The notes under the pieces: generated by a model | What the model saw: only the letters and a program-made list of their open reading frames with translations | The model's database searches: none | Told to the model about the DNA's origin: nothing | Program-made: the position numbers and the translations under genes | Part shown: positions 1-64,000 of the stretch, piece by piece | Numbering within the stretch: the stretch's first letter is position 1 | Layout: the number at the start of each line of letters is the position of its first letter | IMG/VR virus record: IMGVR_UViG_3300034198_015644 | Coordinates: 1 to 64,000 of that record | Length of the DNA: 64,000 bases | Source: a virus | Reading direction: 5' to 3' (one strand)

Positions 1-2
1 AA

Positions 3-122
3 ACCGCATTAAATGGTGTTTTTCTTCCTGAACAATTAAAAGTAATTGTTGATATGAGAAAATACAAATCAATCACTAAAGAAGAAAGAGAAGAACTTAT
101 AGATTTACTTAAAAATAAATGA
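3..122 (+). CDS. 3' end of a hypothetical protein (partial, begins before the window)
   Basis: Frame 3 open from the window start: TALNGVFLPEQLKVIVDMRKYKSITKEEREELIDLLKNK, TGA at 120-122. Confidence 0.55.
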   Translation, partial: TALNGVFLPEQLKVIVDMRKYKSITKEEREELIDLLKNK

Positions 123-178
123 TTAATTTTTCAACCACATTATTAATTTAAAATAATGGTTTTTTGGAAAATTAATAA

Positions 179-185
179 TATTTAT
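179..185 (+). promoter_or_regulatory. Putative phage late-promoter motif TATTTAT (first of about 12 copies)
   Basis: TATTTAT lies about 5-65 nt upstream of start codons at 179, 2793, 5041, 5664, 7474, 8375, 12440, 22343, 27127, 31433, 31848, 34065. Confidence 0.65.
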
Positions 186-226
186 AATGAAAAGATAATA
201 ATATAACTAAAAAATAAAAAAAAATA

Positions 227-2737
227 ATGGCAAATTCAATTTTTGTAAGTCCCGGTGTCTATACAAGAGAAAAAGATCTAACATACGTTGTTAGACAGGT
301 TGGTGTGACTACCTTGGGTATTGCAGGTGAGACTCCTCAAGGACCTGCATTTGAACCTATTTTCGTATCTAATTACGAAGAATTTATGATGTATTTTGGT
401 GGTTTAGATCCTGAAAAATTTCCCGGAAATAGATATCCTAAGTATGAGGCAAATTACATAGCAAAATCGTATTTAACTCAATCTAACCAAATGTTTATAA
501 CAAGAATTCTTGGTTTATCGGGTTATGATGCGGGTCCGGCTTGGGCAATTAGAACTAATACAGGTGAAGTTGTAGCGCTTATAAGATCAAGAGGTGAATA
601 TGATTTAAATGAAGTATTACATTACTACGTAACTACATTGACCGCAACTAATATAAGTGCAACCACCAATCCTTTGGGGTCATTTTTATTAGGTGGTACA
701 GTAGCGTATGGTGCTCAGGCAGGTAATACATTTTCATATGAAGTATCATTTGACACCACTCAAAGATCATTTATTACTCGTGTTTTAGGTGTAACTGCAA
801 CAGATGCAGATGCTTTTATTTACGTAGAGGAAGTCTATAATAATAGATTAGATTATTTAATAAGTACAAGCGCGGTTACAGGTATTAACATGACCTTAAC
901 ACCATATGTTACAACATTTTCTGATTATTTACAAAAATGGAATACTCCATTTACGCCATTCGTTGTTTCAGAACTTCGTGGTAACAAATTATTTAGATTA
1001 TTTAGATTTGTAATGATTTCTGATGGTGATTCGGGTAATAGACAATGTAAATTTTCTATTATAAACATAAAACCTGACACTAAAGACTTTGATTTAATAG
1101 TTAGAGATTTTAATGACACCGATGAAGAGCAAATAATTTTAGAAAGATGGACAAAACTTAATTTACGTTTTGACGATCAAAATTTTATTGGAAGAAGAAT
1201 TGGTACCACTAATGGTGACTTTGCATTAAGCAGTAAATACATTATGGTTGAGATGGCAGAAAATTGTCCTGAGGACGCTTTCCCTGCGGGTTTTGAGGGG
1301 TATGTACAAAGAGACTATACTCCGGCAACAAATCCTTCTATAGTATATAAAACTACATATACCTTAAAAGAATTAAGTACAATTGCAAAATTAAGTAGAT
1401 CTTACTTAGGTTTATCTGATATAGTAGGTATTGATCAAGATTTCTTCGATTATAAAGGTATGGTTTCTTCATTACCTAATAACCCTGATGTATATTGGAC
1501 AGACTTTACACATGGATTCCATATGGACTCAGGTGCAAACGGGGCTGGTGTAACTGTTGAGAACGCTACGATACCTAATTATCGTGGAGGTTTAAGTGGA
1601 CTTTATACCCCTGTGTTTGATGTGGGTGCATATCCATTCCAAACAATAATTGGAATTGTAGGTACTCCATATGAAAGATTAAGAGCACGTAAATTTACAT
1701 TCGTACCTTACGGTGGTTTTGATGGATGGGACGTATATAGAACAAAACGTACAAATACACCAAACTATGTTTATAATGGATATTCAGCAACTTTTGGTTT
1801 GACTAGTGGAGTATTTTTCCCTTACACAACTGTAGATGGAAACCTTGGTAATACTTCAGATTGGTACGCATATTATGAAGGTATGCACACATTTGATAAC
1901 CCAATTTCTGTAAACGTAAACGTATTTACAACTCCTGGTATAACAACTATAGATAACGATAACTTAGTATACGAAGCCATTGATATGGTAGAGACACTAA
2001 GAGCGGATTCAATCTATATTGTAACCACACCTGATTTTAGTTATTATGAAACATCTGCAATAACAGAATACTATACGGCCGAAGATATTGTTTTAACTCT
2101 TGAGGGACAATTTAACTCAAATTATACCGCAACATATTGGCCTTGGATTCAGATGAATGATACTGAAAACTATATTCAGGTTTGGATGCCACCTACAATG
2201 GAGGTTGTTAGAAACATTGCACTTACGGATAATATTGCATTCCCTTGGTTTGCAACTGCGGGTGTTGAGAGGGGTTCTACTACCGCAATTAAGGCTCGTA
2301 TCAAATTAAGACAAGCAGATAGAGACATTCTTTATGAAGGTAGAATCAATCCTATGGCAACATTCACCGAAGAGGGTGTATTGATTTGGGGTAATAAAAC
2401 AATGCAAGAGGCAGAAACTGCACTTAATAGATTAAACGTAAGACGTTTGTTATTACAAGCTCGTAAGTTGATTTCTGCGGTTGCCACACGTTTATTATTT
2501 GATCCTAATGACCAAGTAGTAAGAGATAGATTCGCTTCATTGGTGAACCCAATTCTTGATAACATTCGTAAAGAAAGAGGTTTATACGACTTTAGAGTTG
2601 TAGTATCAAATGATATTGAAGAGTATGATCGTAATGAAATGAGTGCTAAATTGTACTTGAAACCTACAAGAGCATTAGAATATATTATCATCGACTTCAT
2701 TATCACACCTACAGGTGCGTCTTTTGATAATGTTTAA
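227..2737 (+). CDS. Contractile tail sheath protein (T4 gp18-like)
   Basis: N-terminal SPGVYTREKD motif; C-terminal sheath domain YWPW...PWFATAG...RINP...IWGNKT...RLNVRRLLL...KPTRALEYI. Confidence 0.95.
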   Translation: MANSIFVSPGVYTREKDLTYVVRQVGVTTLGIAGETPQGPAFEPIFVSNYEEFMMYFGGLDPEKFPGNRYPKYEANYIAKSYLTQSNQMFITRILGLSGYDAGPAWAIRTNTGEVVALIRSRGEYDLNEVLHYYVTTLTATNISATTNPLGSFLLGGTVAYGAQAGNTFSYEVSFDTTQRSFITRVLGVTATDADAFIYVEEVYNNRLDYLISTSAVTGINMTLTPYVTTFSDYLQKWNTPFTPFVVSELRGNKLFRLFRFVMISDGDSGNRQCKFSIINIKPDTKDFDLIVRDFNDTDEEQIILERWTKLNLRFDDQNFIGRRIGTTNGDFALSSKYIMVEMAENCPEDAFPAGFEGYVQRDYTPATNPSIVYKTTYTLKELSTIAKLSRSYLGLSDIVGIDQDFFDYKGMVSSLPNNPDVYWTDFTHGFHMDSGANGAGVTVENATIPNYRGGLSGLYTPVFDVGAYPFQTIIGIVGTPYERLRARKFTFVPYGGFDGWDVYRTKRTNTPNYVYNGYSATFGLTSGVFFPYTTVDGNLGNTSDWYAYYEGMHTFDNPISVNVNVFTTPGITTIDNDNLVYEAIDMVETLRADSIYIVTTPDFSYYETSAITEYYTAEDIVLTLEGQFNSNYTATYWPWIQMNDTENYIQVWMPPTMEVVRNIALTDNIAFPWFATAGVERGSTTAIKARIKLRQADRDILYEGRINPMATFTEEGVLIWGNKTMQEAETALNRLNVRRLLLQARKLISAVATRLLFDPNDQVVRDRFASLVNPILDNIRKERGLYDFRVVVSNDIEEYDRNEMSAKLYLKPTRALEYIIIDFIITPTGASFDNV

Positions 2738-2755
2738 TAAAATTTAAATAACGAT

Positions 2756-2781
2756 AAAAAAGGGAGGAAACTCCCTTTTTT
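2756..2781 (+). terminator. Rho-independent terminator after sheath
   Basis: AAAAAA-GGGAG-GAAA-CTCCC-TTTTTT. Confidence 0.9.
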
Positions 2782-2819
2782 ATTTTAACTAATATTTATG
2801 ATAAAATATCGTATATAAA

Positions 2820-3947
2820 ATGAAAATTTTAATCACAGAAAATCAATTAAAAGATATTGTAGTTCCGTATTTTTCACAAAAAAATGATGATTTAATTACT
2901 TTAAGAGAAAATTGGGAAAAACTTAATGAAGAAGAAAAACAATTAGTTATTGAATTATATAAATTATTCAACCCAAAAAATTCTAAATTAATTAACGAGG
3001 GATTTATGGATTGGATTCAAACAGGTTTAGATGTGGGCGGTATATTTGATCCTACGGGAATTGCAGATACTGTTAATGCGGTAATCTATTTTAGTAGAGG
3101 AGAAGTCCTTTTTGGTATGTTATCTTTAGTTGCAATAGTTCCTTATGTAGGAGATGCGGTTGCAAAGCCAGTAATAATGGCCGCAAAGGTAGGATCTAAA
3201 GAAGTAAAATTATTTTCTGCAGCTTTAAAAACTAAAAATGCAACAAAAATTGCCGAAACAACAAAAACAATTAAAGGTAGTAGTGTAGGTAATAAAATTT
3301 TAAAGTTTTTGGAAAGTTTTGGTGATGGTCAATTGGGTCGTAAAATTATGAGTCTTTTGGAAAAAGGTAAAAAAATACCTATTGTTGGTAAATTTTTTAA
3401 ATTAATAGAGGAGTGGGTGGGTATTTTAACTAAAGCATCTAAAGAAGTTAAAGTACCGACAACTGCCTCTAAGATTGAAGTAAAAACCGGTGCAGGTGTT
3501 TGGAAAGGTACTTTAAAGGGTAGTGAAAAAGTTGCTTGGGGTGAAGTTTTAAAACAAATGTTTGGTGGTAAAAAACTAACTACATTTAGGGAATTGTCTA
3601 AAGCAGGGAAATTACCTTACGATAGCGTAAGTAACATTTATAAAAATATTATGAGAGTCCCTGAATCAAGAAAACTTATGGGTAAAACTAAAATGTTTTT
3701 AAGATTTTTGGATCATTTGGGTTTGGGTAATTATGTTGGACCTGAGGAATTAGAAAAGAAAATACCAAATGTAGATCAAAAATTCGCAGAATTTGTAAAT
3801 ACTCCTGAAGGTAGGGAATCGTTTAATGAAGACGTAATCCCTTACTTAGAAGATTCTTCTTCTAAAGAATCTAATACATTAGGATTAAACAATATGACAC
3901 CTGAAATGGGGAATATAATATCACAATTTTTAAAAACACAAGTATAA
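2820..3947 (+). CDS. Hypothetical virion (candidate capsid-internal) protein with a pre-toxin-like hydrophobic hairpin
   Basis: MKILITENQLK N-terminus; LDVGGIFDPTGIADTVNAVIYFSRGEVLFGMLSLVAIVPYVGD resembles pre-toxin segments of RHS/polymorphic toxins; late motif at 2793. Confidence 0.55.
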   Translation: MKILITENQLKDIVVPYFSQKNDDLITLRENWEKLNEEEKQLVIELYKLFNPKNSKLINEGFMDWIQTGLDVGGIFDPTGIADTVNAVIYFSRGEVLFGMLSLVAIVPYVGDAVAKPVIMAAKVGSKEVKLFSAALKTKNATKIAETTKTIKGSSVGNKILKFLESFGDGQLGRKIMSLLEKGKKIPIVGKFFKLIEEWVGILTKASKEVKVPTTASKIEVKTGAGVWKGTLKGSEKVAWGEVLKQMFGGKKLTTFRELSKAGKLPYDSVSNIYKNIMRVPESRKLMGKTKMFLRFLDHLGLGNYVGPEELEKKIPNVDQKFAEFVNTPEGRESFNEDVIPYLEDSSSKESNTLGLNNMTPEMGNIISQFLKTQV

Positions 3948-3948
3948 A

Positions 3949-4635
3949 ATGAAAAAATTAACTGATTTTCAAATTGAACATTTGGTCGAAAACACTATCA
4001 ATAAAAAAAATAATTTTAAAAATAAAAAATTAATAGAATTTTACGTTAAAAAATGGAATAAATGTGAAACTAAAAAAGATCGACATCAATTTTTTAACGA
4101 GTTTTTTATCAATAGAAAAAAATTAATTAGCGAAGGATACAATCAACGTATGATCGATGAGGGACTTTTTAGTTCTCTTCTTGGAAGCGGTTTAGGTGGT
4201 TTTAAATCTACATTCAAAGAATGGTTAGCAGGTAAATTGGTCGGAGCTTTAGGTGTTAGTGATCCTGAATTAAAAAATAAAATATCAATTGCGTTGGCCA
4301 ACTTAAATTGGAGTCAGGATTGGACTAAACTTTTATCTCCGATAAAAAATTGTAGATATTTCACCGATGTAATTTTAGATTCTGTAATTGAATATTATAT
4401 AGACAAAGGACTTAAAGATTGGGCAGGAGTAGGTACTGGAACTTTAGGTACTGCATTTAGAAATGCGGTTTCAGATGCGTTAAGTGATCAAAAATATGTA
4501 CAACAATTAGAAGATTCTATTGGTAATATTTTATGTGGTGCACTTGAGAAAATGTTTGGTGGTGGCATAACCAATACAGTTAAAAATGTTATGGGTATGG
4601 ATAAAACAACTAATCCAACTCCTGCAACATCGTAA
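3949..4635 (+). CDS. Hypothetical protein, candidate capsid-internal protein
   Basis: Starts 1 nt after the upstream stop; LISE/MIDE motifs followed by Gly-rich amphipathic helices. Confidence 0.6.
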   Translation: MKKLTDFQIEHLVENTINKKNNFKNKKLIEFYVKKWNKCETKKDRHQFFNEFFINRKKLISEGYNQRMIDEGLFSSLLGSGLGGFKSTFKEWLAGKLVGALGVSDPELKNKISIALANLNWSQDWTKLLSPIKNCRYFTDVILDSVIEYYIDKGLKDWAGVGTGTLGTAFRNAVSDALSDQKYVQQLEDSIGNILCGALEKMFGGGITNTVKNVMGMDKTTNPTPATS

Positions 4636-4658
4636 ATGTATATTAAAAAGTATATTTT

Positions 4659-4684
4659 AAAACCCCTCCATGAGGGGTTTTTTT
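4659..4684. terminator. Bidirectional Rho-independent terminator between convergent genes
   Basis: AAAA-CCCCTC-CAT-GAGGGG-TTTTTTT between the + gene ending 4635 and the - gene ending 4683. Confidence 0.85.
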
Positions 4685-4946
4685 ATAAGAATTCGTAAAC
4701 GATTTTACAATGTCTACCAGGTATTAACTTAATACTATTATTGGGTAATTTGTAGAAGTAAGTTACTTCTTTTTGTTTTTTTTCTTTATCTAAATAAGAT
4801 GTACTATATAAGGAAACATCCAATTCTTCATTATTAAAACCATACCATTCGCCATAATATTCTCGCAAATCTATTTTACTTTTTGTTTTTTCATTGAAAA
4901 ATTCAGGTAATATTATAATTCTTGCTGCAATTTTATTATTTTCCAT
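4683..4946 (-). CDS. Small hypothetical protein (87 aa), the only credible minus-strand gene
   Basis: Fills an intergenic gap without overlap; own sigma70-like promoter and shared terminator. Confidence 0.7.
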   Translation of the reverse strand: MENNKIAARIIILPEFFNEKTKSKIDLREYYGEWYGFNNEELDVSLYSTSYLDKEKKQKEVTYFYKLPNNSIKLIPGRHCKIVYEFL

Positions 4947-4966
4947 AGGGATTAAATTTTATATAA

Positions 4967-4994
4967 AATATATCTTTTTTTTTAAAAAAGTCAA
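4967..4994 (-). promoter_or_regulatory. Sigma70-like promoter for the 4683..4946 gene
   Basis: Minus strand TTGACT-N16-TATATT, about 20 nt upstream of the ATG. Confidence 0.55.
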
Positions 4995-5110
4995 TTTTTA
5001 CTTTATAAAAAAATAATAATAAATTTTTTATTTTTTGATATATTTATTATTAAATATTGTATATAAAACAATAAAACTAACTATAATAAAAAAATTAAAA
5101 AACTAAAAAA

Positions 5111-5602
5111 ATGGCTGATTTGCTTTTAAAAGCTCCCGTACCTTACGAACCTAAACGTAAGAATAGATGGATATTAAGATTCCCAGCAGATTTAGGTATT
5201 CAAGAGTGGTGGTTGGCTACTGCTAACAGACCAACAATAAATCAAAATGCGGTAGAGATCCCATTTATTAACACATCTACTTTCGTAGTAGGTAGATTTA
5301 AATGGAGTACCATTGGGTGTACATTAAGAGATCCTATCGGTCCTTCTGCCGCACAAGCAATCATGGAGTGGGTTCGTTTACACTCTGAATCAGTAACAGG
5401 TAGACAAGGTTATGCCGCTGGTTATAAAAAAGATATCGAATTAGAAATGTTAGACCCTACGGGTGTTACAGTAGAAAAATGGATACTACAAAGTACCATG
5501 TTGGCAGGTGACACTAATTTTGGTTCATTAGGATATAGTGATGATGCTTTGGCTGATATCAGCATATCTTTACAACCTGACCGTTGTATATTGGTATTCT
5601 AA
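5111..5602 (+). CDS. Tail tube protein (T4 gp19-like)
   Basis: 163 aa; YEPKRKNRWILRF, GRFKWSTIGCTLRDPI, WVRLHSESVTGR, IELEMLDPTG.VEKWIL; downstream of the sheath. Confidence 0.9.
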   Translation: MADLLLKAPVPYEPKRKNRWILRFPADLGIQEWWLATANRPTINQNAVEIPFINTSTFVVGRFKWSTIGCTLRDPIGPSAAQAIMEWVRLHSESVTGRQGYAAGYKKDIELEMLDPTGVTVEKWILQSTMLAGDTNFGSLGYSDDALADISISLQPDRCILVF

Positions 5603-5619
5603 TATATTAAAAAAAAAAG

Positions 5620-5651
5620 AAAAAAGTCTCATATTTCTATGAGACTTTTTT
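5620..5651 (+). terminator. Rho-independent terminator after tail tube
   Basis: AAAAAAGTCTCATA-TTTC-TATGAGACTTTTTT. Confidence 0.9.
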
Positions 5652-5689
5652 AATTTTATGAAATATTTATCTAATAAAACATTAATAAA

Positions 5690-7399
5690 ATGGGAAAAAA
5701 ATTTAAAAATATTAACGAAGAGTTAGAGAGAATGAAAACTCTAATGTATGAAACAGATAATTTAATTTTAAATAATGAAAAGACAATCATAAATGAATCT
5801 GTAGAAACTCAAGAAGAAAGTGATTCTATGGATGAACAAGATACCGATTTTAAAACTAAAAGAAGTTCATTTAAAGTTGCTAAAGTTAGTGACATTAATA
5901 CTCTTGTAAGAGGTGGAGCATCTAAATTTGATACATATAAGATTAAAGGTACAGGAGTAACTCAGTTATTTGATGATAAGGGTAAAATGACTCCCGAAGG
6001 TATGGAGTTGATGAAAAAATCAGGATTAAATTTACCTGCAGGTCAAGTAGTTATGCGTATCGGTAAAAGAGACGATGCTGATACAGACAAAGTATTTTTT
6101 CAAGTTGTACCTGCAACTGAATTAAGTATCGTTACAAAAGATCAACAAATCGCAGATTTAACTGCACAAGATCTTGATAAATTGGCAACCGAAAAAACTA
6201 AAGTAGTTCCTGCTCCAACACCAAGTCCTAAGCAAGAACCAACTCCTACACCATCAGGTAAAATTCCTTCCGATAAAGAATTGTTGTATTCACAATATAG
6301 TAAATTTGAAAAAGTATTAGATACTGTTGATGGTACTAAAAATTTTAATTCGGCAGGATATACAAAATTTGTTGGTGCAACCTATAAAATAAATAAAGTA
6401 AACGGTGACGTTTATAGAGTAACTAAAGATGGTGTTATAAGTGCAATTTTTAAGAAAAAAGGTAAAGAATTAACTAAAGAAAATTTTAATTTAGATTTAG
6501 TTTTCGTTAACCCTATGTTATTTGAATCAGTAATTTTAGAACAAACTACAGGTAAAAATTATGAGTATCAGTGTGTGGGGGATTGTTCAGGTCAAAATAT
6601 TATGTCTACTAAATTTACGGATGTAGTTGATGATACTTTAGCGGGTAAAGAATGGAAAGGTGAAGTTCAACCTACCCCAAGCCCAACCCCATCTCCCGTA
6701 AAAGAAGGTGGCGATTGGTCTAATTTCCCATGTATAACAAGTAATCCTGCGATTAAGAAAATTGAAGATCCTAAGTTTGGTGTTATTTATCAAGACGCCG
6801 CAAATAAATATTTTGCCAATGGTAGGTTCTTGGATATTAAAGCAGGTAAAATGGGTAATTACAAATGTGAGGGAAATAAAATTGTTTCCGATAAACAACA
6901 AACTGCAGAAACCCCAAAATATAAAATAGTAACAGATTCGGATTTAATTGGGGATACAGGTAGATTAAGACAGTATATCCAACAAGTAACTGATCTTGGC
7001 GGTGGAATGGCAACAATATTAGATACATTAGGTATAAATATTGCTAATTTAGCTGCGGGTAGAAGATTAGGTGTTAAAGGTGTTGTAGATGCCTTAGATG
7101 GTTTTGTTGATTCTAAAGATTTAGCCTATGTTTTACAAGTAATAAAATCTTTAAATAATGTTTATTATTTTGATGAGGAAACTGAAAGTTATACTAATGC
7201 CACTACAAGATTTTTAGAGGTTTATTCTGAAGATGAAGGTGGTGACAATTTGATAACGGATGTTGAAAGCGTAGGTACTACGACATTACCAACTGGTGCA
7301 GAAAAATTGAAAAAAGTTATTGTTGCCACAATTAATAAACAAAAAGATCAAGAAGTACCTGCTGATTTACAAAAATCGGGAGAAAGTAATGTTAGTTAA
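5690..7399 (+). CDS. Hypothetical multi-domain virion protein (candidate capsid-internal)
   Basis: NINEELERMKTLM/IINE/MDEQ N-terminus, Pro-Thr linkers, late motif at 5664. Confidence 0.6.
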   Translation: MGKKFKNINEELERMKTLMYETDNLILNNEKTIINESVETQEESDSMDEQDTDFKTKRSSFKVAKVSDINTLVRGGASKFDTYKIKGTGVTQLFDDKGKMTPEGMELMKKSGLNLPAGQVVMRIGKRDDADTDKVFFQVVPATELSIVTKDQQIADLTAQDLDKLATEKTKVVPAPTPSPKQEPTPTPSGKIPSDKELLYSQYSKFEKVLDTVDGTKNFNSAGYTKFVGATYKINKVNGDVYRVTKDGVISAIFKKKGKELTKENFNLDLVFVNPMLFESVILEQTTGKNYEYQCVGDCSGQNIMSTKFTDVVDDTLAGKEWKGEVQPTPSPTPSPVKEGGDWSNFPCITSNPAIKKIEDPKFGVIYQDAANKYFANGRFLDIKAGKMGNYKCEGNKIVSDKQQTAETPKYKIVTDSDLIGDTGRLRQYIQQVTDLGGGMATILDTLGINIANLAAGRRLGVKGVVDALDGFVDSKDLAYVLQVIKSLNNVYYFDEETESYTNATTRFLEVYSEDEGGDNLITDVESVGTTTLPTGAEKLKKVIVATINKQKDQEVPADLQKSGESNVS

Positions 7400-7420
7400 T
7401 TTTATATAAATTAAATTTTT

Positions 7421-7444
7421 AAACCCCCTTTATGGGGGTTTTTT
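7421..7444 (+). terminator. Rho-independent terminator
   Basis: AAACCCCC-TTTAT-GGGGGTTTTTT. Confidence 0.85.
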
Positions 7445-7497
7445 ATTTTTTAATAAATTTTTATTTACTAATCTATTTATTATTATATTATTAAGTT

Positions 7498-8226
7498 ATG
7501 GAAAATACACAAATACCTTACGACATTATTCAATTAGCTTCAGAGGGATTACTATACCCTAATGGACAAAAGACTGTTAAAGTAGAATATTTAACTGCAA
7601 TGGATGAATCTATTTTAACTTCATCTAACCTTGCAAGTCAAGGGTTAACTTTTGATGTTCTTTTAGAGAGAAAAATTAAAAATTTAGATTTTCATCCTTT
7701 AGATCTTTTAAGGGGGGATAGAATGGCTATATTAATATGGCTTAGAACTACAGGTTATGGTTCTGAATATCCAATCAGAGTATTTTCAGACAAAGAAAAT
7801 ACTTACGTTGATTTAGTATTTGATTTAAGTACTCTAAAAATGAAACCTATAGGTGCAAAACCTGATGAAAAAGGTGAGTTTGATATGGTATTACCTGTTT
7901 CAAAAAAACACGTAAAATTCAAATTATTGACGGGTAGGGATGAAAAAGAAATTTCACGAAAGGACGAGGAATGGATTAGAAGAGGAAATGAGTCGGATAG
8001 GGGTAGATTCTTATTAGAACAACAAATAGTTGAGATTGATGGTGAGAGAGATATTGTTAAAAATTTACAAGAAATTCCAAGAATGCCATTAAGAGATGCT
8101 ATAGAATTTAAAAAATATTCAAATTCAATAGAACCTGGTATTGATTTTAATATTCAGGTAGAAGCTCCCGGAGGTGAGTTAATTAAAACCTTTCTTAGCA
8201 TCAGACCAGATTTTTTCCTTTTTTAA
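7498..8226 (+). CDS. Baseplate hub / tail assembly chaperone (T4 gp26-like)
   Basis: IQLASEGLLYP...VKVEYLTAMDESIL...LLRGDRMAILIWLR.TGYG..Y; second repeat LPVSKKHVKFKLLTG.DE; C-terminal PDFF; located between tube and tape measure. Confidence 0.75.
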   Translation: MENTQIPYDIIQLASEGLLYPNGQKTVKVEYLTAMDESILTSSNLASQGLTFDVLLERKIKNLDFHPLDLLRGDRMAILIWLRTTGYGSEYPIRVFSDKENTYVDLVFDLSTLKMKPIGAKPDEKGEFDMVLPVSKKHVKFKLLTGRDEKEISRKDEEWIRRGNESDRGRFLLEQQIVEIDGERDIVKNLQEIPRMPLRDAIEFKKYSNSIEPGIDFNIQVEAPGGELIKTFLSIRPDFFLF

Positions 8227-8236
8227 CTCAACTTAC

Positions 8237-8365
8237 ATGGGTAATTTGACTAAGAAATTTTATGCCCTAAATAGACGTATAAATCTTTCTTATTCAGATT
8301 TTTTAATTATGCCAGTTTATTTAAGAGAATCCATAATTGATATTTTGATAGAGGAAAATAAATAA
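8237..8365 (+). CDS. Short chaperone C-terminal extension / gp51-like ORF (42 aa), not in the ORF track; probably also made as a frameshift fusion
   Basis: MGNLTKKFYALNRRINLSYSDFLIMPVYLRESIIDILIEENK; this frame is open from 8183 across the T-runs at the end of the upstream gene. Confidence 0.65.
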   Translation: MGNLTKKFYALNRRINLSYSDFLIMPVYLRESIIDILIEENK

Positions 8366-8393
8366 AATCCTCAATATTTATTAATAAAAAGTA

Positions 8394-9089
8394 ATGGATA
8401 AAAAACCTTTGTTCGGTCCTGGGAATTTATTGGCAATGCCATTTAGGGCTTTAAACTTACCTTTTAAAAAATATAGAGAATATTACGGTACCCCAAAAAA
8501 AGAAGAGGAATATCAAGGTACTTTTTTACAGAAAGAAAGAGTAAAAAAAATAATTCCATTAATTCTTAGAGGAAAAAATATCGATAAAAAAGATCAAAAA
8601 TTTATGGATATGTTTAATGATTTTTTAACATCAGAAGGACATCATCCTATAGATCAAACGGGTGTTAATATGAAATGTGATGATTCAAATAATTGCACCC
8701 AATATTTTTATAAGAGTTCAGGAACTAAAAGAAAAAAAATTGTTTCCGAACCTGAAAGTGATGAGGAAACAAAAGATAATGATGTTAATAAATTTAACAT
8801 TTATTTTTATACCGACCTTTTAGGTATGGATAAAAAGAAAATTCTATTTCTTAAAAATGGAGATTATGGTTTATCATTTTTAGGTAAAGATTCTTCTAAA
8901 GGTACTAACGATTTTTATTTTAAAACTACTCGTTTACCTAAAGATCATTTTTTAATTTTTAAAACAAAATATAAAAATCCAATTAATAGAAATGCATATT
9001 ATAGTGTTTATCAAGATAACAGTGTAGTACACTTTAGAGAACCTTTTTATTTGGGGGATATAAGTGCTAAAATTTATACTAAAAAATAA
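8394..9089 (+). CDS. Hypothetical protein
   Basis: 231-aa ORF, late motif at 8375, stop overlaps the tape measure ATG. Confidence 0.7.
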   Translation: MDKKPLFGPGNLLAMPFRALNLPFKKYREYYGTPKKEEEYQGTFLQKERVKKIIPLILRGKNIDKKDQKFMDMFNDFLTSEGHHPIDQTGVNMKCDDSNNCTQYFYKSSGTKRKKIVSEPESDEETKDNDVNKFNIYFYTDLLGMDKKKILFLKNGDYGLSFLGKDSSKGTNDFYFKTTRLPKDHFLIFKTKYKNPINRNAYYSVYQDNSVVHFREPFYLGDISAKIYTKK

Positions 9090-12000
9090 TGGCTTTAGAC
9101 GAAAAAGATATTGAAAAAAATATTAAATCCCTAAGAGACCAATTAAAAAAATTGGGTAAGGATGGTAGTGCGGACGATCTTAAAGATATACAAGATGAAA
9201 TAAAAAAGACTAGGGGTCAAATAGATGAACTTTCTAAAAGTGGTAAAAATGTTGATCAACTTAATAGAGAATTAAATTCTATAGATGAAACTGTTTCAAA
9301 AAGTTTTTCTAGGATAAATAAAACAGTAAAAGAAAGTGAGAGTATTTTTGATCAAGCTTTTGCATCAATTAAACAAGGTTTAAATACCGATACAGGTAAT
9401 TTAATAGATAAAGCGGAAGAATTTATTAATTTATTTGATATTACAAGTCCTGGCGCTAATTTAGAGTTTTGGAGAGCATATGATAAACGTATACGGGATG
9501 TTGGGGTATCATATGGTTTAACTTCAAATAGAGTAGAAGAATTTAGAGTTGGTAGTAGGAAATTAGAACAACAATTTATAGATTTAGGTGGAAGTTCAGA
9601 AGATCTTTACAAAGGTATAGAAGCACTTTACAATCAAACTAATCGTACAGACTTAATTACTAAAGATTTTGTCGACACTTTAGGTGGAATGACATTGGCC
9701 TTTGGTATAAATGCAACAGAAGCGGGAAAATATATTGGTTCGTTTAGGGATTTAAATATTACCTATGCTGCGACCGGTAAAATTATGAATGATTTAAGAA
9801 ACGCGGCAGTTTCTGCGGGACTTAATACATCAAAAATTTTTAGTGTTTTCACTGAAAAATTTAAAGATTTAAATACATACTCTTTTAAGAATGGTGTTCA
9901 GGGAATGGTTGAGTTGGTGAAACAATCTCAAGCCCTTAAAATTAATATGGATAGTGTTTTATCTTTATCCAATGATTTTACCGATCCTGAAAAAACTATG
10001 GAATTTGCATCTAACATGCAAATGTTAGGTGGTTCATTTGCACAGTTAGGTGATTTTAATAAATTAATGTATGATGCCGCAGTTGCCCCTGAAGAATTGG
10101 CTAAAAATATTGCCAAAGCAAGTGCGTCAATGGGGTCTTTTAATAGAGAAACAGGTAGATTAGATATAAGTTTTGCGGAAAGAATGCAGTTAGATCGTGC
10201 GGGTAAAGAGCTCGGTATGACTAGAAAAGAAATGATGGATATGGCATCTGCTGCGGGAAAAATTAATGACATGAAAGTGTCGTTAAATTTTAAACCATTA
10301 AGTGAAGATGCCTATAATACATTAAGTACTTTATCAGAATTTGATCTATCTAAAGGTGAATATGTAGTTAAATTTAAAGATGAAAAAGGTGAAGAAGTTA
10401 CAAAATCAATAGCCGAGTTAAGTGAAGAAGATATAAAGAAAATTGCGGAAACTAAAGAAACCGAATCACTAAAGTCTCTAAAAACTGAAAGATTTGATGC
10501 CGTTCAATTACAAGTACAAAAATTTGAAGGTTTAAAATTAGATGCGCCCGATTTCTTTAAAGCAATAGGTGGTCAAAGTGAAGAATTAAAAAAATCATTA
10601 GATGGTTTTAATGATTCAATTTCTAAAGGTTTAGGTAAAATGAAAGAAAATGCCTTTATGCCTGTTGAAAATTTCTTAGGTAAATTAGCTTCGGAACAAT
10701 TATCTGCAGGTCTTAAAAACATGACATCTGCTTTAGATACGTTTATTGATTTAATTACTAAAGCTGTTGAGGAGGCTAAAAAAACTGGAATATATAAAGA
10801 AACTAAAGCTGCGGTTAAAGAAGCGGTTCAACCAAGTACTTCTCAAACCCCTGCCCCTGAAATTGGTAGTATGGGTGCAATTCTTTATGGTGACAAATTT
10901 TCAGAAGGTAATATTTTAAAAGGACTTTCACACGATGAGGGTGGAATACCTTTTACAATAAACGGTAAACCGGGTTTTGAAGCTGAAGGTGGTGAAGTTT
11001 TATTAACTAAAGGTGTAAGTAAAGATCCTGATTTATTATCCGCTGCGTCAGATATTAATGAAGCTGCCGGTGGAAAAAAATTATTTGATGATGGTGGTAT
11101 AGTTCAGAAATATGCTGATGGAGGAAAAATACCTTCAATATCTAATTATGACTATAAAAATGTTTCGCAAATTTTTGAAAACATAAGTAATACTACCCAA
11201 CTACAAAAAACAATTAATAACGAAACGTATGAAAAATTAACAAATACGTTTGTACCTCTATACGAAAATTTTAATGATTATTTTAAAAATGTCGATCAAA
11301 CAAATACTAAATTAATTGATGTTTTAAATAAATTAAATGAAAATCTAATTAATCAAAAAAATATTGATGTTGTTAGTGGACGTGAAAAAGGTAATGTTCT
11401 TACTATGGGTGGGCAAGATAAAACGATCTACGAAAAAATTCGTGAATCAATGCCCAAAGAAATTGAAGACTTTAGATTAAGAAAAAGTAACTTTGAATCG
11501 GAAAATAAAAAAAGTGAAATTACGAATGTAGGTAAAAAAGAAAATAGTGAATGGTTTAATAAAACATTAGAACAGTATAAAAAAAACGAGAACGAATATA
11601 AAGTTTCAGATTTAATTACAGGTATTGGGGATTTATCAATTAATAATAAAAATTATTCTTCACTACAAAAACTACCTACACTTGAATCCAATGAGATTGA
11701 CAAAAATAAAAATTTAAATATAGAAAGTTTAAGTGTACAAAAATTAACTTCCAATGATTTAAATAAAAGTTCTAGCTCAAATATTAGTAATATAAGTAAC
11801 TACGATAATGCTATGAGTTTAACAACTCAAAAAATAAAAGAAATGGTTAGTTATATTGAAGGTAGTAAAAGTATTAATAATGTTTCTAATAAAATAGAAA
11901 GTCCAACATTTATATCTAATTTAAAAACAAACGATCAATTATCAGATTTGGTGAGTCCACTTAAAGGTATGGATAAATTTCAGGGGGGTTTAGTAGAAAA

Positions 12001-12268
12001 AAGGTCAGAAATTGGGTTAAATTCTATGTCAGTTGGTGGTACAGTAAATGTTGGAGGTAATGTATCGTTTACTCCAATAAAAGTAACCATAGAAGGTACT
12101 TCCGCTTCTAAAGAAATTAATGTACCTGATAATGTTCAAAAAGAGATTTTAAGGGTAGTTGAAGATAAAATAAAAAATATGAATCTTTATAGTCAATTTT
12201 TAACTAAAAAAAATACAGGAATACCCGATGGTAAAGGGGTAGAATTTCCTGGAATGTTTCCCGCTTAA
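9089..12268 (+). CDS. Tail tape measure protein
   Basis: Long helical/coiled-coil, Ala/Gly-rich N-terminal half; position after tube and chaperone; internal GLSHDEGGI...EAEGGE and FDDGG/YADGG motifs. Confidence 0.8.
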   Translation: MALDEKDIEKNIKSLRDQLKKLGKDGSADDLKDIQDEIKKTRGQIDELSKSGKNVDQLNRELNSIDETVSKSFSRINKTVKESESIFDQAFASIKQGLNTDTGNLIDKAEEFINLFDITSPGANLEFWRAYDKRIRDVGVSYGLTSNRVEEFRVGSRKLEQQFIDLGGSSEDLYKGIEALYNQTNRTDLITKDFVDTLGGMTLAFGINATEAGKYIGSFRDLNITYAATGKIMNDLRNAAVSAGLNTSKIFSVFTEKFKDLNTYSFKNGVQGMVELVKQSQALKINMDSVLSLSNDFTDPEKTMEFASNMQMLGGSFAQLGDFNKLMYDAAVAPEELAKNIAKASASMGSFNRETGRLDISFAERMQLDRAGKELGMTRKEMMDMASAAGKINDMKVSLNFKPLSEDAYNTLSTLSEFDLSKGEYVVKFKDEKGEEVTKSIAELSEEDIKKIAETKETESLKSLKTERFDAVQLQVQKFEGLKLDAPDFFKAIGGQSEELKKSLDGFNDSISKGLGKMKENAFMPVENFLGKLASEQLSAGLKNMTSALDTFIDLITKAVEEAKKTGIYKETKAAVKEAVQPSTSQTPAPEIGSMGAILYGDKFSEGNILKGLSHDEGGIPFTINGKPGFEAEGGEVLLTKGVSKDPDLLSAASDINEAAGGKKLFDDGGIVQKYADGGKIPSISNYDYKNVSQIFENISNTTQLQKTINNETYEKLTNTFVPLYENFNDYFKNVDQTNTKLIDVLNKLNENLINQKNIDVVSGREKGNVLTMGGQDKTIYEKIRESMPKEIEDFRLRKSNFESENKKSEITNVGKKENSEWFNKTLEQYKKNENEYKVSDLITGIGDLSINNKNYSSLQKLPTLESNEIDKNKNLNIESLSVQKLTSNDLNKSSSSNISNISNYDNAMSLTTQKIKEMVSYIEGSKSINNVSNKIESPTFISNLKTNDQLSDLVSPLKGMDKFQGGLVEKRSEIGLNSMSVGGTVNVGGNVSFTPIKVTIEGTSASKEINVPDNVQKEILRVVEDKIKNMNLYSQFLTKKNTGIPDGKGVEFPGMFPA

Positions 12269-12454
12269 TTAGTGAAATAAAGTGGTTGGTAATGTGAAAG
12301 TTATATTTTTTTTAAAAAAAAACTATTTACTTTACTAAAAAAAACGGTATTTTAGGACCCTAGCAAGTTCAACTGCAAGTAATAAAACCGCAAGTATAAA
12401 TATACTATAATAAAACAATATAAAAAATGGTTTTATTGGTATTTATAAAGAAAA

Positions 12455-15445
12455 ATGCCGATAGGATTATTAAATAGCCAGCTAATAAAAGATTTAAGGA
12501 CATCATTACTTGTTAGAAACTTAAATCCTACTACAGAAGCTACTTTGGGTGGAGTTTCTTCACAGAATAGTAATAGAGGTCTTCCTGCGGAAACTTCTTT
12601 ACCACAAGGAGAATATGTACCATTTAATCAAGACAGTGTTTCTTCTTTAGGGTATTATCAATTACAGAATTTAGGGTTAAAAAATAGATATGCTCCGTCC
12701 CAATACCCAACAACGGAAATAACTGATATATCCGCAATAGCTGGAAATATAGGTACATACGATGAGTTTGTAAGATCATATACCACAAGAACATTTGATT
12801 TAAAACAATTTGTTTTAAATTCACCAACGCTAATAGGTTACCAAGATACTCCTTTAGGTATTATAGGTGCAGAGCAATTAAAATTTAATTTAGAGGCAAA
12901 CATAGGTCAAAATATTAAAAAAAATACTTTAGGTAGAATTAACACCAATGTTTTCAGTTTATTAAATGGAGAAGAACTTTTAATTAGAGATTATCAAGTA
13001 ACAGTTGTACCAAATACTCCGTTAGGATTTTTTGCAAATTTAGCCCAAAAATATTCAGGTTTTGAAATACCAAAATCATATATACCAAAAAGTGCAATTG
13101 GATTTTTAGATTCTCTATTTGACGGTAAAGTGAATTATGCAGATTGTAATTTACAAGCATTAGACAATACAAGTAGAATGGGAATGGGTGGAACTATAGC
13201 TAGGAACAATCAGCTATTAAGATTCACAGGAAGAGGTAATAGAATTCAATTATTTAATATGTTGGGTACTAATAAATATAGACCCGACTATGATAGTCAA
13301 AATGGTGGAGGAGCATTAAATAGAATTTTCGGTTTCCTACAACAACAACATGATAATGCAGCTGCATCTTATGATACATTAGAAAAGACTAGAAGACATT
13401 CAGGTGTTTTACCTGTAATGTTAGAACAAAATATTGCCGCACCATTAAATTCTGCGGACAAAGGTAAAACGGGCGCTTTTGTTAAAAATGATGCTAGGAG
13501 TGTTTTACAACCAAACGGAATACCTAGAATTACATGGGACGACAAAGGAATCAAAAAATTTATGTTTTCAATTGAAAATTTAGCGTGGATTGGTAATACA
13601 TACGGATTACCAACTTGCGAGATTGGAAATGGAGACCCAAATAGTAATGATGATAGACCGGGTAGAATTATGTGGTTTCCACCTTATGATTTAAGTTTTG
13701 ATGAAAGTGTTAGTGTTGCATGGGACAAAACTAATTTTATAGGTAGAGGAGAGCCAATTTTTACATACAACAATACCACAAGAGGAGGCACCATTAAATT
13801 TAAAATAGTTGTTGACCACCCATCTATACTTAATGAAATTAGAGGGGTAGCATCAGATACTGATATTTTAAAATTTTTTGAAGGATGTGAAGATTATGTT
13901 GATAGAGCATTGGCCACATTAACCGAAAAACAAAACACTTTCGCTTCTTCCGAACAAAGAGATGCGACAGAACAAAAAATAGTAAATGCGGGTGCACCTA
14001 CTAATAATAAAGAATTTAATGCTACTACAGTTCCCGGTGGAACTGATTCTTTTCAAGTAAAAATTTATTTCCCCAATGATAGTAGTCAGGTAATAAATAA
14101 TTACCAAAACGGTACAGATTCGTTAACAGGTACAACTGCGGTCGATAGTAATTTACCAAACGCAGGTCAAACATTTTTACCTGGTATAGATTTAGGTTAT
14201 AATGCAAGATCTTATGATAATGGTACCTTAGGTTTTCAAAGTCCTGAAGCTCAACAAAAAATTAATGATTTAAAAAATATTGCAAATGATATTGAAAGTT
14301 TAGATATTAAAATTACAGTATCAAATACTGCGACAAATACTGCACAAGTCAATTCTTTATTGGCGGATAATAGATTTACCAATGCTGCGGCTTGGGTAAA
14401 AGGAGAATTAAGTCCACCTATACCTGCAAGTGTGATTAACATAACTAATGGTGGTTATGTCGATGTACCCGTAACGGCTAATTCAAATTCTACTAATCCC
14501 GAACAAATAGAAAACAGATTTGCACTTTTAGATATTACTGTACGTAAAAAAGATTTAAAAACATCAGGTTCAACTACGGTTGATCCTGAAACTTATTCTA
14601 ATGATGAGGTACAAGATAAAGTTATTACTATTGTTAAAAAATATTTTACACCTGTTTATACAGAATGTGATTATTTTAAATATTTAGAGACCAATGTACC
14701 TTTTCTATTTGAAAAACTCACTGAAAAATTAAAATATTTTACACCAGGTTTCCATTCTACTACACCTGAAGGATTAAACTCTAGATTAACATTCTTACAT
14801 CAATGTACTAGACAAGGACCATCAATTGACCCAAATAAAAATAACAGAAGTAATTTAGCGTTTGGTAGACCACCAATTTGTATTTTAAGAATAGGTGATT
14901 TTTTCCATACAAAAATGGTAATTGAAAGTATGAGTATACAATATGATGAAGGAGTATTGTGGGATTTAAATCCTGAGGGAATAGGAGTACAACCAAGATT
15001 GGCGACAGTAAGTTTAAATGTTTCGTATATAGGCGGTCAATCTTTGTCGGCACCAATAAAAGAATTACAAAACGCATTAGGATTCCATTTCTATGCAAAT
15101 ACCGAAACATTCCAACACGCACCTAGATTAATTGAAATAACAACATCATTACCTGTTGCAGAAAATGTGAAGAAAAAAGATGATGCAGTTAAACCTAATA
15201 ATTTAGTACCTGAACCAACTTTAAGTAATATATTGAATTATGGAAATTATGGTTCGATGAATAATACAACTAATGTACAAATTCCTTATGCGTTACCTGA
15301 TTCTAATGCAACTCCGGTACCCGAAGGACAAAAACCATTTATTGGACCACCAAACTACAATTTTAACAATTACGTAGATTCTCCTGTTGGAGGTAGTCCT
15401 TTTAATAACATAACCAATCAAGGTGGAGGATTTTTAAATGCATAA
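12455..15445 (+). CDS. Baseplate/tail-tube initiator-like protein with inserted OmpA-like domain
   Basis: WFPPYDLSFDESVSVAW..TNFIGRGEPIFTY...R and PPICILRIGDFFHTKMVIESMSIQY tube-initiator-like halves flank IYFPND...LADNR...NRFALLDI. Confidence 0.6.
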   Translation: MPIGLLNSQLIKDLRTSLLVRNLNPTTEATLGGVSSQNSNRGLPAETSLPQGEYVPFNQDSVSSLGYYQLQNLGLKNRYAPSQYPTTEITDISAIAGNIGTYDEFVRSYTTRTFDLKQFVLNSPTLIGYQDTPLGIIGAEQLKFNLEANIGQNIKKNTLGRINTNVFSLLNGEELLIRDYQVTVVPNTPLGFFANLAQKYSGFEIPKSYIPKSAIGFLDSLFDGKVNYADCNLQALDNTSRMGMGGTIARNNQLLRFTGRGNRIQLFNMLGTNKYRPDYDSQNGGGALNRIFGFLQQQHDNAAASYDTLEKTRRHSGVLPVMLEQNIAAPLNSADKGKTGAFVKNDARSVLQPNGIPRITWDDKGIKKFMFSIENLAWIGNTYGLPTCEIGNGDPNSNDDRPGRIMWFPPYDLSFDESVSVAWDKTNFIGRGEPIFTYNNTTRGGTIKFKIVVDHPSILNEIRGVASDTDILKFFEGCEDYVDRALATLTEKQNTFASSEQRDATEQKIVNAGAPTNNKEFNATTVPGGTDSFQVKIYFPNDSSQVINNYQNGTDSLTGTTAVDSNLPNAGQTFLPGIDLGYNARSYDNGTLGFQSPEAQQKINDLKNIANDIESLDIKITVSNTATNTAQVNSLLADNRFTNAAAWVKGELSPPIPASVINITNGGYVDVPVTANSNSTNPEQIENRFALLDITVRKKDLKTSGSTTVDPETYSNDEVQDKVITIVKKYFTPVYTECDYFKYLETNVPFLFEKLTEKLKYFTPGFHSTTPEGLNSRLTFLHQCTRQGPSIDPNKNNRSNLAFGRPPICILRIGDFFHTKMVIESMSIQYDEGVLWDLNPEGIGVQPRLATVSLNVSYIGGQSLSAPIKELQNALGFHFYANTETFQHAPRLIEITTSLPVAENVKKKDDAVKPNNLVPEPTLSNILNYGNYGSMNNTTNVQIPYALPDSNATPVPEGQKPFIGPPNYNFNNYVDSPVGGSPFNNITNQGGGFLNA

Positions 15446-15447
15446 TT

Positions 15448-15786
15448 ATGGCAAAATATTTTGATAGATATTCAAGTTTTAGATTAAATGGTACTACCGC
15501 AACTTTACCTTTTTTACCAATACCACCAAAAGGTACTGATAAAGAAGTAGTATTTAGAATAGGGAGAGATAGAACGGATAAATTATCACAAACATTTTAT
15601 GGTAATCCTTATTGTGGTTGGTTAATAATGTTAGCTAATCCGCAATACGGAGGGCTTGAATTTTTAATTCCTAATCGTACTATTCTAAGGATTCCTTATC
15701 CATTAACGGAAAGTTTACAACAATATATAAATAACATACAAACATTCGATCAATTATACGGTATTTTCAATGGCACAAGTGTTTGA
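15448..15786 (+). CDS. Baseplate wedge LysM-like protein (gp53-like)
   Basis: DRTDKLSQTFYGNPYCGWLIMLANP...ILRIP. Confidence 0.75.
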   Translation: MAKYFDRYSSFRLNGTTATLPFLPIPPKGTDKEVVFRIGRDRTDKLSQTFYGNPYCGWLIMLANPQYGGLEFLIPNRTILRIPYPLTESLQQYINNIQTFDQLYGIFNGTSV

Positions 15787-18700
15787 TAATGGTTCTAATC
15801 AGTACAATACAGGTAATTTAGACACCGCTAGTTTTTCTAAAAAAATTTATTTTGTAGAACCTTTAGGATCTACAGATAAAAATGGAAATCCTGTGTCCAA
15901 TGTTGTCGATAATAAAGATTTGGTTATTTATGTAGACTTAAAAGCTAGTAGAAGACCAAGAACTATATTACAAATAAATGATAGTAATAGTAGAGGTAGA
16001 AGTGTAAATATAAGTGATAGTTCAATAAATTTGATAGGTTATAGGATTAATTCCGATGGGTCAAAAACTATGACTACAAATTGGAGTAATAAACCTAATT
16101 TAGATAGAAGTAAAGTACCTGGCAAAACTACTGAATTAAATTCAAGTCTAAGTGATTCAGTTTTTGAAGGATTTGGGGTGGAAAGTATTGATATTAATAT
16201 AACGGCAATGAATCCACCAACTGTGACTATTAAATTTATTGACACTAGAGGTGGAGGGTTATTTGATCAAGAAACATTTAATTCACAAACTGCACCAATA
16301 AATGGGTATGATAATAGTACTTCACCATATAGTGTATTTTTTGAGATGCCACCACCTTTGTTTTATTTAACTATAAAAGGTTATTATGGTCATCCTGTTA
16401 CATTATGTTTATATATGACTAAATGGGACGGAACGTTTAATTCTGAAACAGGTAATTTTGAAATGACCGCAAATTTTTTAGGTTATACATTTGCGTTTTT
16501 ACAAGATGTAAAAATAGGACATTTAATTGGAGCAGGAAATACTGATGAAGGTAGGAAAAAATTAGTAAAAGTTTCAAGTATTGAAACAGAAGAAGGTTTA
16601 ACATTTCCTGCGATAACTTTAGATGATTTGGCAATAAAATTCCAAAGGATTACAGTTAAAAGACAGGAAGAACAAAAAAATTCAGAAGAATTTCAAAAAT
16701 TAAAAGTCATTAATGAACAAATAAATTTTATAAAAAAATTTAGAAGTTATTTAGGTTATCCCACATCACCAAACATGGCTAACACATTATTTGGTGCGTA
16801 TTTAGATACGGCAAAATTAAAACCAAATAGAGAACAAGTGTTTTTTAGAGACGTTGGTTTAATTGCAAAAAATGAAAATACGGAAAGTAATTATTTAAAT
16901 TTATATACAGTTATTAATAATGGATTGACGGCATATGAAGAATTACAAAAAGGATATTCTTCTGATTTCTTTAATCAAGCGGCATTAACTAAAAAAGATA
17001 TAACAATTCCTGAAAAATTAGACGGGACTCAAACTAGTAGAAAAGGTATTCAATCTGCAATTGATGAGGTTAATAAAATAATGTTAGAGAATGAACCCGA
17101 TTTAAAAGTTAAGGCAACTGTAGGAAGTTTTACTGCAAAAACACAAAATAATTGGTCGGTCGATGGTGAGTTTTATGTTTTAAATTTAAAGAAAACGAGA
17201 CAATCATTAAATGATAAATTAGATTCATTATTAGAATTTAAAAAGTTACAAGAACAAGCAATACAAAATAAACTAAATAGAGAAATTACAGATATTTTAG
17301 GATTTCAACCTAGTATAAGTAACATTATTGGTATTTTATGTAACAACATAGAAATGTTTTTAGAAATGATCTATGACGTAGGGGTTGAGGCGCAAAAAAA
17401 TAATAATACTAGTACTGATAATACGGCAAACAATAACCCAAGGGCGCAAGAACTTAGTGGTTATTATAGTGATAGTCCTGACAATGATTTTATAGTATAT
17501 CCGTTCCCTAAGGTAGTAGATAAAGATTATAAAGAAATTTATTTAGGAAATATAGAAAAATTAACACCAGGAAATTTTCCCGAAATTAATTTTGTGGAAA
17601 AAATATGTAATGGTTTAGCGTATTCTATAAAACAAATAACCGAGTTTAATCAAGCATTACAAAGTATAGAAAAAATTTCTAAATTAGATTCTTTCCCAAT
17701 TAATACCAGAGATGTTAGAATTGATTCTTATTCAAATTTAGATAGTTTACCTTATGAAAAGATTAGTTCATATGATAAGGCGACATTAAATAGGGAAATT
17801 GTTTTAACAATTTTAAAAAGGGCGTTTTTGGCATATTCTTCTTCAAAGTATAGAGGTTCCGCATTTAATAAAATAGCAGAACTTGAGGCAATAAATTTTT
17901 ATAAGACAATGGTAAATGATACTTATAAAAATGCTTTTAATGAACTTTCAGATACTGAATTAATTGATTTGGGAAAAGATCCTGAATATGGGGTTTTAGG
18001 AATTTCAAATACAAATGCAAATAATTTTACAATTGATGGATTTTTATACCCAAAGAGTTTTGATATCGATACTTTAGGTAACGCGGATTCGGGTACAAGA
18101 CAATGGGATGTGCATTTAAATTTAAAAGAAGAAATTAATGAATCGTTAAAATTAAATCCTAAAACAGATCCTAATAATACAAATTCAATTAATACTTCCG
18201 AAATAGATAAATTTACAAGCCCAAAAAGAAGTACAACTTATATTGGTAGATTTTTTGATAGTAAAAATGTTTTCTTAAATAAATCATATCTTAGTGTCGC
18301 AACATTTAGAAATGATAATGTAAAAAATGATTTATTGTTAGGAACTTCTTTAGATAAAGCAAATTTATTTGAAAGTTATAATTTTTTAAAATTATTAAAA
18401 TTAGATAATGGTGCAGGAAAAGATCCATTTGGGTTAACAAATTATTTTTATGTTCCAAGAACACCACAAAATAATATTTTAATACCGTTAACAAAAACAT
18501 CACTTTATAATAATACTACATTAAATACGGGTAAGGCTTACTTAATTTTAAGTTCTTTTATATTAGAAACTGATCAACTATTGGACGATGAAATAGGTGA
18601 AGATTATACAAAAATAATTAGAGTACCAAAAATTTATTTATTATGGTTAGGTGCAAATTATTATAGATCAGTTAGGGCTACTGATATTTTATCTTTTAAC

Positions 18701-21373
18701 TTAGAATACCCCACCGTACCAAAAACTCAATTTTATTATCCAACTAAAGGAGATGTTAAAGGTTTTACAAACACATACTTAATGAGTTTAATGGAAAAAA
18801 CTTTTAAAGATTGGGCAAATAGTGATGAATTTGGTTTGATACAACAATTATATGAAAAATTATTAAATACTGAAAATTTAAGTGAAGATGAAAGAAAAAA
18901 CATATGTGATAATTTAACTAAATTATTATTTCAAGAACAGGACTTATTAGTTTATGATTCAGTTTGGATGAGAAAAGGAGATTCATTTAAAGATGAGACA
19001 GTACCACAAACTGAGTTGAGTACATATGTAAAAACTTTTATGGATTCTTACAGGTCAATTTATGCAAAAAATGGTGGTAATAATACTTCAGATAAAAAAT
19101 TACCTGAACCCCCAATCAAAACTGTAGTAAAAGACAAAGATATAAAAGCAGCTTGCTATATTGATTTAAAACAAATTTACGACAATTGGATTGCCGGTAA
19201 CCAAGATTCAAATGTTTACTCTTGTTGTAAAAACATTGATGCACCTAAAACGGCACAAAAGTTAAAACTTTATGACTTATTTAAATTTGTCGATAAATTT
19301 AGAAATACTATTGCAGGAGATGCAATTATTAATATAAATTCGTTTAATGATTTAATTGGTAAAAAAGATAATGGACTTTATTCTTTTATAAGTAAAGTTT
19401 TAACAGACTCTTATTTTATGCACTTTAATCTACCAATATTTTTAGAATTTTCTAAAAAAGAAGAAGTACAAGCAATATTTGAGCCACAACTTACATTTGA
19501 AAAGATGAGAAGTGCACCTAGTTTTTTATGTGTATATAACGGACCTCCATCTACTAATTTACAATCGACTAATAATTTTTCAAACGATAGTTTTAAATTT
19601 AGTGATCCAAACAGACCCAAATCGATATATGACGCAAAAGAAAATGAACAAAATTCTTATTTAGTTGCATTTAATGTCAATTACGGATCACAAGCACAAT
19701 CAATATTTAAAAATATAAGTGTCGGTACTCAAGAAAGTAAAATTACTGGTGAATATATTACTGCATTAAGTAATTACGTGCAGGGTACGGGAGAGTCAAA
19801 ACCACTCTTAAAAGATAATTCAATTTATCCTTTAATGAGGAATAGATCATATACATCTACGGTACAAATGATGGGTGATATGATGATACAACCTCAAATG
19901 TATTTTCAATTAAATAATATTCCTTTCTTTTCGGGATCATATATGATTATGAATGTTTCCCACCAAGTTAAGGCTAATACAATTAATACTACATTTAAAG
20001 GTGTAAGACAAAATAGAAGTCCTGTTAATATTGTTACCGAAGTAACTTCATTCTTGAATTTCCAATTTAATCAAGGAATTTATAGTTCATCTACATTTGG
20101 AGATGTCACAACTACGGTAGATCCTGTAAAACAACAACAAACTGAAGAGGCAAATACGTCAGTAATTAGTGATGCGGCGTTAAAAAATTATGCACCTGTG
20201 TCAGGTACAAAAATTTTAAGACCGTTCATAACTGCTGAGGAATATCATGAAGGTATTGATATTGAGGTAGATTCCATAGAACAAATTTTTACTGTAAACA
20301 AAAAAGGAGTTGTTTTAGCAAATTTTCAAGGAGACGCAAACACCGCAGGAAGATTAATAATTAAACACGACCCTGAAGAAGATGGATATACGTATTTTAC
20401 GGGTTATTTTGGAATAACCGATAATAATTTTTCTGTTGGAGGAAACATTCCCGCTAAAAAAAATATTGGTAATCCTGTAAGTTTTAGTAGTACCACTGTT
20501 AAGGAAAGAACGGTTCAACCTAGCCAACCAAATGCAATAAGACCTAATTATACTTTTGATGTTCAACAGACATTTTATACTAGTAATAATGAATTTTCAG
20601 GTTTTGAAGCAAAAATATATAATAATGGAGAATATATTGGGTATAAAAACTATGATACTCTAGAAGGTTTAACAAATGCAAATACTCCCGTTACTCCAGC
20701 AAGAATTGCACAACAAATAAATGCCATAAAAAACCAATTGACTACAACTGCGGAGATACAAGGTTTTTGTGGTGGATCATTTATTGCTGCTGACAGGAAA
20801 GAAATTGACTTCGGTGCTTATACTAGAGGAACTTGTTACCCTAGTTATACAGAATTTGACAAACAAAAAAATCAACCAGTAAGTCCAGTAACTGAAAAAT
20901 ATACAGAAACAACTATAAAATATTATTATCACTTTGAAATCAGGAGAACAAAGGCAACCATAAACACTTATGAGGAGTATTTAAATTCTAAAGAAATAGA
21001 AACAAAAAATCCTCAACAATTTGCACCAAATTTTGAAGTCGCATTGGAAAAAAGGGCAATACATAATAATGATTTTTATACTCAAACAACTCCAACAGTA
21101 GTATGGCAAGCAGGAGAAGTTGTTTATTCGGGAACGATGTCACCATCAACAGCAAATCCACCAATACCTTGGGACACTGCACAAAGAGGAATCCCACCAC
21201 CAACAGTATATTGGGATGTGATAAAAAGTAAAGTTGAAGGTTATTATTTAGGCACTTACGAAGATATTGATGGAGGAGGAAGTACGTCTTGGACTGATAC
21301 TAGCGCATCCTATGTGAAACAACAAATTTTAGATCATCTATATCGAGATCTAAGTAGTTATCCAAGTATCTAA
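15770..21373 (+). CDS. Large baseplate hub protein (gp27/VgrG-like) with C-terminal M23-peptidase-like domain
   Basis: FGVESIDI...VTIKFID.RG near the N-terminus; YTSTVQMMGDMMIQPQMYFQL..PFFSGSYMIMNVSH...TTFKGVR hub C-terminus; HEGIDIE...HFEIR. Confidence 0.65.
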   Translation: MAQVFDNGSNQYNTGNLDTASFSKKIYFVEPLGSTDKNGNPVSNVVDNKDLVIYVDLKASRRPRTILQINDSNSRGRSVNISDSSINLIGYRINSDGSKTMTTNWSNKPNLDRSKVPGKTTELNSSLSDSVFEGFGVESIDINITAMNPPTVTIKFIDTRGGGLFDQETFNSQTAPINGYDNSTSPYSVFFEMPPPLFYLTIKGYYGHPVTLCLYMTKWDGTFNSETGNFEMTANFLGYTFAFLQDVKIGHLIGAGNTDEGRKKLVKVSSIETEEGLTFPAITLDDLAIKFQRITVKRQEEQKNSEEFQKLKVINEQINFIKKFRSYLGYPTSPNMANTLFGAYLDTAKLKPNREQVFFRDVGLIAKNENTESNYLNLYTVINNGLTAYEELQKGYSSDFFNQAALTKKDITIPEKLDGTQTSRKGIQSAIDEVNKIMLENEPDLKVKATVGSFTAKTQNNWSVDGEFYVLNLKKTRQSLNDKLDSLLEFKKLQEQAIQNKLNREITDILGFQPSISNIIGILCNNIEMFLEMIYDVGVEAQKNNNTSTDNTANNNPRAQELSGYYSDSPDNDFIVYPFPKVVDKDYKEIYLGNIEKLTPGNFPEINFVEKICNGLAYSIKQITEFNQALQSIEKISKLDSFPINTRDVRIDSYSNLDSLPYEKISSYDKATLNREIVLTILKRAFLAYSSSKYRGSAFNKIAELEAINFYKTMVNDTYKNAFNELSDTELIDLGKDPEYGVLGISNTNANNFTIDGFLYPKSFDIDTLGNADSGTRQWDVHLNLKEEINESLKLNPKTDPNNTNSINTSEIDKFTSPKRSTTYIGRFFDSKNVFLNKSYLSVATFRNDNVKNDLLLGTSLDKANLFESYNFLKLLKLDNGAGKDPFGLTNYFYVPRTPQNNILIPLTKTSLYNNTTLNTGKAYLILSSFILETDQLLDDEIGEDYTKIIRVPKIYLLWLGANYYRSVRATDILSFNLEYPTVPKTQFYYPTKGDVKGFTNTYLMSLMEKTFKDWANSDEFGLIQQLYEKLLNTENLSEDERKNICDNLTKLLFQEQDLLVYDSVWMRKGDSFKDETVPQTELSTYVKTFMDSYRSIYAKNGGNNTSDKKLPEPPIKTVVKDKDIKAACYIDLKQIYDNWIAGNQDSNVYSCCKNIDAPKTAQKLKLYDLFKFVDKFRNTIAGDAIININSFNDLIGKKDNGLYSFISKVLTDSYFMHFNLPIFLEFSKKEEVQAIFEPQLTFEKMRSAPSFLCVYNGPPSTNLQSTNNFSNDSFKFSDPNRPKSIYDAKENEQNSYLVAFNVNYGSQAQSIFKNISVGTQESKITGEYITALSNYVQGTGESKPLLKDNSIYPLMRNRSYTSTVQMMGDMMIQPQMYFQLNNIPFFSGSYMIMNVSHQVKANTINTTFKGVRQNRSPVNIVTEVTSFLNFQFNQGIYSSSTFGDVTTTVDPVKQQQTEEANTSVISDAALKNYAPVSGTKILRPFITAEEYHEGIDIEVDSIEQIFTVNKKGVVLANFQGDANTAGRLIIKHDPEEDGYTYFTGYFGITDNNFSVGGNIPAKKNIGNPVSFSSTTVKERTVQPSQPNAIRPNYTFDVQQTFYTSNNEFSGFEAKIYNNGEYIGYKNYDTLEGLTNANTPVTPARIAQQINAIKNQLTTTAEIQGFCGGSFIAADRKEIDFGAYTRGTCYPSYTEFDKQKNQPVSPVTEKYTETTIKYYYHFEIRRTKATINTYEEYLNSKEIETKNPQQFAPNFEVALEKRAIHNNDFYTQTTPTVVWQAGEVVYSGTMSPSTANPPIPWDTAQRGIPPPTVYWDVIKSKVEGYYLGTYEDIDGGGSTSWTDTSASYVKQQILDHLYRDLSSYPSI

Positions 21374-21404
21374 TTGTTAATTAAATTTTTTTTTAGTAAA
21401 TTTG
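21374..21404 (+). promoter_or_regulatory. Host-type (Bacteroidota-like) promoter
   Basis: TTGTTA-N17-TAAATTTG (TAnnTTTG) directly before ATG 21409. Confidence 0.5.
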
Positions 21405-21408
21405 TTTT

Positions 21409-21969
21409 ATGTTAAAAAAATTAGATAATATATCAAATATAGATAAACCGTTACTAATAACAGGTTGGTCTAAAGTTAAGACTTTATACCCAAATCAAAA
21501 AATTAATAATAAACAAATAAGTGATAATATTTTTTGGACTTTTTCAGAAAAAGAAAAAAGGACAGAAAATGAGAATGATATTAAAAAATTTAAAAAATAC
21601 TGTATTGATTACATTAGTTCTAAGTACAAATATTATTTTTTAAATCCATTTGAACTTAATTTTTGGAATGTTAAAAAATTAATTACAAAGATAAATAGTG
21701 TTAAAGGTGATAAATATTATTATTTTGATGGTAAACATTTTTTTATTCTTATTGAAAATTATGTTTTTGGTCTCAATTTAGACTTTTTAGTATATGGTAA
21801 AATTTCCGCAAATAAGATCAAAAACTGGTTAAAACTCAAAAATTTTAAAATTATTGAAGATTCTCCGATATTTAATATAAAAGAGATGAATAATAAAAAA
21901 AATTTAATACCTATTTTGGGAAAAGATAAACATGAAGAACAACTTATTATTGGTTACATTTTTGAATAG
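21409..21969 (+). CDS. Hypothetical protein
   Basis: 186-aa ORF; PLLITGWSKVK.LYP...IFWTFSEKEKR. Confidence 0.7.
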   Translation: MLKKLDNISNIDKPLLITGWSKVKTLYPNQKINNKQISDNIFWTFSEKEKRTENENDIKKFKKYCIDYISSKYKYYFLNPFELNFWNVKKLITKINSVKGDKYYYFDGKHFFILIENYVFGLNLDFLVYGKISANKIKNWLKLKNFKIIEDSPIFNIKEMNNKKNLIPILGKDKHEEQLIIGYIFE

Positions 21970-22342
21970 TAACACTTTGGAAAGCTTTTTAAGATTTTTA
22001 TATAAAAAATTTGGAATTAAAAAACGCAGTGTTTTTGCGTTTAAATCATTAAATGATGAGGATAAAATTTTTGCCACATTTAAAGTTTTTTTAAATGAAG
22101 AAGAAAAATTAGATTTAAAATCAGTTTTTAGAAATACATCATTAATACATAAAAAAGGTTCTACTTTTTATACAATAAACGCTTTGAATAAATTAATTGA
22201 AAAAGAATACAATTTAGAACCTGGTAATATAAATTATAAGGATTTTTCGATTCAATGGGAAAATTACGAAAATACCTTTTTATTAATACAAAATGATGAA
22301 TTGGTCATTAAACCTGTGGAAAAACTTTTATTAGAATCCTAA
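21932..22342 (+). CDS. Hypothetical protein
   Basis: 136-aa ORF; LIHKKGSTFYTINALNKLI...IQWENYENTFLL. Confidence 0.75.
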   Translation: MKNNLLLVTFLNSNTLESFLRFLYKKFGIKKRSVFAFKSLNDEDKIFATFKVFLNEEEKLDLKSVFRNTSLIHKKGSTFYTINALNKLIEKEYNLEPGNINYKDFSIQWENYENTFLLIQNDELVIKPVEKLLLES

Positions 22343-22365
22343 TATTTATATATAAAGAAATCAAT

Positions 22366-22551
22366 ATGGAAAATATAAAAAATTCACAAAATCCTGAAGA
22401 TTTAAAGAAAAAATTAAATGATTTTATTGGAAATACCAATAAAAACGAAGAATGTCAAGGAGAAGAATGTTTTATTAAACAACCTCAAGACGTTATTGAG
22501 AGAGTTGAAAAAAAATATATAACAAACGATGGTAGACAATTATTAATATAA
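22366..22551 (+). CDS. Small hypothetical protein
   Basis: 61 aa ending IERVEKKYITNDGRQLLI; late motif at 22343. Confidence 0.7.
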   Translation: MENIKNSQNPEDLKKKLNDFIGNTNKNEECQGEECFIKQPQDVIERVEKKYITNDGRQLLI

Positions 22552-22552
22552 G

Positions 22553-23224
22553 GTGGAAAAGAATAGACTAGCAGAAACATTAAAAAAGCACCAAATGTTG
22601 GTGGAGTATAATTTTTATATACCTAAGGGAATGGATGAACAGGATGTCCCTCCTGCAGATCCTGGGGCAGCTCCTGCTGATCCCGGTGCTGCACCAACAG
22701 ACGCAGTAACACCACCTGCAGATCCTACTGCAGCTCCTGCTACACCTGAACCTACTCCAGACGTACCTGCGGCGGGTATTGAAACTACTGAACCGGCACC
22801 AAATGCGGAAGGAGAGGTAGAATTAGATATTACAGATTTAGTAAATTCTACTAAAGATACTAAAGAAAAGATAGAGGGTACTAATGAACTTTTGAATAGT
22901 TTAATGGCTAAGTTTGATGAATTTGAGAGTAAAATATCTTCATTCGATCAAATTTTAAATAAAATAGATTCTTTAGAAAAAGATTTTGATAAGAGAATGC
23001 CAACGCCAGTTGAAAAATTGGAAATGAGATCTATGGATTCTTTTCCATATAGTGTAAAATTGACTGATTTTTGGAATGATGAGACAGAGAATATTGAAAA
23101 TGAAGAAGGTAAAGAAGATGGATATAGTTTGACACCTGAAGATGTAAAAAAAGATTATAGCCCTTCCGATATAAAAACTTCATTTGATATACAAAAGTCT
23201 GAAGACCAAAGTTTTAATAATTAA
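22553..23224 (+). CDS. Acidic Pro/Ala-rich coiled-coil protein (candidate head scaffold/internal protein)
   Basis: GTG start; MDEQ followed by PPADPGAAPADPGAAP repeats, EVELDITDLV, coiled coil, PTPVEKLEMRSMDSFPY. Confidence 0.65.
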   Translation: MEKNRLAETLKKHQMLVEYNFYIPKGMDEQDVPPADPGAAPADPGAAPTDAVTPPADPTAAPATPEPTPDVPAAGIETTEPAPNAEGEVELDITDLVNSTKDTKEKIEGTNELLNSLMAKFDEFESKISSFDQILNKIDSLEKDFDKRMPTPVEKLEMRSMDSFPYSVKLTDFWNDETENIENEEGKEDGYSLTPEDVKKDYSPSDIKTSFDIQKSEDQSFNN

Positions 23225-23251
23225 TTTTTATATTAAAAAATAGAAAAAATT

Positions 23252-23275
23252 AAGACGGCAAATGCCGTCTTTTTT
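23252..23275 (+). terminator. Rho-independent terminator
   Basis: AAGACGGCA-AA-TGCCGTCTTTTTT. Confidence 0.85.
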
Positions 23276-23291
23276 ATTTTTAGACCACCTA

Positions 23292-23322
23292 TTTACTTGT
23301 ATTATTTTTTTTCCTATCTTTG
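23292..23322 (+). promoter_or_regulatory. Host-type early/middle promoter of the replication block
   Basis: TTTACT-N17-TATCTTTG; the 3' element matches the Bacteroidota -7 consensus TAnnTTTG. Confidence 0.6.
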
Positions 23323-23350
23323 TAACATAAACATTTAAAACTAAAAAAAT

Positions 23351-24304
23351 ATGAATAAAGAAAATTCAAAAACATCGGTTCTTGATAGTATCATGAATCA
23401 GTATGAAAAGAACAAAACTTTTGGTAGTTCTGAGTATGAAAAAGTAGATCTCACTAAGTATTTTTCCGACAAACTACAACAGGGACAAAATTCTGATGAA
23501 AAAACTATTAGAATTTTACCTAATAAAGATGGTGGAAGTCCATTTGTTGAGGCGTATTGGCACGAAATGCAAGTAGATGGAAAGTGGAATAAAATTTATT
23601 GTAATAGTTATAATGATGACGAAAGATGTCCACTTTGTGAAGTTGAAGAAGCACTTCGTTTGACAGGTAACGATGAGGACAAGAAACTTGCGAGAACATA
23701 TAAACCTAAAAAGTTTTATGTCGTAAAAGTCATTGATCGTGAAAAAGAATCTGAAGGTATTAAATTTTATCGTTTCAAACATAATTACAGTAATGATGGT
23801 GTTATGGATAAATTAGTACCTATCTTTAAGAAACGTGGTGATATTACAGATCCTCGCGAAGGTAGAGACATTACCATGACTATTGGTCGCGATCAAAATA
23901 AGAATAGTAAGGTTACTTCTATTCAGGCAGAAGATCCTTCAATGTTGACTGAAGATAAAGATAAGGCAAAAATTTGGTATAATGATACTTCGACTTGGAA
24001 AGATGTATATCGTCCAAAAGACATGAATTATTTAGAAATTGTCGCTAAACAACAAAAACCTGTTTGGGATAAAGAACAGAAAAAATTTGTTAGCGAAGAT
24101 GAATATAAAAATCGTGAGTCGGTAACTTTGGATGATGAAATTCGAATTTCTAAAGACGAACTTTCAAAGAAAAAATCTGAACCTAAAACTGAAAGTAAGT
24201 CTAAAGAAAAATTTAAATTGAAAACTTATGAGGCGGAGGAAGAAGAAACAACTTCAGAGTCTAATAATAGTTCATCAGATGATGGAGATGATTTTCCTTT
24301 CTAA
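23351..24304 (+). CDS. Single-stranded DNA-binding protein (T4 gp32-like)
   Basis: IRILP...PFVEAYWH...YC...CPLCE Zn ligands, ITDPREGRDI, acidic tail ending DDGDDFPF. Confidence 0.88.
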   Translation: MNKENSKTSVLDSIMNQYEKNKTFGSSEYEKVDLTKYFSDKLQQGQNSDEKTIRILPNKDGGSPFVEAYWHEMQVDGKWNKIYCNSYNDDERCPLCEVEEALRLTGNDEDKKLARTYKPKKFYVVKVIDREKESEGIKFYRFKHNYSNDGVMDKLVPIFKKRGDITDPREGRDITMTIGRDQNKNSKVTSIQAEDPSMLTEDKDKAKIWYNDTSTWKDVYRPKDMNYLEIVAKQQKPVWDKEQKKFVSEDEYKNRESVTLDDEIRISKDELSKKKSEPKTESKSKEKFKLKTYEAEEEETTSESNNSSSDDGDDFPF

Positions 24305-24315
24305 AAAATAAATTT

Positions 24316-24453
24316 ATGTGTTCTTGTAAAAATCACAGAAAAAATTTAACCACAAAAAAAATTGAGGTTAAAAAAATTGAAACAGTAAAATATAAAACTG
24401 TTTTAGTAGATAAAAAAGTAAAAAAACTTGCTTTAGAATATTTAGAAAATTAA
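24316..24453 (+). CDS. Small basic protein (45 aa) with N-terminal CxC, not in the ORF track
   Basis: MCSCKNHRKNLTTKKIEVKKIETVKYKTVLVDKKVKKLALEYLEN fills the gap between the SSB and RecA genes. Confidence 0.55.
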   Translation: MCSCKNHRKNLTTKKIEVKKIETVKYKTVLVDKKVKKLALEYLEN

Positions 24454-24457
24454 TATT

Positions 24458-25561
24458 ATGGCGACTAAAACTCCCCCTAAAAAAGGGGCAACAATAAAAA
24501 AACAAGAATTTGATTTAACAAGTTTTAAAACAAATTCAGGTTTACAAAGTAATGTAAAAGATAAAGATCTTGAGTGGATTCCACTTGGTGAAGCTTTTTC
24601 TGATATTACTAAATGTGGAATTGCCAAAGGTTACGTAACTCTTCTGAGGGGTTACAGTAACACTGGCAAATCTACAGGAATGTATGAAGGTATTGCATCT
24701 TGTCAAAAGTTAGGAATTCTACCTGTAATTATTGACACCGAAGGTAACTTTAATTGGGAATACGCGCGTAATGTTGGTGTAGAATTTAATGAAGTTGTCA
24801 ATGATTCGGGTGAAATTATAAACTATGATGGATTCTTTATCTTTATGAATACCGATTTGATTGAACAAAAGTATGGTAAATATAAACACGATGAAGGTAA
24901 GTACGGATCTACGTCTCGTGGCGAAGGTTGTATCGAAGACATATCAATGTTTATAAATGAACTTCTCGACCAACAAATGGAAGAAAAACTTCCTTACGAA
25001 TTATGTTTCTTTTGGGATTCAATAGGATCGATTGATTGTTATAAATCAATAGTATCAAAGAGTAGAAATAATATGTGGAATGCTAACTCTCTTGAAGTAT
25101 CATTCAAATCTATTCTTAATAACAGAATCCCTAATTCAAGAAAAGAAGGTAAGAAATATACTAACACTTTTGTAGGTGTACAAAAAATTTGGTATGACGG
25201 TATGAATAACGTTGTTCGTCATAAAGGTGGTGAAGCGTTTTTCTACGGGGCAAGAATGATTTTCCATTACGGTGGAATCATTGCTCACGGTACATCAAAA
25301 CTTACTGCAACTCTTGAAGGTCGTAATTATAATTTTGGTACGGAAACAAAATTGGGTTGTGTTAAGAATCAGGTTAATGGTCTGACATTGGAAGGAAAAA
25401 TTTGTTCTACACCACATGGATATTGGTTACCTGATAAGATTGATCAATATAAGAAACAGAATAAAGATTATCTGTTGAATAAATTAGGTTTAGATGGTGG
25501 AGAAATCTCTATTAAAAAAGAAGAAGTTTCTACTGTAGATGATATGTTTAGTGAGGATTAA
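24458..25561 (+). CDS. uvsX: RecA/UvsX-like recombinase
   Basis: Walker A GYSNTGKS, IIDTE, Walker B FFWDSIGS, GGEAFFY, VKNQV. Confidence 0.88.
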   Translation: MATKTPPKKGATIKKQEFDLTSFKTNSGLQSNVKDKDLEWIPLGEAFSDITKCGIAKGYVTLLRGYSNTGKSTGMYEGIASCQKLGILPVIIDTEGNFNWEYARNVGVEFNEVVNDSGEIINYDGFFIFMNTDLIEQKYGKYKHDEGKYGSTSRGEGCIEDISMFINELLDQQMEEKLPYELCFFWDSIGSIDCYKSIVSKSRNNMWNANSLEVSFKSILNNRIPNSRKEGKKYTNTFVGVQKIWYDGMNNVVRHKGGEAFFYGARMIFHYGGIIAHGTSKLTATLEGRNYNFGTETKLGCVKNQVNGLTLEGKICSTPHGYWLPDKIDQYKKQNKDYLLNKLGLDGGEISIKKEEVSTVDDMFSED

Positions 25562-25583
25562 TTTTTTAGTTAGTTGATTAGAG

Positions 25584-25613
25584 ACCCGTAGCTTTACTGT
25601 TACGGGTTTTTTT
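25584..25613 (+). terminator. Rho-independent terminator
   Basis: ACCCGTAGC-TTTACT-GTTACGGGT-TTTTTT. Confidence 0.75.
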
Positions 25614-25627
25614 GTTATCTTTAATAT

Positions 25628-26659
25628 ATGGGACAAATACCACCAAGACATAAAAAAACTATTTATAAACTTACTTGTATTGTTGATGGTAATGCATTAT
25701 TAAAAGTAGCTTATCATGGGGCTCACGACCTTTATAACAGTCGCGGAGAACATATAGGTGGATTATTTCAATTTATGTCTATTTTAAGGAAGATCGTAAA
25801 AGAAAATGACGTTAAACAAATCATTGTTTTTTGGGACGGAAAATTAAGTGGTAAATTAAGACATAATATTTATCCCGAATATAAACAAAATAGGAAAAAA
25901 AATTATAGAGAAGATTTTGAAAAAATAGATGCCGAATTAGAATATCAAAAAATTCGTATTAAACAATATCTTGAAGAACTGTCAATTAAACAATTTGAGG
26001 ATGAAATTGTGGAGGCAGATGATTGTGTTGCATATTATGTTTTAAATCGTGAAAAAGATGAAAAAATTTTAATATGTACAGGAGATAGAGATCTTTGTCA
26101 ACTAATGGATGAACACGTTTCAGTTTATTTATTTGATAGAAAAAGAATTTATACTATTGACAACTATGATGAATATTTTAACTATCACATTAGAAATTTA
26201 AAATTAATAAAAATTATAGTTGGAGACACTAGTGACAATATTAAGGGTATTGATGGAATTGGAGAAGATACACTTTTGAAATTATTTCCAGAATTAAAAG
26301 AAAAGGAATGTACTTTGTATGAGATAATTGAAAAGGCAAAAATTTTACAAGAAGGTAAAAAAAATAAATCTAAAAGATTACAAAATATTATTGAAGGTAA
26401 TACTGTTGGAGTTCAAGGAAATATGGTTTATGAAATTAATGATAAATTAATAAATTTATCCGCTCCTTTACTAAGTGAAAAATGTTTAGTAAATTTAACA
26501 ACATTCATTGAAACACCATTAGATCCTGAAGGTAGAGAAATAAAAAATCTTCTGAATATGATGATGGACGATGAGTTTCTAAAAGAAATACCAGGAAATT
26601 CAGAATCATTTATAGAATATTTAAGACCATTTTTAAGATTAAAAAATATTAACAATTAA
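25628..26659 (+). CDS. 5'-3' exonuclease / flap endonuclease (T4 RNase H-like)
   Basis: IVDGN, VFWDG, R..IYPEYKQNR, EADD, TGDRDLCQL, GDTSDNIKGIDGIGE (H3TH). Confidence 0.92.
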   Translation: MGQIPPRHKKTIYKLTCIVDGNALLKVAYHGAHDLYNSRGEHIGGLFQFMSILRKIVKENDVKQIIVFWDGKLSGKLRHNIYPEYKQNRKKNYREDFEKIDAELEYQKIRIKQYLEELSIKQFEDEIVEADDCVAYYVLNREKDEKILICTGDRDLCQLMDEHVSVYLFDRKRIYTIDNYDEYFNYHIRNLKLIKIIVGDTSDNIKGIDGIGEDTLLKLFPELKEKECTLYEIIEKAKILQEGKKNKSKRLQNIIEGNTVGVQGNMVYEINDKLINLSAPLLSEKCLVNLTTFIETPLDPEGREIKNLLNMMMDDEFLKEIPGNSESFIEYLRPFLRLKNINN

Positions 26660-26670
26660 AAAAACAAATT

Positions 26671-27123
26671 ATGAAAAAGATTGAAAAAACTCCTTATGAA
26701 TTTTATTTGTACATTAACAACAACATCGTTTGTCAAAGATTCTTTCAGTTGAAAGGATATAACGATAAAGTTTTAAAGTCGATAGAATTAAAAGAGTTAA
26801 TTGATGATGTTGTCGAGATAGTTCAAAGAGATTTAATGAATAAAACTAGAGATTATTTGTATTCTCATTACAATCCGTTTGAACCACAAGATCCTGAGAC
26901 CAGCCAAAGAATTAATATTTACGAAAATGAGGATGTGTTTGATGTAGAAGTCAGAATTTATGACAAAATTGTCGCAAAAAAAAGGTTTACTGGTAATGTT
27001 TACCCCCCAAAAGTAAGATACTCGGTGAATATCAAGGAGTTAATTCCTGAAATTATTTCGACAATTCAGGAAAAATTGTCACAAAAAAAATATTCGCAAA
27101 CCTACGCCGGTATTGAACTTTAA
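26671..27123 (+). CDS. Hypothetical protein of the replication block
   Basis: 150 aa; NNNIVCQRFF...YPPKVRYSVNI. Confidence 0.75.
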   Translation: MKKIEKTPYEFYLYINNNIVCQRFFQLKGYNDKVLKSIELKELIDDVVEIVQRDLMNKTRDYLYSHYNPFEPQDPETSQRINIYENEDVFDVEVRIYDKIVAKKRFTGNVYPPKVRYSVNIKELIPEIISTIQEKLSQKKYSQTYAGIEL

Positions 27124-27156
27124 TAGTATTTATCATTTACTAACAGTATTTTTCTT

Positions 27157-28560
27157 ATGTCAAAAAGTAGAGCAAATTTAGGGTATTTGGGTCATAGCTT
27201 TCAAATACAATTATTAAATCAATTAATTGTTGACGAAAAGTTTGCCATGTCAATTATTGATATATTAGACCCTACCTATTTTGATAGTGAGTATTTGAGA
27301 TTAATTTCTGCGGAAATAAAAGATTATCATGAGAAGTATCAAACAATTCCTTTAATATCTACAATTGAACAAATTGTTAGTCAAAAGATTACAAAAGAAA
27401 TTACTAAAGAATATGTAGTTGAAAGTTTACAGGAAATTAAAAATACTGATCAAAAAGATTGTTTATTTATACAGGATACTGCTATAAAATTTTGTAAACA
27501 ACAAGAATTAAAAAAGGCAAATAAAAAAATTGAGAAAATTTTAGAGAGTGGTGATTTTGAGAAATACGACGAATGTGTAGAAATAATGAAAAAGGCGGTA
27601 TCTGTTGGAGAACATAAAGATACTGGTATAAATTTATTCGACAATATTTTGGATGTTTTGTCTGATGATTTTAGAAGCCCTATTCCAACAGGAATTAAAG
27701 GATTAGATAATTTAATGGAAGGTGGACTATCTAAAGGAGAATTGGGGGTTATATTGGCACCATTTGGTGTAGGTAAAACAACTTTAATTACAAGATTCGC
27801 ACATACTGCATGGGAATTAGGATATAACGTAGTACAAATATTTTTTGAGGATAATCCTAAAGTTATACAAAAGAAACACACGACATGTATGACAGGAATT
27901 GCATTGAATGATTTAAATGCAAATGCTTCGGAGGTTGAGGAACTAATTAATAAAAAACAAGGCGAAAGATCGAATCATCTAATTTTAAAAAAGTTCCAAA
28001 GTGCAAATACGACTATGCAACAAATAGAACAGTATCTTAGAAAGTTAATTTCTGATGGTATTCGTCCCGATATTGTTCTTTTAGATTATATTGATTGTGT
28101 AGTTTCTAATAGACAATATAAAGATGAGTATGCGGGTGAAGGTGATATTATGAGATCTTTTGAAACTATAATATCCGAATTAAACGTTGTCGGTTGGACG
28201 GCAGTGCAGGGAAATAGATCATCGATCGGTGCGGATATAGTTGATTCTAATATGATTGGGGGATCAATTAAGAAAGGTCAGATTGGACATTTTATTTTGT
28301 CGGTCGCAAGGACAATAGCACAAAAAGAAGATAACTTAGCAACAATGGCGATATTAAAATCTAGGTTTGGTAAAGACGGAGTAGTATTTGAGGATATTCG
28401 TTTTGACAATGGATTGTTACACATAGACACTACTGAGACATCAACTACTTCCATTCTTCAAATGGGTAAATTTAAAGATAAGTCTAATCAAGATAGAGTC
28501 ACCAACGCATTGGATAAAGTAAATAAGGCAAAGAATAGTTTAAAAAATAAAATACAATAA
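27157..28560 (+). CDS. Replicative DNA helicase (DnaB / T4 gp41-like)
   Basis: IPTGIKGLD..MEGGL.KGELGVILAPFGVGKT Walker A, LLDYID Walker B, WTAVQGNR, KSRFG. Confidence 0.93.
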   Translation: MSKSRANLGYLGHSFQIQLLNQLIVDEKFAMSIIDILDPTYFDSEYLRLISAEIKDYHEKYQTIPLISTIEQIVSQKITKEITKEYVVESLQEIKNTDQKDCLFIQDTAIKFCKQQELKKANKKIEKILESGDFEKYDECVEIMKKAVSVGEHKDTGINLFDNILDVLSDDFRSPIPTGIKGLDNLMEGGLSKGELGVILAPFGVGKTTLITRFAHTAWELGYNVVQIFFEDNPKVIQKKHTTCMTGIALNDLNANASEVEELINKKQGERSNHLILKKFQSANTTMQQIEQYLRKLISDGIRPDIVLLDYIDCVVSNRQYKDEYAGEGDIMRSFETIISELNVVGWTAVQGNRSSIGADIVDSNMIGGSIKKGQIGHFILSVARTIAQKEDNLATMAILKSRFGKDGVVFEDIRFDNGLLHIDTTETSTTSILQMGKFKDKSNQDRVTNALDKVNKAKNSLKNKIQ

Positions 28561-28582
28561 ATAAATAAAGAATTAAAAAATT

Positions 28583-31363
28583 ATGGATATCTCACAAAAA
28601 ATACTTAGCGACATCACTGTTCATATGAAGTACGCGAAGTATGTACCCGAATTACAACGAAGAGAAACTTGGGACGAATTAGTAACACGAAATATGAATA
28701 TGCATATTAAAAAATACCCAAAGATTGAAAATGAAATAAGAGAAGCGTATAAATTAGTTTTTGATAAAAAAGTTTTACCTTCAATGAGATCTTTACAATT
28801 TGGAGGAAAACCTATTGAGATAAGTCCTAATAGAGTATACAATTGTTTTGGTAGAGAAACTGAATTTATCACAGACCAAGGATTAAAATCATTTAAAGAT
28901 TTTAATGATGGAGATGATGTTTTAGTTTTAACACATAAAGGCAATTGGAAACCTGCTAAAGTAAAAAAATACGGGGAACAAAAATTAAATAAGATTAAAT
29001 TTGTTAGAGGTAACTCATCAAAAACTGTAAGAGCAACAGGAAATCATAGATGGATATTATTTAACGGAAACGAGACTACTAACTTAAATGTTGGTGACGT
29101 AATTTACCCAACTCAACAGAACAAAAATTTTAATTATGACAATGCATCAATTCTCGAAAAATTATATTGGTGCTATGGGTATGTTTTTGGTGACGGAACT
29201 AAAGTTAAACAGAATGGAGAATATAAGTATTCTATGGTAAGACTCTGCGGTAAAGATGCATTACAGTATTTACACAGATTTAAAGAAATGGGTTTTGGTA
29301 CGTCTGAATCTTTGAGTTTAGGTGGCGACATTATGGTATACACGGGTAAATATTTAAAAACTGCGCCAGACCCTAAAATTGATAGTATTAGTCAGATTAA
29401 AGCATTTATGGATGGATATCTTTCTGCTGACGGTTATAAAAACCCTGATTGGTATGAAAATAATGAATTATCAAAATATAAAAACATTTTATCTTCCCAA
29501 GAAGACCACCAAGAATTTTTAGAAAAATTTTTAGATTTATGCGGATATTACATTACAAATATTGGTGATTTAACTGGTCAAGAAACAAATTATGGCGTTA
29601 GAGTAAACACTAAAAGATATTCCATAACAAATCATATTGGAAGTAGAAACAATACATCTTGGTCAGTGAAAGAAATTGTTGAGGACGAAATCGAAGAAGT
29701 TTGGTGTTTAGAAGTTAAAGACGACGCTAGTTTTGTCTTAGGAGGTGGTATAGTAACAGGTAATTGTGCTTATTTACCTATTGACCACATTGATAGTTTT
29801 TCTGAAGTAATGTTTTTATTGTTAGGAGGAACGGGTGTTGGTTATTCGGTACAAAAACACCATATTGATGATTTACCTGAAATTAGAAAACCAAATGCAG
29901 GAAGGACTCGTAGATATTTGATTGGTGATAGTATTGAAGGATGGGCGGATGCAATTAAAACTTTAATGAAATCTTATTTTGGAGAAACAACATCTACACC
30001 AATATTTGATTACTCCGATATTAGACCAAAAGGTGCACATCTATTAACATCGGGTGGAAAGGCTCCGGGTCCTCAACCTTTAAAAGATTGTATTCATAAT
30101 ATTAAAAAAGTTTTGGATGAAGTTGAAGACGGTAATAAATTAAAACCAATTCAAGTACACGACATAGTGTGTCATATTGCAGACGCAGTACTTGCAGGAG
30201 GTATTCGTAGAGCGGCATTAATTAGTTTATTTAATGCTGATGATCATGAAATGATTTCTTGTAAATCGGGACCTTGGTGGGAACAAAATCCACAAAGAGG
30301 AAGAGCAAATAATTCCGCAGTTTTAGTTAGACATAAGGCAACTGAAGAATTTTTTATGGATCTTTGGAAACGTATTGAGGCATCTGGAGCAGGAGAACCT
30401 GGAATTTATTTTACTAATGATAAAGATTGGGGAACTAATCCTTGTTGTGAAATTGCACTTCGACCATATCAATTCTGTAATCTTTGCGAGGTAAATGTAT
30501 CCAATGTAGAATCCCAAGAAGACTTAAATGAAAGAGTTAAAGCAGCAACATTTATTGGTACTTTACAAGCGGGTTACACAGATTTCCATTATCTTCGTGA
30601 TGTGTGGAGACGTACTACAGAAAAAGATGCATTAATTGGTGTTGGTATGACAGGTATAGGATCTGGTAAAATTTTAGATTACGATATGGCTGAAGCCGCT
30701 AACGTAGTAAAAATTGAAAATGAAAGAGTATCAAAACTTATTGGAATTAATCCTGCGGCTAGAACAACCACTGTAAAACCTTCAGGTACTAGTTCATTAG
30801 TTCTTGGAACTTCTTCGGGTATTCACGCATGGCACAATGATTATTATATTCGTAGAATTCGTGTCGGTAAGAATGAGGCAATTTATACTTACCTATCACT
30901 TTACCATCCTGAATTGATTGAAGATGAGTTTTTTAGACCACACGATACTGCGGTTATTTCAGTACCACAAAAGGCGCCTGAATGTGCAATTTTAAGAACT
31001 GAGTCCCCACTTCAGTTATTAGAAAGAGTTAAAAGAATTCACACCGAGTGGATTAAGGAAGGACATAGAACAGGTAATAATACCCACAATATATCAGCAA
31101 CCGTTTCTTTAAAAACTGAAGAATGGGAAACAGTCGGTCATTGGATGTGGAAAAACAGAAAAAGTTATAATGGTTTATCTGTTTTACCTTATGATGGAGG
31201 AACGTATACCCAAGCCCCTTTTGAGGATTGCACGAAAGAAAAGTATGAAGAAATGATGTCACATTTACATAATATAGATTTAACCAAAGTTGTTGAAATG
31301 AGTGACGAAACCAATTTATCGGGTGAAGTTGCTTGTGGTGCAATGGGTTGTGAGGTAAAATAA
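28583..31363 (+). CDS. nrdJ: Class II (adenosylcobalamin-dependent, monomeric RTPR-type) ribonucleotide reductase containing an intein
   Basis: RRETWDE, VLPSMRSL, GGTGVG, GGIRRAA, TNPCCEI, CNL, TTVKPSGT, C-terminal ACGAMGC; no ATP cone seen and no nrdB adjacent. Confidence 0.9.
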   Translation: MDISQKILSDITVHMKYAKYVPELQRRETWDELVTRNMNMHIKKYPKIENEIREAYKLVFDKKVLPSMRSLQFGGKPIEISPNRVYNCFGRETEFITDQGLKSFKDFNDGDDVLVLTHKGNWKPAKVKKYGEQKLNKIKFVRGNSSKTVRATGNHRWILFNGNETTNLNVGDVIYPTQQNKNFNYDNASILEKLYWCYGYVFGDGTKVKQNGEYKYSMVRLCGKDALQYLHRFKEMGFGTSESLSLGGDIMVYTGKYLKTAPDPKIDSISQIKAFMDGYLSADGYKNPDWYENNELSKYKNILSSQEDHQEFLEKFLDLCGYYITNIGDLTGQETNYGVRVNTKRYSITNHIGSRNNTSWSVKEIVEDEIEEVWCLEVKDDASFVLGGGIVTGNCAYLPIDHIDSFSEVMFLLLGGTGVGYSVQKHHIDDLPEIRKPNAGRTRRYLIGDSIEGWADAIKTLMKSYFGETTSTPIFDYSDIRPKGAHLLTSGGKAPGPQPLKDCIHNIKKVLDEVEDGNKLKPIQVHDIVCHIADAVLAGGIRRAALISLFNADDHEMISCKSGPWWEQNPQRGRANNSAVLVRHKATEEFFMDLWKRIEASGAGEPGIYFTNDKDWGTNPCCEIALRPYQFCNLCEVNVSNVESQEDLNERVKAATFIGTLQAGYTDFHYLRDVWRRTTEKDALIGVGMTGIGSGKILDYDMAEAANVVKIENERVSKLIGINPAARTTTVKPSGTSSLVLGTSSGIHAWHNDYYIRRIRVGKNEAIYTYLSLYHPELIEDEFFRPHDTAVISVPQKAPECAILRTESPLQLLERVKRIHTEWIKEGHRTGNNTHNISATVSLKTEEWETVGHWMWKNRKSYNGLSVLPYDGGTYTQAPFEDCTKEKYEEMMSHLHNIDLTKVVEMSDETNLSGEVACGAMGCEVK
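28844..29764 (+). mobile_element. Intein (307 aa) with LAGLIDADG homing endonuclease in nrdJ
   Basis: RVYN|CFGRETEFIT...ATGNHRW (block B)...YGYVFGDG and FMDGYLSADG (LAGLIDADG)...VWCLEV...FVLGGGIVTGN|CAYL. Confidence 0.92.
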
Positions 31364-31384
31364 ATTAAAAATTTTACTAAAAAT

Positions 31385-31414
31385 AAAGGGGGAATAGTAA
31401 TATTCCCCTTTTTT
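31385..31414 (+). terminator. Rho-independent terminator after nrdJ
   Basis: AAAGGGGGAATA-GTAA-TATTCCCCTTTTTT. Confidence 0.88.
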
Positions 31415-31443
31415 ATTTTTATCTATACCTTATATTTATATGC

Positions 31444-31833
31444 ATGGCAGAGAAATTTATAAACATAAGATTCCCCTTTGAAGATAGTAAAAGGGGATTT
31501 TTTGTAGAAATGAATCAAACCGCAAAAGACGCGGTAAAATCAGATCTATTACACCTTTTATTTACTGATAAAGGTAGTAGATATTATTTACCCACATTTG
31601 GTACAAATTTAAGAAGATATATTTTCCAACCAAATGATGCCCCAACCCATAATGATATTATTTCTGAAATACAATTGGAGGTCAATACATTTATACCGGG
31701 TTTAAAAATAAACAGTATTGGGGTTACTGTAGACCCTAATGATGAAAATATAGCAATTGTTAATGTAAAATTTAGTATTGGGGATGGAATATTTGAAGAA
31801 ACTGACTTTGTAGAGGTCGCTATTTCTCAATAA
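31444..31833 (+). CDS. Baseplate wedge subunit (T4 gp25-like)
   Basis: VKSDLLHLLFTDKGSRYYLPTFGTNLRRYIFQP. Confidence 0.9.
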   Translation: MAEKFINIRFPFEDSKRGFFVEMNQTAKDAVKSDLLHLLFTDKGSRYYLPTFGTNLRRYIFQPNDAPTHNDIISEIQLEVNTFIPGLKINSIGVTVDPNDENIAIVNVKFSIGDGIFEETDFVEVAISQ

Positions 31834-31879
31834 AATTAAAAATTTAATATTTATTAAAAACAAAGTATTTGGATAAAAA

Positions 31880-33706
31880 ATGTCAAAAAAATTAAATTAT
31901 TACTCAAGAAACTTCGCAGATTTTAGAACAGAATTAATAAATTTTGTTAGACAGTATTATCCTGATATTTTTTCAGATTTTAATGATAGTTCTATTGGAA
32001 CTATGTTAATCGAATTAAACGCGGGTGTTGCGGACGTATTGGCATTTCAAACCGATAGAATGTTTCAGGAAACACAACTTGATTATGCCCAAGAAAGAAG
32101 ATCATTATTGGCGATAGCAAGAACATATGGATTGAAAATACCCAACAAAAGACCGTCAATAACTATTTTAGATTGGAGTTGTACTGTACCCGTATTAGGT
32201 GATACTTTTGATGTTGCGTATGCACCATTAATTAGAAAAGGGGCACAAGCAATTGGTGCAGGTAGAACATTTGAGGCAATTGAAGATGTTGATTTTTCTT
32301 CACCATATTCATCGGGGGGTATACCTAACAGATTGGTAATACCTAACTTAGATGCCAACGGCAACATATTAAATTATACACTAGTAAAGAGAGAAATTGC
32401 TTTAAACGGGATCACAAAGATTTATAGATATGATGTCAACGTACAAGATTCTAGACCATTTTTTGAATTATATTTACCCGATATTGATGTTTTAAATGTT
32501 GAACAAGTTATAACATTACAGGGTACTAATTATAATACTATACCTTCTTTAAATGAATTTTTAAATTTTAACAATAGATGGTGGGAAGTTCAAGCATTGG
32601 CAGAAAATAAAATTTTTATTGAAGACACGACTAAAGTTTCTGATCGTGCAGGAGTTAGACCTGGTAGGTGGGTCAACATAAGTAGAAAATTTATTACAGA
32701 ATTTACAGATAAAAATTATTGTAAATTAATTTTTGGTTCAGGATCTATAGATACATCAACTTTATTATCATTTTGTGCACCTAGTATAACACAACAAGTA
32801 CAACAAGTTGGTAATTTTATTAATACAAGTGCACTTGGTGAAGTATTAAAACCAAATACAACTCTTTTTGTTAAATATAGAGTTGGAGGTGGGGCTAGTA
32901 CAAATTTAGGTGCCAATATTATTAATACATTAGGTTTTATAGATGTTACTGTAACGGGACCTAACGCAAATACTAATACTAATGTAAAATCTTCAATAAA
33001 AGTTAATAATCCTATACCAGCACTTGGTGGTGCAGATACATTAGACATTGAACAAATTAGGGTATTAATACGATATAATTTTAGCGCACAAAATAGATGT
33101 GTGACTATAAAAGATTATAAATCTAGAATATTATTAATGCCGGGTGAATACGGAGTACCATATAGAACAAATGTAACTGAAGAACAAAATAAGATTGTTG
33201 TTTCATTATTGACACTTGGAACTGACGGTAAATTATCCAATCAATCTACCAATACCCTAAAAGAAAATATCGCAGAGTATTTAGCGGACTATAGAATGAT
33301 TAATGATTTTGTGGTCTTAAAAGATGGTAAAATTTATAATTTAAAATTTGAAATTGATTTATACATTGATAGTGCTTATTCTAAATCTGAAATAGTAACA
33401 AATACTGTTAATGCGGTTTATAACTATATGAATATAATAAACCACGATATGGGTGAAAATATTTATTTAGGTCAATTGATTGAAAATATAAATAATATTG
33501 GAGGAGTATTAAATGTAATTGATATTAGAGTTTTCAATAAAGTAGGAGGAACTGCATATTCCTCAAACGAGGTGTCACAACCATTAATAGATACTACAAC
33601 AAGACAAATAAATTTATTAGGTGAATTTACTTTATTTGCAGACCCTGATTCAATGTTTGAAGTCAAATATCCCGAAAAGGATATTGTAATTAGAATAAAA
33701 TCTTAA
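31880..33706 (+). CDS. Baseplate wedge subunit (T4 gp6 / baseplate J-like)
   Basis: YYSRNFADFRTELI, DFNDSSIGTMLIEL, LIFGSG, YRVGGG..TN, GGAD, QNRCVTIKDY. Confidence 0.88.
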   Translation: MSKKLNYYSRNFADFRTELINFVRQYYPDIFSDFNDSSIGTMLIELNAGVADVLAFQTDRMFQETQLDYAQERRSLLAIARTYGLKIPNKRPSITILDWSCTVPVLGDTFDVAYAPLIRKGAQAIGAGRTFEAIEDVDFSSPYSSGGIPNRLVIPNLDANGNILNYTLVKREIALNGITKIYRYDVNVQDSRPFFELYLPDIDVLNVEQVITLQGTNYNTIPSLNEFLNFNNRWWEVQALAENKIFIEDTTKVSDRAGVRPGRWVNISRKFITEFTDKNYCKLIFGSGSIDTSTLLSFCAPSITQQVQQVGNFINTSALGEVLKPNTTLFVKYRVGGGASTNLGANIINTLGFIDVTVTGPNANTNTNVKSSIKVNNPIPALGGADTLDIEQIRVLIRYNFSAQNRCVTIKDYKSRILLMPGEYGVPYRTNVTEEQNKIVVSLLTLGTDGKLSNQSTNTLKENIAEYLADYRMINDFVVLKDGKIYNLKFEIDLYIDSAYSKSEIVTNTVNAVYNYMNIINHDMGENIYLGQLIENINNIGGVLNVIDIRVFNKVGGTAYSSNEVSQPLIDTTTRQINLLGEFTLFADPDSMFEVKYPEKDIVIRIKS

Positions 33707-33714
33707 TTTTGTAA

Positions 33715-33744
33715 TTTACAAAATTAAAATATTAAATATTTTTG
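33715..33744 (+). promoter_or_regulatory. Host-type promoter for the 33750 gene
   Basis: TTTACA-N16-TATTTTTG (TAnnTTTG), 5 nt before the ATG. Confidence 0.45.
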
Positions 33745-33749
33745 ATAAT

Positions 33750-34064
33750 ATGGGATGCGGATGTAAAAACAATAGCGAATTTGTCGTAAGTGACGGTAAT
33801 ACAAATAGTAGTACATACACTATAGTAGGAAAAAAAGATTTTACTGAAAAATTTGGAGATTTTTTACTTAGAAAAAATAAATTTTCTATTTTTGGTATTT
33901 TTTTATTTTTTATTATAACACCAGTAACACTGGCTTTTATGATACCAATAGTTATTATTTTTTTATTCAATAAACTAATTTTTGGTAAAGATACTAACCC
34001 TGTAAATTTAATAGCTTTTTCTAAAGATAAAAGTTATAAAAATTTTAAAAAAATAAAAAAATAA
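33750..34064 (+). CDS. Small membrane protein with MGCGCK N-terminus
   Basis: Hydrophobic FSIFGIFLFFIITPVTLAFMIPIVIIFLF segment, basic C-terminus. Confidence 0.7.
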   Translation: MGCGCKNNSEFVVSDGNTNSSTYTIVGKKDFTEKFGDFLLRKNKFSIFGIFLFFIITPVTLAFMIPIVIIFLFNKLIFGKDTNPVNLIAFSKDKSYKNFKKIKK

Positions 34065-34084
34065 TATTTATTTAAAAATGTTAA

Positions 34085-37000
34085 ATGTCGGTTAGTGATA
34101 GTAATAATAATATACGTATTCGTACAACTCCTTTAGGTTCAGATAGATATGTAAAAATTAATCTGAATCAAAACTTTGATTTTTTAGAAATTTTAAGTTT
34201 AAAAATAGGGCAACAAGATGTATATAGAAAATATTGTTCCGATTACGGGGTAATAGTTGGTAGGGTAATTTGTAATAATGGAGTAGGAGTACCTAATGCG
34301 AAAATTTCAATATTCATACCAATATCTGACGAAGACCAAGAAAATCCAAAAATAAGGGCAATATATCCATTTACCAATGTAAATGATTTAAATTCTTTAG
34401 GAGTTCGTTATAACCTTTTACCTGAAACACCATTAGTTGACGATATTTGTTATACTGAAATAGGTAGTTTTCCTGAAAAAAGAAGGATATTGGATTGTGA
34501 ACCTTGGTGCGAAATTTATGGTAAATACTACAAGTATACTACCACAACTAATAATTCAGGAGATTATATTATATTTGGTGTGCCAACGGGATTACAAACC
34601 GTACACATGGATGTTGATTTAAGTGACATAGGTTATTTAAGTCAAAAACCATACGATATGATACATCAAGGATCATCTCCCGATTTGTTTGAATCATATA
34701 ATAAATTTAAACAATCAACAATATTAAGTCAATTACCCCAAATAAAGACGCAAAATAAAACTATAAATGTTGCACCTTTTTGGGGAAATTTAGATCAATG
34801 TGAAGTAGGGATAAATAGAGTTGATTTTGATTTACAATATAAAATAGACACAACTGCATTTTTTATTGGGTCAATTTTTGGAGACTCCGAAAAAAATTCA
34901 GTAAATAAAAGTTGTAGACCTAGAAAAAATTTAGGAAGATTAGATCAATTAGTTACTGGACCCGGAACTATAAAAATGATAAGAAGAACTCCTTTTGGGG
35001 GTACTGAGTCTTTTTCATTAAAGGGGGATCAGTTAATTGACAATGACGGTACTTGGGTAGTTCAACTACCGATGAATTTAGATTATAAAATTACAGATGA
35101 GTTTGGCAATTTAATTGATAGTGGTAGTCCTGAACAGGGTATTGCAACAAGTGCAAAATATCGTTTCATGATAACGATGAATGATTATGGTGCAGGACAA
35201 GCAAGATTAAGAGCTAGGGCAAATTATTTAGTTCCTAATTATGGTGATTACAGTTTTGACGATACTACACCTGATTTTATTACAAGTGGTCCTACTGCAT
35301 CAAGACCAAATTTTGCGGAATTAAAATGGAATGGAGTATATACAGTAAGACAATTTATTTCAAGATACTCTAATAGAAATGAAAGTACTTGTAAAGATAA
35401 TAACTTTATTGGAATAAAAGATGTTACCGCAAACGGTAATAATAATTTATTTCCATATAATAGGGCAGATGCAAATACTAATCCACTATATATTATACTA
35501 TGTCTTATATTAGTTTTAATTAGTTATATAGTCGCAGTAGTTAATATTATTATCAGTGCATTTAACTCATTCTTATTGGCACTCGCAAACATTTGTTTAC
35601 GTATTAGGTCAATAGGATTACAATGGTGTCCATTTGGATTTTTAAAAAAATTTACAATCGGTTGTTTGGTTATAGATCTTTGCGATAGGAAATATGCACC
35701 TAGTTGCAAAACACCAAAACCGGGACAACAAATAGATGATAATACGGAAAGCGGATTCAGAGAGTGTATTCAAGCAAGTTTAGCAGAGGCTTTAGGTATA
35801 TTTTCATTTTATTTTACAAATGATTGGATAAACGGTGCGTTATTTGCATTTTTATTTAAAATAAAATTTAAGAAAAAAAGATCACCTAAATTTTGTAAGG
35901 CCAATGAACCAAACGGAAGTAATCAATTTATAAAAGATCAAGTTTGTGTTAATGACGGAAGATTGGTAGATTGTGCGGATGTAGTTTACAGTACAAGACA
36001 AGGAGTAATAAAATATGTAGATAGTATTTTATATTATGCGGCAACAATTGAAAACACAATATTATTCCCAACTGACATATATGATTTGGGGTCTATGAAA
36101 AATTGTGATTATTATGGAAGACCAAAAACTGCAGTATTTCTTCCACCAACAACGTTTAATTTACCTGATTTAGAAGAAGACCCAAATGATGCATATCAAG
36201 ACGGAGAAAAAGGTATAGATGATTTGTTATTAGAATTTGATTGTTTAGGTGTCAAAGAAAACGCAACACAATGTGTTAACTTAGCAAGAATATGTGAGTT
36301 ATATGTCGATCCTGATTATATCGATCCTGAACCAATAGATATAAATTCAATTGACGATGAAGATGATAGAGAAGTTAGAATTAATTTAGAATGTTTAAAT
36401 TCTGGACAATGCAATCTATCAATAGCAAATAATGATGGTGGGTTTGGTTCTGATTGGAATAAATATAGGACAACATATGTAGTTGGTACTAACACACCAT
36501 ATAGTAAAAGATATGTTTATAGTACTAGATCTTTTTCTGAATCTACAAGAAATAGTTTACAACAACAACAATTAGTTAATAATTCATTTTATTTTTATTT
36601 TGGTTTAAAAGCGGGATCAACTGCGATTGATAAATTAAAATCTAAATATTTTGCACCTTGCGAAAGAAAAGAACCTTGCCCTATATCGATATCTGCAATT
36701 ATTAAAAATAATGAGTGCCCTAATGGTGCAACGGGAGAATTAACGGCAATTGCGGAAAATGGAACACCACCATACAAATATCAATGGTTCGCCGGTAATT
36801 ATCAAGGAAACTCTTTAGATGTACCTTTATGTTCAGTACCTAGCACTACCTGTGATCATATTACAGGACTTAGTGCAGGTACATACACAGTTGTTGTTTA
36901 TGACAATGTAGGACAAATTTGTAAAAAAACATTTAGTGTAGCTGACCCAACACCATTTTTTGTGTCAGTAGATTATAGTCAATATATTTGTCCAAATTCA

Positions 37001-38722
37001 AATAACGGTTATATTTCAGTTATTCCTTCAGGTGGAGTTCCACCTTATAATATAACTTGGTATTCTCCACCAAATGGGGCTGATGTTACAATTAATAATA
37101 CGGGCAATACCGGTAGTTTTTATGTGACAAATTTAAACCCAACATCTTTTTGTAATAATAGTGGAATAACTATTAATACAAATTCAACCACTAATTATGT
37201 CAATAATGGAGATTTTTCAAATGGGTTTTCTTATTGGACATATACAGGAATGATTTCACATGATAACACTAATAATTGTGCATTATTTGCAGGAAGGGCG
37301 GTAATTAGTCAAAATATTTCAGGAGTTATACCTTGTCCATCTTCATTTCCTTGTTATTTATTAACATTTACTCTTTCAAACTTTAATCCGGCACAAGGAT
37401 TTGTAAATCTTTTAGTTGACGGAAATTTAATTGCCACATATACTAATGGTGGAACATATACAGTTGATCTTAATAGTGTATCAATAATTTCTTTTGAAGG
37501 AGGAGGTACGACTACTAATCAGTACGTTTACACATGCTTAAGTAATGTTTCAGTACTAAGAAAAAATCAATTAGTAACAAATGCCGCACAATTTTATAAT
37601 GCATTAATTACTGATTCATCTCCGGCTAGCTGTCCAAATAGCGTTAATATAATTGTAGATATAAGTGTGGCTTGTCAATTAAGTATAAGTGCAAATACAA
37701 TTGACGATTATTGTACAAATATTGTTGGTAATAAATTAGGTAGCGGATCAATTACTTGGGGACCTTTATCTCCATTAGGCGTACCACCATTTACATACAT
37801 TTTAGATAGTACAGATGTTAATTTCCATTATACGGGAGTTACAAGTGATAGAGAAAAAACAATTGAAGGGTTATTGGGGGGAACTTGTCCAGGATTTACA
37901 TATACTGCAACTTGTATTGATAGTTGTGGATTTTCTGCGACATTAGTTACTGAACTTTATAAATGTGATGGATTAAAAAGTGGAAATACATTTTTCAATA
38001 GTTGGGTCAGAACAATTACTAACGCAATTTCAGGTACAGTGATAAGTACTGTGTCATCAACCACTAGACCTCATAAATTTGAATTTCCTAGCAATGGATT
38101 CTTTGGTTCACCAGGTTATAATTGGTATTACGTAGATTTTGTAGGTTGTTCAGGAACATATGAATTAACTGATTGTGCAAATATTGGTCAAGATGGATAT
38201 TGGGGTTGGATTGGAACTAGCACAAGTAACTCATTTGCAACTAGGGCAATTAACAATTGTTTTGCAGTAAACGGTAATGATAGTAATGGAAGTATTTATG
38301 ATAATAGTTATGTATTTGGTTCAAATTATAATACCAATGGAAGTGGTAATGTACAGGCACATATTGATCTTAGTCACTTCCATATTTTAGGTTCAGTAAC
38401 ACCAGGAAATCCTGCTCGATTAAGTTTTTGGGATAGAGGAATGGGATTAGATATTACAAGAACTAGTATTGTTGGTACAGATTACGATGAAATAATTATT
38501 AATTATTATAGTTATACCCCTAATGGCGGACCTTGTGGTGATTTAATTAAATTAAATGATGTGATAACAGGTACTATATGTAGAAATGCTGATTATATTT
38601 TCCACACTGTATTTTTTAATAATGATCTTGAATCTTGTCAAATATCAATATCATCACCTGATTGTTCAGATAAAGCAATAACTGTAGTCCATACTTATAG
38701 TACTACCGCAAGCTCACCTTAA
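34085..38722 (+). CDS. Large Cys-rich baseplate/tail structural protein with SprB-like repeats and a carbohydrate-binding-like insert
   Basis: YGVIVGRV..NNGVGVPNAKISIFIP...TNNSGDYIIFGVP.G N-terminal domain; long hydrophobic stretch; GTPPYKYQW...GLSAGTYTVVVYD SprB-like units; NYVNNGDFSNGFSYW. Confidence 0.65.
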   Translation: MSVSDSNNNIRIRTTPLGSDRYVKINLNQNFDFLEILSLKIGQQDVYRKYCSDYGVIVGRVICNNGVGVPNAKISIFIPISDEDQENPKIRAIYPFTNVNDLNSLGVRYNLLPETPLVDDICYTEIGSFPEKRRILDCEPWCEIYGKYYKYTTTTNNSGDYIIFGVPTGLQTVHMDVDLSDIGYLSQKPYDMIHQGSSPDLFESYNKFKQSTILSQLPQIKTQNKTINVAPFWGNLDQCEVGINRVDFDLQYKIDTTAFFIGSIFGDSEKNSVNKSCRPRKNLGRLDQLVTGPGTIKMIRRTPFGGTESFSLKGDQLIDNDGTWVVQLPMNLDYKITDEFGNLIDSGSPEQGIATSAKYRFMITMNDYGAGQARLRARANYLVPNYGDYSFDDTTPDFITSGPTASRPNFAELKWNGVYTVRQFISRYSNRNESTCKDNNFIGIKDVTANGNNNLFPYNRADANTNPLYIILCLILVLISYIVAVVNIIISAFNSFLLALANICLRIRSIGLQWCPFGFLKKFTIGCLVIDLCDRKYAPSCKTPKPGQQIDDNTESGFRECIQASLAEALGIFSFYFTNDWINGALFAFLFKIKFKKKRSPKFCKANEPNGSNQFIKDQVCVNDGRLVDCADVVYSTRQGVIKYVDSILYYAATIENTILFPTDIYDLGSMKNCDYYGRPKTAVFLPPTTFNLPDLEEDPNDAYQDGEKGIDDLLLEFDCLGVKENATQCVNLARICELYVDPDYIDPEPIDINSIDDEDDREVRINLECLNSGQCNLSIANNDGGFGSDWNKYRTTYVVGTNTPYSKRYVYSTRSFSESTRNSLQQQQLVNNSFYFYFGLKAGSTAIDKLKSKYFAPCERKEPCPISISAIIKNNECPNGATGELTAIAENGTPPYKYQWFAGNYQGNSLDVPLCSVPSTTCDHITGLSAGTYTVVVYDNVGQICKKTFSVADPTPFFVSVDYSQYICPNSNNGYISVIPSGGVPPYNITWYSPPNGADVTINNTGNTGSFYVTNLNPTSFCNNSGITINTNSTTNYVNNGDFSNGFSYWTYTGMISHDNTNNCALFAGRAVISQNISGVIPCPSSFPCYLLTFTLSNFNPAQGFVNLLVDGNLIATYTNGGTYTVDLNSVSIISFEGGGTTTNQYVYTCLSNVSVLRKNQLVTNAAQFYNALITDSSPASCPNSVNIIVDISVACQLSISANTIDDYCTNIVGNKLGSGSITWGPLSPLGVPPFTYILDSTDVNFHYTGVTSDREKTIEGLLGGTCPGFTYTATCIDSCGFSATLVTELYKCDGLKSGNTFFNSWVRTITNAISGTVISTVSSTTRPHKFEFPSNGFFGSPGYNWYYVDFVGCSGTYELTDCANIGQDGYWGWIGTSTSNSFATRAINNCFAVNGNDSNGSIYDNSYVFGSNYNTNGSGNVQAHIDLSHFHILGSVTPGNPARLSFWDRGMGLDITRTSIVGTDYDEIIINYYSYTPNGGPCGDLIKLNDVITGTICRNADYIFHTVFFNNDLESCQISISSPDCSDKAITVVHTYSTTASSP

Positions 38723-38731
38723 TAAATAAAA

Positions 38732-40963
38732 ATGGAATTTTATAAAAAAATATTAAGTAATAAATTGTATCAAGGAAGTCAGTTATCTAACTTCCAACTT
38801 AATACTTTTATAGACCAAGATAACCGACCACTTCCATTAGGTGAACAAGATGTTGCTATTAGCGAGTACCAACAATTTATTAATGAAAGAAATAATTCTA
38901 CATGTTATAGATTAAGTGGAATACTTAGGGGATTATTTACAAATATTTTGTTTAACGTAACGGGTGATAGGAGTTATGAAAATATATTGGCACTTACTGG
39001 AGATACAGGAGAATTTAATCCAAACGTACAAATATTTCAGAATTTTGGTTACAAAGATATTTTATTAGAAAGAGATGGATGGTTTTTTTATCGAGAAAAA
39101 ACTGCCGGTACATTAAAAGGATGTGTCAATAATTGTTTAAGACCATTACCAAACGACTTTTATTTTTTACCGTTGGCATATAGCGGTAAAACAATGTTAG
39201 ATCCTAATGGAGATCCGGTACAAAATTGGTATTTTAAACTTACATATCCTGCATATAGTGGAACTTGTTCAAATATATATTTTCAATCTCCATATGTCGC
39301 AGGATCATTGGGACAAGTAAATTTATGTGATGGTATTGTAATTAATAATATATTTACGGGAATAATAAATGGTAGAAATGCCACATATGTTCAAACACCT
39401 ATAAATCACGGTCTTTTAGATGGCGATCAAGTCATCATACGACCATTTGATATTTTTACTACCGAAAAAATTTTCAATGTATTGGCAGTTTCGGGTGAAA
39501 CTGGTTTTTGGATTGACTACTATGATAATTTTGTACCAATAACATTCATTAATGCTTCCACAATTAATTTTGATCCGTTAAGATTTAAAAGAATATTTCA
39601 AGGAATAGAATCTCAATACATGCCAAGAGTTTTTAAAAGTATTAGTAATTTAAATGATTATCAAATATACCAACCAACAAGTTTTGGGGTTAATATGTTT
39701 CATGACCCATTAGAATTATATCATTTTAATACGGATATTGATACTTCTCCATATAAAGATTATTTAAATCGACCATTGACAGAACTTTATTTAACAAAAA
39801 TAAAATATACAAATCCTGGTAAAATAATTGCGGATATGGAGGATTGGACAATATTGACTGTAGGTTTATTGACAAATCAACCAAATCAAAATTACGATGT
39901 TAGGGCAATTTATGGTGGGTCACCAAATAGATTATCTCCACCGCCACCAAAAATAATAAATTTTGTGACTGAAAATGACACAGAATTTTTTGGTGATATT
40001 GTGGATTACAATATTGGAGACATAACAGAACGAATTATTGCAGTGCCATATTATAGATTTAATAGTGTTAATAGGGAAGATAATGCATATGGGGAAGGTT
40101 ATTTTTATAAGGCACATGATAAAATTCAATTATTAGAATTTTCATCTCAGGTCGAACAAGAAAATTTAATATTACCTGATGCGAATGTTCCTGATTATGT
40201 GGTTACAGTAAATGGTGTACAACAATGGAGAGATTTATTAACACCAGGATTTAAAGACGCAGCAGGAAGAGGAGTTGATTATCCATTTTTAAATGGTTGT
40301 ACTTATATATTTACCGAACACGATATGTGTCTATATAGACAAAACCCAAAACAATTGGAAGTTTATAGTGGGACAGTTGCGACTTATGCAAATAATGTAG
40401 TTAATCCTGTAAATTTAAATTTTAATAATACTATAAACACTAGTTATAATGTTAGTGCACCTTCAGGACAAAATACATCGGGTAGTTTAATAATTGCAAA
40501 TAGTAATTATGTTGCACAATTTTACGGGATTTACGTATTTAATTATAACCTTACTATAGGAATGAACCCAAGTACACTTCCTATAGGTAATGAGGTTTCT
40601 ACAACTTTAATCATAGAGATTAAAAATAATTTAGGTGTCACTAAAGAGACTTTTACAATTGGAAATATATCGTCACAAAATTTAAGTACTTTGGGTAGTA
40701 TGAATTTTACAGGATCGTTGAATATTATTTTAGATGTTAATGATTATGTGAACATAGTAACGCTTTATGATGGTAAATCTTATTTTGGTGCAAATAATTT
40801 AAATGTTACATTTAGTGTTATAGGATCTTTTGGGTCATCATTTCAAATAACAACAAATAATATCCCAAATGGAACGGTAAGTCAATTACATTATTGGATT
40901 GCTGGTGTCAATTGTGATAGAATTTATGGAGAATATATAGAACCTGTAGATGGAGATTGTTAA
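38732..40963 (+). CDS. Structural protein with C-terminal C1q/TNF-like domain
   Basis: ERNNSTCYRL, RPLTELYLT, EGYFYKAH, WRDLL.PG, DYPFLNG; YVAQFYGIYVF...LDVNDYVNI resembles C1q. Confidence 0.55.
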   Translation: MEFYKKILSNKLYQGSQLSNFQLNTFIDQDNRPLPLGEQDVAISEYQQFINERNNSTCYRLSGILRGLFTNILFNVTGDRSYENILALTGDTGEFNPNVQIFQNFGYKDILLERDGWFFYREKTAGTLKGCVNNCLRPLPNDFYFLPLAYSGKTMLDPNGDPVQNWYFKLTYPAYSGTCSNIYFQSPYVAGSLGQVNLCDGIVINNIFTGIINGRNATYVQTPINHGLLDGDQVIIRPFDIFTTEKIFNVLAVSGETGFWIDYYDNFVPITFINASTINFDPLRFKRIFQGIESQYMPRVFKSISNLNDYQIYQPTSFGVNMFHDPLELYHFNTDIDTSPYKDYLNRPLTELYLTKIKYTNPGKIIADMEDWTILTVGLLTNQPNQNYDVRAIYGGSPNRLSPPPPKIINFVTENDTEFFGDIVDYNIGDITERIIAVPYYRFNSVNREDNAYGEGYFYKAHDKIQLLEFSSQVEQENLILPDANVPDYVVTVNGVQQWRDLLTPGFKDAAGRGVDYPFLNGCTYIFTEHDMCLYRQNPKQLEVYSGTVATYANNVVNPVNLNFNNTINTSYNVSAPSGQNTSGSLIIANSNYVAQFYGIYVFNYNLTIGMNPSTLPIGNEVSTTLIIEIKNNLGVTKETFTIGNISSQNLSTLGSMNFTGSLNIILDVNDYVNIVTLYDGKSYFGANNLNVTFSVIGSFGSSFQITTNNIPNGTVSQLHYWIAGVNCDRIYGEYIEPVDGDC

Positions 40964-41798
40964 TAAAATACAAATTAGGTTAGACTCAATAAAAACAAGT
41001 GCATCGACCATATCGATTCCATTTGGTTTAGACTTTTTTCCTGTAGACAATTCTGAATTACAAGAAGTTGAATTTGTTGATAAGGAAATTGAAAGGGCTA
41101 TAAATCCAATATTTGACGATGAAAAATATCCATTTTATCCTACATACGTAGATAACGCACAAACTTTAATGGCGTATAATGTAAATTTTGTGATATTAAA
41201 TCAAAATTTATCATTCTTAGGATTAACTGACGATGACATTATATATAGAAGAAATTCTTTTAGAAGAACTTATCTTAGACTTAATTTTTATGATAGTAGA
41301 GATACTAAAATTCAAAATTTAGTGGCAAGAGAAACTATACATTTAGAATTAGACCCAAATTGGTTTGACAGTGACCAAAAAATAAAAGATCAAACAACCT
41401 TACCATTAATTTTTAAAACAAATTTTAAAGAATTAATTTATAATTCTTCAAATGGAGAGGGGTATAATTTTTATTGGTACAAACAAAATTTACCAAAAAC
41501 ACTTTATGTAAAGGCATCTATTATGAATGCTAAAACAGGTAGAGTTGAAAATTTATATTCATCTACAGTCAACCCCACAACATTATTTCCTGGTCAAGTA
41601 CTTTCACTTCCTGTTGCTATAGTGTCGGGAGGATTTAATTATATAAGATGTGATTTTTATGAAGAATTAACTAAAAAACAACAATTTTATTATACATTGA
41701 ACAGTGATTCACTTTGTGATGTTAGCAATACAGGAACACCAACTTCAATTGCAAATTCAATAACGAATACAATAATAATAAATTTACAGACATACTAA
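40950..41798 (+). CDS. Hypothetical structural protein
   Basis: 282-aa ORF overlapping its neighbours in the tail operon. Confidence 0.7.
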   Translation: MEIVNKIQIRLDSIKTSASTISIPFGLDFFPVDNSELQEVEFVDKEIERAINPIFDDEKYPFYPTYVDNAQTLMAYNVNFVILNQNLSFLGLTDDDIIYRRNSFRRTYLRLNFYDSRDTKIQNLVARETIHLELDPNWFDSDQKIKDQTTLPLIFKTNFKELIYNSSNGEGYNFYWYKQNLPKTLYVKASIMNAKTGRVENLYSSTVNPTTLFPGQVLSLPVAIVSGGFNYIRCDFYEELTKKQQFYYTLNSDSLCDVSNTGTPTSIANSITNTIIINLQTY

Positions 41799-42703
41799 TG
41801 GAGTTAATTAAGAAAACAATTAATTTAGGTGAGTTGAGAAGTCATATGACTCCATTGGTTTATGAACTTTTAACTAAAGATTTAAAACAAAAAGGTTGTT
41901 GTACGGGACTTAACAATAAACAAATTATTTTACAAAATGCCGAAACATTTGACAATAATTGGGGAAAATTAGATTTTCCATTTATTTACATAAATGTTTT
42001 TTTAACTCAGAATATAGATGATATGGGTATATTTACAGATCAACCGTATGTTGATGAACCTGTAGATTACACATTAATTTATAATAATTTTACCGCTTTT
42101 ACTAATCCATTACCTGTAAGTATAATATTTTCCGCATCGTCATTAGATCCTTATTTACCTTATTTTGCAAGATTAAATGGTCAAACAGAATCTGATTTTT
42201 ACGCGGCAGATGGAATAATAAGTGGTTTGACAGATGATAAATTTTATTCTGTGACTAGTTACAGTTCAAGTACACCATTTGTACCATATTTGAACTTGAG
42301 TATTGACCCAAATTATTTTGTAGGTGTAACTAATATTTTTTCTACGTATACTGCATATACAATTGATGCTCAAGTTGGTAGTATTTGGACTACAGGTTTA
42401 CATTATTATACCTATAATTTTGATAGGTTAATTTATAATTCAAATATTGGTTCATATTTCACGATACCATATACAAAAGTACTTTATCAAAGTGAGGGTT
42501 GGAATGCTTCAAATACGTCATTATCGGCAATAACAAAAGAAGAGATTTATTTTGGAATTGTTTTCCCACCAAAAATTGAAAATAATGTATTTATTGATAG
42601 AGGCGGAGTATCTGTTTTTGAAAACCACTCAAGATTGAGATCAATTTCGAGTATTCAACAACTTGAGATATATGGAAATGGGTACTATAACTTAATTAAT
42701 TAA
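41798..42703 (+). CDS. Hypothetical structural protein
   Basis: 301 aa; INVFLTQNIDDMGIF...PKIENNVFIDRG...LEIYGNGYY. Confidence 0.7.
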   Translation: MELIKKTINLGELRSHMTPLVYELLTKDLKQKGCCTGLNNKQIILQNAETFDNNWGKLDFPFIYINVFLTQNIDDMGIFTDQPYVDEPVDYTLIYNNFTAFTNPLPVSIIFSASSLDPYLPYFARLNGQTESDFYAADGIISGLTDDKFYSVTSYSSSTPFVPYLNLSIDPNYFVGVTNIFSTYTAYTIDAQVGSIWTTGLHYYTYNFDRLIYNSNIGSYFTIPYTKVLYQSEGWNASNTSLSAITKEEIYFGIVFPPKIENNVFIDRGGVSVFENHSRLRSISSIQQLEIYGNGYYNLIN

Positions 42704-42716
42704 AAAAAAAGATAAA

Positions 42717-43622
42717 ATGTCAACAGGAAATTATGGAATAATCAGACCCGCAGACGTGTCACCAGATGACATGGAGGTTTTTTACCATTTTACCCCTACT
42801 AGGGATCAAATTGGTAATGTAAATTTAATAAAGTTGGATCCAAATACTATAGTTAAAAAAATTGACAACCCAACTAATCCAAACCAAATATTTGGAGGTT
42901 TATATACCCTACAACTACCAACCTCAATTTTTAACCAAAAAGGTATATATACTTTAGTAATTAAACCTAAAGAAATTAGGACAAGAATATTAGATTGCGG
43001 AGTTCTTTCATCATTTCCTGAGGTTAGAGGAATCATATTTGATTCAGGACAAATACCCGCAGGTGATGTTACTAAATTTGAAAATGGGGCGTTAGTTGGT
43101 TATAGAGTAGAATATTTAAGTACTGACCCTAATGCACCTGAAAAGAAAATTCAAAATTTATTTAGAATTTTTACGTCTAATAATAAAGCGGAGGCGGTAA
43201 GTCAAAATTTAAATAATACTACACAAAAGGCATTAACTTATAGATTTAACGATAACTCAAGCTTAGTATTTTGCACAGTAACACCTAGCTCTGCACCAAG
43301 TGTTAGACCTAACGCGTTACCATATATTGGAGTACCCGGACAAGATGTGATAATAACAAATACATTTTTTAATCCAGTATCAATTGAAATTGATATGGTA
43401 GAATATGATATAGAATCATTGGCATATGGTTTATTTGGTAATCAAACCAAATCCATTGATGATGGTATATATACAATTTATAACTTTCAAAATCAAATTT
43501 ACAAACAATATAACTTGTTTGAAATTAAAGATCAATATGATAAAGCGTTATATGAAGTTAGAGAAGAAAGAACTAATATTGATTTTGGTAAAGATTTTGT
43601 AACTGTAACTAGTGGTTTATAA
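42717..43622 (+). CDS. Hypothetical structural protein
   Basis: 301 aa; GNYGIIRPADVSP, GGLYTLQLP, GNQTKSIDDGIYTIY. Confidence 0.75.
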   Translation: MSTGNYGIIRPADVSPDDMEVFYHFTPTRDQIGNVNLIKLDPNTIVKKIDNPTNPNQIFGGLYTLQLPTSIFNQKGIYTLVIKPKEIRTRILDCGVLSSFPEVRGIIFDSGQIPAGDVTKFENGALVGYRVEYLSTDPNAPEKKIQNLFRIFTSNNKAEAVSQNLNNTTQKALTYRFNDNSSLVFCTVTPSSAPSVRPNALPYIGVPGQDVIITNTFFNPVSIEIDMVEYDIESLAYGLFGNQTKSIDDGIYTIYNFQNQIYKQYNLFEIKDQYDKALYEVREERTNIDFGKDFVTVTSGL

Positions 43623-43625
43623 TAG

Positions 43626-46187
43626 ATGGCGACAGTTAAGACAAAAGTAGTTGGGAATAATTTTGATCCTTACTTAGTAGGATTACAATGGACTAGTGAA
43701 GGAGGTACACCTCTTTTCACTGTAGGTAATTTTCAAATTACTACTAACTTAACTTCACCACCCAAAAGAAATTTTCAACTAGGATCATTTTCAGATCCAT
43801 TAACATTAGAAAATTTAGGTACAACACTTACTGAGGCGACTCAATTTGTTGACGATAATTATAGTATTTTTCTAAATTTAAATACTGAAAATTTATTAAG
43901 TTTTACTTTATTTGGTTCATTTAAAGAATTTGTAAGGGTAGAGTTAGAACAAATACAATTAAATTGGCCTGCTTCAATATACGTTTTTTATGCGTATGGA
44001 ACAACTACGGGTAACACCATGACGAATTATAGTTATAATTCGGGAACAGGAGAGGCTTCATTTGATGTATCTACTAATTTTTTCTACAATAATTATAATA
44101 TAAATTTTTTACAAAGTGGTGCTTTATTACCAAACACTTCAATACCTAGTTCAATAAGAAATTTAAGTGTTTATTATCCTGAGTATGAAATTTTTATAAA
44201 TGGACAAAGTTATCCTATCATTGGGTTTACGGGGTCGACTACCATAACTAATGGTACAGTAAATTTTATCATTCAAGGAGATCCACTTAGCGGTGCAACA
44301 AACACCACATTATCTTATCATATAAGACCAAATAGTAGATATTTGGAAAGATTTTTTTCCAATTTAGATGATTTTGCTAGATTTCTATTAAATAGAAATA
44401 CAGTACCTCAATATACATGTATGATATATTATGAGGAACAAAATGAAAATTATCAAATACTACAAAGATCACAAAGATTCACATGGCCGGTTACAGATGG
44501 ATATAATTTAGATTTAAATACGGGTGAATTTTTATTATATAGAAAATCATTATTAGAAATTGCAGAAAATTATGACGAGTATAGATCAGATTTAATGAGA
44601 AGAATGCTCGTAACAGAGTCTGTATCATACTTTGAATTAAATCCAAGACTATCCGCGTATATACCAATTAATACTACAGAAAAAATTGATAAATTATTAA
44701 ACATTTATGGTAGAGAGTTTGATGAAATAAGAAAGTACATTGAAGGTATTTCTTTTGCGGCAACAGTATCATATAATAAACAAGGTAATACTCCTGATGC
44801 TTTAATAAAAGATTTTGCTTATTATTTAGGTTGGGACATATTATCACCTATGGACGAGAATCAACTCTTCCAAAATTTTATGCCAACACAGAGTGTATTT
44901 TCAGGAATGACGGTTGGTTATACCCCTGCGGAGGCAGAGATTGAATTTTGGAGAAGATTAATTTTAAATTCGTCATTTTTATGGAAGAGTAAAGGCACTA
45001 GAAAACCAATCGAATTTTTATTTGATTTTATTAATACACCACCCGCTTTAGTTAATTTTAATGAATACATTTATCAAGCAAAAAATAAATTAGATATTAA
45101 TAATTTTAGACAAATAATACAATATCTTTATGATGATACTAATTTAGATGGATATAATGTGGATGAAAATGGTTATCCTAAAGTTCCGGTAGACACACTA
45201 CAAAATTATTTTCAAAAAGGTGGAGGATGGTACAGAGAAACCGCAGGAATCAATTCCCAAGTAGATTATTATGAAGGTAATAATCCACATATAGGACCTT
45301 ACGATGGTGGACAATTCTATATAGATAGTTTTCGTTGTTTATTAGAAAATTTTTCAGGACAAACAATAAAAATAACTAATGAGTATGTAGAATTTACAAA
45401 TATATTTTCAAATTATTATGGTGGCACAGTTGGAGATTATACAGGACAAATTTATGTTGATCCTGTAGATGGAGGTAACAATCCAACAGATTGTATATTA
45501 ATAGCAGGTACAGTAGTTACTGCAATTACGGCACCAGAATATACGGTATGTGGTTGTTTGTTACCATCAGGATTAACTAAGGCAATTGTGATTAACGTAA
45601 GACCAAATCCAAACCCGAACCCTGGATGTTCAACTGCGGCAACTCCATCTTGCCCAAGCAATTTATTGTATTATAATCAAGTTAATAATTTGCATGTTTG
45701 GATAGATAATAATACTGGTAATTTCGTAAATCAAGTACCGGCACAATGTTGTCAAGATATTGGAGGGGTTTATGATTCGTTAACACAACATTGTTTAGTT
45801 TCGGGAACTAATGGTTCTTCAGGAACTAGCGGTTCTTCAGGAACTAGTGGGTCTTCAGGAACTAGTGGGTCTTCAGGAACTAGCGGTTCTTCAGGAACTA
45901 GCGGTTCTTCAGGAACTAGTGGCGGTGGGGCATATAGATCTTGGATTATTACAAAATGTATAAATTCTTGTGGAGCAAATGGTTACGAATGTATTGGACC
46001 TTCAACAGTCACAGTTTATACTAACTCTACTGTAACATCTTTAACTGATCCAAATACGGTAATTTATTCAGACCCATTAGGAACTACATTATTTAGTTTA
46101 CAATATTTCTCTCGTTTAGGAAGTATATACATTACAGATATTGATGGCACCCCTGCGGTAGAAGGTGCAATAGGAAATCCGTGTTAA
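43626..46187 (+). CDS. Baseplate/tail protein (gp7 or P2 I-like region) with C-terminal Cys-rich part and GSSGTS repeats
   Basis: LLNIYGREFDEIRKYIE...PDALIKDFAYYLGW...RRLILNSSFLWKSKGTRKPIEFL. Confidence 0.6.
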   Translation: MATVKTKVVGNNFDPYLVGLQWTSEGGTPLFTVGNFQITTNLTSPPKRNFQLGSFSDPLTLENLGTTLTEATQFVDDNYSIFLNLNTENLLSFTLFGSFKEFVRVELEQIQLNWPASIYVFYAYGTTTGNTMTNYSYNSGTGEASFDVSTNFFYNNYNINFLQSGALLPNTSIPSSIRNLSVYYPEYEIFINGQSYPIIGFTGSTTITNGTVNFIIQGDPLSGATNTTLSYHIRPNSRYLERFFSNLDDFARFLLNRNTVPQYTCMIYYEEQNENYQILQRSQRFTWPVTDGYNLDLNTGEFLLYRKSLLEIAENYDEYRSDLMRRMLVTESVSYFELNPRLSAYIPINTTEKIDKLLNIYGREFDEIRKYIEGISFAATVSYNKQGNTPDALIKDFAYYLGWDILSPMDENQLFQNFMPTQSVFSGMTVGYTPAEAEIEFWRRLILNSSFLWKSKGTRKPIEFLFDFINTPPALVNFNEYIYQAKNKLDINNFRQIIQYLYDDTNLDGYNVDENGYPKVPVDTLQNYFQKGGGWYRETAGINSQVDYYEGNNPHIGPYDGGQFYIDSFRCLLENFSGQTIKITNEYVEFTNIFSNYYGGTVGDYTGQIYVDPVDGGNNPTDCILIAGTVVTAITAPEYTVCGCLLPSGLTKAIVINVRPNPNPNPGCSTAATPSCPSNLLYYNQVNNLHVWIDNNTGNFVNQVPAQCCQDIGGVYDSLTQHCLVSGTNGSSGTSGSSGTSGSSGTSGSSGTSGSSGTSGSSGTSGGGAYRSWIITKCINSCGANGYECIGPSTVTVYTNSTVTSLTDPNTVIYSDPLGTTLFSLQYFSRLGSIYITDIDGTPAVEGAIGNPC
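45813..45920 (+). repeat. Six tandem 18-bp units encoding (GSSGTS)6
   Basis: GG(T/G)TCTTCAGGAACTAG(C/T) x6, in frame, no spacers. Confidence 0.95.
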
Positions 46188-46197
46188 AAATTTAAAT

Positions 46198-46557
46198 ATG
46201 GAAATACATAAACTTCGTTGGCCACTTAATGAATGTCCCATTCCCGTTAAATTTAAAACACAAAAACCTATAATTTATCCGATCATAGAAAATTTTTATG
46301 AATTACCCGATGAACAAAAAAATGTTTTATTAGAAATAAAAAAGATAATAAATTTTTATTTACCCGATGCGAAGTTATTTTTATTTGGTTCTAGAATAAA
46401 AGGTAATTGGGATGAAAATAGTGATTATGACATAATGGTTGAAACTAAAGAAAATGGCGAAAAAAATAAAATTTTAAAAAAATACGATTTTGGGGTAAAA
46501 GTAGACATTTGTTTTACCCAAAAATACGAAGCACTAAAAAAAATTGAAATTACTTAA
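46198..46557 (+). CDS. Minimal nucleotidyltransferase (Pol-beta superfamily, MNT-like)
   Basis: LFLFGSRIKG.W...SDYDIMV...KVDI signature. Confidence 0.85.
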   Translation: MEIHKLRWPLNECPIPVKFKTQKPIIYPIIENFYELPDEQKNVLLEIKKIINFYLPDAKLFLFGSRIKGNWDENSDYDIMVETKENGEKNKILKKYDFGVKVDICFTQKYEALKKIEIT

Positions 46558-46587
46558 AAAATAAAAAATAATTTGAAAAAAACTTCA

Positions 46588-46610
46588 AAAACAAAATAAT
46601 TATTTTAAAA
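46588..46610 (+). promoter_or_regulatory. 23-bp leader element duplicated before the two paralogous fibre genes (copy 1)
   Basis: AAAACAAAATAATTATTTTAAAA, identical at 59037-59059; contains the palindrome AAAATAATTATTTT. Confidence 0.6.
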
Positions 46611-46618
46611 TTGACATA

Positions 46619-49600
46619 ATGGCGTTCCCAATATTAAGAGATCCTGAAGTAATACATTTATTTGTAGATAAGTTCCCAACTTTATTGAGTGGTCCGTCTA
46701 GTGCAATTACAGAATTTTATAGTTTTTGTGTAAAAAATGGAGTAAATGAACTTTCATTATATGACACATTAAGTGTTTTACCAAGTTCAACAAACTCAGT
46801 TAGTAATTTTATTTATAGTGCAAAAACTTTTAATTACGTATGTGAAGTTGGCGGAACCGTAAATCCTTATGATCCTGCAACATTAGGATTAAAATATTTA
46901 AACTTAATTACTACCTACAATAATGGACAACCAAATCTATCAAGAAAATACGATAGGATAACTATTGAGAATGAATTTTGGAACTTAGAGACAAGTATTA
47001 ATCCATTAAAAAATACTGCAGGATTTACCATATCAACAATTGCGGGAAATACTGTGGCATCCATAGCAGGGGGAATACCCTCATCAATTTTTGTTGTGGG
47101 AAATATGGTTAAAGTTTTTGGTGAATATAGACAAGTCTTAGCAATTGGGGCGACAACAATAACTGTTGATAGAGGATTTACTAATACAGTAACAAATCAA
47201 ACTTTTGAAATTAGAGATAATAAAGTTTCGGGGGCAGAAACATATGCAATTGATTTTGAAACATATTTGTTGCGTTTAAAAAATATTAGAAATGTTGCAG
47301 TTGCAAATAATTTAAAAATAGATGCATATCTTTCAAGAAGAGTAACACAAGTACAATTTTTAAAATTAATTCCATTTATTGACAGAATTTTAATTGAGGC
47401 AGATTACGATCAAAATAATTATTTACTATATAACGACCCAACACAATTAAATAAAATACGAGATGTTTTAATTAGATGTAGTCAAAATAGAACAGGTACT
47501 GTCAATATCAATGTTGGTAACAATAATATGCAAGGTATTGGGACTGACTTTACCAATGAGTTGGGAGTTGGTACAAAGATTTACGTTAGTGGACAAGTTT
47601 TTACAATACAATCTATTGTAAGCTCAACGCAGGCAACTTTATTGGAAACTAACAATAGTAGTACAATTAATAATGCAACTTTTAAAACTTATACAGAATT
47701 TGCCCCAATATTCTATATCAACAAGACATTAAGAAAAACTTGGTTAACCACACCTGTTAGTACTAAAAGTTATGCTGATGTTTTTAAAATGTTTACACTT
47801 AGTGGTTATACAGTAGGAGGATCAGTACAATCAGGTAGTAACCCAATTTGTTATAATTTGGAAGACAACCCATCAATAACTGGTGCGACTAATTTGATTG
47901 GCATATCAATATTTGATAGAACTGAGGCACAATCTATAGACATAAAAGTTGCACAATCTTCTTCACCAAGATCAAGTTGTACCAATCCTTTGGCTAGATC
48001 TATTGGTGCTAACAATACTTATGCAATAACTTTTCAAGGAAATGATTGTACCTGTGATAATGCGACAAATGGATCAGTAACTGCGAATTTTAGTACAATA
48101 CAACCTACCCCATACAACTATACATTTACAAATGGTGGTAGAGTAATTGAGATTACAAATTTAACTACACCACCACCATATACGTTTAGTGGTCTAGGTT
48201 TAGGTACTTGGAACATATCAGTAAGAGATGGTAATAATAGTGTTTCAACAGGTAGTGTCACAATAAATGAATCATTTCAACCAACCATTACAGGTAATTA
48301 TATAAGTGCAGGTCAAGGCGGAATTACAGTATTCTATACGGGAGGTTATAACAACTACTATATTTCAAGAATAGATAACCCAACAAATATAAACAATCAA
48401 TGGGGACCTTTTATTTCATATCACAATGCAGGTAGTGATCCATTTTTTGATTCTAACATAACAGTTAATAATACAACAAAATCATATAATTCATCATCTA
48501 CTCCTGCGTATAATTTTGTACCAAATCAAAGTTATAGTTTTGTTATTGGAGATACAGATGCATGTATTAAAATTTTTACTGTAACAATACCTCAAGCGTC
48601 AACGGGACCTTCAGTAAATATTACTCAAACTACCAATCCATCTTGTGATGCAGCATCAAACGGTTCTATAACTATGGTTGCAGCAGGCACAGGACCTTAC
48701 GTATTTCATGTAACATATCCAAATGGAAATACAAGTAACATAAATAGTGTGAGTACTACACAAGTATTAAATAATTTATCGGCAGGAAATTACTCAGTAA
48801 CAGTAACAGATGCAAATAATGTTACATCTACCCCTGCGGTTACTACAACTTTAACTAATACATATAATTCAAATATAAATGCAACTAGTACATCACCTAA
48901 TCAAGTGTGTTTTCAATTAGTCGCAGGATCAACATATACTATAACATCAGGAGGGGGAACATTCCAATCATTTAATCAAACAGTAAGTGGACCTAACTTT
49001 ACCCCATGTTTTAATAATTTACCAGGAGGACAATATAACTTTAATGTTTTATCTTCTAATGGTTGTTCAGAAACAATTTATTTAACAGTTAATAGTGCAA
49101 CATTAACATTATCATTAAATCAATACGAAAATCCAAGTTGTACACAAGTTAATGATGGAATTATTAATGTATTTGCGACAAGTAATGGTAATGGACAATT
49201 TTCTTATTCCGCATCAAATGGTAGTGTAATTTATAGCAACAATAGTGGTAATTTTACTAATTTGAGTGCCGGTACTTGGACATTATCAGTTAGTCAAAAT
49301 GGAATTTTGGGGAATAATATTGTAGTGCAATTAAATAATTCATTTTATGTTAATGTGACTAGTACAGGTGAAACTGTATGTGTTAGTGCGAGTGGTGGTT
49401 CATTAGGTATTTATACTGTAGATATTAACGGTACGTTACACACCTATAACACCGCATCCACAATAAATTGTTATACTGGTCTTTGTTCGGGAAATGTTGT
49501 CAGAGTTGTTGATGGTGACATTATAAACACTTCAATATCAGGTTGTGTATACACCACAACAACACCTAAAGATTGTGCATTTAATTTTAACGTCACTGCT

Positions 49601-52600
49601 AATACAATTACTTGTGGCGACTACGGATCAATAATAGCTAGGGCGGATGGTGGAGTTACTCCATATATTTATACTGCCACAGGTAATGGTACGTACACGA
49701 ATACTACAGGTAATTTTAATGTTTTACCATCAGGTATATGGACAATAACAGTAGAGGATAACATTGGTAACTCAGGAACTACGACAGTTAATTTAGATAG
49801 TAAACTTAAATTTAGTGCCGACAGTAGCGCTCTTAGTGCAACATGTGTTACCATTATAGATGGTTTAGCACCTTACTATATTTTAATAAATCAAATATTA
49901 TATACTGCCTCTACACAAGGAACTTATTGTTTTGATTTAGAATGTGGTTATAATGGTATTGATGTATATGATAGTTGTACAGGAACTACTTGTGCAAATT
50001 ATTTATTTACTGCTCCGGGTGGAATACAAAGTTTTTTTCAAAATATATTTTGGACTAATTGTAGTGGAATGACACAAAGTGGAATTTTAAATTCAATTAG
50101 CCCTATCATAGGTAATACTTTTAGTACCTGTGCAATTTTTGGAACTCCTGTTACTACAAATTCTAAAATAGAAATAAGTCTAATAGGTTTTTGTCCACCC
50201 GGCACAAATCAAGATTGCGTGGTTGATAATAGTGTGATTGTGTATTATGATTGTCCGGGACCATTAAGTTTAGAACAAACTCAAGATAGTGTCAATCCTA
50301 GCTGTACTGATAGTAGTGATGGTGAGATATACTTTAGTGGTTTTGGTGGGGACTATCCCTATGTTAGTTATTCAGCAATAAATGGTAATACCATATATGT
50401 TAATGGTACAGGTACATTTTCAAATTTAAGTGCAGGTACTTGGACGATTTATGTTGAAGATAGTTCAAACACTATAACATCAACAACTGTAACATTAGTT
50501 TCAGATTTTATAGTTGATTTTACTATCACTAGTTTTACAGAAAACAGCGTGACCATTTGTGCTAATATACCAATCCAATATCAAACATTAGAATATGAAT
50601 TAACGTTTGAAAATCAAACGGCGATATTGAATGCATCTAATTCTTTTTGTAATACATTTACAGGGATAACAGGATGTAGTGTAGTTAATGTTAATTTATG
50701 TTCTTTAAGAAATTATAGAAGGCTTACTAATATTGGTGGTGGAGGTAGAAGTGTAATTAAAGGAAGTGATGGTCTTTTTTATGGGGTAACACAAATTGGT
50801 GGTTTATACAATTATGGGACTATATACAGATATAATGAAACCACTAAGGTTTATACTACATTACATAGTTTTAATGGGACTACAGATGGAAACACCCCGC
50901 AAGATATAATTGAAGTATCTAATGGAAAATTATACGGAATTTGTTTAGTCGGTGGTAATAGTGGTTATGGTACGTTGTTTAGTTGTACCACTTCAGGATC
51001 ATACGCAGTAATACATAATTTTGATGGGACGAACGGTGGAAATCCGGTTAGCAATTTAACTTTGGCTAGTAATGGTGTCATGTATGGAATGACACAATAT
51101 GATTCTACTTATGGATACGGCACTATATTTAGTTGTAGTACCATTGGAAATTTTGGGGTAGTTTATTCTTTCCAATACGTTTTTTCCATACCTTTTGATG
51201 GGTACAACCCAACAGGAAAATTAATCGAAGCATCTAATGGGTTACTTTATGGGGTCACACCACTTGGAGGTTCGAGTGACCAAGGAATTTTATTTAATTA
51301 TGATTATATAAATAATCAATATAACAATTTATTTTCTTTTGATTATGGGTCAGTCGCATATCCAAATGAAATAGTTGAAGGATTGGATAATAATTTATAT
51401 GTAATAGGTGATACATTTTCAAATAAAAGTATTTATAAATTAGATTTATCGGGAACACCAAAAGGAAATGTACATAATTTTTCATTAAGTGACGGATCAA
51501 ATGCAAATAAATTAATAAAAGGACTTAATGGTAATTTATGGGGATCAACTTTATATGGTGGTTTATATAATTTTGGTACAATATTTAGTTGTGATACTTT
51601 AGGTAATTTTGAAGTACTGTATAATTTTAAAAATTCTCTTCCAAATGACAATTTCTTATTGAATACTAACTCAACAATATTTTATGGGACAAGACAATCA
51701 AATATATTGTATAAAATAAATGTTAGTTTACCCGAATCTTGTTGTTTTGATACAACTACAAATTTAAATGATTTGTTAAAACCAAATATAATTTCTCTTT
51801 ATGGAGACTATGTTAATGGGGTGCCAAGTATTTGTACTACGATAGATATTAGTAGCTCAGTTAATGTTTGGTATACTGTAACTGTAAATGGAGAAGAAAA
51901 CATATATGATAGAAGTTTAGAACCTAATTGTTTTAGTGCGCTAACTGAGGGGTTAACAGATGTTTCTATATGTGAATATGTGGATTCATTTAACTATCTA
52001 GCAATACATTATTTTGACTCAACTAACAATACTTTTGGGACTACTCCTAATGGAGGTTTGATAGAGGCAAGTGACGGCAACTTTTATGGTATGACATTTA
52101 ACGGAGGTTCAAATGATTTTGGTGTAATTTATAGTTGTGATACTATAGGTAATTATGGTATAATATATAATTTTGGGTCTGTTTTATTTGATGGAAAATA
52201 TCCACTTGGATCTTTAATACAAGGATCAAACGGAACATTATATGGGATGACATCATCAGACAATATATTAAATTTATGTGGAGTAATTTTTAGTTGTACT
52301 ACAACAGGTAATTATGGGATAATACATAGATTTGATAATACAGTTACTAATGGCGTAACTAAAGGAAGAACACCTGAAGGTTCTTTATGCGAAGTTTCTG
52401 ATGGATTCTTATATGGGGTGACAAGATATGGAGGTTTTAATAATGGTGGGGTAATATTTAAAATTAACCCAACAACAGGACAATATTTTTCAATTTATGA
52501 ATTTGGACAAGCACCAAATGATCCATTAGAACCAATAGAAGGTGTAATAGAAGTTAACAATAAATTATATGGAATGTCTTACTTTGGAGGACAACATAAT

Positions 52601-55600
52601 TTTGGCACTATATATGAATTGGACTTAAACATAGGTGTACCTAATACTGTATTTAGTTTTGAAAATGTAACTGGTTCGGGAGATATTGGATTTTATCCTA
52701 ATGGAAAATTAACTTTAGGGTCAAACGGATTGTTATATGGACTAACAACTGGTGGAGGATTTTATGGAGTAGGGGCATTTTTTGAATTCGATCCAACTTA
52801 TCTAACCTATAGGACAATACATAGTTTTAGTGGCACCCCTATTGACGGTGAGACTGCGACAGGTACTTTATTTGAAGATGAAAATGGAGTATTTTATGGG
52901 TTAACAAAAGAAGGTGGACCTATAGGTCGAGGAACAATTTTTGCTTGTGATATATATGATAATTATAAAATTTTAAAAACTTTAAATAATTCAAACGGTA
53001 GATATCCTGAGAATACATATTTTATAAAGGCATCCGATAATAATTTATATTCTACAGTTAGTGGTGGATTACCTAATAATGGTGGTGGTATTATAAAATT
53101 AACAATTGAAACATTAACGGGTTGTTGTTATAGTGCAACTACAAATATACCACAGTGTTTAGACGGAGTGACTATTGACACATTATGGATAGATAATATG
53201 CCATATGTTAATGTATTAATTAATAGTCAAAATACTACACCTCCATATGAAGTTACGGTTGGGGGTATAACATATCCTTATTATGTTGGATCATTAACCG
53301 GAAATTGTTACCCAATAATCGGATGTGATCCAGTTATTGTAAATGTTTGTGCACCTGAGATTACTTCCCAACAATTAAGTGGATTTACAGTAGAACATAA
53401 ATTTAGTTTTTCAGATGCTTATGATGGTAAAAATCCATATGGTGATTTAACATTAAATTATAATGGAATATTTTATGGAATGACATCGCAGGGTGGTGTA
53501 AATGAGCCAGGATATTTCCCCACAGGATGCGGAACAATTTTTAGTTTTGATCCAATAACTAAGATTTATCAAAAAGTTTATGATTTAGACGCTGATAATG
53601 GAGATGGATTTTTTCCAAAAGGAACATTACAATGTGACCTAAATTATAATTTATATGGGGTTAATTATTACGATGCAGTTAGTGGTTATGGTACGTTGTT
53701 TAGTTGTACCACTTCAGGATCATACGCAGTAATACATAATTTTGACGATGTTAATGGATCAAATCCTGTTACATTACCTAGTAGAGAACCATTAACAGGA
53801 CGATTCCAAAGAGTCGGAACAACAATAAAAAGTGCAACCGGTGATGGAGTTTTATATAGTTTTGATAATGGTACACACGTGAATGATGATTTTAGCTCAA
53901 TAGGGTCTTTTGGTCGAGGCACTAATTCATATTTTAATGACCCATCTATATCTTATAATAAAGGAATAAATTCAAACGGACCCTTATTAGTTGATCAAGA
54001 GTTATCATTAATATATTTCGGATCAACTCAAGCATTTGTTTACGGCATGACAAAAGAAGGGGGAACAAACAATAATGGTGTTATTTTTGCTTATGACTTT
54101 TTTGTCTATGGTTTATACGATATTTATAATTTTACAGGCGGAGCGGACGGAGGAAAACCAACAGGAGGTTTAATTAAGTATAGTTATGGGTTATATAATA
54201 AAGTTTATGGAATGACTTCAGAAGGTGGTGCAGGTTTTGGTGTCATATTTGAGATGGATTTATCAATTTTTGGTTCACCTGTAAATACAATTTTACATAC
54301 ATTTGCGGGAGGAACTTCTGATGGATCTAGACCATATGGTTCATTATACGAATTTAATGGTCGACTTTATGGTATGACATATTATGGAGGAACGAATAAT
54401 GCCGGTGTAATATTCTCATTAGACCCAAGACTTCCTTATCCACACGACTATACAATCATTCATAGCTTTAATGGAAGTACGGGAGGATCAAATCCTGTAG
54501 GTTCATTGACAATGGGCCCTGATGGTAAATTATATGGTATGACATTGTATGGCGGTAATGGAGTAGGTGTAGGAGGTAAAGGTATAATATTTAGTATTGA
54601 TTTTAATTTAACTCAAAGAGCGGCATGTTGTTATCAAACAACCATAGACGTAAATGATCCTAACGATATAAATTTACCTCTTATTGAGGGAACTTGGTTT
54701 AATTCACAACCAACAATTTCTGTGAGCATTGACCCAAATAATTATTATGTCGCTCCTTATACTGTAACTATTGATGGAGTTACATATAACTATGACACAA
54801 ATAGTGCTAAAAATTATTTCCCACAATTAAGTTGTGGTACACATACAGTAGTCATTACACCAAATGCGGGAAACAATACACTTGACTTTTCGGGTTTAAA
54901 ATCGTTTAGTGGACCAACAATTGATCCGGGTTCATTATTTGGTAATCCAATTGAACCAATCACCAACGAATTTTATGCCTTATCTTATGCGGGTGGAGCA
55001 TTAAATTTTGGTACAATTTTTAAGATTGATTTGTTAGGTAATGTTGAGATACTTCATAATTTTTCAGGATCAACTTATGGTGATGGAAACCACCCAATAC
55101 AAGATTTAATTTTATCGTCAAATGGAAAAATGTACGGTACAACCTCGGAAGGCGGAATATATAATGCGGGTACAATATTTAGTTGTGATACTTTAGGTAA
55201 TTATGGTATAGTTTATAATTTTTCTGGTGGCACAAATGGAGGTGGACCGATTCAAAATTTAACAGAAGTTTCTAATGGTATTTTTTATGGATTAGTGTAT
55301 CAAACCGGTGCATTTGGTATGGGTATTATTTTTAGTTGTGATACAATAGGAAATTATAAATTGATTCATAGTTTTAGTGGGTCACCTTATGATGGGATGC
55401 AACCTTTAGAAAGTTTTTATAAACATTCAAATGGTATTTTATATGGTACTACATTTAATGGGGGTACTTATAATGCGGGAACAATTTTTAGTTGTGACAC
55501 TTTAGGTAATTATGGTATAATTCATAGTTTTAATAATACAGTGATTCCCAATAACGGATGCAACCCAAGATGTACGTTAATTGAGGGAGATAATGGTATT

Positions 55601-58600
55601 TTATATGGTACTACATCAAATGGTGGAAATATAGGTTCATATGGGACAATTTTTACTTGTAGTACATCAGGAAATTATGGAGTAATACATAAATTTACAG
55701 GTGTAGATGGTGACGGACCACAAGAAGGTCTTTTTAAAGGTCAAAGTAATATTTTTTATGGGACTACTTATGGTGGTGGGATTCATAATTTGGGTACAAT
55801 TTATAGTTGTGATACTTTAGGTAATCATGGGGTAATTTACAATTTTAATGGTTCAGGTTCAACCGGATCTTTACCGTATAATGGATTATATGTGGCAGAA
55901 AATGATATTTTATACGGTTTCACTCAGTACGGCGGAATTTATTCGGCGGGAAATTTTTATAGATTTAATCCATATAATTTTCTATATGGAGATTGTCCTT
56001 ATTCGGGTACTGTTAACATACCATGTTTTTATTTAGATGAATTAAATGTGGAAGTTCCATGTACAACAAACGATGGTCAAATATCAGTTCAGGCATTGGG
56101 AGGTAATCCTGATTACACATATACTTTGACATATACTAGTATAACAAATGATACATACAGTATAACACAATTTGGTACCACATTTCAACCAATAACGTTT
56201 ATCAATTTAAGTGCATTAACATGGGGATTAATTGTCACAGATTCTAGTGGACAAACGTTAAGTCAAATTTATGATTTTAATCCAATCGATAACCCATCTA
56301 TCACTACAGTTAATGGTGATACTATTTGTATTAGTTTAGATCAAGTGGGATTATCATTAACAGGTATTACATTAGATGGTAATATACTATATAGTGGGAA
56401 TATAGGTCTAACTAATTTTTGTTTTACTGCAGGTTGTGGTAACCATTTGGCCCAATTTTATACTACCAATGGATGTATGTACCCCATTCCCTTTTCTTTT
56501 GATTGCCCACCAAGTAATTTAGTCTTCACAAATTTAAGTCAGATAGATCCTTTTTGTTGTAACTCTTCTGCAAAAATTAATGTGGCAGTAACAGGCGGTA
56601 CATTGCCATATACGTATACTATATATAATATACCAACTACCGCGACTTATACTAATACTACGGGTAATTTTACAAACATATACCCACCTACAGGAACTTG
56701 GCAAGTAATTGCAACGGATGCAAATGGTAGCACGATAAGTAGTAATATTTTTACATTAAATTCAATATTTTTTGCTGATATTACATTTATTAATAATATC
56801 GCAGTTATTAATTTTAGTGGATCTACTGGAATAGATGTACTAATAAATGGAGTTTCACAAACTTTAGGTTATATTGCAACTAAAGTAAGTGGGGGAACTT
56901 TAAGTTATCCAATACCTTGTGGAACTAATATTAATGTTGAAGTTATTGGTAGAATAGTTATAAATCCTATAACTAAAACTTATGAATATTGTCCTATAAG
57001 TGCAAGTACATTTTATCCTTGTCCTTTATTTTGTAGTAATATAATTAGTCAACCAAGATGTCCAGGACAAAACGCTAATTCTGTTACAGTCTTAGTAACA
57101 GGCGGAACACCAAACTACAATATAACATTAACTAATGGTACGTTAATTTATACTGCTAACACATCACTAAATAGTTATATTTTTAACGATAACCCACCTT
57201 TAGTCACTTTAATACAAGATGATTGGACAATAACTGTTATAGATTCTGATGGTACAGTTTGTATACAAGATATAACTATACAATCTAGTTTTGATGCAAC
57301 AATAACAGGTACGTCAACGGGGGCATGTTTTACGGTAGTTGGGGGAAATCCACCATATACACTTTATATTGATGGCGTGATTTATACACCATTAATAAAT
57401 CAAATAAGTAATGATATTGTTTATTGCGTACCACTAAATTGCGGTAATCATCAATTAGAAATAAGAGAAACAGGAGTACCACCAGCGGCATGTTCAATAG
57501 TTTTAGATTACTTTAGTTCCTGTCAATTGACTTGTAGTACAATAACTACAGATCCCGGTTGTAATGATAATTGTAGTGGATCAGTTACGATAAGTGTAAC
57601 TGGTGGAACACCACCATACAACTATAGTTTAATTAGAACCTCACCATCGTTTTATCAAACGACATATACGGGTCCACAAACTACTTGGACTTTCTATGAT
57701 CTATGCGAAGGGACTTATGATATTACAGTATCGGCGTTAACTAATGGTGCGTTTTGTACATCTAATTTGAATCTAGCATCAATATATGATGTAGTAGTTA
57801 GTGGATATGCAGTTTCAACTAACTGTCTATATGGTGTAATGTGTATTGACATTACGGGAGGAACACCACCTTATGATGTATATATTGATGGAATACTAAG
57901 AGCAACTGCAATTACTCAAACACATAGTTGTTATAGTGCAACTTGTGGTGTAAATCATACTTATCAGGTAATTGATTCTGCACCTCCTTGTAATATACCA
58001 TTAAATCAGGCATTACTTAAAAATACAAGTTTTACAGGGACTAGTGATTGGATATTGACTAATGATTATACTGGTAGTACTATAATATCGGGAGGTAGTG
58101 CAATAGTATCTTCTACGACATATAATACTTTACAAGTATTTAGATTTTTACAAGATTATATTTTCCCGTTCCAAAAACCAATATCAATAAAATATAATGT
58201 CAGTGTTAGTACAGGGACAATTCAAAATTACAATTATTTACCACAATTTAGGATACAAAGTCCTTTTGGTAGTACTAATATGGGTGGAATTGCACCTAAT
58301 TCGACATATTCTACAACAAAACAGATAGTAAGTACGGTAGAACCTGTAATTTTCTCAGGTTTTGGTATTAATTTTTATCAATCGTTCCTACCTAATAATA
58401 AAACTGAGGTAAAAGACATGCAATTGACATTATTGTCTTATACTGTAGATTGTAGATGTTCGGCTAGCGGAACTACATATGTACCTTGCAACCCACCATT
58501 AACATTAAATGTTGTTTCTTATACAGAACCAAATTGTTTCAGTGCTTGTAATGGAACTATCATCGTTTCTGCAACCGGAGGAGTACTCCCATATAGTTAC

Positions 58601-58924
58601 TCAGCAACTAATGGAACGTCAATTTACATAAGCCCTAACGGGGTATTTAACGATCTTTGTGAAGATACTTGGGACTTGTCGGTTAGTGATAGTTGTAATA
58701 CAGTTGTTACAAACGCAGGATTCTTCTTACCAAACTCATTCCATGTAACAGTGGATACGTATCCTACAGAGTTTTGTGTGGGAATAACAGGAGGAACACC
58801 ACCTTACCATGTTTTCATAGATAATGTAGAAATTGATACCATTAGTCAAAGTCCGGTTAATATTTGTTATAGCGCAAGTTGTGGGGTAACCACAATTATA
58901 CGTGTGGTGGATAGCTCTACTTAA
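46619..58924 (+). CDS. Giant (4101 aa) Cys-rich tail fibre/adhesin: GH-like N-terminal domain, SprB-like stalk modules, four GloVer (TIGR03803-like) repeat beta-propellers
   Basis: NPSC...GGTPPY.Y...NLSAGTW stalk repeats; repeated L..A.NG.LYG.T..GG..N.GTIF in four blocks at about 50710-51725, 51990-53105, 53380-54605, 54880-55975. Confidence 0.75.
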   Translation: MAFPILRDPEVIHLFVDKFPTLLSGPSSAITEFYSFCVKNGVNELSLYDTLSVLPSSTNSVSNFIYSAKTFNYVCEVGGTVNPYDPATLGLKYLNLITTYNNGQPNLSRKYDRITIENEFWNLETSINPLKNTAGFTISTIAGNTVASIAGGIPSSIFVVGNMVKVFGEYRQVLAIGATTITVDRGFTNTVTNQTFEIRDNKVSGAETYAIDFETYLLRLKNIRNVAVANNLKIDAYLSRRVTQVQFLKLIPFIDRILIEADYDQNNYLLYNDPTQLNKIRDVLIRCSQNRTGTVNINVGNNNMQGIGTDFTNELGVGTKIYVSGQVFTIQSIVSSTQATLLETNNSSTINNATFKTYTEFAPIFYINKTLRKTWLTTPVSTKSYADVFKMFTLSGYTVGGSVQSGSNPICYNLEDNPSITGATNLIGISIFDRTEAQSIDIKVAQSSSPRSSCTNPLARSIGANNTYAITFQGNDCTCDNATNGSVTANFSTIQPTPYNYTFTNGGRVIEITNLTTPPPYTFSGLGLGTWNISVRDGNNSVSTGSVTINESFQPTITGNYISAGQGGITVFYTGGYNNYYISRIDNPTNINNQWGPFISYHNAGSDPFFDSNITVNNTTKSYNSSSTPAYNFVPNQSYSFVIGDTDACIKIFTVTIPQASTGPSVNITQTTNPSCDAASNGSITMVAAGTGPYVFHVTYPNGNTSNINSVSTTQVLNNLSAGNYSVTVTDANNVTSTPAVTTTLTNTYNSNINATSTSPNQVCFQLVAGSTYTITSGGGTFQSFNQTVSGPNFTPCFNNLPGGQYNFNVLSSNGCSETIYLTVNSATLTLSLNQYENPSCTQVNDGIINVFATSNGNGQFSYSASNGSVIYSNNSGNFTNLSAGTWTLSVSQNGILGNNIVVQLNNSFYVNVTSTGETVCVSASGGSLGIYTVDINGTLHTYNTASTINCYTGLCSGNVVRVVDGDIINTSISGCVYTTTTPKDCAFNFNVTANTITCGDYGSIIARADGGVTPYIYTATGNGTYTNTTGNFNVLPSGIWTITVEDNIGNSGTTTVNLDSKLKFSADSSALSATCVTIIDGLAPYYILINQILYTASTQGTYCFDLECGYNGIDVYDSCTGTTCANYLFTAPGGIQSFFQNIFWTNCSGMTQSGILNSISPIIGNTFSTCAIFGTPVTTNSKIEISLIGFCPPGTNQDCVVDNSVIVYYDCPGPLSLEQTQDSVNPSCTDSSDGEIYFSGFGGDYPYVSYSAINGNTIYVNGTGTFSNLSAGTWTIYVEDSSNTITSTTVTLVSDFIVDFTITSFTENSVTICANIPIQYQTLEYELTFENQTAILNASNSFCNTFTGITGCSVVNVNLCSLRNYRRLTNIGGGGRSVIKGSDGLFYGVTQIGGLYNYGTIYRYNETTKVYTTLHSFNGTTDGNTPQDIIEVSNGKLYGICLVGGNSGYGTLFSCTTSGSYAVIHNFDGTNGGNPVSNLTLASNGVMYGMTQYDSTYGYGTIFSCSTIGNFGVVYSFQYVFSIPFDGYNPTGKLIEASNGLLYGVTPLGGSSDQGILFNYDYINNQYNNLFSFDYGSVAYPNEIVEGLDNNLYVIGDTFSNKSIYKLDLSGTPKGNVHNFSLSDGSNANKLIKGLNGNLWGSTLYGGLYNFGTIFSCDTLGNFEVLYNFKNSLPNDNFLLNTNSTIFYGTRQSNILYKINVSLPESCCFDTTTNLNDLLKPNIISLYGDYVNGVPSICTTIDISSSVNVWYTVTVNGEENIYDRSLEPNCFSALTEGLTDVSICEYVDSFNYLAIHYFDSTNNTFGTTPNGGLIEASDGNFYGMTFNGGSNDFGVIYSCDTIGNYGIIYNFGSVLFDGKYPLGSLIQGSNGTLYGMTSSDNILNLCGVIFSCTTTGNYGIIHRFDNTVTNGVTKGRTPEGSLCEVSDGFLYGVTRYGGFNNGGVIFKINPTTGQYFSIYEFGQAPNDPLEPIEGVIEVNNKLYGMSYFGGQHNFGTIYELDLNIGVPNTVFSFENVTGSGDIGFYPNGKLTLGSNGLLYGLTTGGGFYGVGAFFEFDPTYLTYRTIHSFSGTPIDGETATGTLFEDENGVFYGLTKEGGPIGRGTIFACDIYDNYKILKTLNNSNGRYPENTYFIKASDNNLYSTVSGGLPNNGGGIIKLTIETLTGCCYSATTNIPQCLDGVTIDTLWIDNMPYVNVLINSQNTTPPYEVTVGGITYPYYVGSLTGNCYPIIGCDPVIVNVCAPEITSQQLSGFTVEHKFSFSDAYDGKNPYGDLTLNYNGIFYGMTSQGGVNEPGYFPTGCGTIFSFDPITKIYQKVYDLDADNGDGFFPKGTLQCDLNYNLYGVNYYDAVSGYGTLFSCTTSGSYAVIHNFDDVNGSNPVTLPSREPLTGRFQRVGTTIKSATGDGVLYSFDNGTHVNDDFSSIGSFGRGTNSYFNDPSISYNKGINSNGPLLVDQELSLIYFGSTQAFVYGMTKEGGTNNNGVIFAYDFFVYGLYDIYNFTGGADGGKPTGGLIKYSYGLYNKVYGMTSEGGAGFGVIFEMDLSIFGSPVNTILHTFAGGTSDGSRPYGSLYEFNGRLYGMTYYGGTNNAGVIFSLDPRLPYPHDYTIIHSFNGSTGGSNPVGSLTMGPDGKLYGMTLYGGNGVGVGGKGIIFSIDFNLTQRAACCYQTTIDVNDPNDINLPLIEGTWFNSQPTISVSIDPNNYYVAPYTVTIDGVTYNYDTNSAKNYFPQLSCGTHTVVITPNAGNNTLDFSGLKSFSGPTIDPGSLFGNPIEPITNEFYALSYAGGALNFGTIFKIDLLGNVEILHNFSGSTYGDGNHPIQDLILSSNGKMYGTTSEGGIYNAGTIFSCDTLGNYGIVYNFSGGTNGGGPIQNLTEVSNGIFYGLVYQTGAFGMGIIFSCDTIGNYKLIHSFSGSPYDGMQPLESFYKHSNGILYGTTFNGGTYNAGTIFSCDTLGNYGIIHSFNNTVIPNNGCNPRCTLIEGDNGILYGTTSNGGNIGSYGTIFTCSTSGNYGVIHKFTGVDGDGPQEGLFKGQSNIFYGTTYGGGIHNLGTIYSCDTLGNHGVIYNFNGSGSTGSLPYNGLYVAENDILYGFTQYGGIYSAGNFYRFNPYNFLYGDCPYSGTVNIPCFYLDELNVEVPCTTNDGQISVQALGGNPDYTYTLTYTSITNDTYSITQFGTTFQPITFINLSALTWGLIVTDSSGQTLSQIYDFNPIDNPSITTVNGDTICISLDQVGLSLTGITLDGNILYSGNIGLTNFCFTAGCGNHLAQFYTTNGCMYPIPFSFDCPPSNLVFTNLSQIDPFCCNSSAKINVAVTGGTLPYTYTIYNIPTTATYTNTTGNFTNIYPPTGTWQVIATDANGSTISSNIFTLNSIFFADITFINNIAVINFSGSTGIDVLINGVSQTLGYIATKVSGGTLSYPIPCGTNINVEVIGRIVINPITKTYEYCPISASTFYPCPLFCSNIISQPRCPGQNANSVTVLVTGGTPNYNITLTNGTLIYTANTSLNSYIFNDNPPLVTLIQDDWTITVIDSDGTVCIQDITIQSSFDATITGTSTGACFTVVGGNPPYTLYIDGVIYTPLINQISNDIVYCVPLNCGNHQLEIRETGVPPAACSIVLDYFSSCQLTCSTITTDPGCNDNCSGSVTISVTGGTPPYNYSLIRTSPSFYQTTYTGPQTTWTFYDLCEGTYDITVSALTNGAFCTSNLNLASIYDVVVSGYAVSTNCLYGVMCIDITGGTPPYDVYIDGILRATAITQTHSCYSATCGVNHTYQVIDSAPPCNIPLNQALLKNTSFTGTSDWILTNDYTGSTIISGGSAIVSSTTYNTLQVFRFLQDYIFPFQKPISIKYNVSVSTGTIQNYNYLPQFRIQSPFGSTNMGGIAPNSTYSTTKQIVSTVEPVIFSGFGINFYQSFLPNNKTEVKDMQLTLLSYTVDCRCSASGTTYVPCNPPLTLNVVSYTEPNCFSACNGTIIVSATGGVLPYSYSATNGTSIYISPNGVFNDLCEDTWDLSVSDSCNTVVTNAGFFLPNSFHVTVDTYPTEFCVGITGGTPPYHVFIDNVEIDTISQSPVNICYSASCGVTTIIRVVDSST
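50959..51024 (+). repeat. 66-bp exact direct repeat, copy 1 (copy 2 at 53680-53745)
   Basis: TAGTGGTTATGGTACGTTGTTTAGTTGTACCACTTCAGGATCATACGCAGTAATACATAATTTTGA at both positions. Confidence 0.9.
53680..53745 (+). repeat. 66-bp exact direct repeat, copy 2
   Basis: Identical to 50959-51024. Confidence 0.9.
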
Positions 58925-58964
58925 AAAAGTAAAATATAAAAGATTAAAACTATGTACGTTTTTT

Positions 58965-59000
58965 ATAAAATCCTTAATTTTAAATAATTAAGGATTTTAT
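58965..59000. terminator. 15-bp perfect inverted repeat after the giant fibre gene (terminator or processing hairpin)
   Basis: ATAAAATCCTTAATT-TTAAAT-AATTAAGGATTTTAT. Confidence 0.65.
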
Positions 59001-59036
59001 CCTTTTATTTTTATTAAAAAACTTATAAAAAATCAG

Positions 59037-59059
59037 AAAACAAAATAATTATTTTAAAA
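59037..59059 (+). promoter_or_regulatory. 23-bp leader element, copy 2
   Basis: Identical to 46588-46610, 7 nt before ATG 59067. Confidence 0.6.
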
Positions 59060-59066
59060 ACAAAAG

Positions 59067-60947
59067 ATGCCTATTCCAGCACCATATAATCCTAAAAATT
59101 TACATTTATGGGTTGATAATGTTACTAGTTTGTTAACTAACAGTACCAATTTTTTCCAATTAATTGATAATAACTGTATTAACACATTCACTATGTATCA
59201 AATACCTACGATAACTTCGCAGGTACAATCTTTGGGAAATTTTATATGTGAGGCAAAAACAAATCATGGAGTCTGTAGTGTGGCAGGAATTATAAACCCA
59301 TACGATTGGACTCCTCCTCCGGCCGGTACAAGAAACGTTCAATCTATTGTCAATTACAATAATAACCCAATTACACAGGCAAATTCATGTCGTAGAATTG
59401 ATTATCTCACAATTGAGAGTGAGTTTTGGAATATAGACGATCCCGCAATAAATCCTGTAGTTTCTAATGGTTGTACCATAAATATAGCTGCTAACTCATC
59501 AACAGGTACAGTTTCAGGTTGTTTAGGAGGAGTAACCGCAGGTATGATAATAAAAGTTTCTGTTGGGGCGACTTTTGTTTATAGACAAATAATTGGTATT
59601 AGTGGTAATATTGTAACATTTGATAGAGTTTTTGATCCAATTAACGCGTACTTAGCTGCACCATTTACAGTAATTAACAACCAAACCTTCTATGGAATTG
59701 ATTTTGAAACACTATTATATAGGATAAAATATAATATACGACCTATGGCAATTGCAAATAACTTATTGCCATTAGAAATATATGTTTCAAGAGCTTTAAC
59801 CAGCGATCAATTTGAAAGACTAATACCACACGTTGATAGATTATTAATTGAGGTAGATTATAATCAATTAAGTTATCCTAGATACAACGATAACGATGTA
59901 ACTAATCCCTCATGGTCAACTAACACTATTAAAAACGCTCTAAGTCTTTGTAGCGTCATTAGAACGGGTACAATTTCAATTGCACAAAATAGTAATATTG
60001 TAACAGGTAGTGGAACTTTATTTACAAGAGATTTGGGTGAACAATCACAAATAATTGTAAATGGAAACCAAATTTATACAATTGCCACAATAATTTCAGA
60101 TACTCAGGCAACAATTGTTGGTACTTCCCCAATCAATATAACTGCAGGTAGCACATACGCATCTTATTTTGATTACATGCCAATTTTTTATACATTACCA
60201 GCTGGGGCATTTGGTACTCCTCTTAGGAGACAATGGATGTTAAACCCTTCACCAAAAAGTTATGCGGATGTATATAGATTCCATTCTCAAAACGCCTATA
60301 CTGCAGGTGGATCAATACAGGTAGGAAATACCCCTATTGCATTTAACAACGAAACAGATCCATATATTGTTGATTCAGTTTCATTAGTTGGTTTATCGTT
60401 ATTTGTTTGGTCTTCTGTTAGTAATTTATCTCCTGTTGCACCACCAGATTATCCTTGTCCACCTTGTAGTGGAGAAACCATAATAGGGTGCGAGGTTACC
60501 GCAATCACAACCTCAAATTGTTTAATCGCAACATATACTAATCCAGCTTGTGATGGTGTTTGTGATGGCACTATAAGTGCGTCTACAACATATGGAATTG
60601 CGCCATTTACTTATTATATAACAGGAATAACTAATTCAATAACTTATGTAAGTAGTACAGGTTTTTTCAGCGGATTATGTGAAGACACTTATATTTTATG
60701 TGTTACAGATTCTGCATCAAATACCGAATGTTATTATCAAAATATAGAATTAGTAAATACATTTTATGCATCTATAAATTCATTTTTAAATGGTTTTTGT
60801 GTTACAATAAGTGGAGGTACAGGAATTTATTATGTATACAAGGATAATCAAGTTTTGCCTTGGGATTATAATAATACTACAAATTGTTATAGTGCGGATT
60901 GTTCCACACTTTCAGTAATAACAGTAAGAGATACTAGCACATTATAA
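59067..60947 (+). CDS. Fibre subunit paralogous to the N-terminus of the giant protein, plus one stalk unit
   Basis: Shared HLWVD/HLFVD, INPYD/VNPYD, TIESEFWN/TIENEFWN, IDFET, DRLLIEVDY/DRILIEADY, KSYADV motifs. Confidence 0.8.
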   Translation: MPIPAPYNPKNLHLWVDNVTSLLTNSTNFFQLIDNNCINTFTMYQIPTITSQVQSLGNFICEAKTNHGVCSVAGIINPYDWTPPPAGTRNVQSIVNYNNNPITQANSCRRIDYLTIESEFWNIDDPAINPVVSNGCTINIAANSSTGTVSGCLGGVTAGMIIKVSVGATFVYRQIIGISGNIVTFDRVFDPINAYLAAPFTVINNQTFYGIDFETLLYRIKYNIRPMAIANNLLPLEIYVSRALTSDQFERLIPHVDRLLIEVDYNQLSYPRYNDNDVTNPSWSTNTIKNALSLCSVIRTGTISIAQNSNIVTGSGTLFTRDLGEQSQIIVNGNQIYTIATIISDTQATIVGTSPINITAGSTYASYFDYMPIFYTLPAGAFGTPLRRQWMLNPSPKSYADVYRFHSQNAYTAGGSIQVGNTPIAFNNETDPYIVDSVSLVGLSLFVWSSVSNLSPVAPPDYPCPPCSGETIIGCEVTAITTSNCLIATYTNPACDGVCDGTISASTTYGIAPFTYYITGITNSITYVSSTGFFSGLCEDTYILCVTDSASNTECYYQNIELVNTFYASINSFLNGFCVTISGGTGIYYVYKDNQVLPWDYNNTTNCYSADCSTLSVITVRDTSTL

Positions 60948-60948
60948 A

Positions 60949-63900
60949 ATGCCATATATTTTTAACGACAAATATTATAAAATAATACATAAAATAGGAC
61001 TTAATAATCTTAGTCAACAATCAAATAGTTCATTAATTATACCTAACTCCTTTCTAAATAATTTATTTTATGCAACAACGGAGGAAACGAGCTTAGTAGG
61101 TTCCAATTTTCGAGGTACTATATATAGAGCTGATGCGGATGGTAACGTTTTTGATGTTTTGTATCTTTTTTCGGGATTAACTCAACCACTCACACTATTT
61201 AAAGACGGTGATGGAGATCGACCAATCGGATCATTAATCGAAGCACCAAATGGGTTGTTGTATGGAACAACTGATGGTGGCGGGGTTTGGACTAATAGTA
61301 GTCAAACTCCTATTTATGGAAATGGTATATTATTTAGCTATGACCCTTTGGGTAATACATACAATATTTTATATAGATTTTCGGGTATAACAAATTTTGA
61401 TCCGATACCTTCTTTAACGGATGGTGGTAGGCCACAAGCAAATTTAAAAGTAATTTCAGGTACAACAATATTTGGTACAACTTGTGCCGGAGGTTATAAC
61501 CCTATAGGTGGGGGAACTGAATTAGGGTCTATTTGGAAATTTGATACGTCAACTAATACATATTCAATTTTACACCATATTACTGCATCTACGGAAGGAA
61601 GAAAAGTAACTGAACTTATTTTGGCTAATGATGATAATTTATATTTTACAACCAAATTTGATGGTGCGGGTTTTCCATGGCCTGCTGGAGGATCATTAGT
61701 TAAATTAGATCTAAATGGGAATAGTACAGTAATACATCAGTTTACCAATACTCCTGATGGGGCAGATCCTTCCGCATCATTATTACAGGCATCAAATAAT
61801 TTAATTTATGGTACAACTACTCAAGGAGGAACAGGAGGATATGGGACAATATATACGTGTGATACTTCAGGTAATTACGGAATCATATATAATTTTTTAG
61901 GTGGAATTAATGGACAAAATCCATCAGGATCTTTATATGAATATAGCCCTGGATTATTTTATGGTATGGCATATGGTGGGGGTAATTTTAATTTAGGTGT
62001 TATTTATAGTTCAGATACTTTTGGAAATGTAGGAGTAATTCACCATTTTGGATCTTTTTATCTAGATGGAGAATCTAATTATCGACAAATTACTAATCTT
62101 AGTACAGGAGTTAATGGATCTCTTTTTGGTGTTACAAACGGTGGAGGAATAGGAAGCGGGACAATTTATACTTGGATTGATACTTGTAGTTTTATTTATT
62201 CCAGAAGCGGAACAACATTAAATTATTTCGATCCAAATCATATTGAATATTCGTATTATTTTGAAACTATAAGTCCATCAAATATAAGAGTAGCATTTGC
62301 ATGTAGAAATAATAATCTTTTTTGGAGAAAAATTACCACATCATTTAATGTTATAGATGAATTTACGTTAGGAAATTTTTTAGACGAAGCGCCCGTCATA
62401 AATAGAAATATATTTTTACCTCCAGCAGCATTTAAAGGAATGGCATATGCCGGACCAAATCAACTCTTTGTAAACAATAGAACTTCACAAAGAGTTGAAT
62501 TATATGATATAACAAATACAAGTGCAACATTAATAACTCCAGTATTTTCACTACCTATAACACATCAGTTTAGTATAGGAAATTATACAGATTCTTTGTA
62601 TGTAAATAACACTCAAACAGTATTTTATATTAATTTTAATAATACATTTACATCGTTTGATTCTAGTGGACAAATTTTAAATGACGGGGCACCACCTTTA
62701 GGTAATGTAGTTAGTATGTATGTACATAATGGTGATATATACACTACTACTGACAATAATTTAATTTATCTTACCGAACCTTCCGCACCAAGTGGATGGA
62801 CTTTTACCTTGATAGGTAATACACCATATAACGAACCAATGTATGCAATCGCACAAGATAATATTTCTGAATGTCTATTATCAATCCCAACGGTAGATTA
62901 TTCTTGTGTAACTTTATTTGTACGTTATGCGGATGATTTTTATATTTATGAACTTGACCCCAATAATCCCGATATTTTAAATTATAGATTTAAGCCTTTT
63001 TATGCGACAACTCAATTAGCGACAAACGGAATTTATCTTTGGGCACATAGAAGTACAGTTCCTTCATCATTTATTGATGTGTATGATTTGGCCGCATCGT
63101 ATGCTACTCTTAATGGGGTATTAGTACCAAGTATGCAAATTACTGTTCCAATTAACACTAGACTTGGTGGAATTTTTTATATATCACCTAACCAATTATA
63201 TGTAGTTAATGAAACTTTAAATACGGTAGAATTGTGGGACATATCAACACCACCTACACCTATAATAACAACAGTATTTAATATACCCGCACCATATTCG
63301 CCAGTAATACTTAACTCTTCCTATAATTCTTTATATGTTGATTTAAATAATAATATATTTTATTTGACAACTTTTACTGATTTTGTTTCATTTAGTGTAA
63401 CACCTGGCAACCCTAATCCAACTGTTTTAAATACCTCATCAAGTACAATTCTCCCAAATGGGCATCAAATAATTAACATGTATTTGGATAATGGACAAAT
63501 ATATGTTACAACTCAACAAGGGTATATATATTTGGCACAACCGGCGGTGGGAGGAGGATGGACTTTTATACAACAAACATTTATACCTAGACCAACAAGA
63601 TTTGGTGTGACACAAACTTATGCAGAAGATTGTGTAGGTACTGTTCCACCCACACCTTTAACAGGTTGTGTTATCACAGGATTAACAGTAACAGGTTGTT
63701 CTGATTTTGTTATAGTAAGTGGGGATAGTCAAGACATAACATGTTTACATGATGGTAGTGTATCAATTCAAATATCAGGAGGATGCCCAAATTATACATA
63801 TACATTATACCACCCAAATATAAGTACACAAGTAAATCAAGTAGTAACACCTAACAAAAATTGGACTTTTACAGGATTAACTGATCCGGGAAATTACTAT

Positions 63901-64000
63901 GTATCTATAAGTGGATGTAGTGGGGCGACGTTAGTGACATTAAGTCCATTTACAATTTTAGATAACAATACTTTTTATAATAACATCTTCCAATTAAACA
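60949..64000 (+). CDS. Third fibre/adhesin protein (partial, runs off the window): GloVer propeller, two further propeller-like repeats, then stalk modules; not in the ORF track
   Basis: ATG 1 nt after the upstream TAA; MPYIFNDKYYKIIHKIG...RPIGSLIEAPNGLLYGTTDGGG...; no stop seen in the portions read to 64000. Confidence 0.8.
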   Translation, partial: MPYIFNDKYYKIIHKIGLNNLSQQSNSSLIIPNSFLNNLFYATTEETSLVGSNFRGTIYRADADGNVFDVLYLFSGLTQPLTLFKDGDGDRPIGSLIEAPNGLLYGTTDGGGVWTNSSQTPIYGNGILFSYDPLGNTYNILYRFSGITNFDPIPSLTDGGRPQANLKVISGTTIFGTTCAGGYNPIGGGTELGSIWKFDTSTNTYSILHHITASTEGRKVTELILANDDNLYFTTKFDGAGFPWPAGGSLVKLDLNGNSTVIHQFTNTPDGADPSASLLQASNNLIYGTTTQGGTGGYGTIYTCDTSGNYGIIYNFLGGINGQNPSGSLYEYSPGLFYGMAYGGGNFNLGVIYSSDTFGNVGVIHHFGSFYLDGESNYRQITNLSTGVNGSLFGVTNGGGIGSGTIYTWIDTCSFIYSRSGTTLNYFDPNHIEYSYYFETISPSNIRVAFACRNNNLFWRKITTSFNVIDEFTLGNFLDEAPVINRNIFLPPAAFKGMAYAGPNQLFVNNRTSQRVELYDITNTSATLITPVFSLPITHQFSIGNYTDSLYVNNTQTVFYINFNNTFTSFDSSGQILNDGAPPLGNVVSMYVHNGDIYTTTDNNLIYLTEPSAPSGWTFTLIGNTPYNEPMYAIAQDNISECLLSIPTVDYSCVTLFVRYADDFYIYELDPNNPDILNYRFKPFYATTQLATNGIYLWAHRSTVPSSFIDVYDLAASYATLNGVLVPSMQITVPINTRLGGIFYISPNQLYVVNETLNTVELWDISTPPTPIITTVFNIPAPYSPVILNSSYNSLYVDLNNNIFYLTTFTDFVSFSVTPGNPNPTVLNTSSSTILPNGHQIINMYLDNGQIYVTTQQGYIYLAQPAVGGGWTFIQQTFIPRPTRFGVTQTYAEDCVGTVPPTPLTGCVITGLTVTGCSDFVIVSGDSQDITCLHDGSVSIQISGGCPNYTYTLYHPNISTQVNQVVTPNKNWTFTGLTDPGNYYVSISGCSGATLVTLSPFTILDNNTFYNNIFQLN

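Follow-up and report, generated by a model that had tools for sequence, protein, structure and literature searches.

In chaperone-usher pili (the PapD/FimC systems), each subunit is an Ig-like domain without its seventh (G) strand, which is donated by the next subunit, and this donor-strand exchange gives rise to a non-covalent head-to-tail fibre. The type V pili of Bacteroidota (FimA/Mfa1) are also strand-exchange fibres; their pilins are lipoprotein precursors that are activated by proteolysis and donate C-terminal strands. In the MG6 domain of complement C3 and other alpha-2-macroglobulin-type proteins, an FN3-like domain bears a large insertion inside which the chain is cut, and the two halves are held together by a disulfide.

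We analyzed a 64,000-nt window (positions 1 to 64,000 of IMG/VR virus record IMGVR_UViG_3300034198_015644) from an uncultured phage, containing three consecutive genes, P1, P2 and P3 (Table 1), in which P1 and P2 end in a truncated B domain and a lone C-x9-C strand occurs in both P2 and P3. We infer, as did the earlier note, that the strand of P2 completes the terminal B domain of P1, and that of P3 the terminal B domain of P2, a proposal that we regard as evenly poised between right and wrong. As in a chaperone-usher subunit, the terminal B of P1 is modelled with six strands and without a G strand, while internal B domains obtain a seventh. In contrast to these pili, in which the donor is an N-terminal extension, the strand of P2 or P3 is internal, following 474 or 906 residues, respectively; moreover, pili are homopolymers, whereas here the giant products of three consecutive genes, all of them different, would be joined, and the assembly site would be the cytoplasm of the infected cell. 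Neither PF00345 nor PF00577, indicative of a PapD-like chaperone or usher, was detected in the 106-kb record, which is ~32% complete (CheckV). Type V pili occur in the likely host phylum, Bacteroidota, but P1-P3 have none of the pilin traits (lipoprotein, proteolysis, C-terminal donor) and no sequence relation to them. The likeness to MG6 lies in a domain made from two polypeptides, and C3, C5 and A2M chains were among the Foldseek matches; however, C3 is a single precursor that is later cleaved, whereas the halves considered here come from separate genes and would have to meet.

The modules themselves resemble those of host-type SprB-like adhesins, which possess both A and B. The A modules of P1 matched the SprB repeat PF13573 (1.8e-20, 72.7 bits against a gathering score of 28, 5 stretches), while the first 1017 aa of P3 scored just under that threshold (26.5 bits); P2 had no Pfam match, yet its A module aligned to those of P1. 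Fragments of GhpA, a Bacteroidota Ig-rod protein, were among the top Foldseek matches (E 5.5e-10 to 5.9e-09), and the A-B profile matched thousands of giant Bacteroidota proteins. SprB/GhpA adhesins are single chains equipped with a signal peptide and a T9SS sorting domain, features that P1-P3 lack, and an A-B split between genes was seen solely in the phage family.

Table 1. Positions of the P1-P3 genes and of their modules in the window.
Feature	Position	Strand	Residues and basis
P1	46619..58924	+	4101 aa, fibre/adhesin-like; ORF and translation
Four GloVer (TIGR03803) arrays in P1	50801..55993	+	Profile match and translation
Cis reference B core of P1, strands A-F	57782..57982	+	3722-3788, ends ...HTYQVIDS; six strands, model 256-318
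CBM-like beta-sandwich in F-G loop of B	57983..58456	+	P1 3789-3946, 158 aa; model
C-x9-C strand CSASGTTYVPC of P1	58457..58489	+	3947-3957; strand at model 480-487, pLDDT 83-91
Last A of P1	58490..58735	+	3958-4039, 7-stranded FN3-like; AF2 model
Terminal open B of P1	58736..58921	+	4040-4101; six strands, model 573-629, G strand absent
Terminator-like hairpin with T-rich run 3' of it	58965..59000	+	P1-P2 gap; 15 bp
P2	59067..60947	+	626 aa; N-terminal domain, lone G strand, 1 A module, open B
Lone C-x9-C of P2, CEVTAITTSNC	60489..60521	+	475-485; translation
A module of P2	60522..60758	+	486-564; aligns to P1 A modules
Terminal open B of P2	60759..60944	+	565-626; B profile match
P3	60949..64000 (window end)	+	906-aa N-terminal cargo, lone strand, A module
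Lone C-x9-C of P3, CVITGLTVTGC	63667..63699	+	907-917; translation
First A of P3	63700..63969	+	918-1007; PF13573 at residues 925-954

P1 begins with an N-terminal domain of ~455 aa, followed by SprB/FN3-like A and B modules, among which lie four GloVer repeat arrays and one CBM-like insert, and finishes in the open B. The P3 gene runs past the window and is complete in the 106,489-bp record (60949-75438, 4829 aa); its 906-aa cargo consists of GloVer repeats and then repeat-rich sequence. P2 and P3 are separated by a single nucleotide (TAA-A-ATG) and are translationally coupled. Within the 106-kb record, A or B modules were confined to these three adjacent genes, whose pair of open Bs corresponds in order to their pair of lone strands. 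Comparable adjacency of P1-, P2- and P3-like genes in other phages is presumed from contigs of equal length. Searches of GenBank phages with blastn and tblastn gave no match, and searches of viral and metagenome contigs for relatives of the locus, by P2 alignment or through the upstream 853-aa protein, likewise found none. The sequence features quoted in the earlier note (ORFs, C-termini and both lone strands) were all located where it had placed them.

To which domain the closing strand belongs was addressed with an AF2 model of P1 residues 3469-4101 (pLDDT 79.8), which was compared with solved structures by VIA-align; strand pairing was deduced by means of DSSP and of the ranges over which the VIA-align matches aligned. 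The A module matched solved FN3 domains with Z scores of 9.1-9.8 and an rmsd of 1.9-3.0 Å over 74-86 aligned residues. Because single FN3 domains aligned to model positions 163-170 through 250-257, A appears complete without the strand at 158-165, supporting the view that it is a self-contained, 7-stranded FN3-like domain of the SprB type. Tandem-FN3 matches (n=12) ran from model 162-169 to 486-491 and left out the insert at 321-478, the best being 4lxo_A (Z 10.2, rmsd 3.7 Å, 162 aligned). Since these matches span the insert, the C-x9-C segment at model 480-487 is read as the last strand of B. The model thus supports the assignment of C-x9-C to the preceding B, itself a smaller FN3-like domain, as strand seven (G), in agreement with the earlier note, which had assigned the closing strand to B. 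The alternative of a self-contained strand-A-B unit, in which the strand pairs with the downstream B, was rejected because model 480-487 aligns into the upstream one. In the model, internal Bs comprise six strands, with an F strand of 9 residues, and C-x9-C as the seventh.

That CSASGTTYVPC completes a B domain lying 158 aa upstream, across the CBM-like insert, is likewise supported by the model, and this rejoining makes the F-G loop of B the site of the cargo. The insert (model 325-476) matched CBM4/16/22 and the Klebsiella phage Kp7 fibre gp52 with Z scores of 9.0-10.0 and an rmsd of about 3 Å over 120-136 aligned residues, a likeness of fold; P1 3789-3946 had no sequence-family match. TIGR03803 was detected in both P1 (6.6e-214, 691.7 bits, 22 stretches) and P3 (166.4 bits, 8 stretches) relative to an NCBIfam cut-off of 44, and each of the P1 GloVer arrays lies between a B-like core on its N-terminal side and, on the other, a G-like strand that starts with Cys (CCFDTTTNLND, CCYSATTNIPQC, CCYQTTIDVND and CPYSGTVNIPC). 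The six C-x9-C strands quoted in the earlier note as closing B are all present in P1, but two of them do not lie directly after it: CPYSGTVNIPC follows a GloVer array and CSASGTTYVPC the 158-aa insert. Their indirect position strengthens the argument rather than weakening it. Among 50 confident B cores counted across 17 proteins of the family, the strand came directly after 21 (past a loop of 1-11 aa) and behind an insert of 75-291 aa after 15; the other 14 ended at a stop, and no further kind of continuation occurred.

P1 (...GVTTIIRVVDSST) and P2 (...STLSVITVRDTSTL) both end 1-2 residues past the sixth strand of B, the stop of P1 falling 1 residue past the B HMM match. The two terminal Bs are alike, and both match the B profile over its full length; in P1 the last strand, F, spans only model 626-629, with 4 residues paired compared to 9 in internal Bs. 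The absence of the closing strand from both proteins, put forward in the earlier note, was thus confirmed, and the split point proved not to be random: a stop 0-8 residues past the last B strand was observed in 7/7 P2 homologues (48-66% identity; 1-8 residues) and 7/8 P1-like proteins, the latter seven being drawn from more than one 50%-identity cluster. Judged from these sequences, the recurrence of the stop exceeds chance. The exception, the P1-like protein P0148, continues for ~290 aa beyond its last B. The first two Cys residues of B are gained and lost together, which suggests a Cys1-Cys2 disulfide inside the domain. The third (Cys3, in xCG) occurs in almost all ~65 B cores and without exception in the terminal open Bs, where its cis partner is absent. 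The earlier note had asked whether the third gene also ends in an open B; full-length P3 (4829 aa) does not, and a P1-P2-P3 chain would therefore finish at P3.

The lone strands of P2 and P3 sit between the N-terminal cargo and the A domain. Mean pairwise identity of the P2 strand was 0.73, higher than in the linker (0.46) or the N-domain (0.57), placing it at the 87th percentile among all 11-aa windows. The strand of the P3-like protein P0058 (CIITGVTVTGC) is nearly identical to that of P3, although its cargo is far shorter. In P1-like proteins, which are first in the chain and have no upstream partner, the N-domain runs directly into A and the lone strand is absent. In sequence, the lone strands stand apart as subtypes (...TTSNC and ...TVTGC); with a cis-strand PSSM they scored -3.8 to +2.9, compared to 4.2 ± 5.0 for cis strands and -9.1 ± 4.9 for random sequence, an intermediate likeness that lends weak support. 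The AF2 model of whole P2 (pLDDT 52) was too poor to place the strand, which had a pLDDT of ~25 and no secondary structure; such a model is no proof of a free strand.

Taken together, these findings are consistent with the following mechanism. The stalks alternate two FN3/Ig-like domains, a self-contained A and a smaller B with C-x9-C as its G strand, and the F-G loop of B would accommodate entire cargo domains (GloVer arrays, the CBM-like module and others), such that the chain exits B past strand F, makes the cargo, comes back as the G strand and enters the next A. The genes are cut at two places, exactly where a cargo insert would start: P1 and P2 terminate just past strand F, and the next protein contributes the cargo first and then the G strand. 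The predicted result is a fibre in which P1, P2 and P3 follow one another head to tail and the N-terminal cargoes of P2 and P3 hang at the joints; each joint may be locked by a disulfide between an invariant Cys of B and a Cys of the strand once the particle is extracellular.

We likewise considered whether the genes simply break at a domain boundary, with P1, P2 and P3 independent, the terminal B a stable cap, the lone C-x9-C a linker or a strand packed against the cargo or A domain of the same protein, and the F-G loop cut because it is tolerant. We judge this unlikely, although it is the alternative that survives best. In the AF2 model, the terminal B of P1 has high confidence even though the strand is missing (pLDDT 83-88 until the last 20 residues), so that it could be a stable six-stranded cap; such a model counts against completion in trans, as do the merely intermediate scores of the lone strands, the continuation of P0148 past its last B without a stop, showing that another continuation is tolerated there, and the lack of an evident chaperone to hold an open B. 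Independent attachment is conceivable as well. The N-terminal domain of P2 is paralogous to that of P1 (38% identity over 446 aa, E 3e-87), and part of the shared domain matches the N-terminus of a tail-fibre family (phrog_1980, 1.8e-07); P1 and P2 could thus each attach to the virion alone. However, a plain boundary leaves unexplained why the stop falls within 0-8 residues of strand F in 14/15 proteins, why the lone strand is conserved above the surrounding domains and is absent from P1-like proteins, and why the third Cys is retained in every terminal B; in addition, the sole usable model assigns the strand to B and not to A.

The N-domain shared by P1 and P2 had no Pfam or PDB sequence match, and an ENEFWN-type motif was the sole feature in common with a glycoside-hydrolase-like TIM barrel, a comparison that involves the P2 model of pLDDT 52. 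A third copy of this domain within P3 was unsupported (BLAST E 0.084). Apart from GloVer repeats, neither P3 nor P0058 has a recognised module at its start, and a separate attachment domain was accordingly not seen in either.

Strand complementation with other wiring, in which P2 polymerises with itself, P1-(P2)n-P3, or other virion proteins serve as partners, strikes us as improbable. Such wiring fits the combination in P2 of an open B with a lone strand, the similarity of the P1 and P2 terminal Bs, and the complementary ends of P3 (a lone strand without an open end) and P1 (the opposite). The P2-type and P3-type strands are nevertheless two distinct conserved subtypes, which dedicated partners fit better than promiscuous ones, and the fact that P2 and P3 are so tightly coupled suggests that their products are made in matched amounts. 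The fully pilus-like version, a self-assembling fibre of trans-completed, disulfide-locked FN3-like domains with P1 as base, self-adding P2 and P3 as cap, we hold to be very doubtful; if it were true, fibre length and cargo display would be set by chaperone-free strand-exchange polymerisation.

An ancestral giant gene broken by mutation or misassembly, or rejoined by recoding, bypassing or splicing, would account for three consecutive same-strand genes with module types in common, but is hardly credible given that all P2 homologues begin with M-S-F-P-A-P, an N-terminus whose counterpart by homology is the authentic start of P1, that P2 is 621-636 aa long across seven lineages, and that the 142-nt gap (58925-59066) contains many stops, with just 9 nt open before the P2 ATG, together with a hairpin (dG -14.6 kcal/mol, z -5.65) equalled by 0/200 shuffles. 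The same features agree with the earlier note's contention that the first junction is no sequencing frameshift. Bypassing, read-through and a split intein were rejected from the sequence, there being no intein-like stretch and P2 beginning with the N-domain itself. No fused P1-P2 forms were found in a word-limited search among proteins of 1097-3130 aa, which given that scope is weak evidence.

Returning to completion in trans, the literature searched contained no account of phage fibres joined by donor strands, which is not proof of absence. If the joints form as proposed, they would be the first described donor-strand-type, Ig-like joining of different phage fibre proteins within that literature, would explain how a fibre of about 9,500 adhesin-like residues is built from separate genes, and would mean that the cargo-bearing loop also serves as gene break point. 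A split pair that assembled spontaneously might find use as a protein-ligation tag. Regardless of the trans step, cargo carried in an FN3-like F-G loop would constitute a clean natural display scaffold; at one site aligned among close homologues, P0161 carries a 92-aa insert, compared to a 3-aa loop in P0162 and P0088.

The stalks of P1, P2 and P3, three consecutive giant fibre/adhesin-like proteins of an uncultured phage, alternate two FN3/Ig-like modules, the SprB-like A and the smaller B. P1 ends in ...IIRVVDSST and P2 in ...VITVRDTSTL, in each case with an open B that lacks the C-x9-C strand, while P2 (CEVTAITTSNC, residues 475-485) and P3 (CVITGLTVTGC, residues 907-917) each carry a lone C-x9-C, preceded by a large N-terminal region and followed by A. 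The strings and coordinates quoted in the earlier note were all located in translations of the three proteins. The six strands said to end complete B modules are likewise all present, two of them after an insert rather than directly after B. The note had asked whether the third gene also ends in an open B; full-length P3 does not.

Were the C-x9-C part of A, the gene breaks would simply fall between domains in the usual way. An AF2 model of P1 3469-4101, built on an alignment of nine family proteins (mean pLDDT 79.8), was aligned against about 48,000 solved chains, and strands were assigned from DSSP and from the end points of the alignments, which agreed over many matches. Single FN3 domains superposed on model residues 163-170 to 250-257 (Z 9.1-9.8, rmsd about 2-3 A), which constitute the A module alone with its own seven strands and leave strand 158-165 outside. 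Tandem FN3 pairs superposed on 162-169 to 486-491; the best, 4lxo_A (Z 10.2, rmsd 3.7 A, 162 residues aligned), shares its end point with eleven other entries. Since the lengths of A (89 residues), B core (67) and strand (8) add up to about 164 residues, the tandem alignments pass over the 158-aa insert (model 321-478) and include the C-x9-C (model 480-487, pLDDT 83-91) as the final strand of B, in agreement with the earlier proposal that it closes the preceding B. In this model A is complete by itself, the C-x9-C supplies the G strand to a six-stranded B core, and the F-G loop of B can accommodate a whole domain. The terminal B of P1 has only six strands there, and its F strand is paired over 4 residues as opposed to 9 in internal Bs.

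The 158-aa insert (P1 3789-3946) sits in that F-G loop and is modeled like a carbohydrate-binding jelly roll (Z 9.0-10.0), with structural matches to CBM4/16/22, BT_4411 and the Klebsiella phage Kp7 fibre gp52. PPC...DC-x-C cysteines bracket the insert and may clamp its base. SprB repeats (PF13573) and GloVer repeats (TIGR03803) are present in P1 and P3, and each of the four GloVer arrays of P1 is flanked by a B-like core before and a Cys-started strand after.

We ran A and B HMMs on 17 family proteins (P1, P2, P3, 7 other P1-like, 6 other P2-like and 1 P3-like). The 50 confident B cores were followed by a C-x8-11-C after a 1-11-residue loop (21/50), by the strand beyond an insert of 75-291 residues (15/50), or by a stop codon (14/50); no other continuation occurred (0/50). 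At one site alignable among close homologues, an insert of 92 aa in P0161 corresponds to a 3-aa loop in P0162 and P0088. Both gene junctions obey this B-insert-strand grammar, a stop and a start being found at the point where an insert would otherwise set in. Two conclusions are well supported: in cis, a small FN3-like domain houses cargo in its F-G loop, and the cutting of two genes within that loop is conserved.

The split position is conserved and non-random, as the earlier note had anticipated. All seven P2-like proteins, which are 621-636 aa long and share 48-66% identity, begin M-S/P-F/I/W-P and end 1-8 residues past ...ITV.D.S; among 8 P1-like proteins, 7 stop 0-3 residues past the same strand, and these include members of different 50%-identity clusters. 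The exception, P0148, runs on for about 290 residues beyond its last B in a Cys-rich segment. P0148 is a P1-like protein of 4153 aa from a 28,543-bp JGI contig, and its candidate P2-like neighbor, P0008, retains the lone strand; equally long source contigs suggest that P0160/P0004, P0148/P0008 and P0161/P0058 are neighboring pairs. Conservation of the P2-like lone strand (0.73) exceeds that of B (0.67), A (0.62), the N-domain (0.57) and the preceding linker (0.46). The P3 lone strand is almost identical in P3-like P0058, despite preceding cargo of 394 versus 906 residues. P1-like proteins share the N-domain of P2 (38% identity) and pass from a PCxxC motif almost directly to A without a C-x9-C, in keeping with a first protein that need not complete any partner. 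Within B cores, Cys1 and Cys2 occur only as a pair, and nearly all cores, every terminal open B among them, keep Cys3, a pattern of sequence that would fit a partner Cys on the strand.

Completion of the open B in trans by the next protein's lone strand is the simplest reading that covers the following features together, and we judge it evenly balanced between true and false. It would account for conservation of the stop and of the lone strand, the absence of that strand from the first protein, the retained Cys of B, and the matching count and order of open Bs and lone strands. The main rival, which we consider possible but rather doubtful, is that the proteins are independent and the six-stranded terminal B is a tolerated cap. 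AF2 is confident about the terminal B even without the strand; in a profile test, the lone strands scored only about halfway from random sequence to cis strands. The monomer model of P2 is of poor quality (pLDDT 52) and shows no secondary structure at the lone strand (pLDDT ~25). Alternative wiring, including self-polymerization of P2, is improbable, and an artefact or recoding is very improbable. The 142-nt P1-P2 gap does contain the hairpin reported earlier, strong, AT-rich and followed by a T-run (dG -14.6, z -5.65). The P2/P3 junction reads TAA-A-ATG, and a word-limited search over 1097-3130 aa found no fused P1-P2 protein.

Donor-strand complementation, the principle of chaperone-usher pili, would also be that of the P1-P2-P3 joints, and the two-chain MG6 domain of complement C3 resembles the proposed split B. 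The arrangement belongs to neither type, because the donor strand is an internal one, the subunits differ from one another, the domain halves are encoded by separate genes, and no chaperone or usher was seen within the 106-kb record (~32% complete by CheckV).

That record spans 106,489 bp and is classed as linear; its completeness rating indicates that the phage is probably very large. It is probably a jumbo phage, part of whose virion module may be missing from the record. Almost every long ORF runs along the + strand, and within the record A and B modules are confined to P1, P2 and P3. No relatives were found in GenBank phages or IMG/VR; an identical P2 is recorded on another contig (143,792 bp).

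Coordinates of features in and around the P1-P3 region
Feature	Position	Strand	Remarks
Tail sheath protein	227-2737		upstream of P1-P3
Baseplate-wedge protein	31880-33706		upstream of P1-P3
Tail-fibre-like protein	43626-46187		853 aa; upstream of P1-P3
Small ORF	46198-46557		119 aa; between baseplate/fibre-like gene and P1
P1	46619-58924	+	4101 aa
P1 N-terminal domain	46619-47983		~455 aa
P1 F-G loop insert	57983-58456		158 aa
P2	59067-60947	+	626 aa
P2 N-terminal domain	59067-60431		~455 aa
P3	60949-75438 of record	+	4829 aa; first 1017 aa inside window

The N-terminal domains of P1 and P2 are paralogous (38% identity, E 3e-87) and enclose a pair of small beta-rich inserts; one insert matches tail-fibre families at their N-terminus (phrog_1980, 1.8e-07). 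A likeness of these domains to glycoside hydrolases is suggested only by their ENEFWN motif. A candidate third copy at P3 ~2100-2400 (L001, the sequence used for these P3 coordinates, ~9250-10150; GLENEFWN motif) is not supported: BLAST against the P2 N-domain was not significant (best E 0.084). The small ORF had no match in a PHROG search and carries a GS...D-x-D pattern reminiscent of small nucleotidyltransferases. Near its C-terminus the tail-fibre-like protein has a run of G-[ST]-S-G-S-S repeats with collagen-like matches (phrog_1806, phrog_5073, phrog_366), and the end beyond it is Cys-rich. The best Foldseek matches of the P1 3469-4101 model included fragments of GhpA (E 5.5e-10 to 5.9e-09), the grappling-hook protein of Aureispira, a predatory member of the Bacteroidota. 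These matches suggest that P1 has an Ig-rod building style in common with surface filaments of the host phylum.

What the first reader, a model, noticed from the sequence alone, without database searches (positions are those of the whole stretch)
49800..58500. One fixed loop acts as a socket for interchangeable cargo domains
Seen: unrelated domains are inserted at the same place in module B, between its penultimate strand and the closing Cys strand. They are four roughly 340-410-aa GloVer-repeat blocks (closing at ESCC, TGCC, AACC, GDCP), a small Cys-rich domain (CANYLFTAPGG...GFCPPG, about 49980-50205) and a jelly-roll/CBM-like domain (LLKNTSFTGTSDW, about 57990-58450). Other B modules have only a short loop. 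Inference: a plug-in display scaffold hanging many receptor-binding heads off one stalk, unlike trimeric fibres with a single distal tip.
Basis: partly seen in the sequence, partly recalled or inferred. Interest (0 to 1): 0.75.

Follow-up and report, generated by a model that had tools for sequence, protein, structure and literature searches.

The report
Phage fibre with domains nested in stalk
A 4101-residue fibre protein of an uncultured large phage has six complete domains (four seven-bladed propellers, a sugar-binding-type module and a small cysteine-rich domain) spliced into the last hairpin of its stalk modules. This is the phage counterpart of the 'split domains' already described in bacterial RTX adhesins.

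Summary
**Observation: confirmed.** The region lies in one ORF (46619-58924, +, 4101 aa) within a phage tail and baseplate block.
- The stalk is a chain of about 80-aa SprB/FN3-like modules of two homologous subtypes, A and B.
- Six B modules are interrupted after their sixth (F) strand. The seventh strand, a conserved C-x9-C strand, follows the insert.

**Inserts**
- Four GloVer blocks. The one modelled is a seven-bladed beta-propeller (Z 25-29).
- One CBM-like jelly roll (Z 10-11).
- One roughly 80-aa Cys-rich domain.

**Evidence that they are nested**
- Relatives have empty sockets at the same residues. One shows a single clean 341-aa gap.
- An extra Cys just before the insert co-varies with an extra Cys just after it (24 of 25 propeller sockets, Fisher p 5e-6).
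- Splicing out the insert restores the match to the profile of uninterrupted B modules.
- In the AlphaFold2 model, two-FN3 PDB chains align over module A, the B core and the strand after the CBM.
- For the propellers, 3D strand pairing could not be read, because the tool returns no coordinates.

**Interpretation: largely supported, but not unprecedented.** RTX-adhesin split domains and 'evolved Dit' CBM insertions use the same principle. Binding function, a monomeric state and the contrast with trimeric fibres are untested. The scan has not found this architecture on other DNA.

**Verdict:** new variant of a known kind.

The parts
46619..58924 (+). Giant fibre ORF, 4101 aa (P0001), stop codon included
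   Evidence: homologues of 2949-4153 aa in metagenomes
46619..48019 (+). N-terminal domain of about 467 aa, shared with the next ORF (59067-60947); no family match
49805..49975 (+). B4 core, strands A-F (aa 1063-1119)
   Evidence: B-core HMM
49976..50215 (+). Cys-rich insert (aa 1120-1199); fold not determined and inner boundary uncertain
   Evidence: absent from homologue P0005
50216..50254 (+). B4 closing (G) strand, C-x11-C (aa 1200-1212)
50504..50713 (+). B5 core (aa 1296-1365), divergent and missed by the HMM
   Evidence: pairwise alignment to P0002
50714..51736 (+). GloVer block 1 (aa 1366-1706), about 7 repeats; exactly the 341-aa gap relative to P0002
51737..51775 (+). B5 closing strand, starting with a Cys pair (aa 1707-1719)
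51776..51979 (+). B6 core (aa 1720-1787)
51980..53119 (+). GloVer block 2 (aa 1788-2167), 7 repeats
53120..53161 (+). B6 closing strand, Cys pair then C-x9-C (aa 2168-2181)
53162..53356 (+). B7 core (aa 2182-2246)
53357..54622 (+). GloVer block 3 (aa 2247-2668), about 7 repeats with an internal expansion
54623..54664 (+). B7 closing strand, starting with a Cys pair (aa 2669-2682)
54665..54865 (+). B8 core (aa 2683-2749); six beta-strands in the AF2 model
54866..55990 (+). GloVer block 4 (aa 2750-3124); seven-bladed beta-propeller in the AF2 model
   Evidence: pLDDT 78.7; Z 25-29, about 280-350 residues aligned, model range about 73-440
55991..56026 (+). B8 closing strand, C-x9-C (aa 3125-3136); beta-strand at model residues 446-452, outside the propeller match
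   Evidence: both Cys invariant in 7 homologues
56282..56509 (+). B9, an uninterrupted B module with a 3-aa hairpin (aa 3222-3297)
57287..57523 (+). B11, an uninterrupted B module (aa 3557-3635)
57779..57991 (+). B12 core, ending with the upstream neck Cys (aa 3721-3791)
57992..58450 (+). CBM-like beta-jelly-roll insert (aa 3792-3944)
   Evidence: pLDDT 86.5; CBM4/16/22/29/61-type chains, Z 9.3-11, rmsd about 3 A, about 130 aligned, model range 161-307
58451..58489 (+). B12 closing strand: downstream neck Cys plus C-x9-C (aa 3945-3957)
   Evidence: two-FN3 chains align through model residues 322-324; orthologous strand directly follows the F strand in P0061
58736..58921 (+). Terminal B13 (aa 4040-4101), which ends after the F strand with no closing strand

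Best explanation
The ORF encodes a giant fibre or adhesin of an uncultured large contractile-tailed phage. Its stalk is a chain of about 80-residue FN3/Ig-like SprB-type modules in which A and B subtypes mostly alternate. In six B modules the F-G hairpin is replaced by a whole independently folding domain whose N- and C-termini adjoin. After the insert the chain returns to lay down the G strand (C-x9-C) and then continues into the next module. An extra Cys on each side of most inserts probably forms a disulfide across the neck. By FN3 topology the cargo should project sideways from the stalk. One polypeptide would then display four seven-bladed GloVer propellers, one CBM-like module and one Cys-rich domain along its length, probably as adhesion heads for host surface glycans or proteins. 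Cargo is gained, lost and exchanged between relatives at the same hairpin. Shown here: module homology, insert positions, empty sockets in relatives, Cys covariation, and the predicted folds of two cargo types. Inferred: the disulfide, lateral projection, the binding function, and attachment to the baseplate.
For: Phage context:
- Tail sheath, baseplate wedge and tail-fibre PHROGs lie on the same strand.
- The record is an IMG/VR virus contig of 106 kb, estimated 32% complete.

Modules:
- SprB PF13573 and GloVer TIGR03803 both score above their cut-offs.
- A and B profiles merge on iteration.
- A modules match FN3 domains at Z 9.2-9.7 with rmsd 2.0-2.6 A.

Position of inserts:
- 47 of 116 B modules in 16 family proteins have more than 45 aa after the B-core match, HMM-scored as B-type.
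- The few large gaps after A modules were inspected in P0001 and hold divergent B cores.

Empty sockets:
- P0002 against P0001 gives one clean 341-aa gap.
- P0061 has the orthologous closing strand four residues after the F strand, where P0001 has the CBM.
- P0005 lacks the Cys-rich insert.

Other cargo:
- P0011 has inserts that look vWA-like by motif at the same place, with PF00092 precomputed for that protein.
- P0006 and P0056 carry a roughly 775-aa GloVer block of about 13 repeats.

Statistics:
- Splice test.
- Cys covariation: 9 of 9 and 15 of 16, Fisher p 4.9e-6. The single exception is a Cys pair in the next module.

Structure:
- Model 1 has pLDDT 86.5, with the closing strand at 88-93.
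- Seven two-FN3 PDB chains align 152-161 residues over model range 1/2 to 322/324, so they skip the CBM. Two of them have rmsd 3.2-3.5 A.
- Model 2 places the propeller at residues 73-440 (Z up to 29.1). Six strands come before it and one beta-strand after it.
Against: - No coordinates or PAE are returned, so F-G pairing in the propeller unit and the neck disulfide were not seen directly.
- Five of the seven two-FN3 alignments have rmsd 7-10 A, and a range gives only the first and last aligned residue.
- C-x9-C strands also precede A modules that have no B core upstream, in the 626-aa and 4829-aa neighbours. The 855-aa protein P0066 shows the same, though it may be truncated.
- The terminal B module lacks the strand in 6 of 7 homologues; P0003 continues past this point. 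It still folds at pLDDT 82-91, so the strand is not indispensable for the fold.
- The propeller model rests on a 6-row alignment (pLDDT 78.7).
- No evidence on ligand, oligomeric state or position on the virion.
- Orthologues are not independent, so the Fisher p value is optimistic.
Confidence: 0.72

Rival explanations
1. Beads on a string. The cargo domains lie in series between complete six-stranded modules. The C-x9-C strand is a linker or the first strand of the next module, not part of the interrupted one.
For: C-x9-C strands precede A modules without an upstream B core in the 626-aa and 4829-aa neighbours and in P0066. The terminal B modules lack the strand and are still modelled confidently. 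Pairing in the propeller model could not be inspected.
Against: After GloVer blocks 1-3 the strand is followed by a B module, not an A module. The empty-socket orthologues place the strand directly after the F strand. Cys residues co-vary across about 400 aa. The splice test favours the true strand. Two-FN3 chains align through the strand while skipping the CBM.
Confidence: 0.1
2. The architecture is nested as described, but some or all cargo are enzymes such as glycan depolymerases or lyases, rather than passive binding heads.
For: The two best propeller matches are enzymes: CylK (Z 29.1) and virginiamycin B lyase (Z 29.0, rmsd 2.5 A, 293 of 293 residues).
Against: Identity is only 14-15%, and integrin and WD40 propellers score almost as well. 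Bacterial GloVer proteins are annotated only as surface repeat proteins with no enzyme family. The other two cargo types identified by fold or motif, CBM-like and vWA-like, are classical binding domains.
Confidence: 0.15
3. The protein is not a host-recognition tail fibre. It is a decoration or whisker that tethers virions to mucus, particles or non-host surfaces, in the manner of Hoc.
For: It is built of Ig/FN3-like tandem modules, as Hoc-type decorations are. A Hoc-like 1545-aa protein lies upstream at 34085-38722. No trimerisation motif was noticed.
Against: It sits after the baseplate-wedge and tail-fibre-like genes and is followed by two paralogous fibre genes.
Confidence: 0.15

Closest known systems
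Split domains of bacterial RTX adhesins (AhLap, FrhA, MpIBP; PMC12077191, PMC10865825)
   Same: An Ig-like beta-sandwich stalk module is interrupted by a complete ligand-binding domain whose termini adjoin, and the chain returns to finish the sandwich. There are several such units per megaprotein. Cargo includes a CBM and a vWFA domain. The stated role is to project the cargo away from the fibre axis.
   Different: Those are bacterial type-1-secreted adhesins with Ca-bound extender domains and RTX rolls. In the solved AhLap unit the cargo leaves after the first strand, whereas here it leaves before the last strand. Here the modules are phage-encoded and SprB/FN3-like, the neck is Cys-flanked, the main cargo is the GloVer propeller, and no RTX family is detected.
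'Evolved Dit' and other CBM decorations of lactic-acid-bacteria siphophages (PMC7291167, PMC6669499)
   Same: A phage adhesion device in which CBMs are inserted into loops of a structural beta-sandwich (galectin) domain and add host-glycan binding.
   Different: Dit is a hexameric baseplate hub carrying one or two CBMs. It is not a long tandem-module fibre with six nested domains of three kinds.
SprB-type gliding adhesins of Bacteroidota (PF13573)
   Same: The same repeat family. The nearest bacterial relatives are Saprospiraceae, Flavobacteriaceae and Carboxylicivirga proteins at 23-27% identity.
   Different: In 160 other SprB-repeat proteins, mostly bacterial, with 3995 module junctions, only 6 junctions looked interrupted. 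Most of these were alignment artefacts, and one (P0028) matches the neighbouring phage gene's E-F insert. No T9SS C-terminal domain is present here.
Integrin alpha I domain
   Same: Another well-known nested domain: a vWA domain inserted in a loop of a seven-bladed propeller. The GloVer block matches integrin alpha propellers at Z 26-28.
   Different: The roles are reversed: here the propeller is the guest and an FN3-like module is the host. There is no sequence relationship.

Membership tests
SprB repeat (Pfam PF13573) | Match to the family HMM above the gathering score | tested here: met
   72.7 bits against a cut-off of 28, with 6 stretches
GloVer repeat protein (NCBIfam TIGR03803) | Tandem repeats of about 50 aa matching the HMM above the cut-off | tested here: met
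   691.7 bits against a cut-off of 44, with 24 stretches; about 7 repeats per block
Seven-bladed beta-propeller fold | Closed ring of seven four-stranded blades | tested here: met
   AF2 model with pLDDT 78.7. VIA Z 25-29 to seven-bladed propellers, with 280-349 residues aligned over model range 73-440. This is a prediction, not a solved structure.
FN3/Ig-like beta-sandwich | Seven-strand sandwich of about 80-90 aa | tested here: met
   A module: Z 9.2-9.7, rmsd 2.0-2.6 A, 73-83 residues aligned to FN3 domains. Tandem FN3 chains align over A plus B.
Carbohydrate-binding module (CBM4/16/22/29/61-like) | Beta-jelly-roll fold | tested here: met
   Z 9.3-11, rmsd about 3 A, 121-139 residues aligned, model range 161-307
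Carbohydrate-binding module (CBM4/16/22/29/61-like) | Sequence membership of a CAZy or Pfam CBM family, and demonstrated glycan binding | tested here: inconclusive
   No Pfam CBM family at E <= 1. Binding cannot be tested with these tools.
RTX adhesin | RTX nonapeptide beta-roll, type 1 secretion signal, and BIg extender repeats | tested here: not met
   No RTX or BIg family in the Pfam scan of the whole protein. The gene lies in a phage tail block. The protein works like an RTX adhesin split domain but is not a member of that family.
Split-domain architecture (nested ligand-binding domain in an Ig-like module) | The host domain is completed by chain segments on both sides of the guest domain | tested here: met
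   For the CBM unit: two-FN3 alignments run to model residues 322-324, and P0061 has an empty socket. For the propeller units: sequence evidence only, plus a beta-strand after the propeller. 3D pairing was not inspected.
Trimeric phage tail fibre | Homotrimeric shaft with a single distal receptor-binding tip | not testable with these tools
   Oligomeric state was not addressed. No match to any of 50,697 GenBank phage records.

The most novel reading that the evidence does not exclude
The F-G hairpin of the B module is an evolvable cassette site. Phages of this lineage change or broaden host range by inserting, deleting and swapping whole binding domains at a disulfide-stapled socket. One monomeric fibre would then carry a string of laterally displayed, independently evolving receptor-binding heads. 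That is a polyvalent mode of host recognition distinct from trimeric tip-binding fibres and from branched multi-tailspike systems.
Probability: 0.35. Interest if true: 0.75.

Novelty: new variant of a known kind. Interest (0 to 1): 0.55.

Why it matters
- It extends the split-domain principle of bacterial RTX adhesins to a phage fibre and to a different host module, an SprB/FN3-like module opened at the F-G hairpin.
- It gives what appears to be the first fold assignment for the widespread but unstudied GloVer repeat: a predicted seven-bladed propeller. No paper mentions the repeat and no solved structure is related in sequence.
- It provides a simple rule for finding candidate receptor-binding domains in giant phage fibres: look for a B core whose G strand is displaced.
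- Natural empty and filled sockets among relatives offer ready-made constructs for binding and host-range experiments in laboratory Bacteroidota-phage systems.
- The scaffold could also serve as a display framework.

Tried and rejected
Homologues could be used only as whole proteins.
- The search for related loci found nothing in viral contigs or metagenome contigs, and a degenerate DNA pattern scan also found nothing. Genome contigs gave only remote bacterial SprB proteins.
- Alignment A3, a short query against whole giant homologues, came out scrambled and was not used. A4 misaligned the closing strands and was replaced by the clean 6-row A5.
- No PDB sequence relative of the GloVer block was found.
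- No Pfam family was found for the Cys-rich insert, the CBM insert, the GloVer block or the N-terminal domain.
- The ESM Atlas gave no usable hit for the Cys-rich insert.
- Neither the N-terminal domain nor the C-terminal unit matched any GenBank phage.
- Literature searches for TIGR03803/GloVer and for SprB repeats in phage fibres found nothing relevant.
- I considered using model pTM or DSSP to prove strand pairing. I rejected this as not decisive.
- I checked whether nested cargo is common in bacterial SprB proteins. It is not, in a sample of 160 proteins.
Full report
**Locus and context.** The finding lies inside a single ORF, 46619-58924 on the + strand, of 4101 aa.
- The window has about 30% G+C, and all long ORFs are on one strand.
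- It encodes a tail sheath, a baseplate-wedge protein, tail-fibre-like proteins, and T4-type replication and nucleotide genes.
- The record is an IMG/VR virus contig of 106,489 bp, estimated 32% complete. This points to a large contractile-tailed phage.
- The ORF is followed by a 626-aa paralogue with the same N-terminal domain and by a 4829-aa fibre gene.

**Modules.** Pfam finds SprB repeats (72.7 bits), and NCBIfam finds GloVer TIGR03803 (691.7 bits, 24 stretches).
On iteration the two profiles converged on the same segments. A and B are therefore subtypes of one fold of about 80 aa.
- In an AlphaFold2 model of aa 3634-4101 (14-row alignment, mean pLDDT 86.5), the A module matches FN3 domains at Z 9.2-9.7 with rmsd 2.0-2.6 A.
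- An uninterrupted B module runs through six strands, then a tight hairpin of 3-12 aa, then a seventh strand bracketed by two Cys (C-x9-C). Those Cys are invariant in seven full-length homologues.

**The inserts.** Using first-iteration HMMs (the B profile ends at the F strand), I mapped modules in 16 family proteins.
- In P0001 four B cores are followed by GloVer blocks of 341-422 aa, one by an 80-aa Cys-rich segment and one by a 153-aa segment. Each insert is followed by a closing strand.
- Across the family, 47 of 116 B modules have more than 45 aa after the core match.
- The few large gaps after A modules were inspected in P0001. They hold divergent B cores, for example aa 1296-1365, which was placed by pairwise alignment.
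- Each GloVer block has about seven repeats.

**Nested or in series: four lines of evidence.**

1. *Natural empty sockets.*
   - P0001 aa 1296-1790 aligns to homologue P0002 with one clean gap of exactly 341 aa. In P0002 the F strand, a 5-aa loop and the closing strand are contiguous.
   - Homologue P0061 lacks the CBM-like insert. It has the clearly orthologous closing strand four residues after the F strand.
   - P0005 lacks the Cys-rich insert.
2. *Splice test.* I built a profile from 56 uninterrupted B modules.
   - Adding the true 20 residues that precede the next module to an interrupted core raises the score by 6.1 bits on average.
   - Decoy 20-mers from the insert change it by -0.3 bits.
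   - The true segment beats all 100 decoys in 27 of 45 modules. Most failures are modules followed by a B module, where the fixed window misses the strand.
3. *Cys covariation across the insert.* This was counted in 25 propeller-bearing sockets.
   - A Cys right after the F strand is present if and only if the closing strand begins with a Cys pair. The counts are 9 of 9 and 15 of 16, Fisher p 4.9e-6.
   - The single exception is a Cys pair in the next module.
   - Orthologous sockets differ in state, so this is not one inherited event. Even so, the p value is optimistic.
   - The CBM socket behaves the same way: every CBM-bearing socket listed has an extra Cys on each side. In the full-length homologues all of these Cys are invariant. 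The empty P0061 socket has neither.
   - This pattern fits a disulfide across the neck of the socket.
4. *Structure.*
   - In model 1, CBM-type chains align to residues 161-307 (Z 9.3-11, rmsd about 3 A).
   - Seven different two-FN3 PDB chains align 152-161 residues over the range 1/2 to 322/324. That span is module A, the B12 core and the post-insert strand, with the CBM skipped. Two of them have rmsd 3.2-3.5 A and the other five 7-10 A.
   - The closing strand has pLDDT 88-93.
   - Model 2 covers aa 2683-3137 from a clean 6-row alignment of the window's own paralogues. It has pLDDT 78.7 and pTM 0.73.
   - It shows six strands, then a domain at residues 73-440 that matches seven-bladed propellers at Z 25-29 (CylK, virginiamycin B lyase, integrin alpha, YncE, WD40), then a beta-strand at 446-452 outside every propeller alignment.
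   - The tool returns no coordinates. I could not verify that this last strand pairs with the B8 core.

**Points against.**
- C-x9-C strands also occur before A modules that have no B core upstream, in the 626-aa and 4829-aa neighbours and in the possibly truncated P0066.
- The terminal B module ends after its F strand in 6 of 7 homologues; P0003 continues past this point. It is still modelled confidently.
- The strand is therefore not indispensable, and it may act as a general connector that completes whichever domain precedes it.
- One B module of the neighbouring gene, and its relative P0028, carry the insert one loop earlier, between the E and F strands. 'One fixed loop' holds for this protein family but not absolutely.

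**Cargo diversity.** At this hairpin, relatives carry any of the following:
- nothing;
- a propeller;
- a roughly 775-aa GloVer block of about 13 repeats (P0006, P0056);
- the CBM-like domain;
- the Cys-rich domain;
- in P0011, two inserts of about 300 aa that look vWA-like by motif, with PF00092 precomputed for that protein.

In 160 other SprB-repeat proteins, mostly bacterial, with 3995 module junctions, I found essentially no interrupted modules. The socket appears to be a speciality of this phage-fibre lineage. That lineage has no relative among 50,697 GenBank phage records.

**Mechanism (inferred).** In FN3 domains the F-G loop lies at one pole, beside the junction with the preceding domain; this is established knowledge of FN3 topology. 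A domain grafted there should project laterally. A closed propeller, a CBM-type jelly roll and a vWA domain typically have adjacent termini, which suits them to such grafting. The fibre would then display several heads along one stalk. A binding role is suggested by three things, but is not shown:
- the CBM-like fold;
- the vWA-like cargo in a relative;
- the surface-protein annotation of bacterial GloVer proteins.

**Comparison with the known.** The closest precedent is the Ig-like 'split domain' of RTX adhesins. A CBM, an RTX roll or a vWFA domain buds from it and is projected away from the fibre axis (PMC12077191; PMC10865825). 'Evolved Dit' proteins of siphophages carry CBMs in loops of a galectin domain (PMC7291167). 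The present case differs in five ways:
- the carrier is a phage;
- the host module is SprB/FN3-like;
- the site is the last hairpin;
- the neck is flanked by Cys;
- the main cargo is the GloVer propeller.

I therefore rate it a new variant of a known kind.

**Verdict.** The structural interpretation is supported strongly for the CBM unit. For the propellers it rests on sequence evidence and on a model that fits the nested reading. The functional interpretation is plausible but untested.

Noticed in passing
window 58736-58921 and 60759-60944; homologues P0002, P0004-P0007: The terminal B module of both the 4101-aa and the 626-aa proteins stops right after the F strand, leaving an odd number of conserved Cys. 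This holds in 6 of 7 homologues. P0003 instead continues into a Cys-rich extension of about 290 aa. AF2 still folds the six-stranded module at pLDDT 82-91.
   Followed up: partly
L012 (G000:C1:60900-76000), gene from locus position 50, 4829 aa: The next gene is a second giant fibre. It has an N-terminal GloVer block, further interrupted B modules, a long run of A-type SprB modules, an internal domain sharing a short motif with the N-terminal domain of P0001, and a C-terminal GloVer region. One B module (aa about 1008-1232) has its insert between the E and F strands, not between F and G.
   Followed up: partly
window 50927-51050 and 53648-53771: A 124-nt stretch is 79% identical between blade 2 of GloVer block 1 and blade 2 of block 3, with an identical 19-aa peptide. 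That is much more alike than the blocks are overall and suggests gene conversion between propellers.
   Followed up: partly
window 46619-48019 and 59067-60470: The N-terminal domain of about 470 aa is shared by the 4101-aa and 626-aa proteins. It has no Pfam, PHROG or GenBank-phage match. It is conserved in all full-length homologues and is probably the virion-attachment or enzymatic end.
   Followed up: no
P0003 aa 3866-4153 and window 49976-50215: The C-terminal extension of homologue P0003 looks like several tandem copies of a small Cys-rich unit resembling the Cys-rich insert of B4. The same mini-domain may therefore occur both nested and in series.
   Followed up: no
window 46198-46557: A 119-aa ORF lies between the collagen-like tail-fibre gene and the giant fibre gene. 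It has no PHROG match.
   Followed up: no
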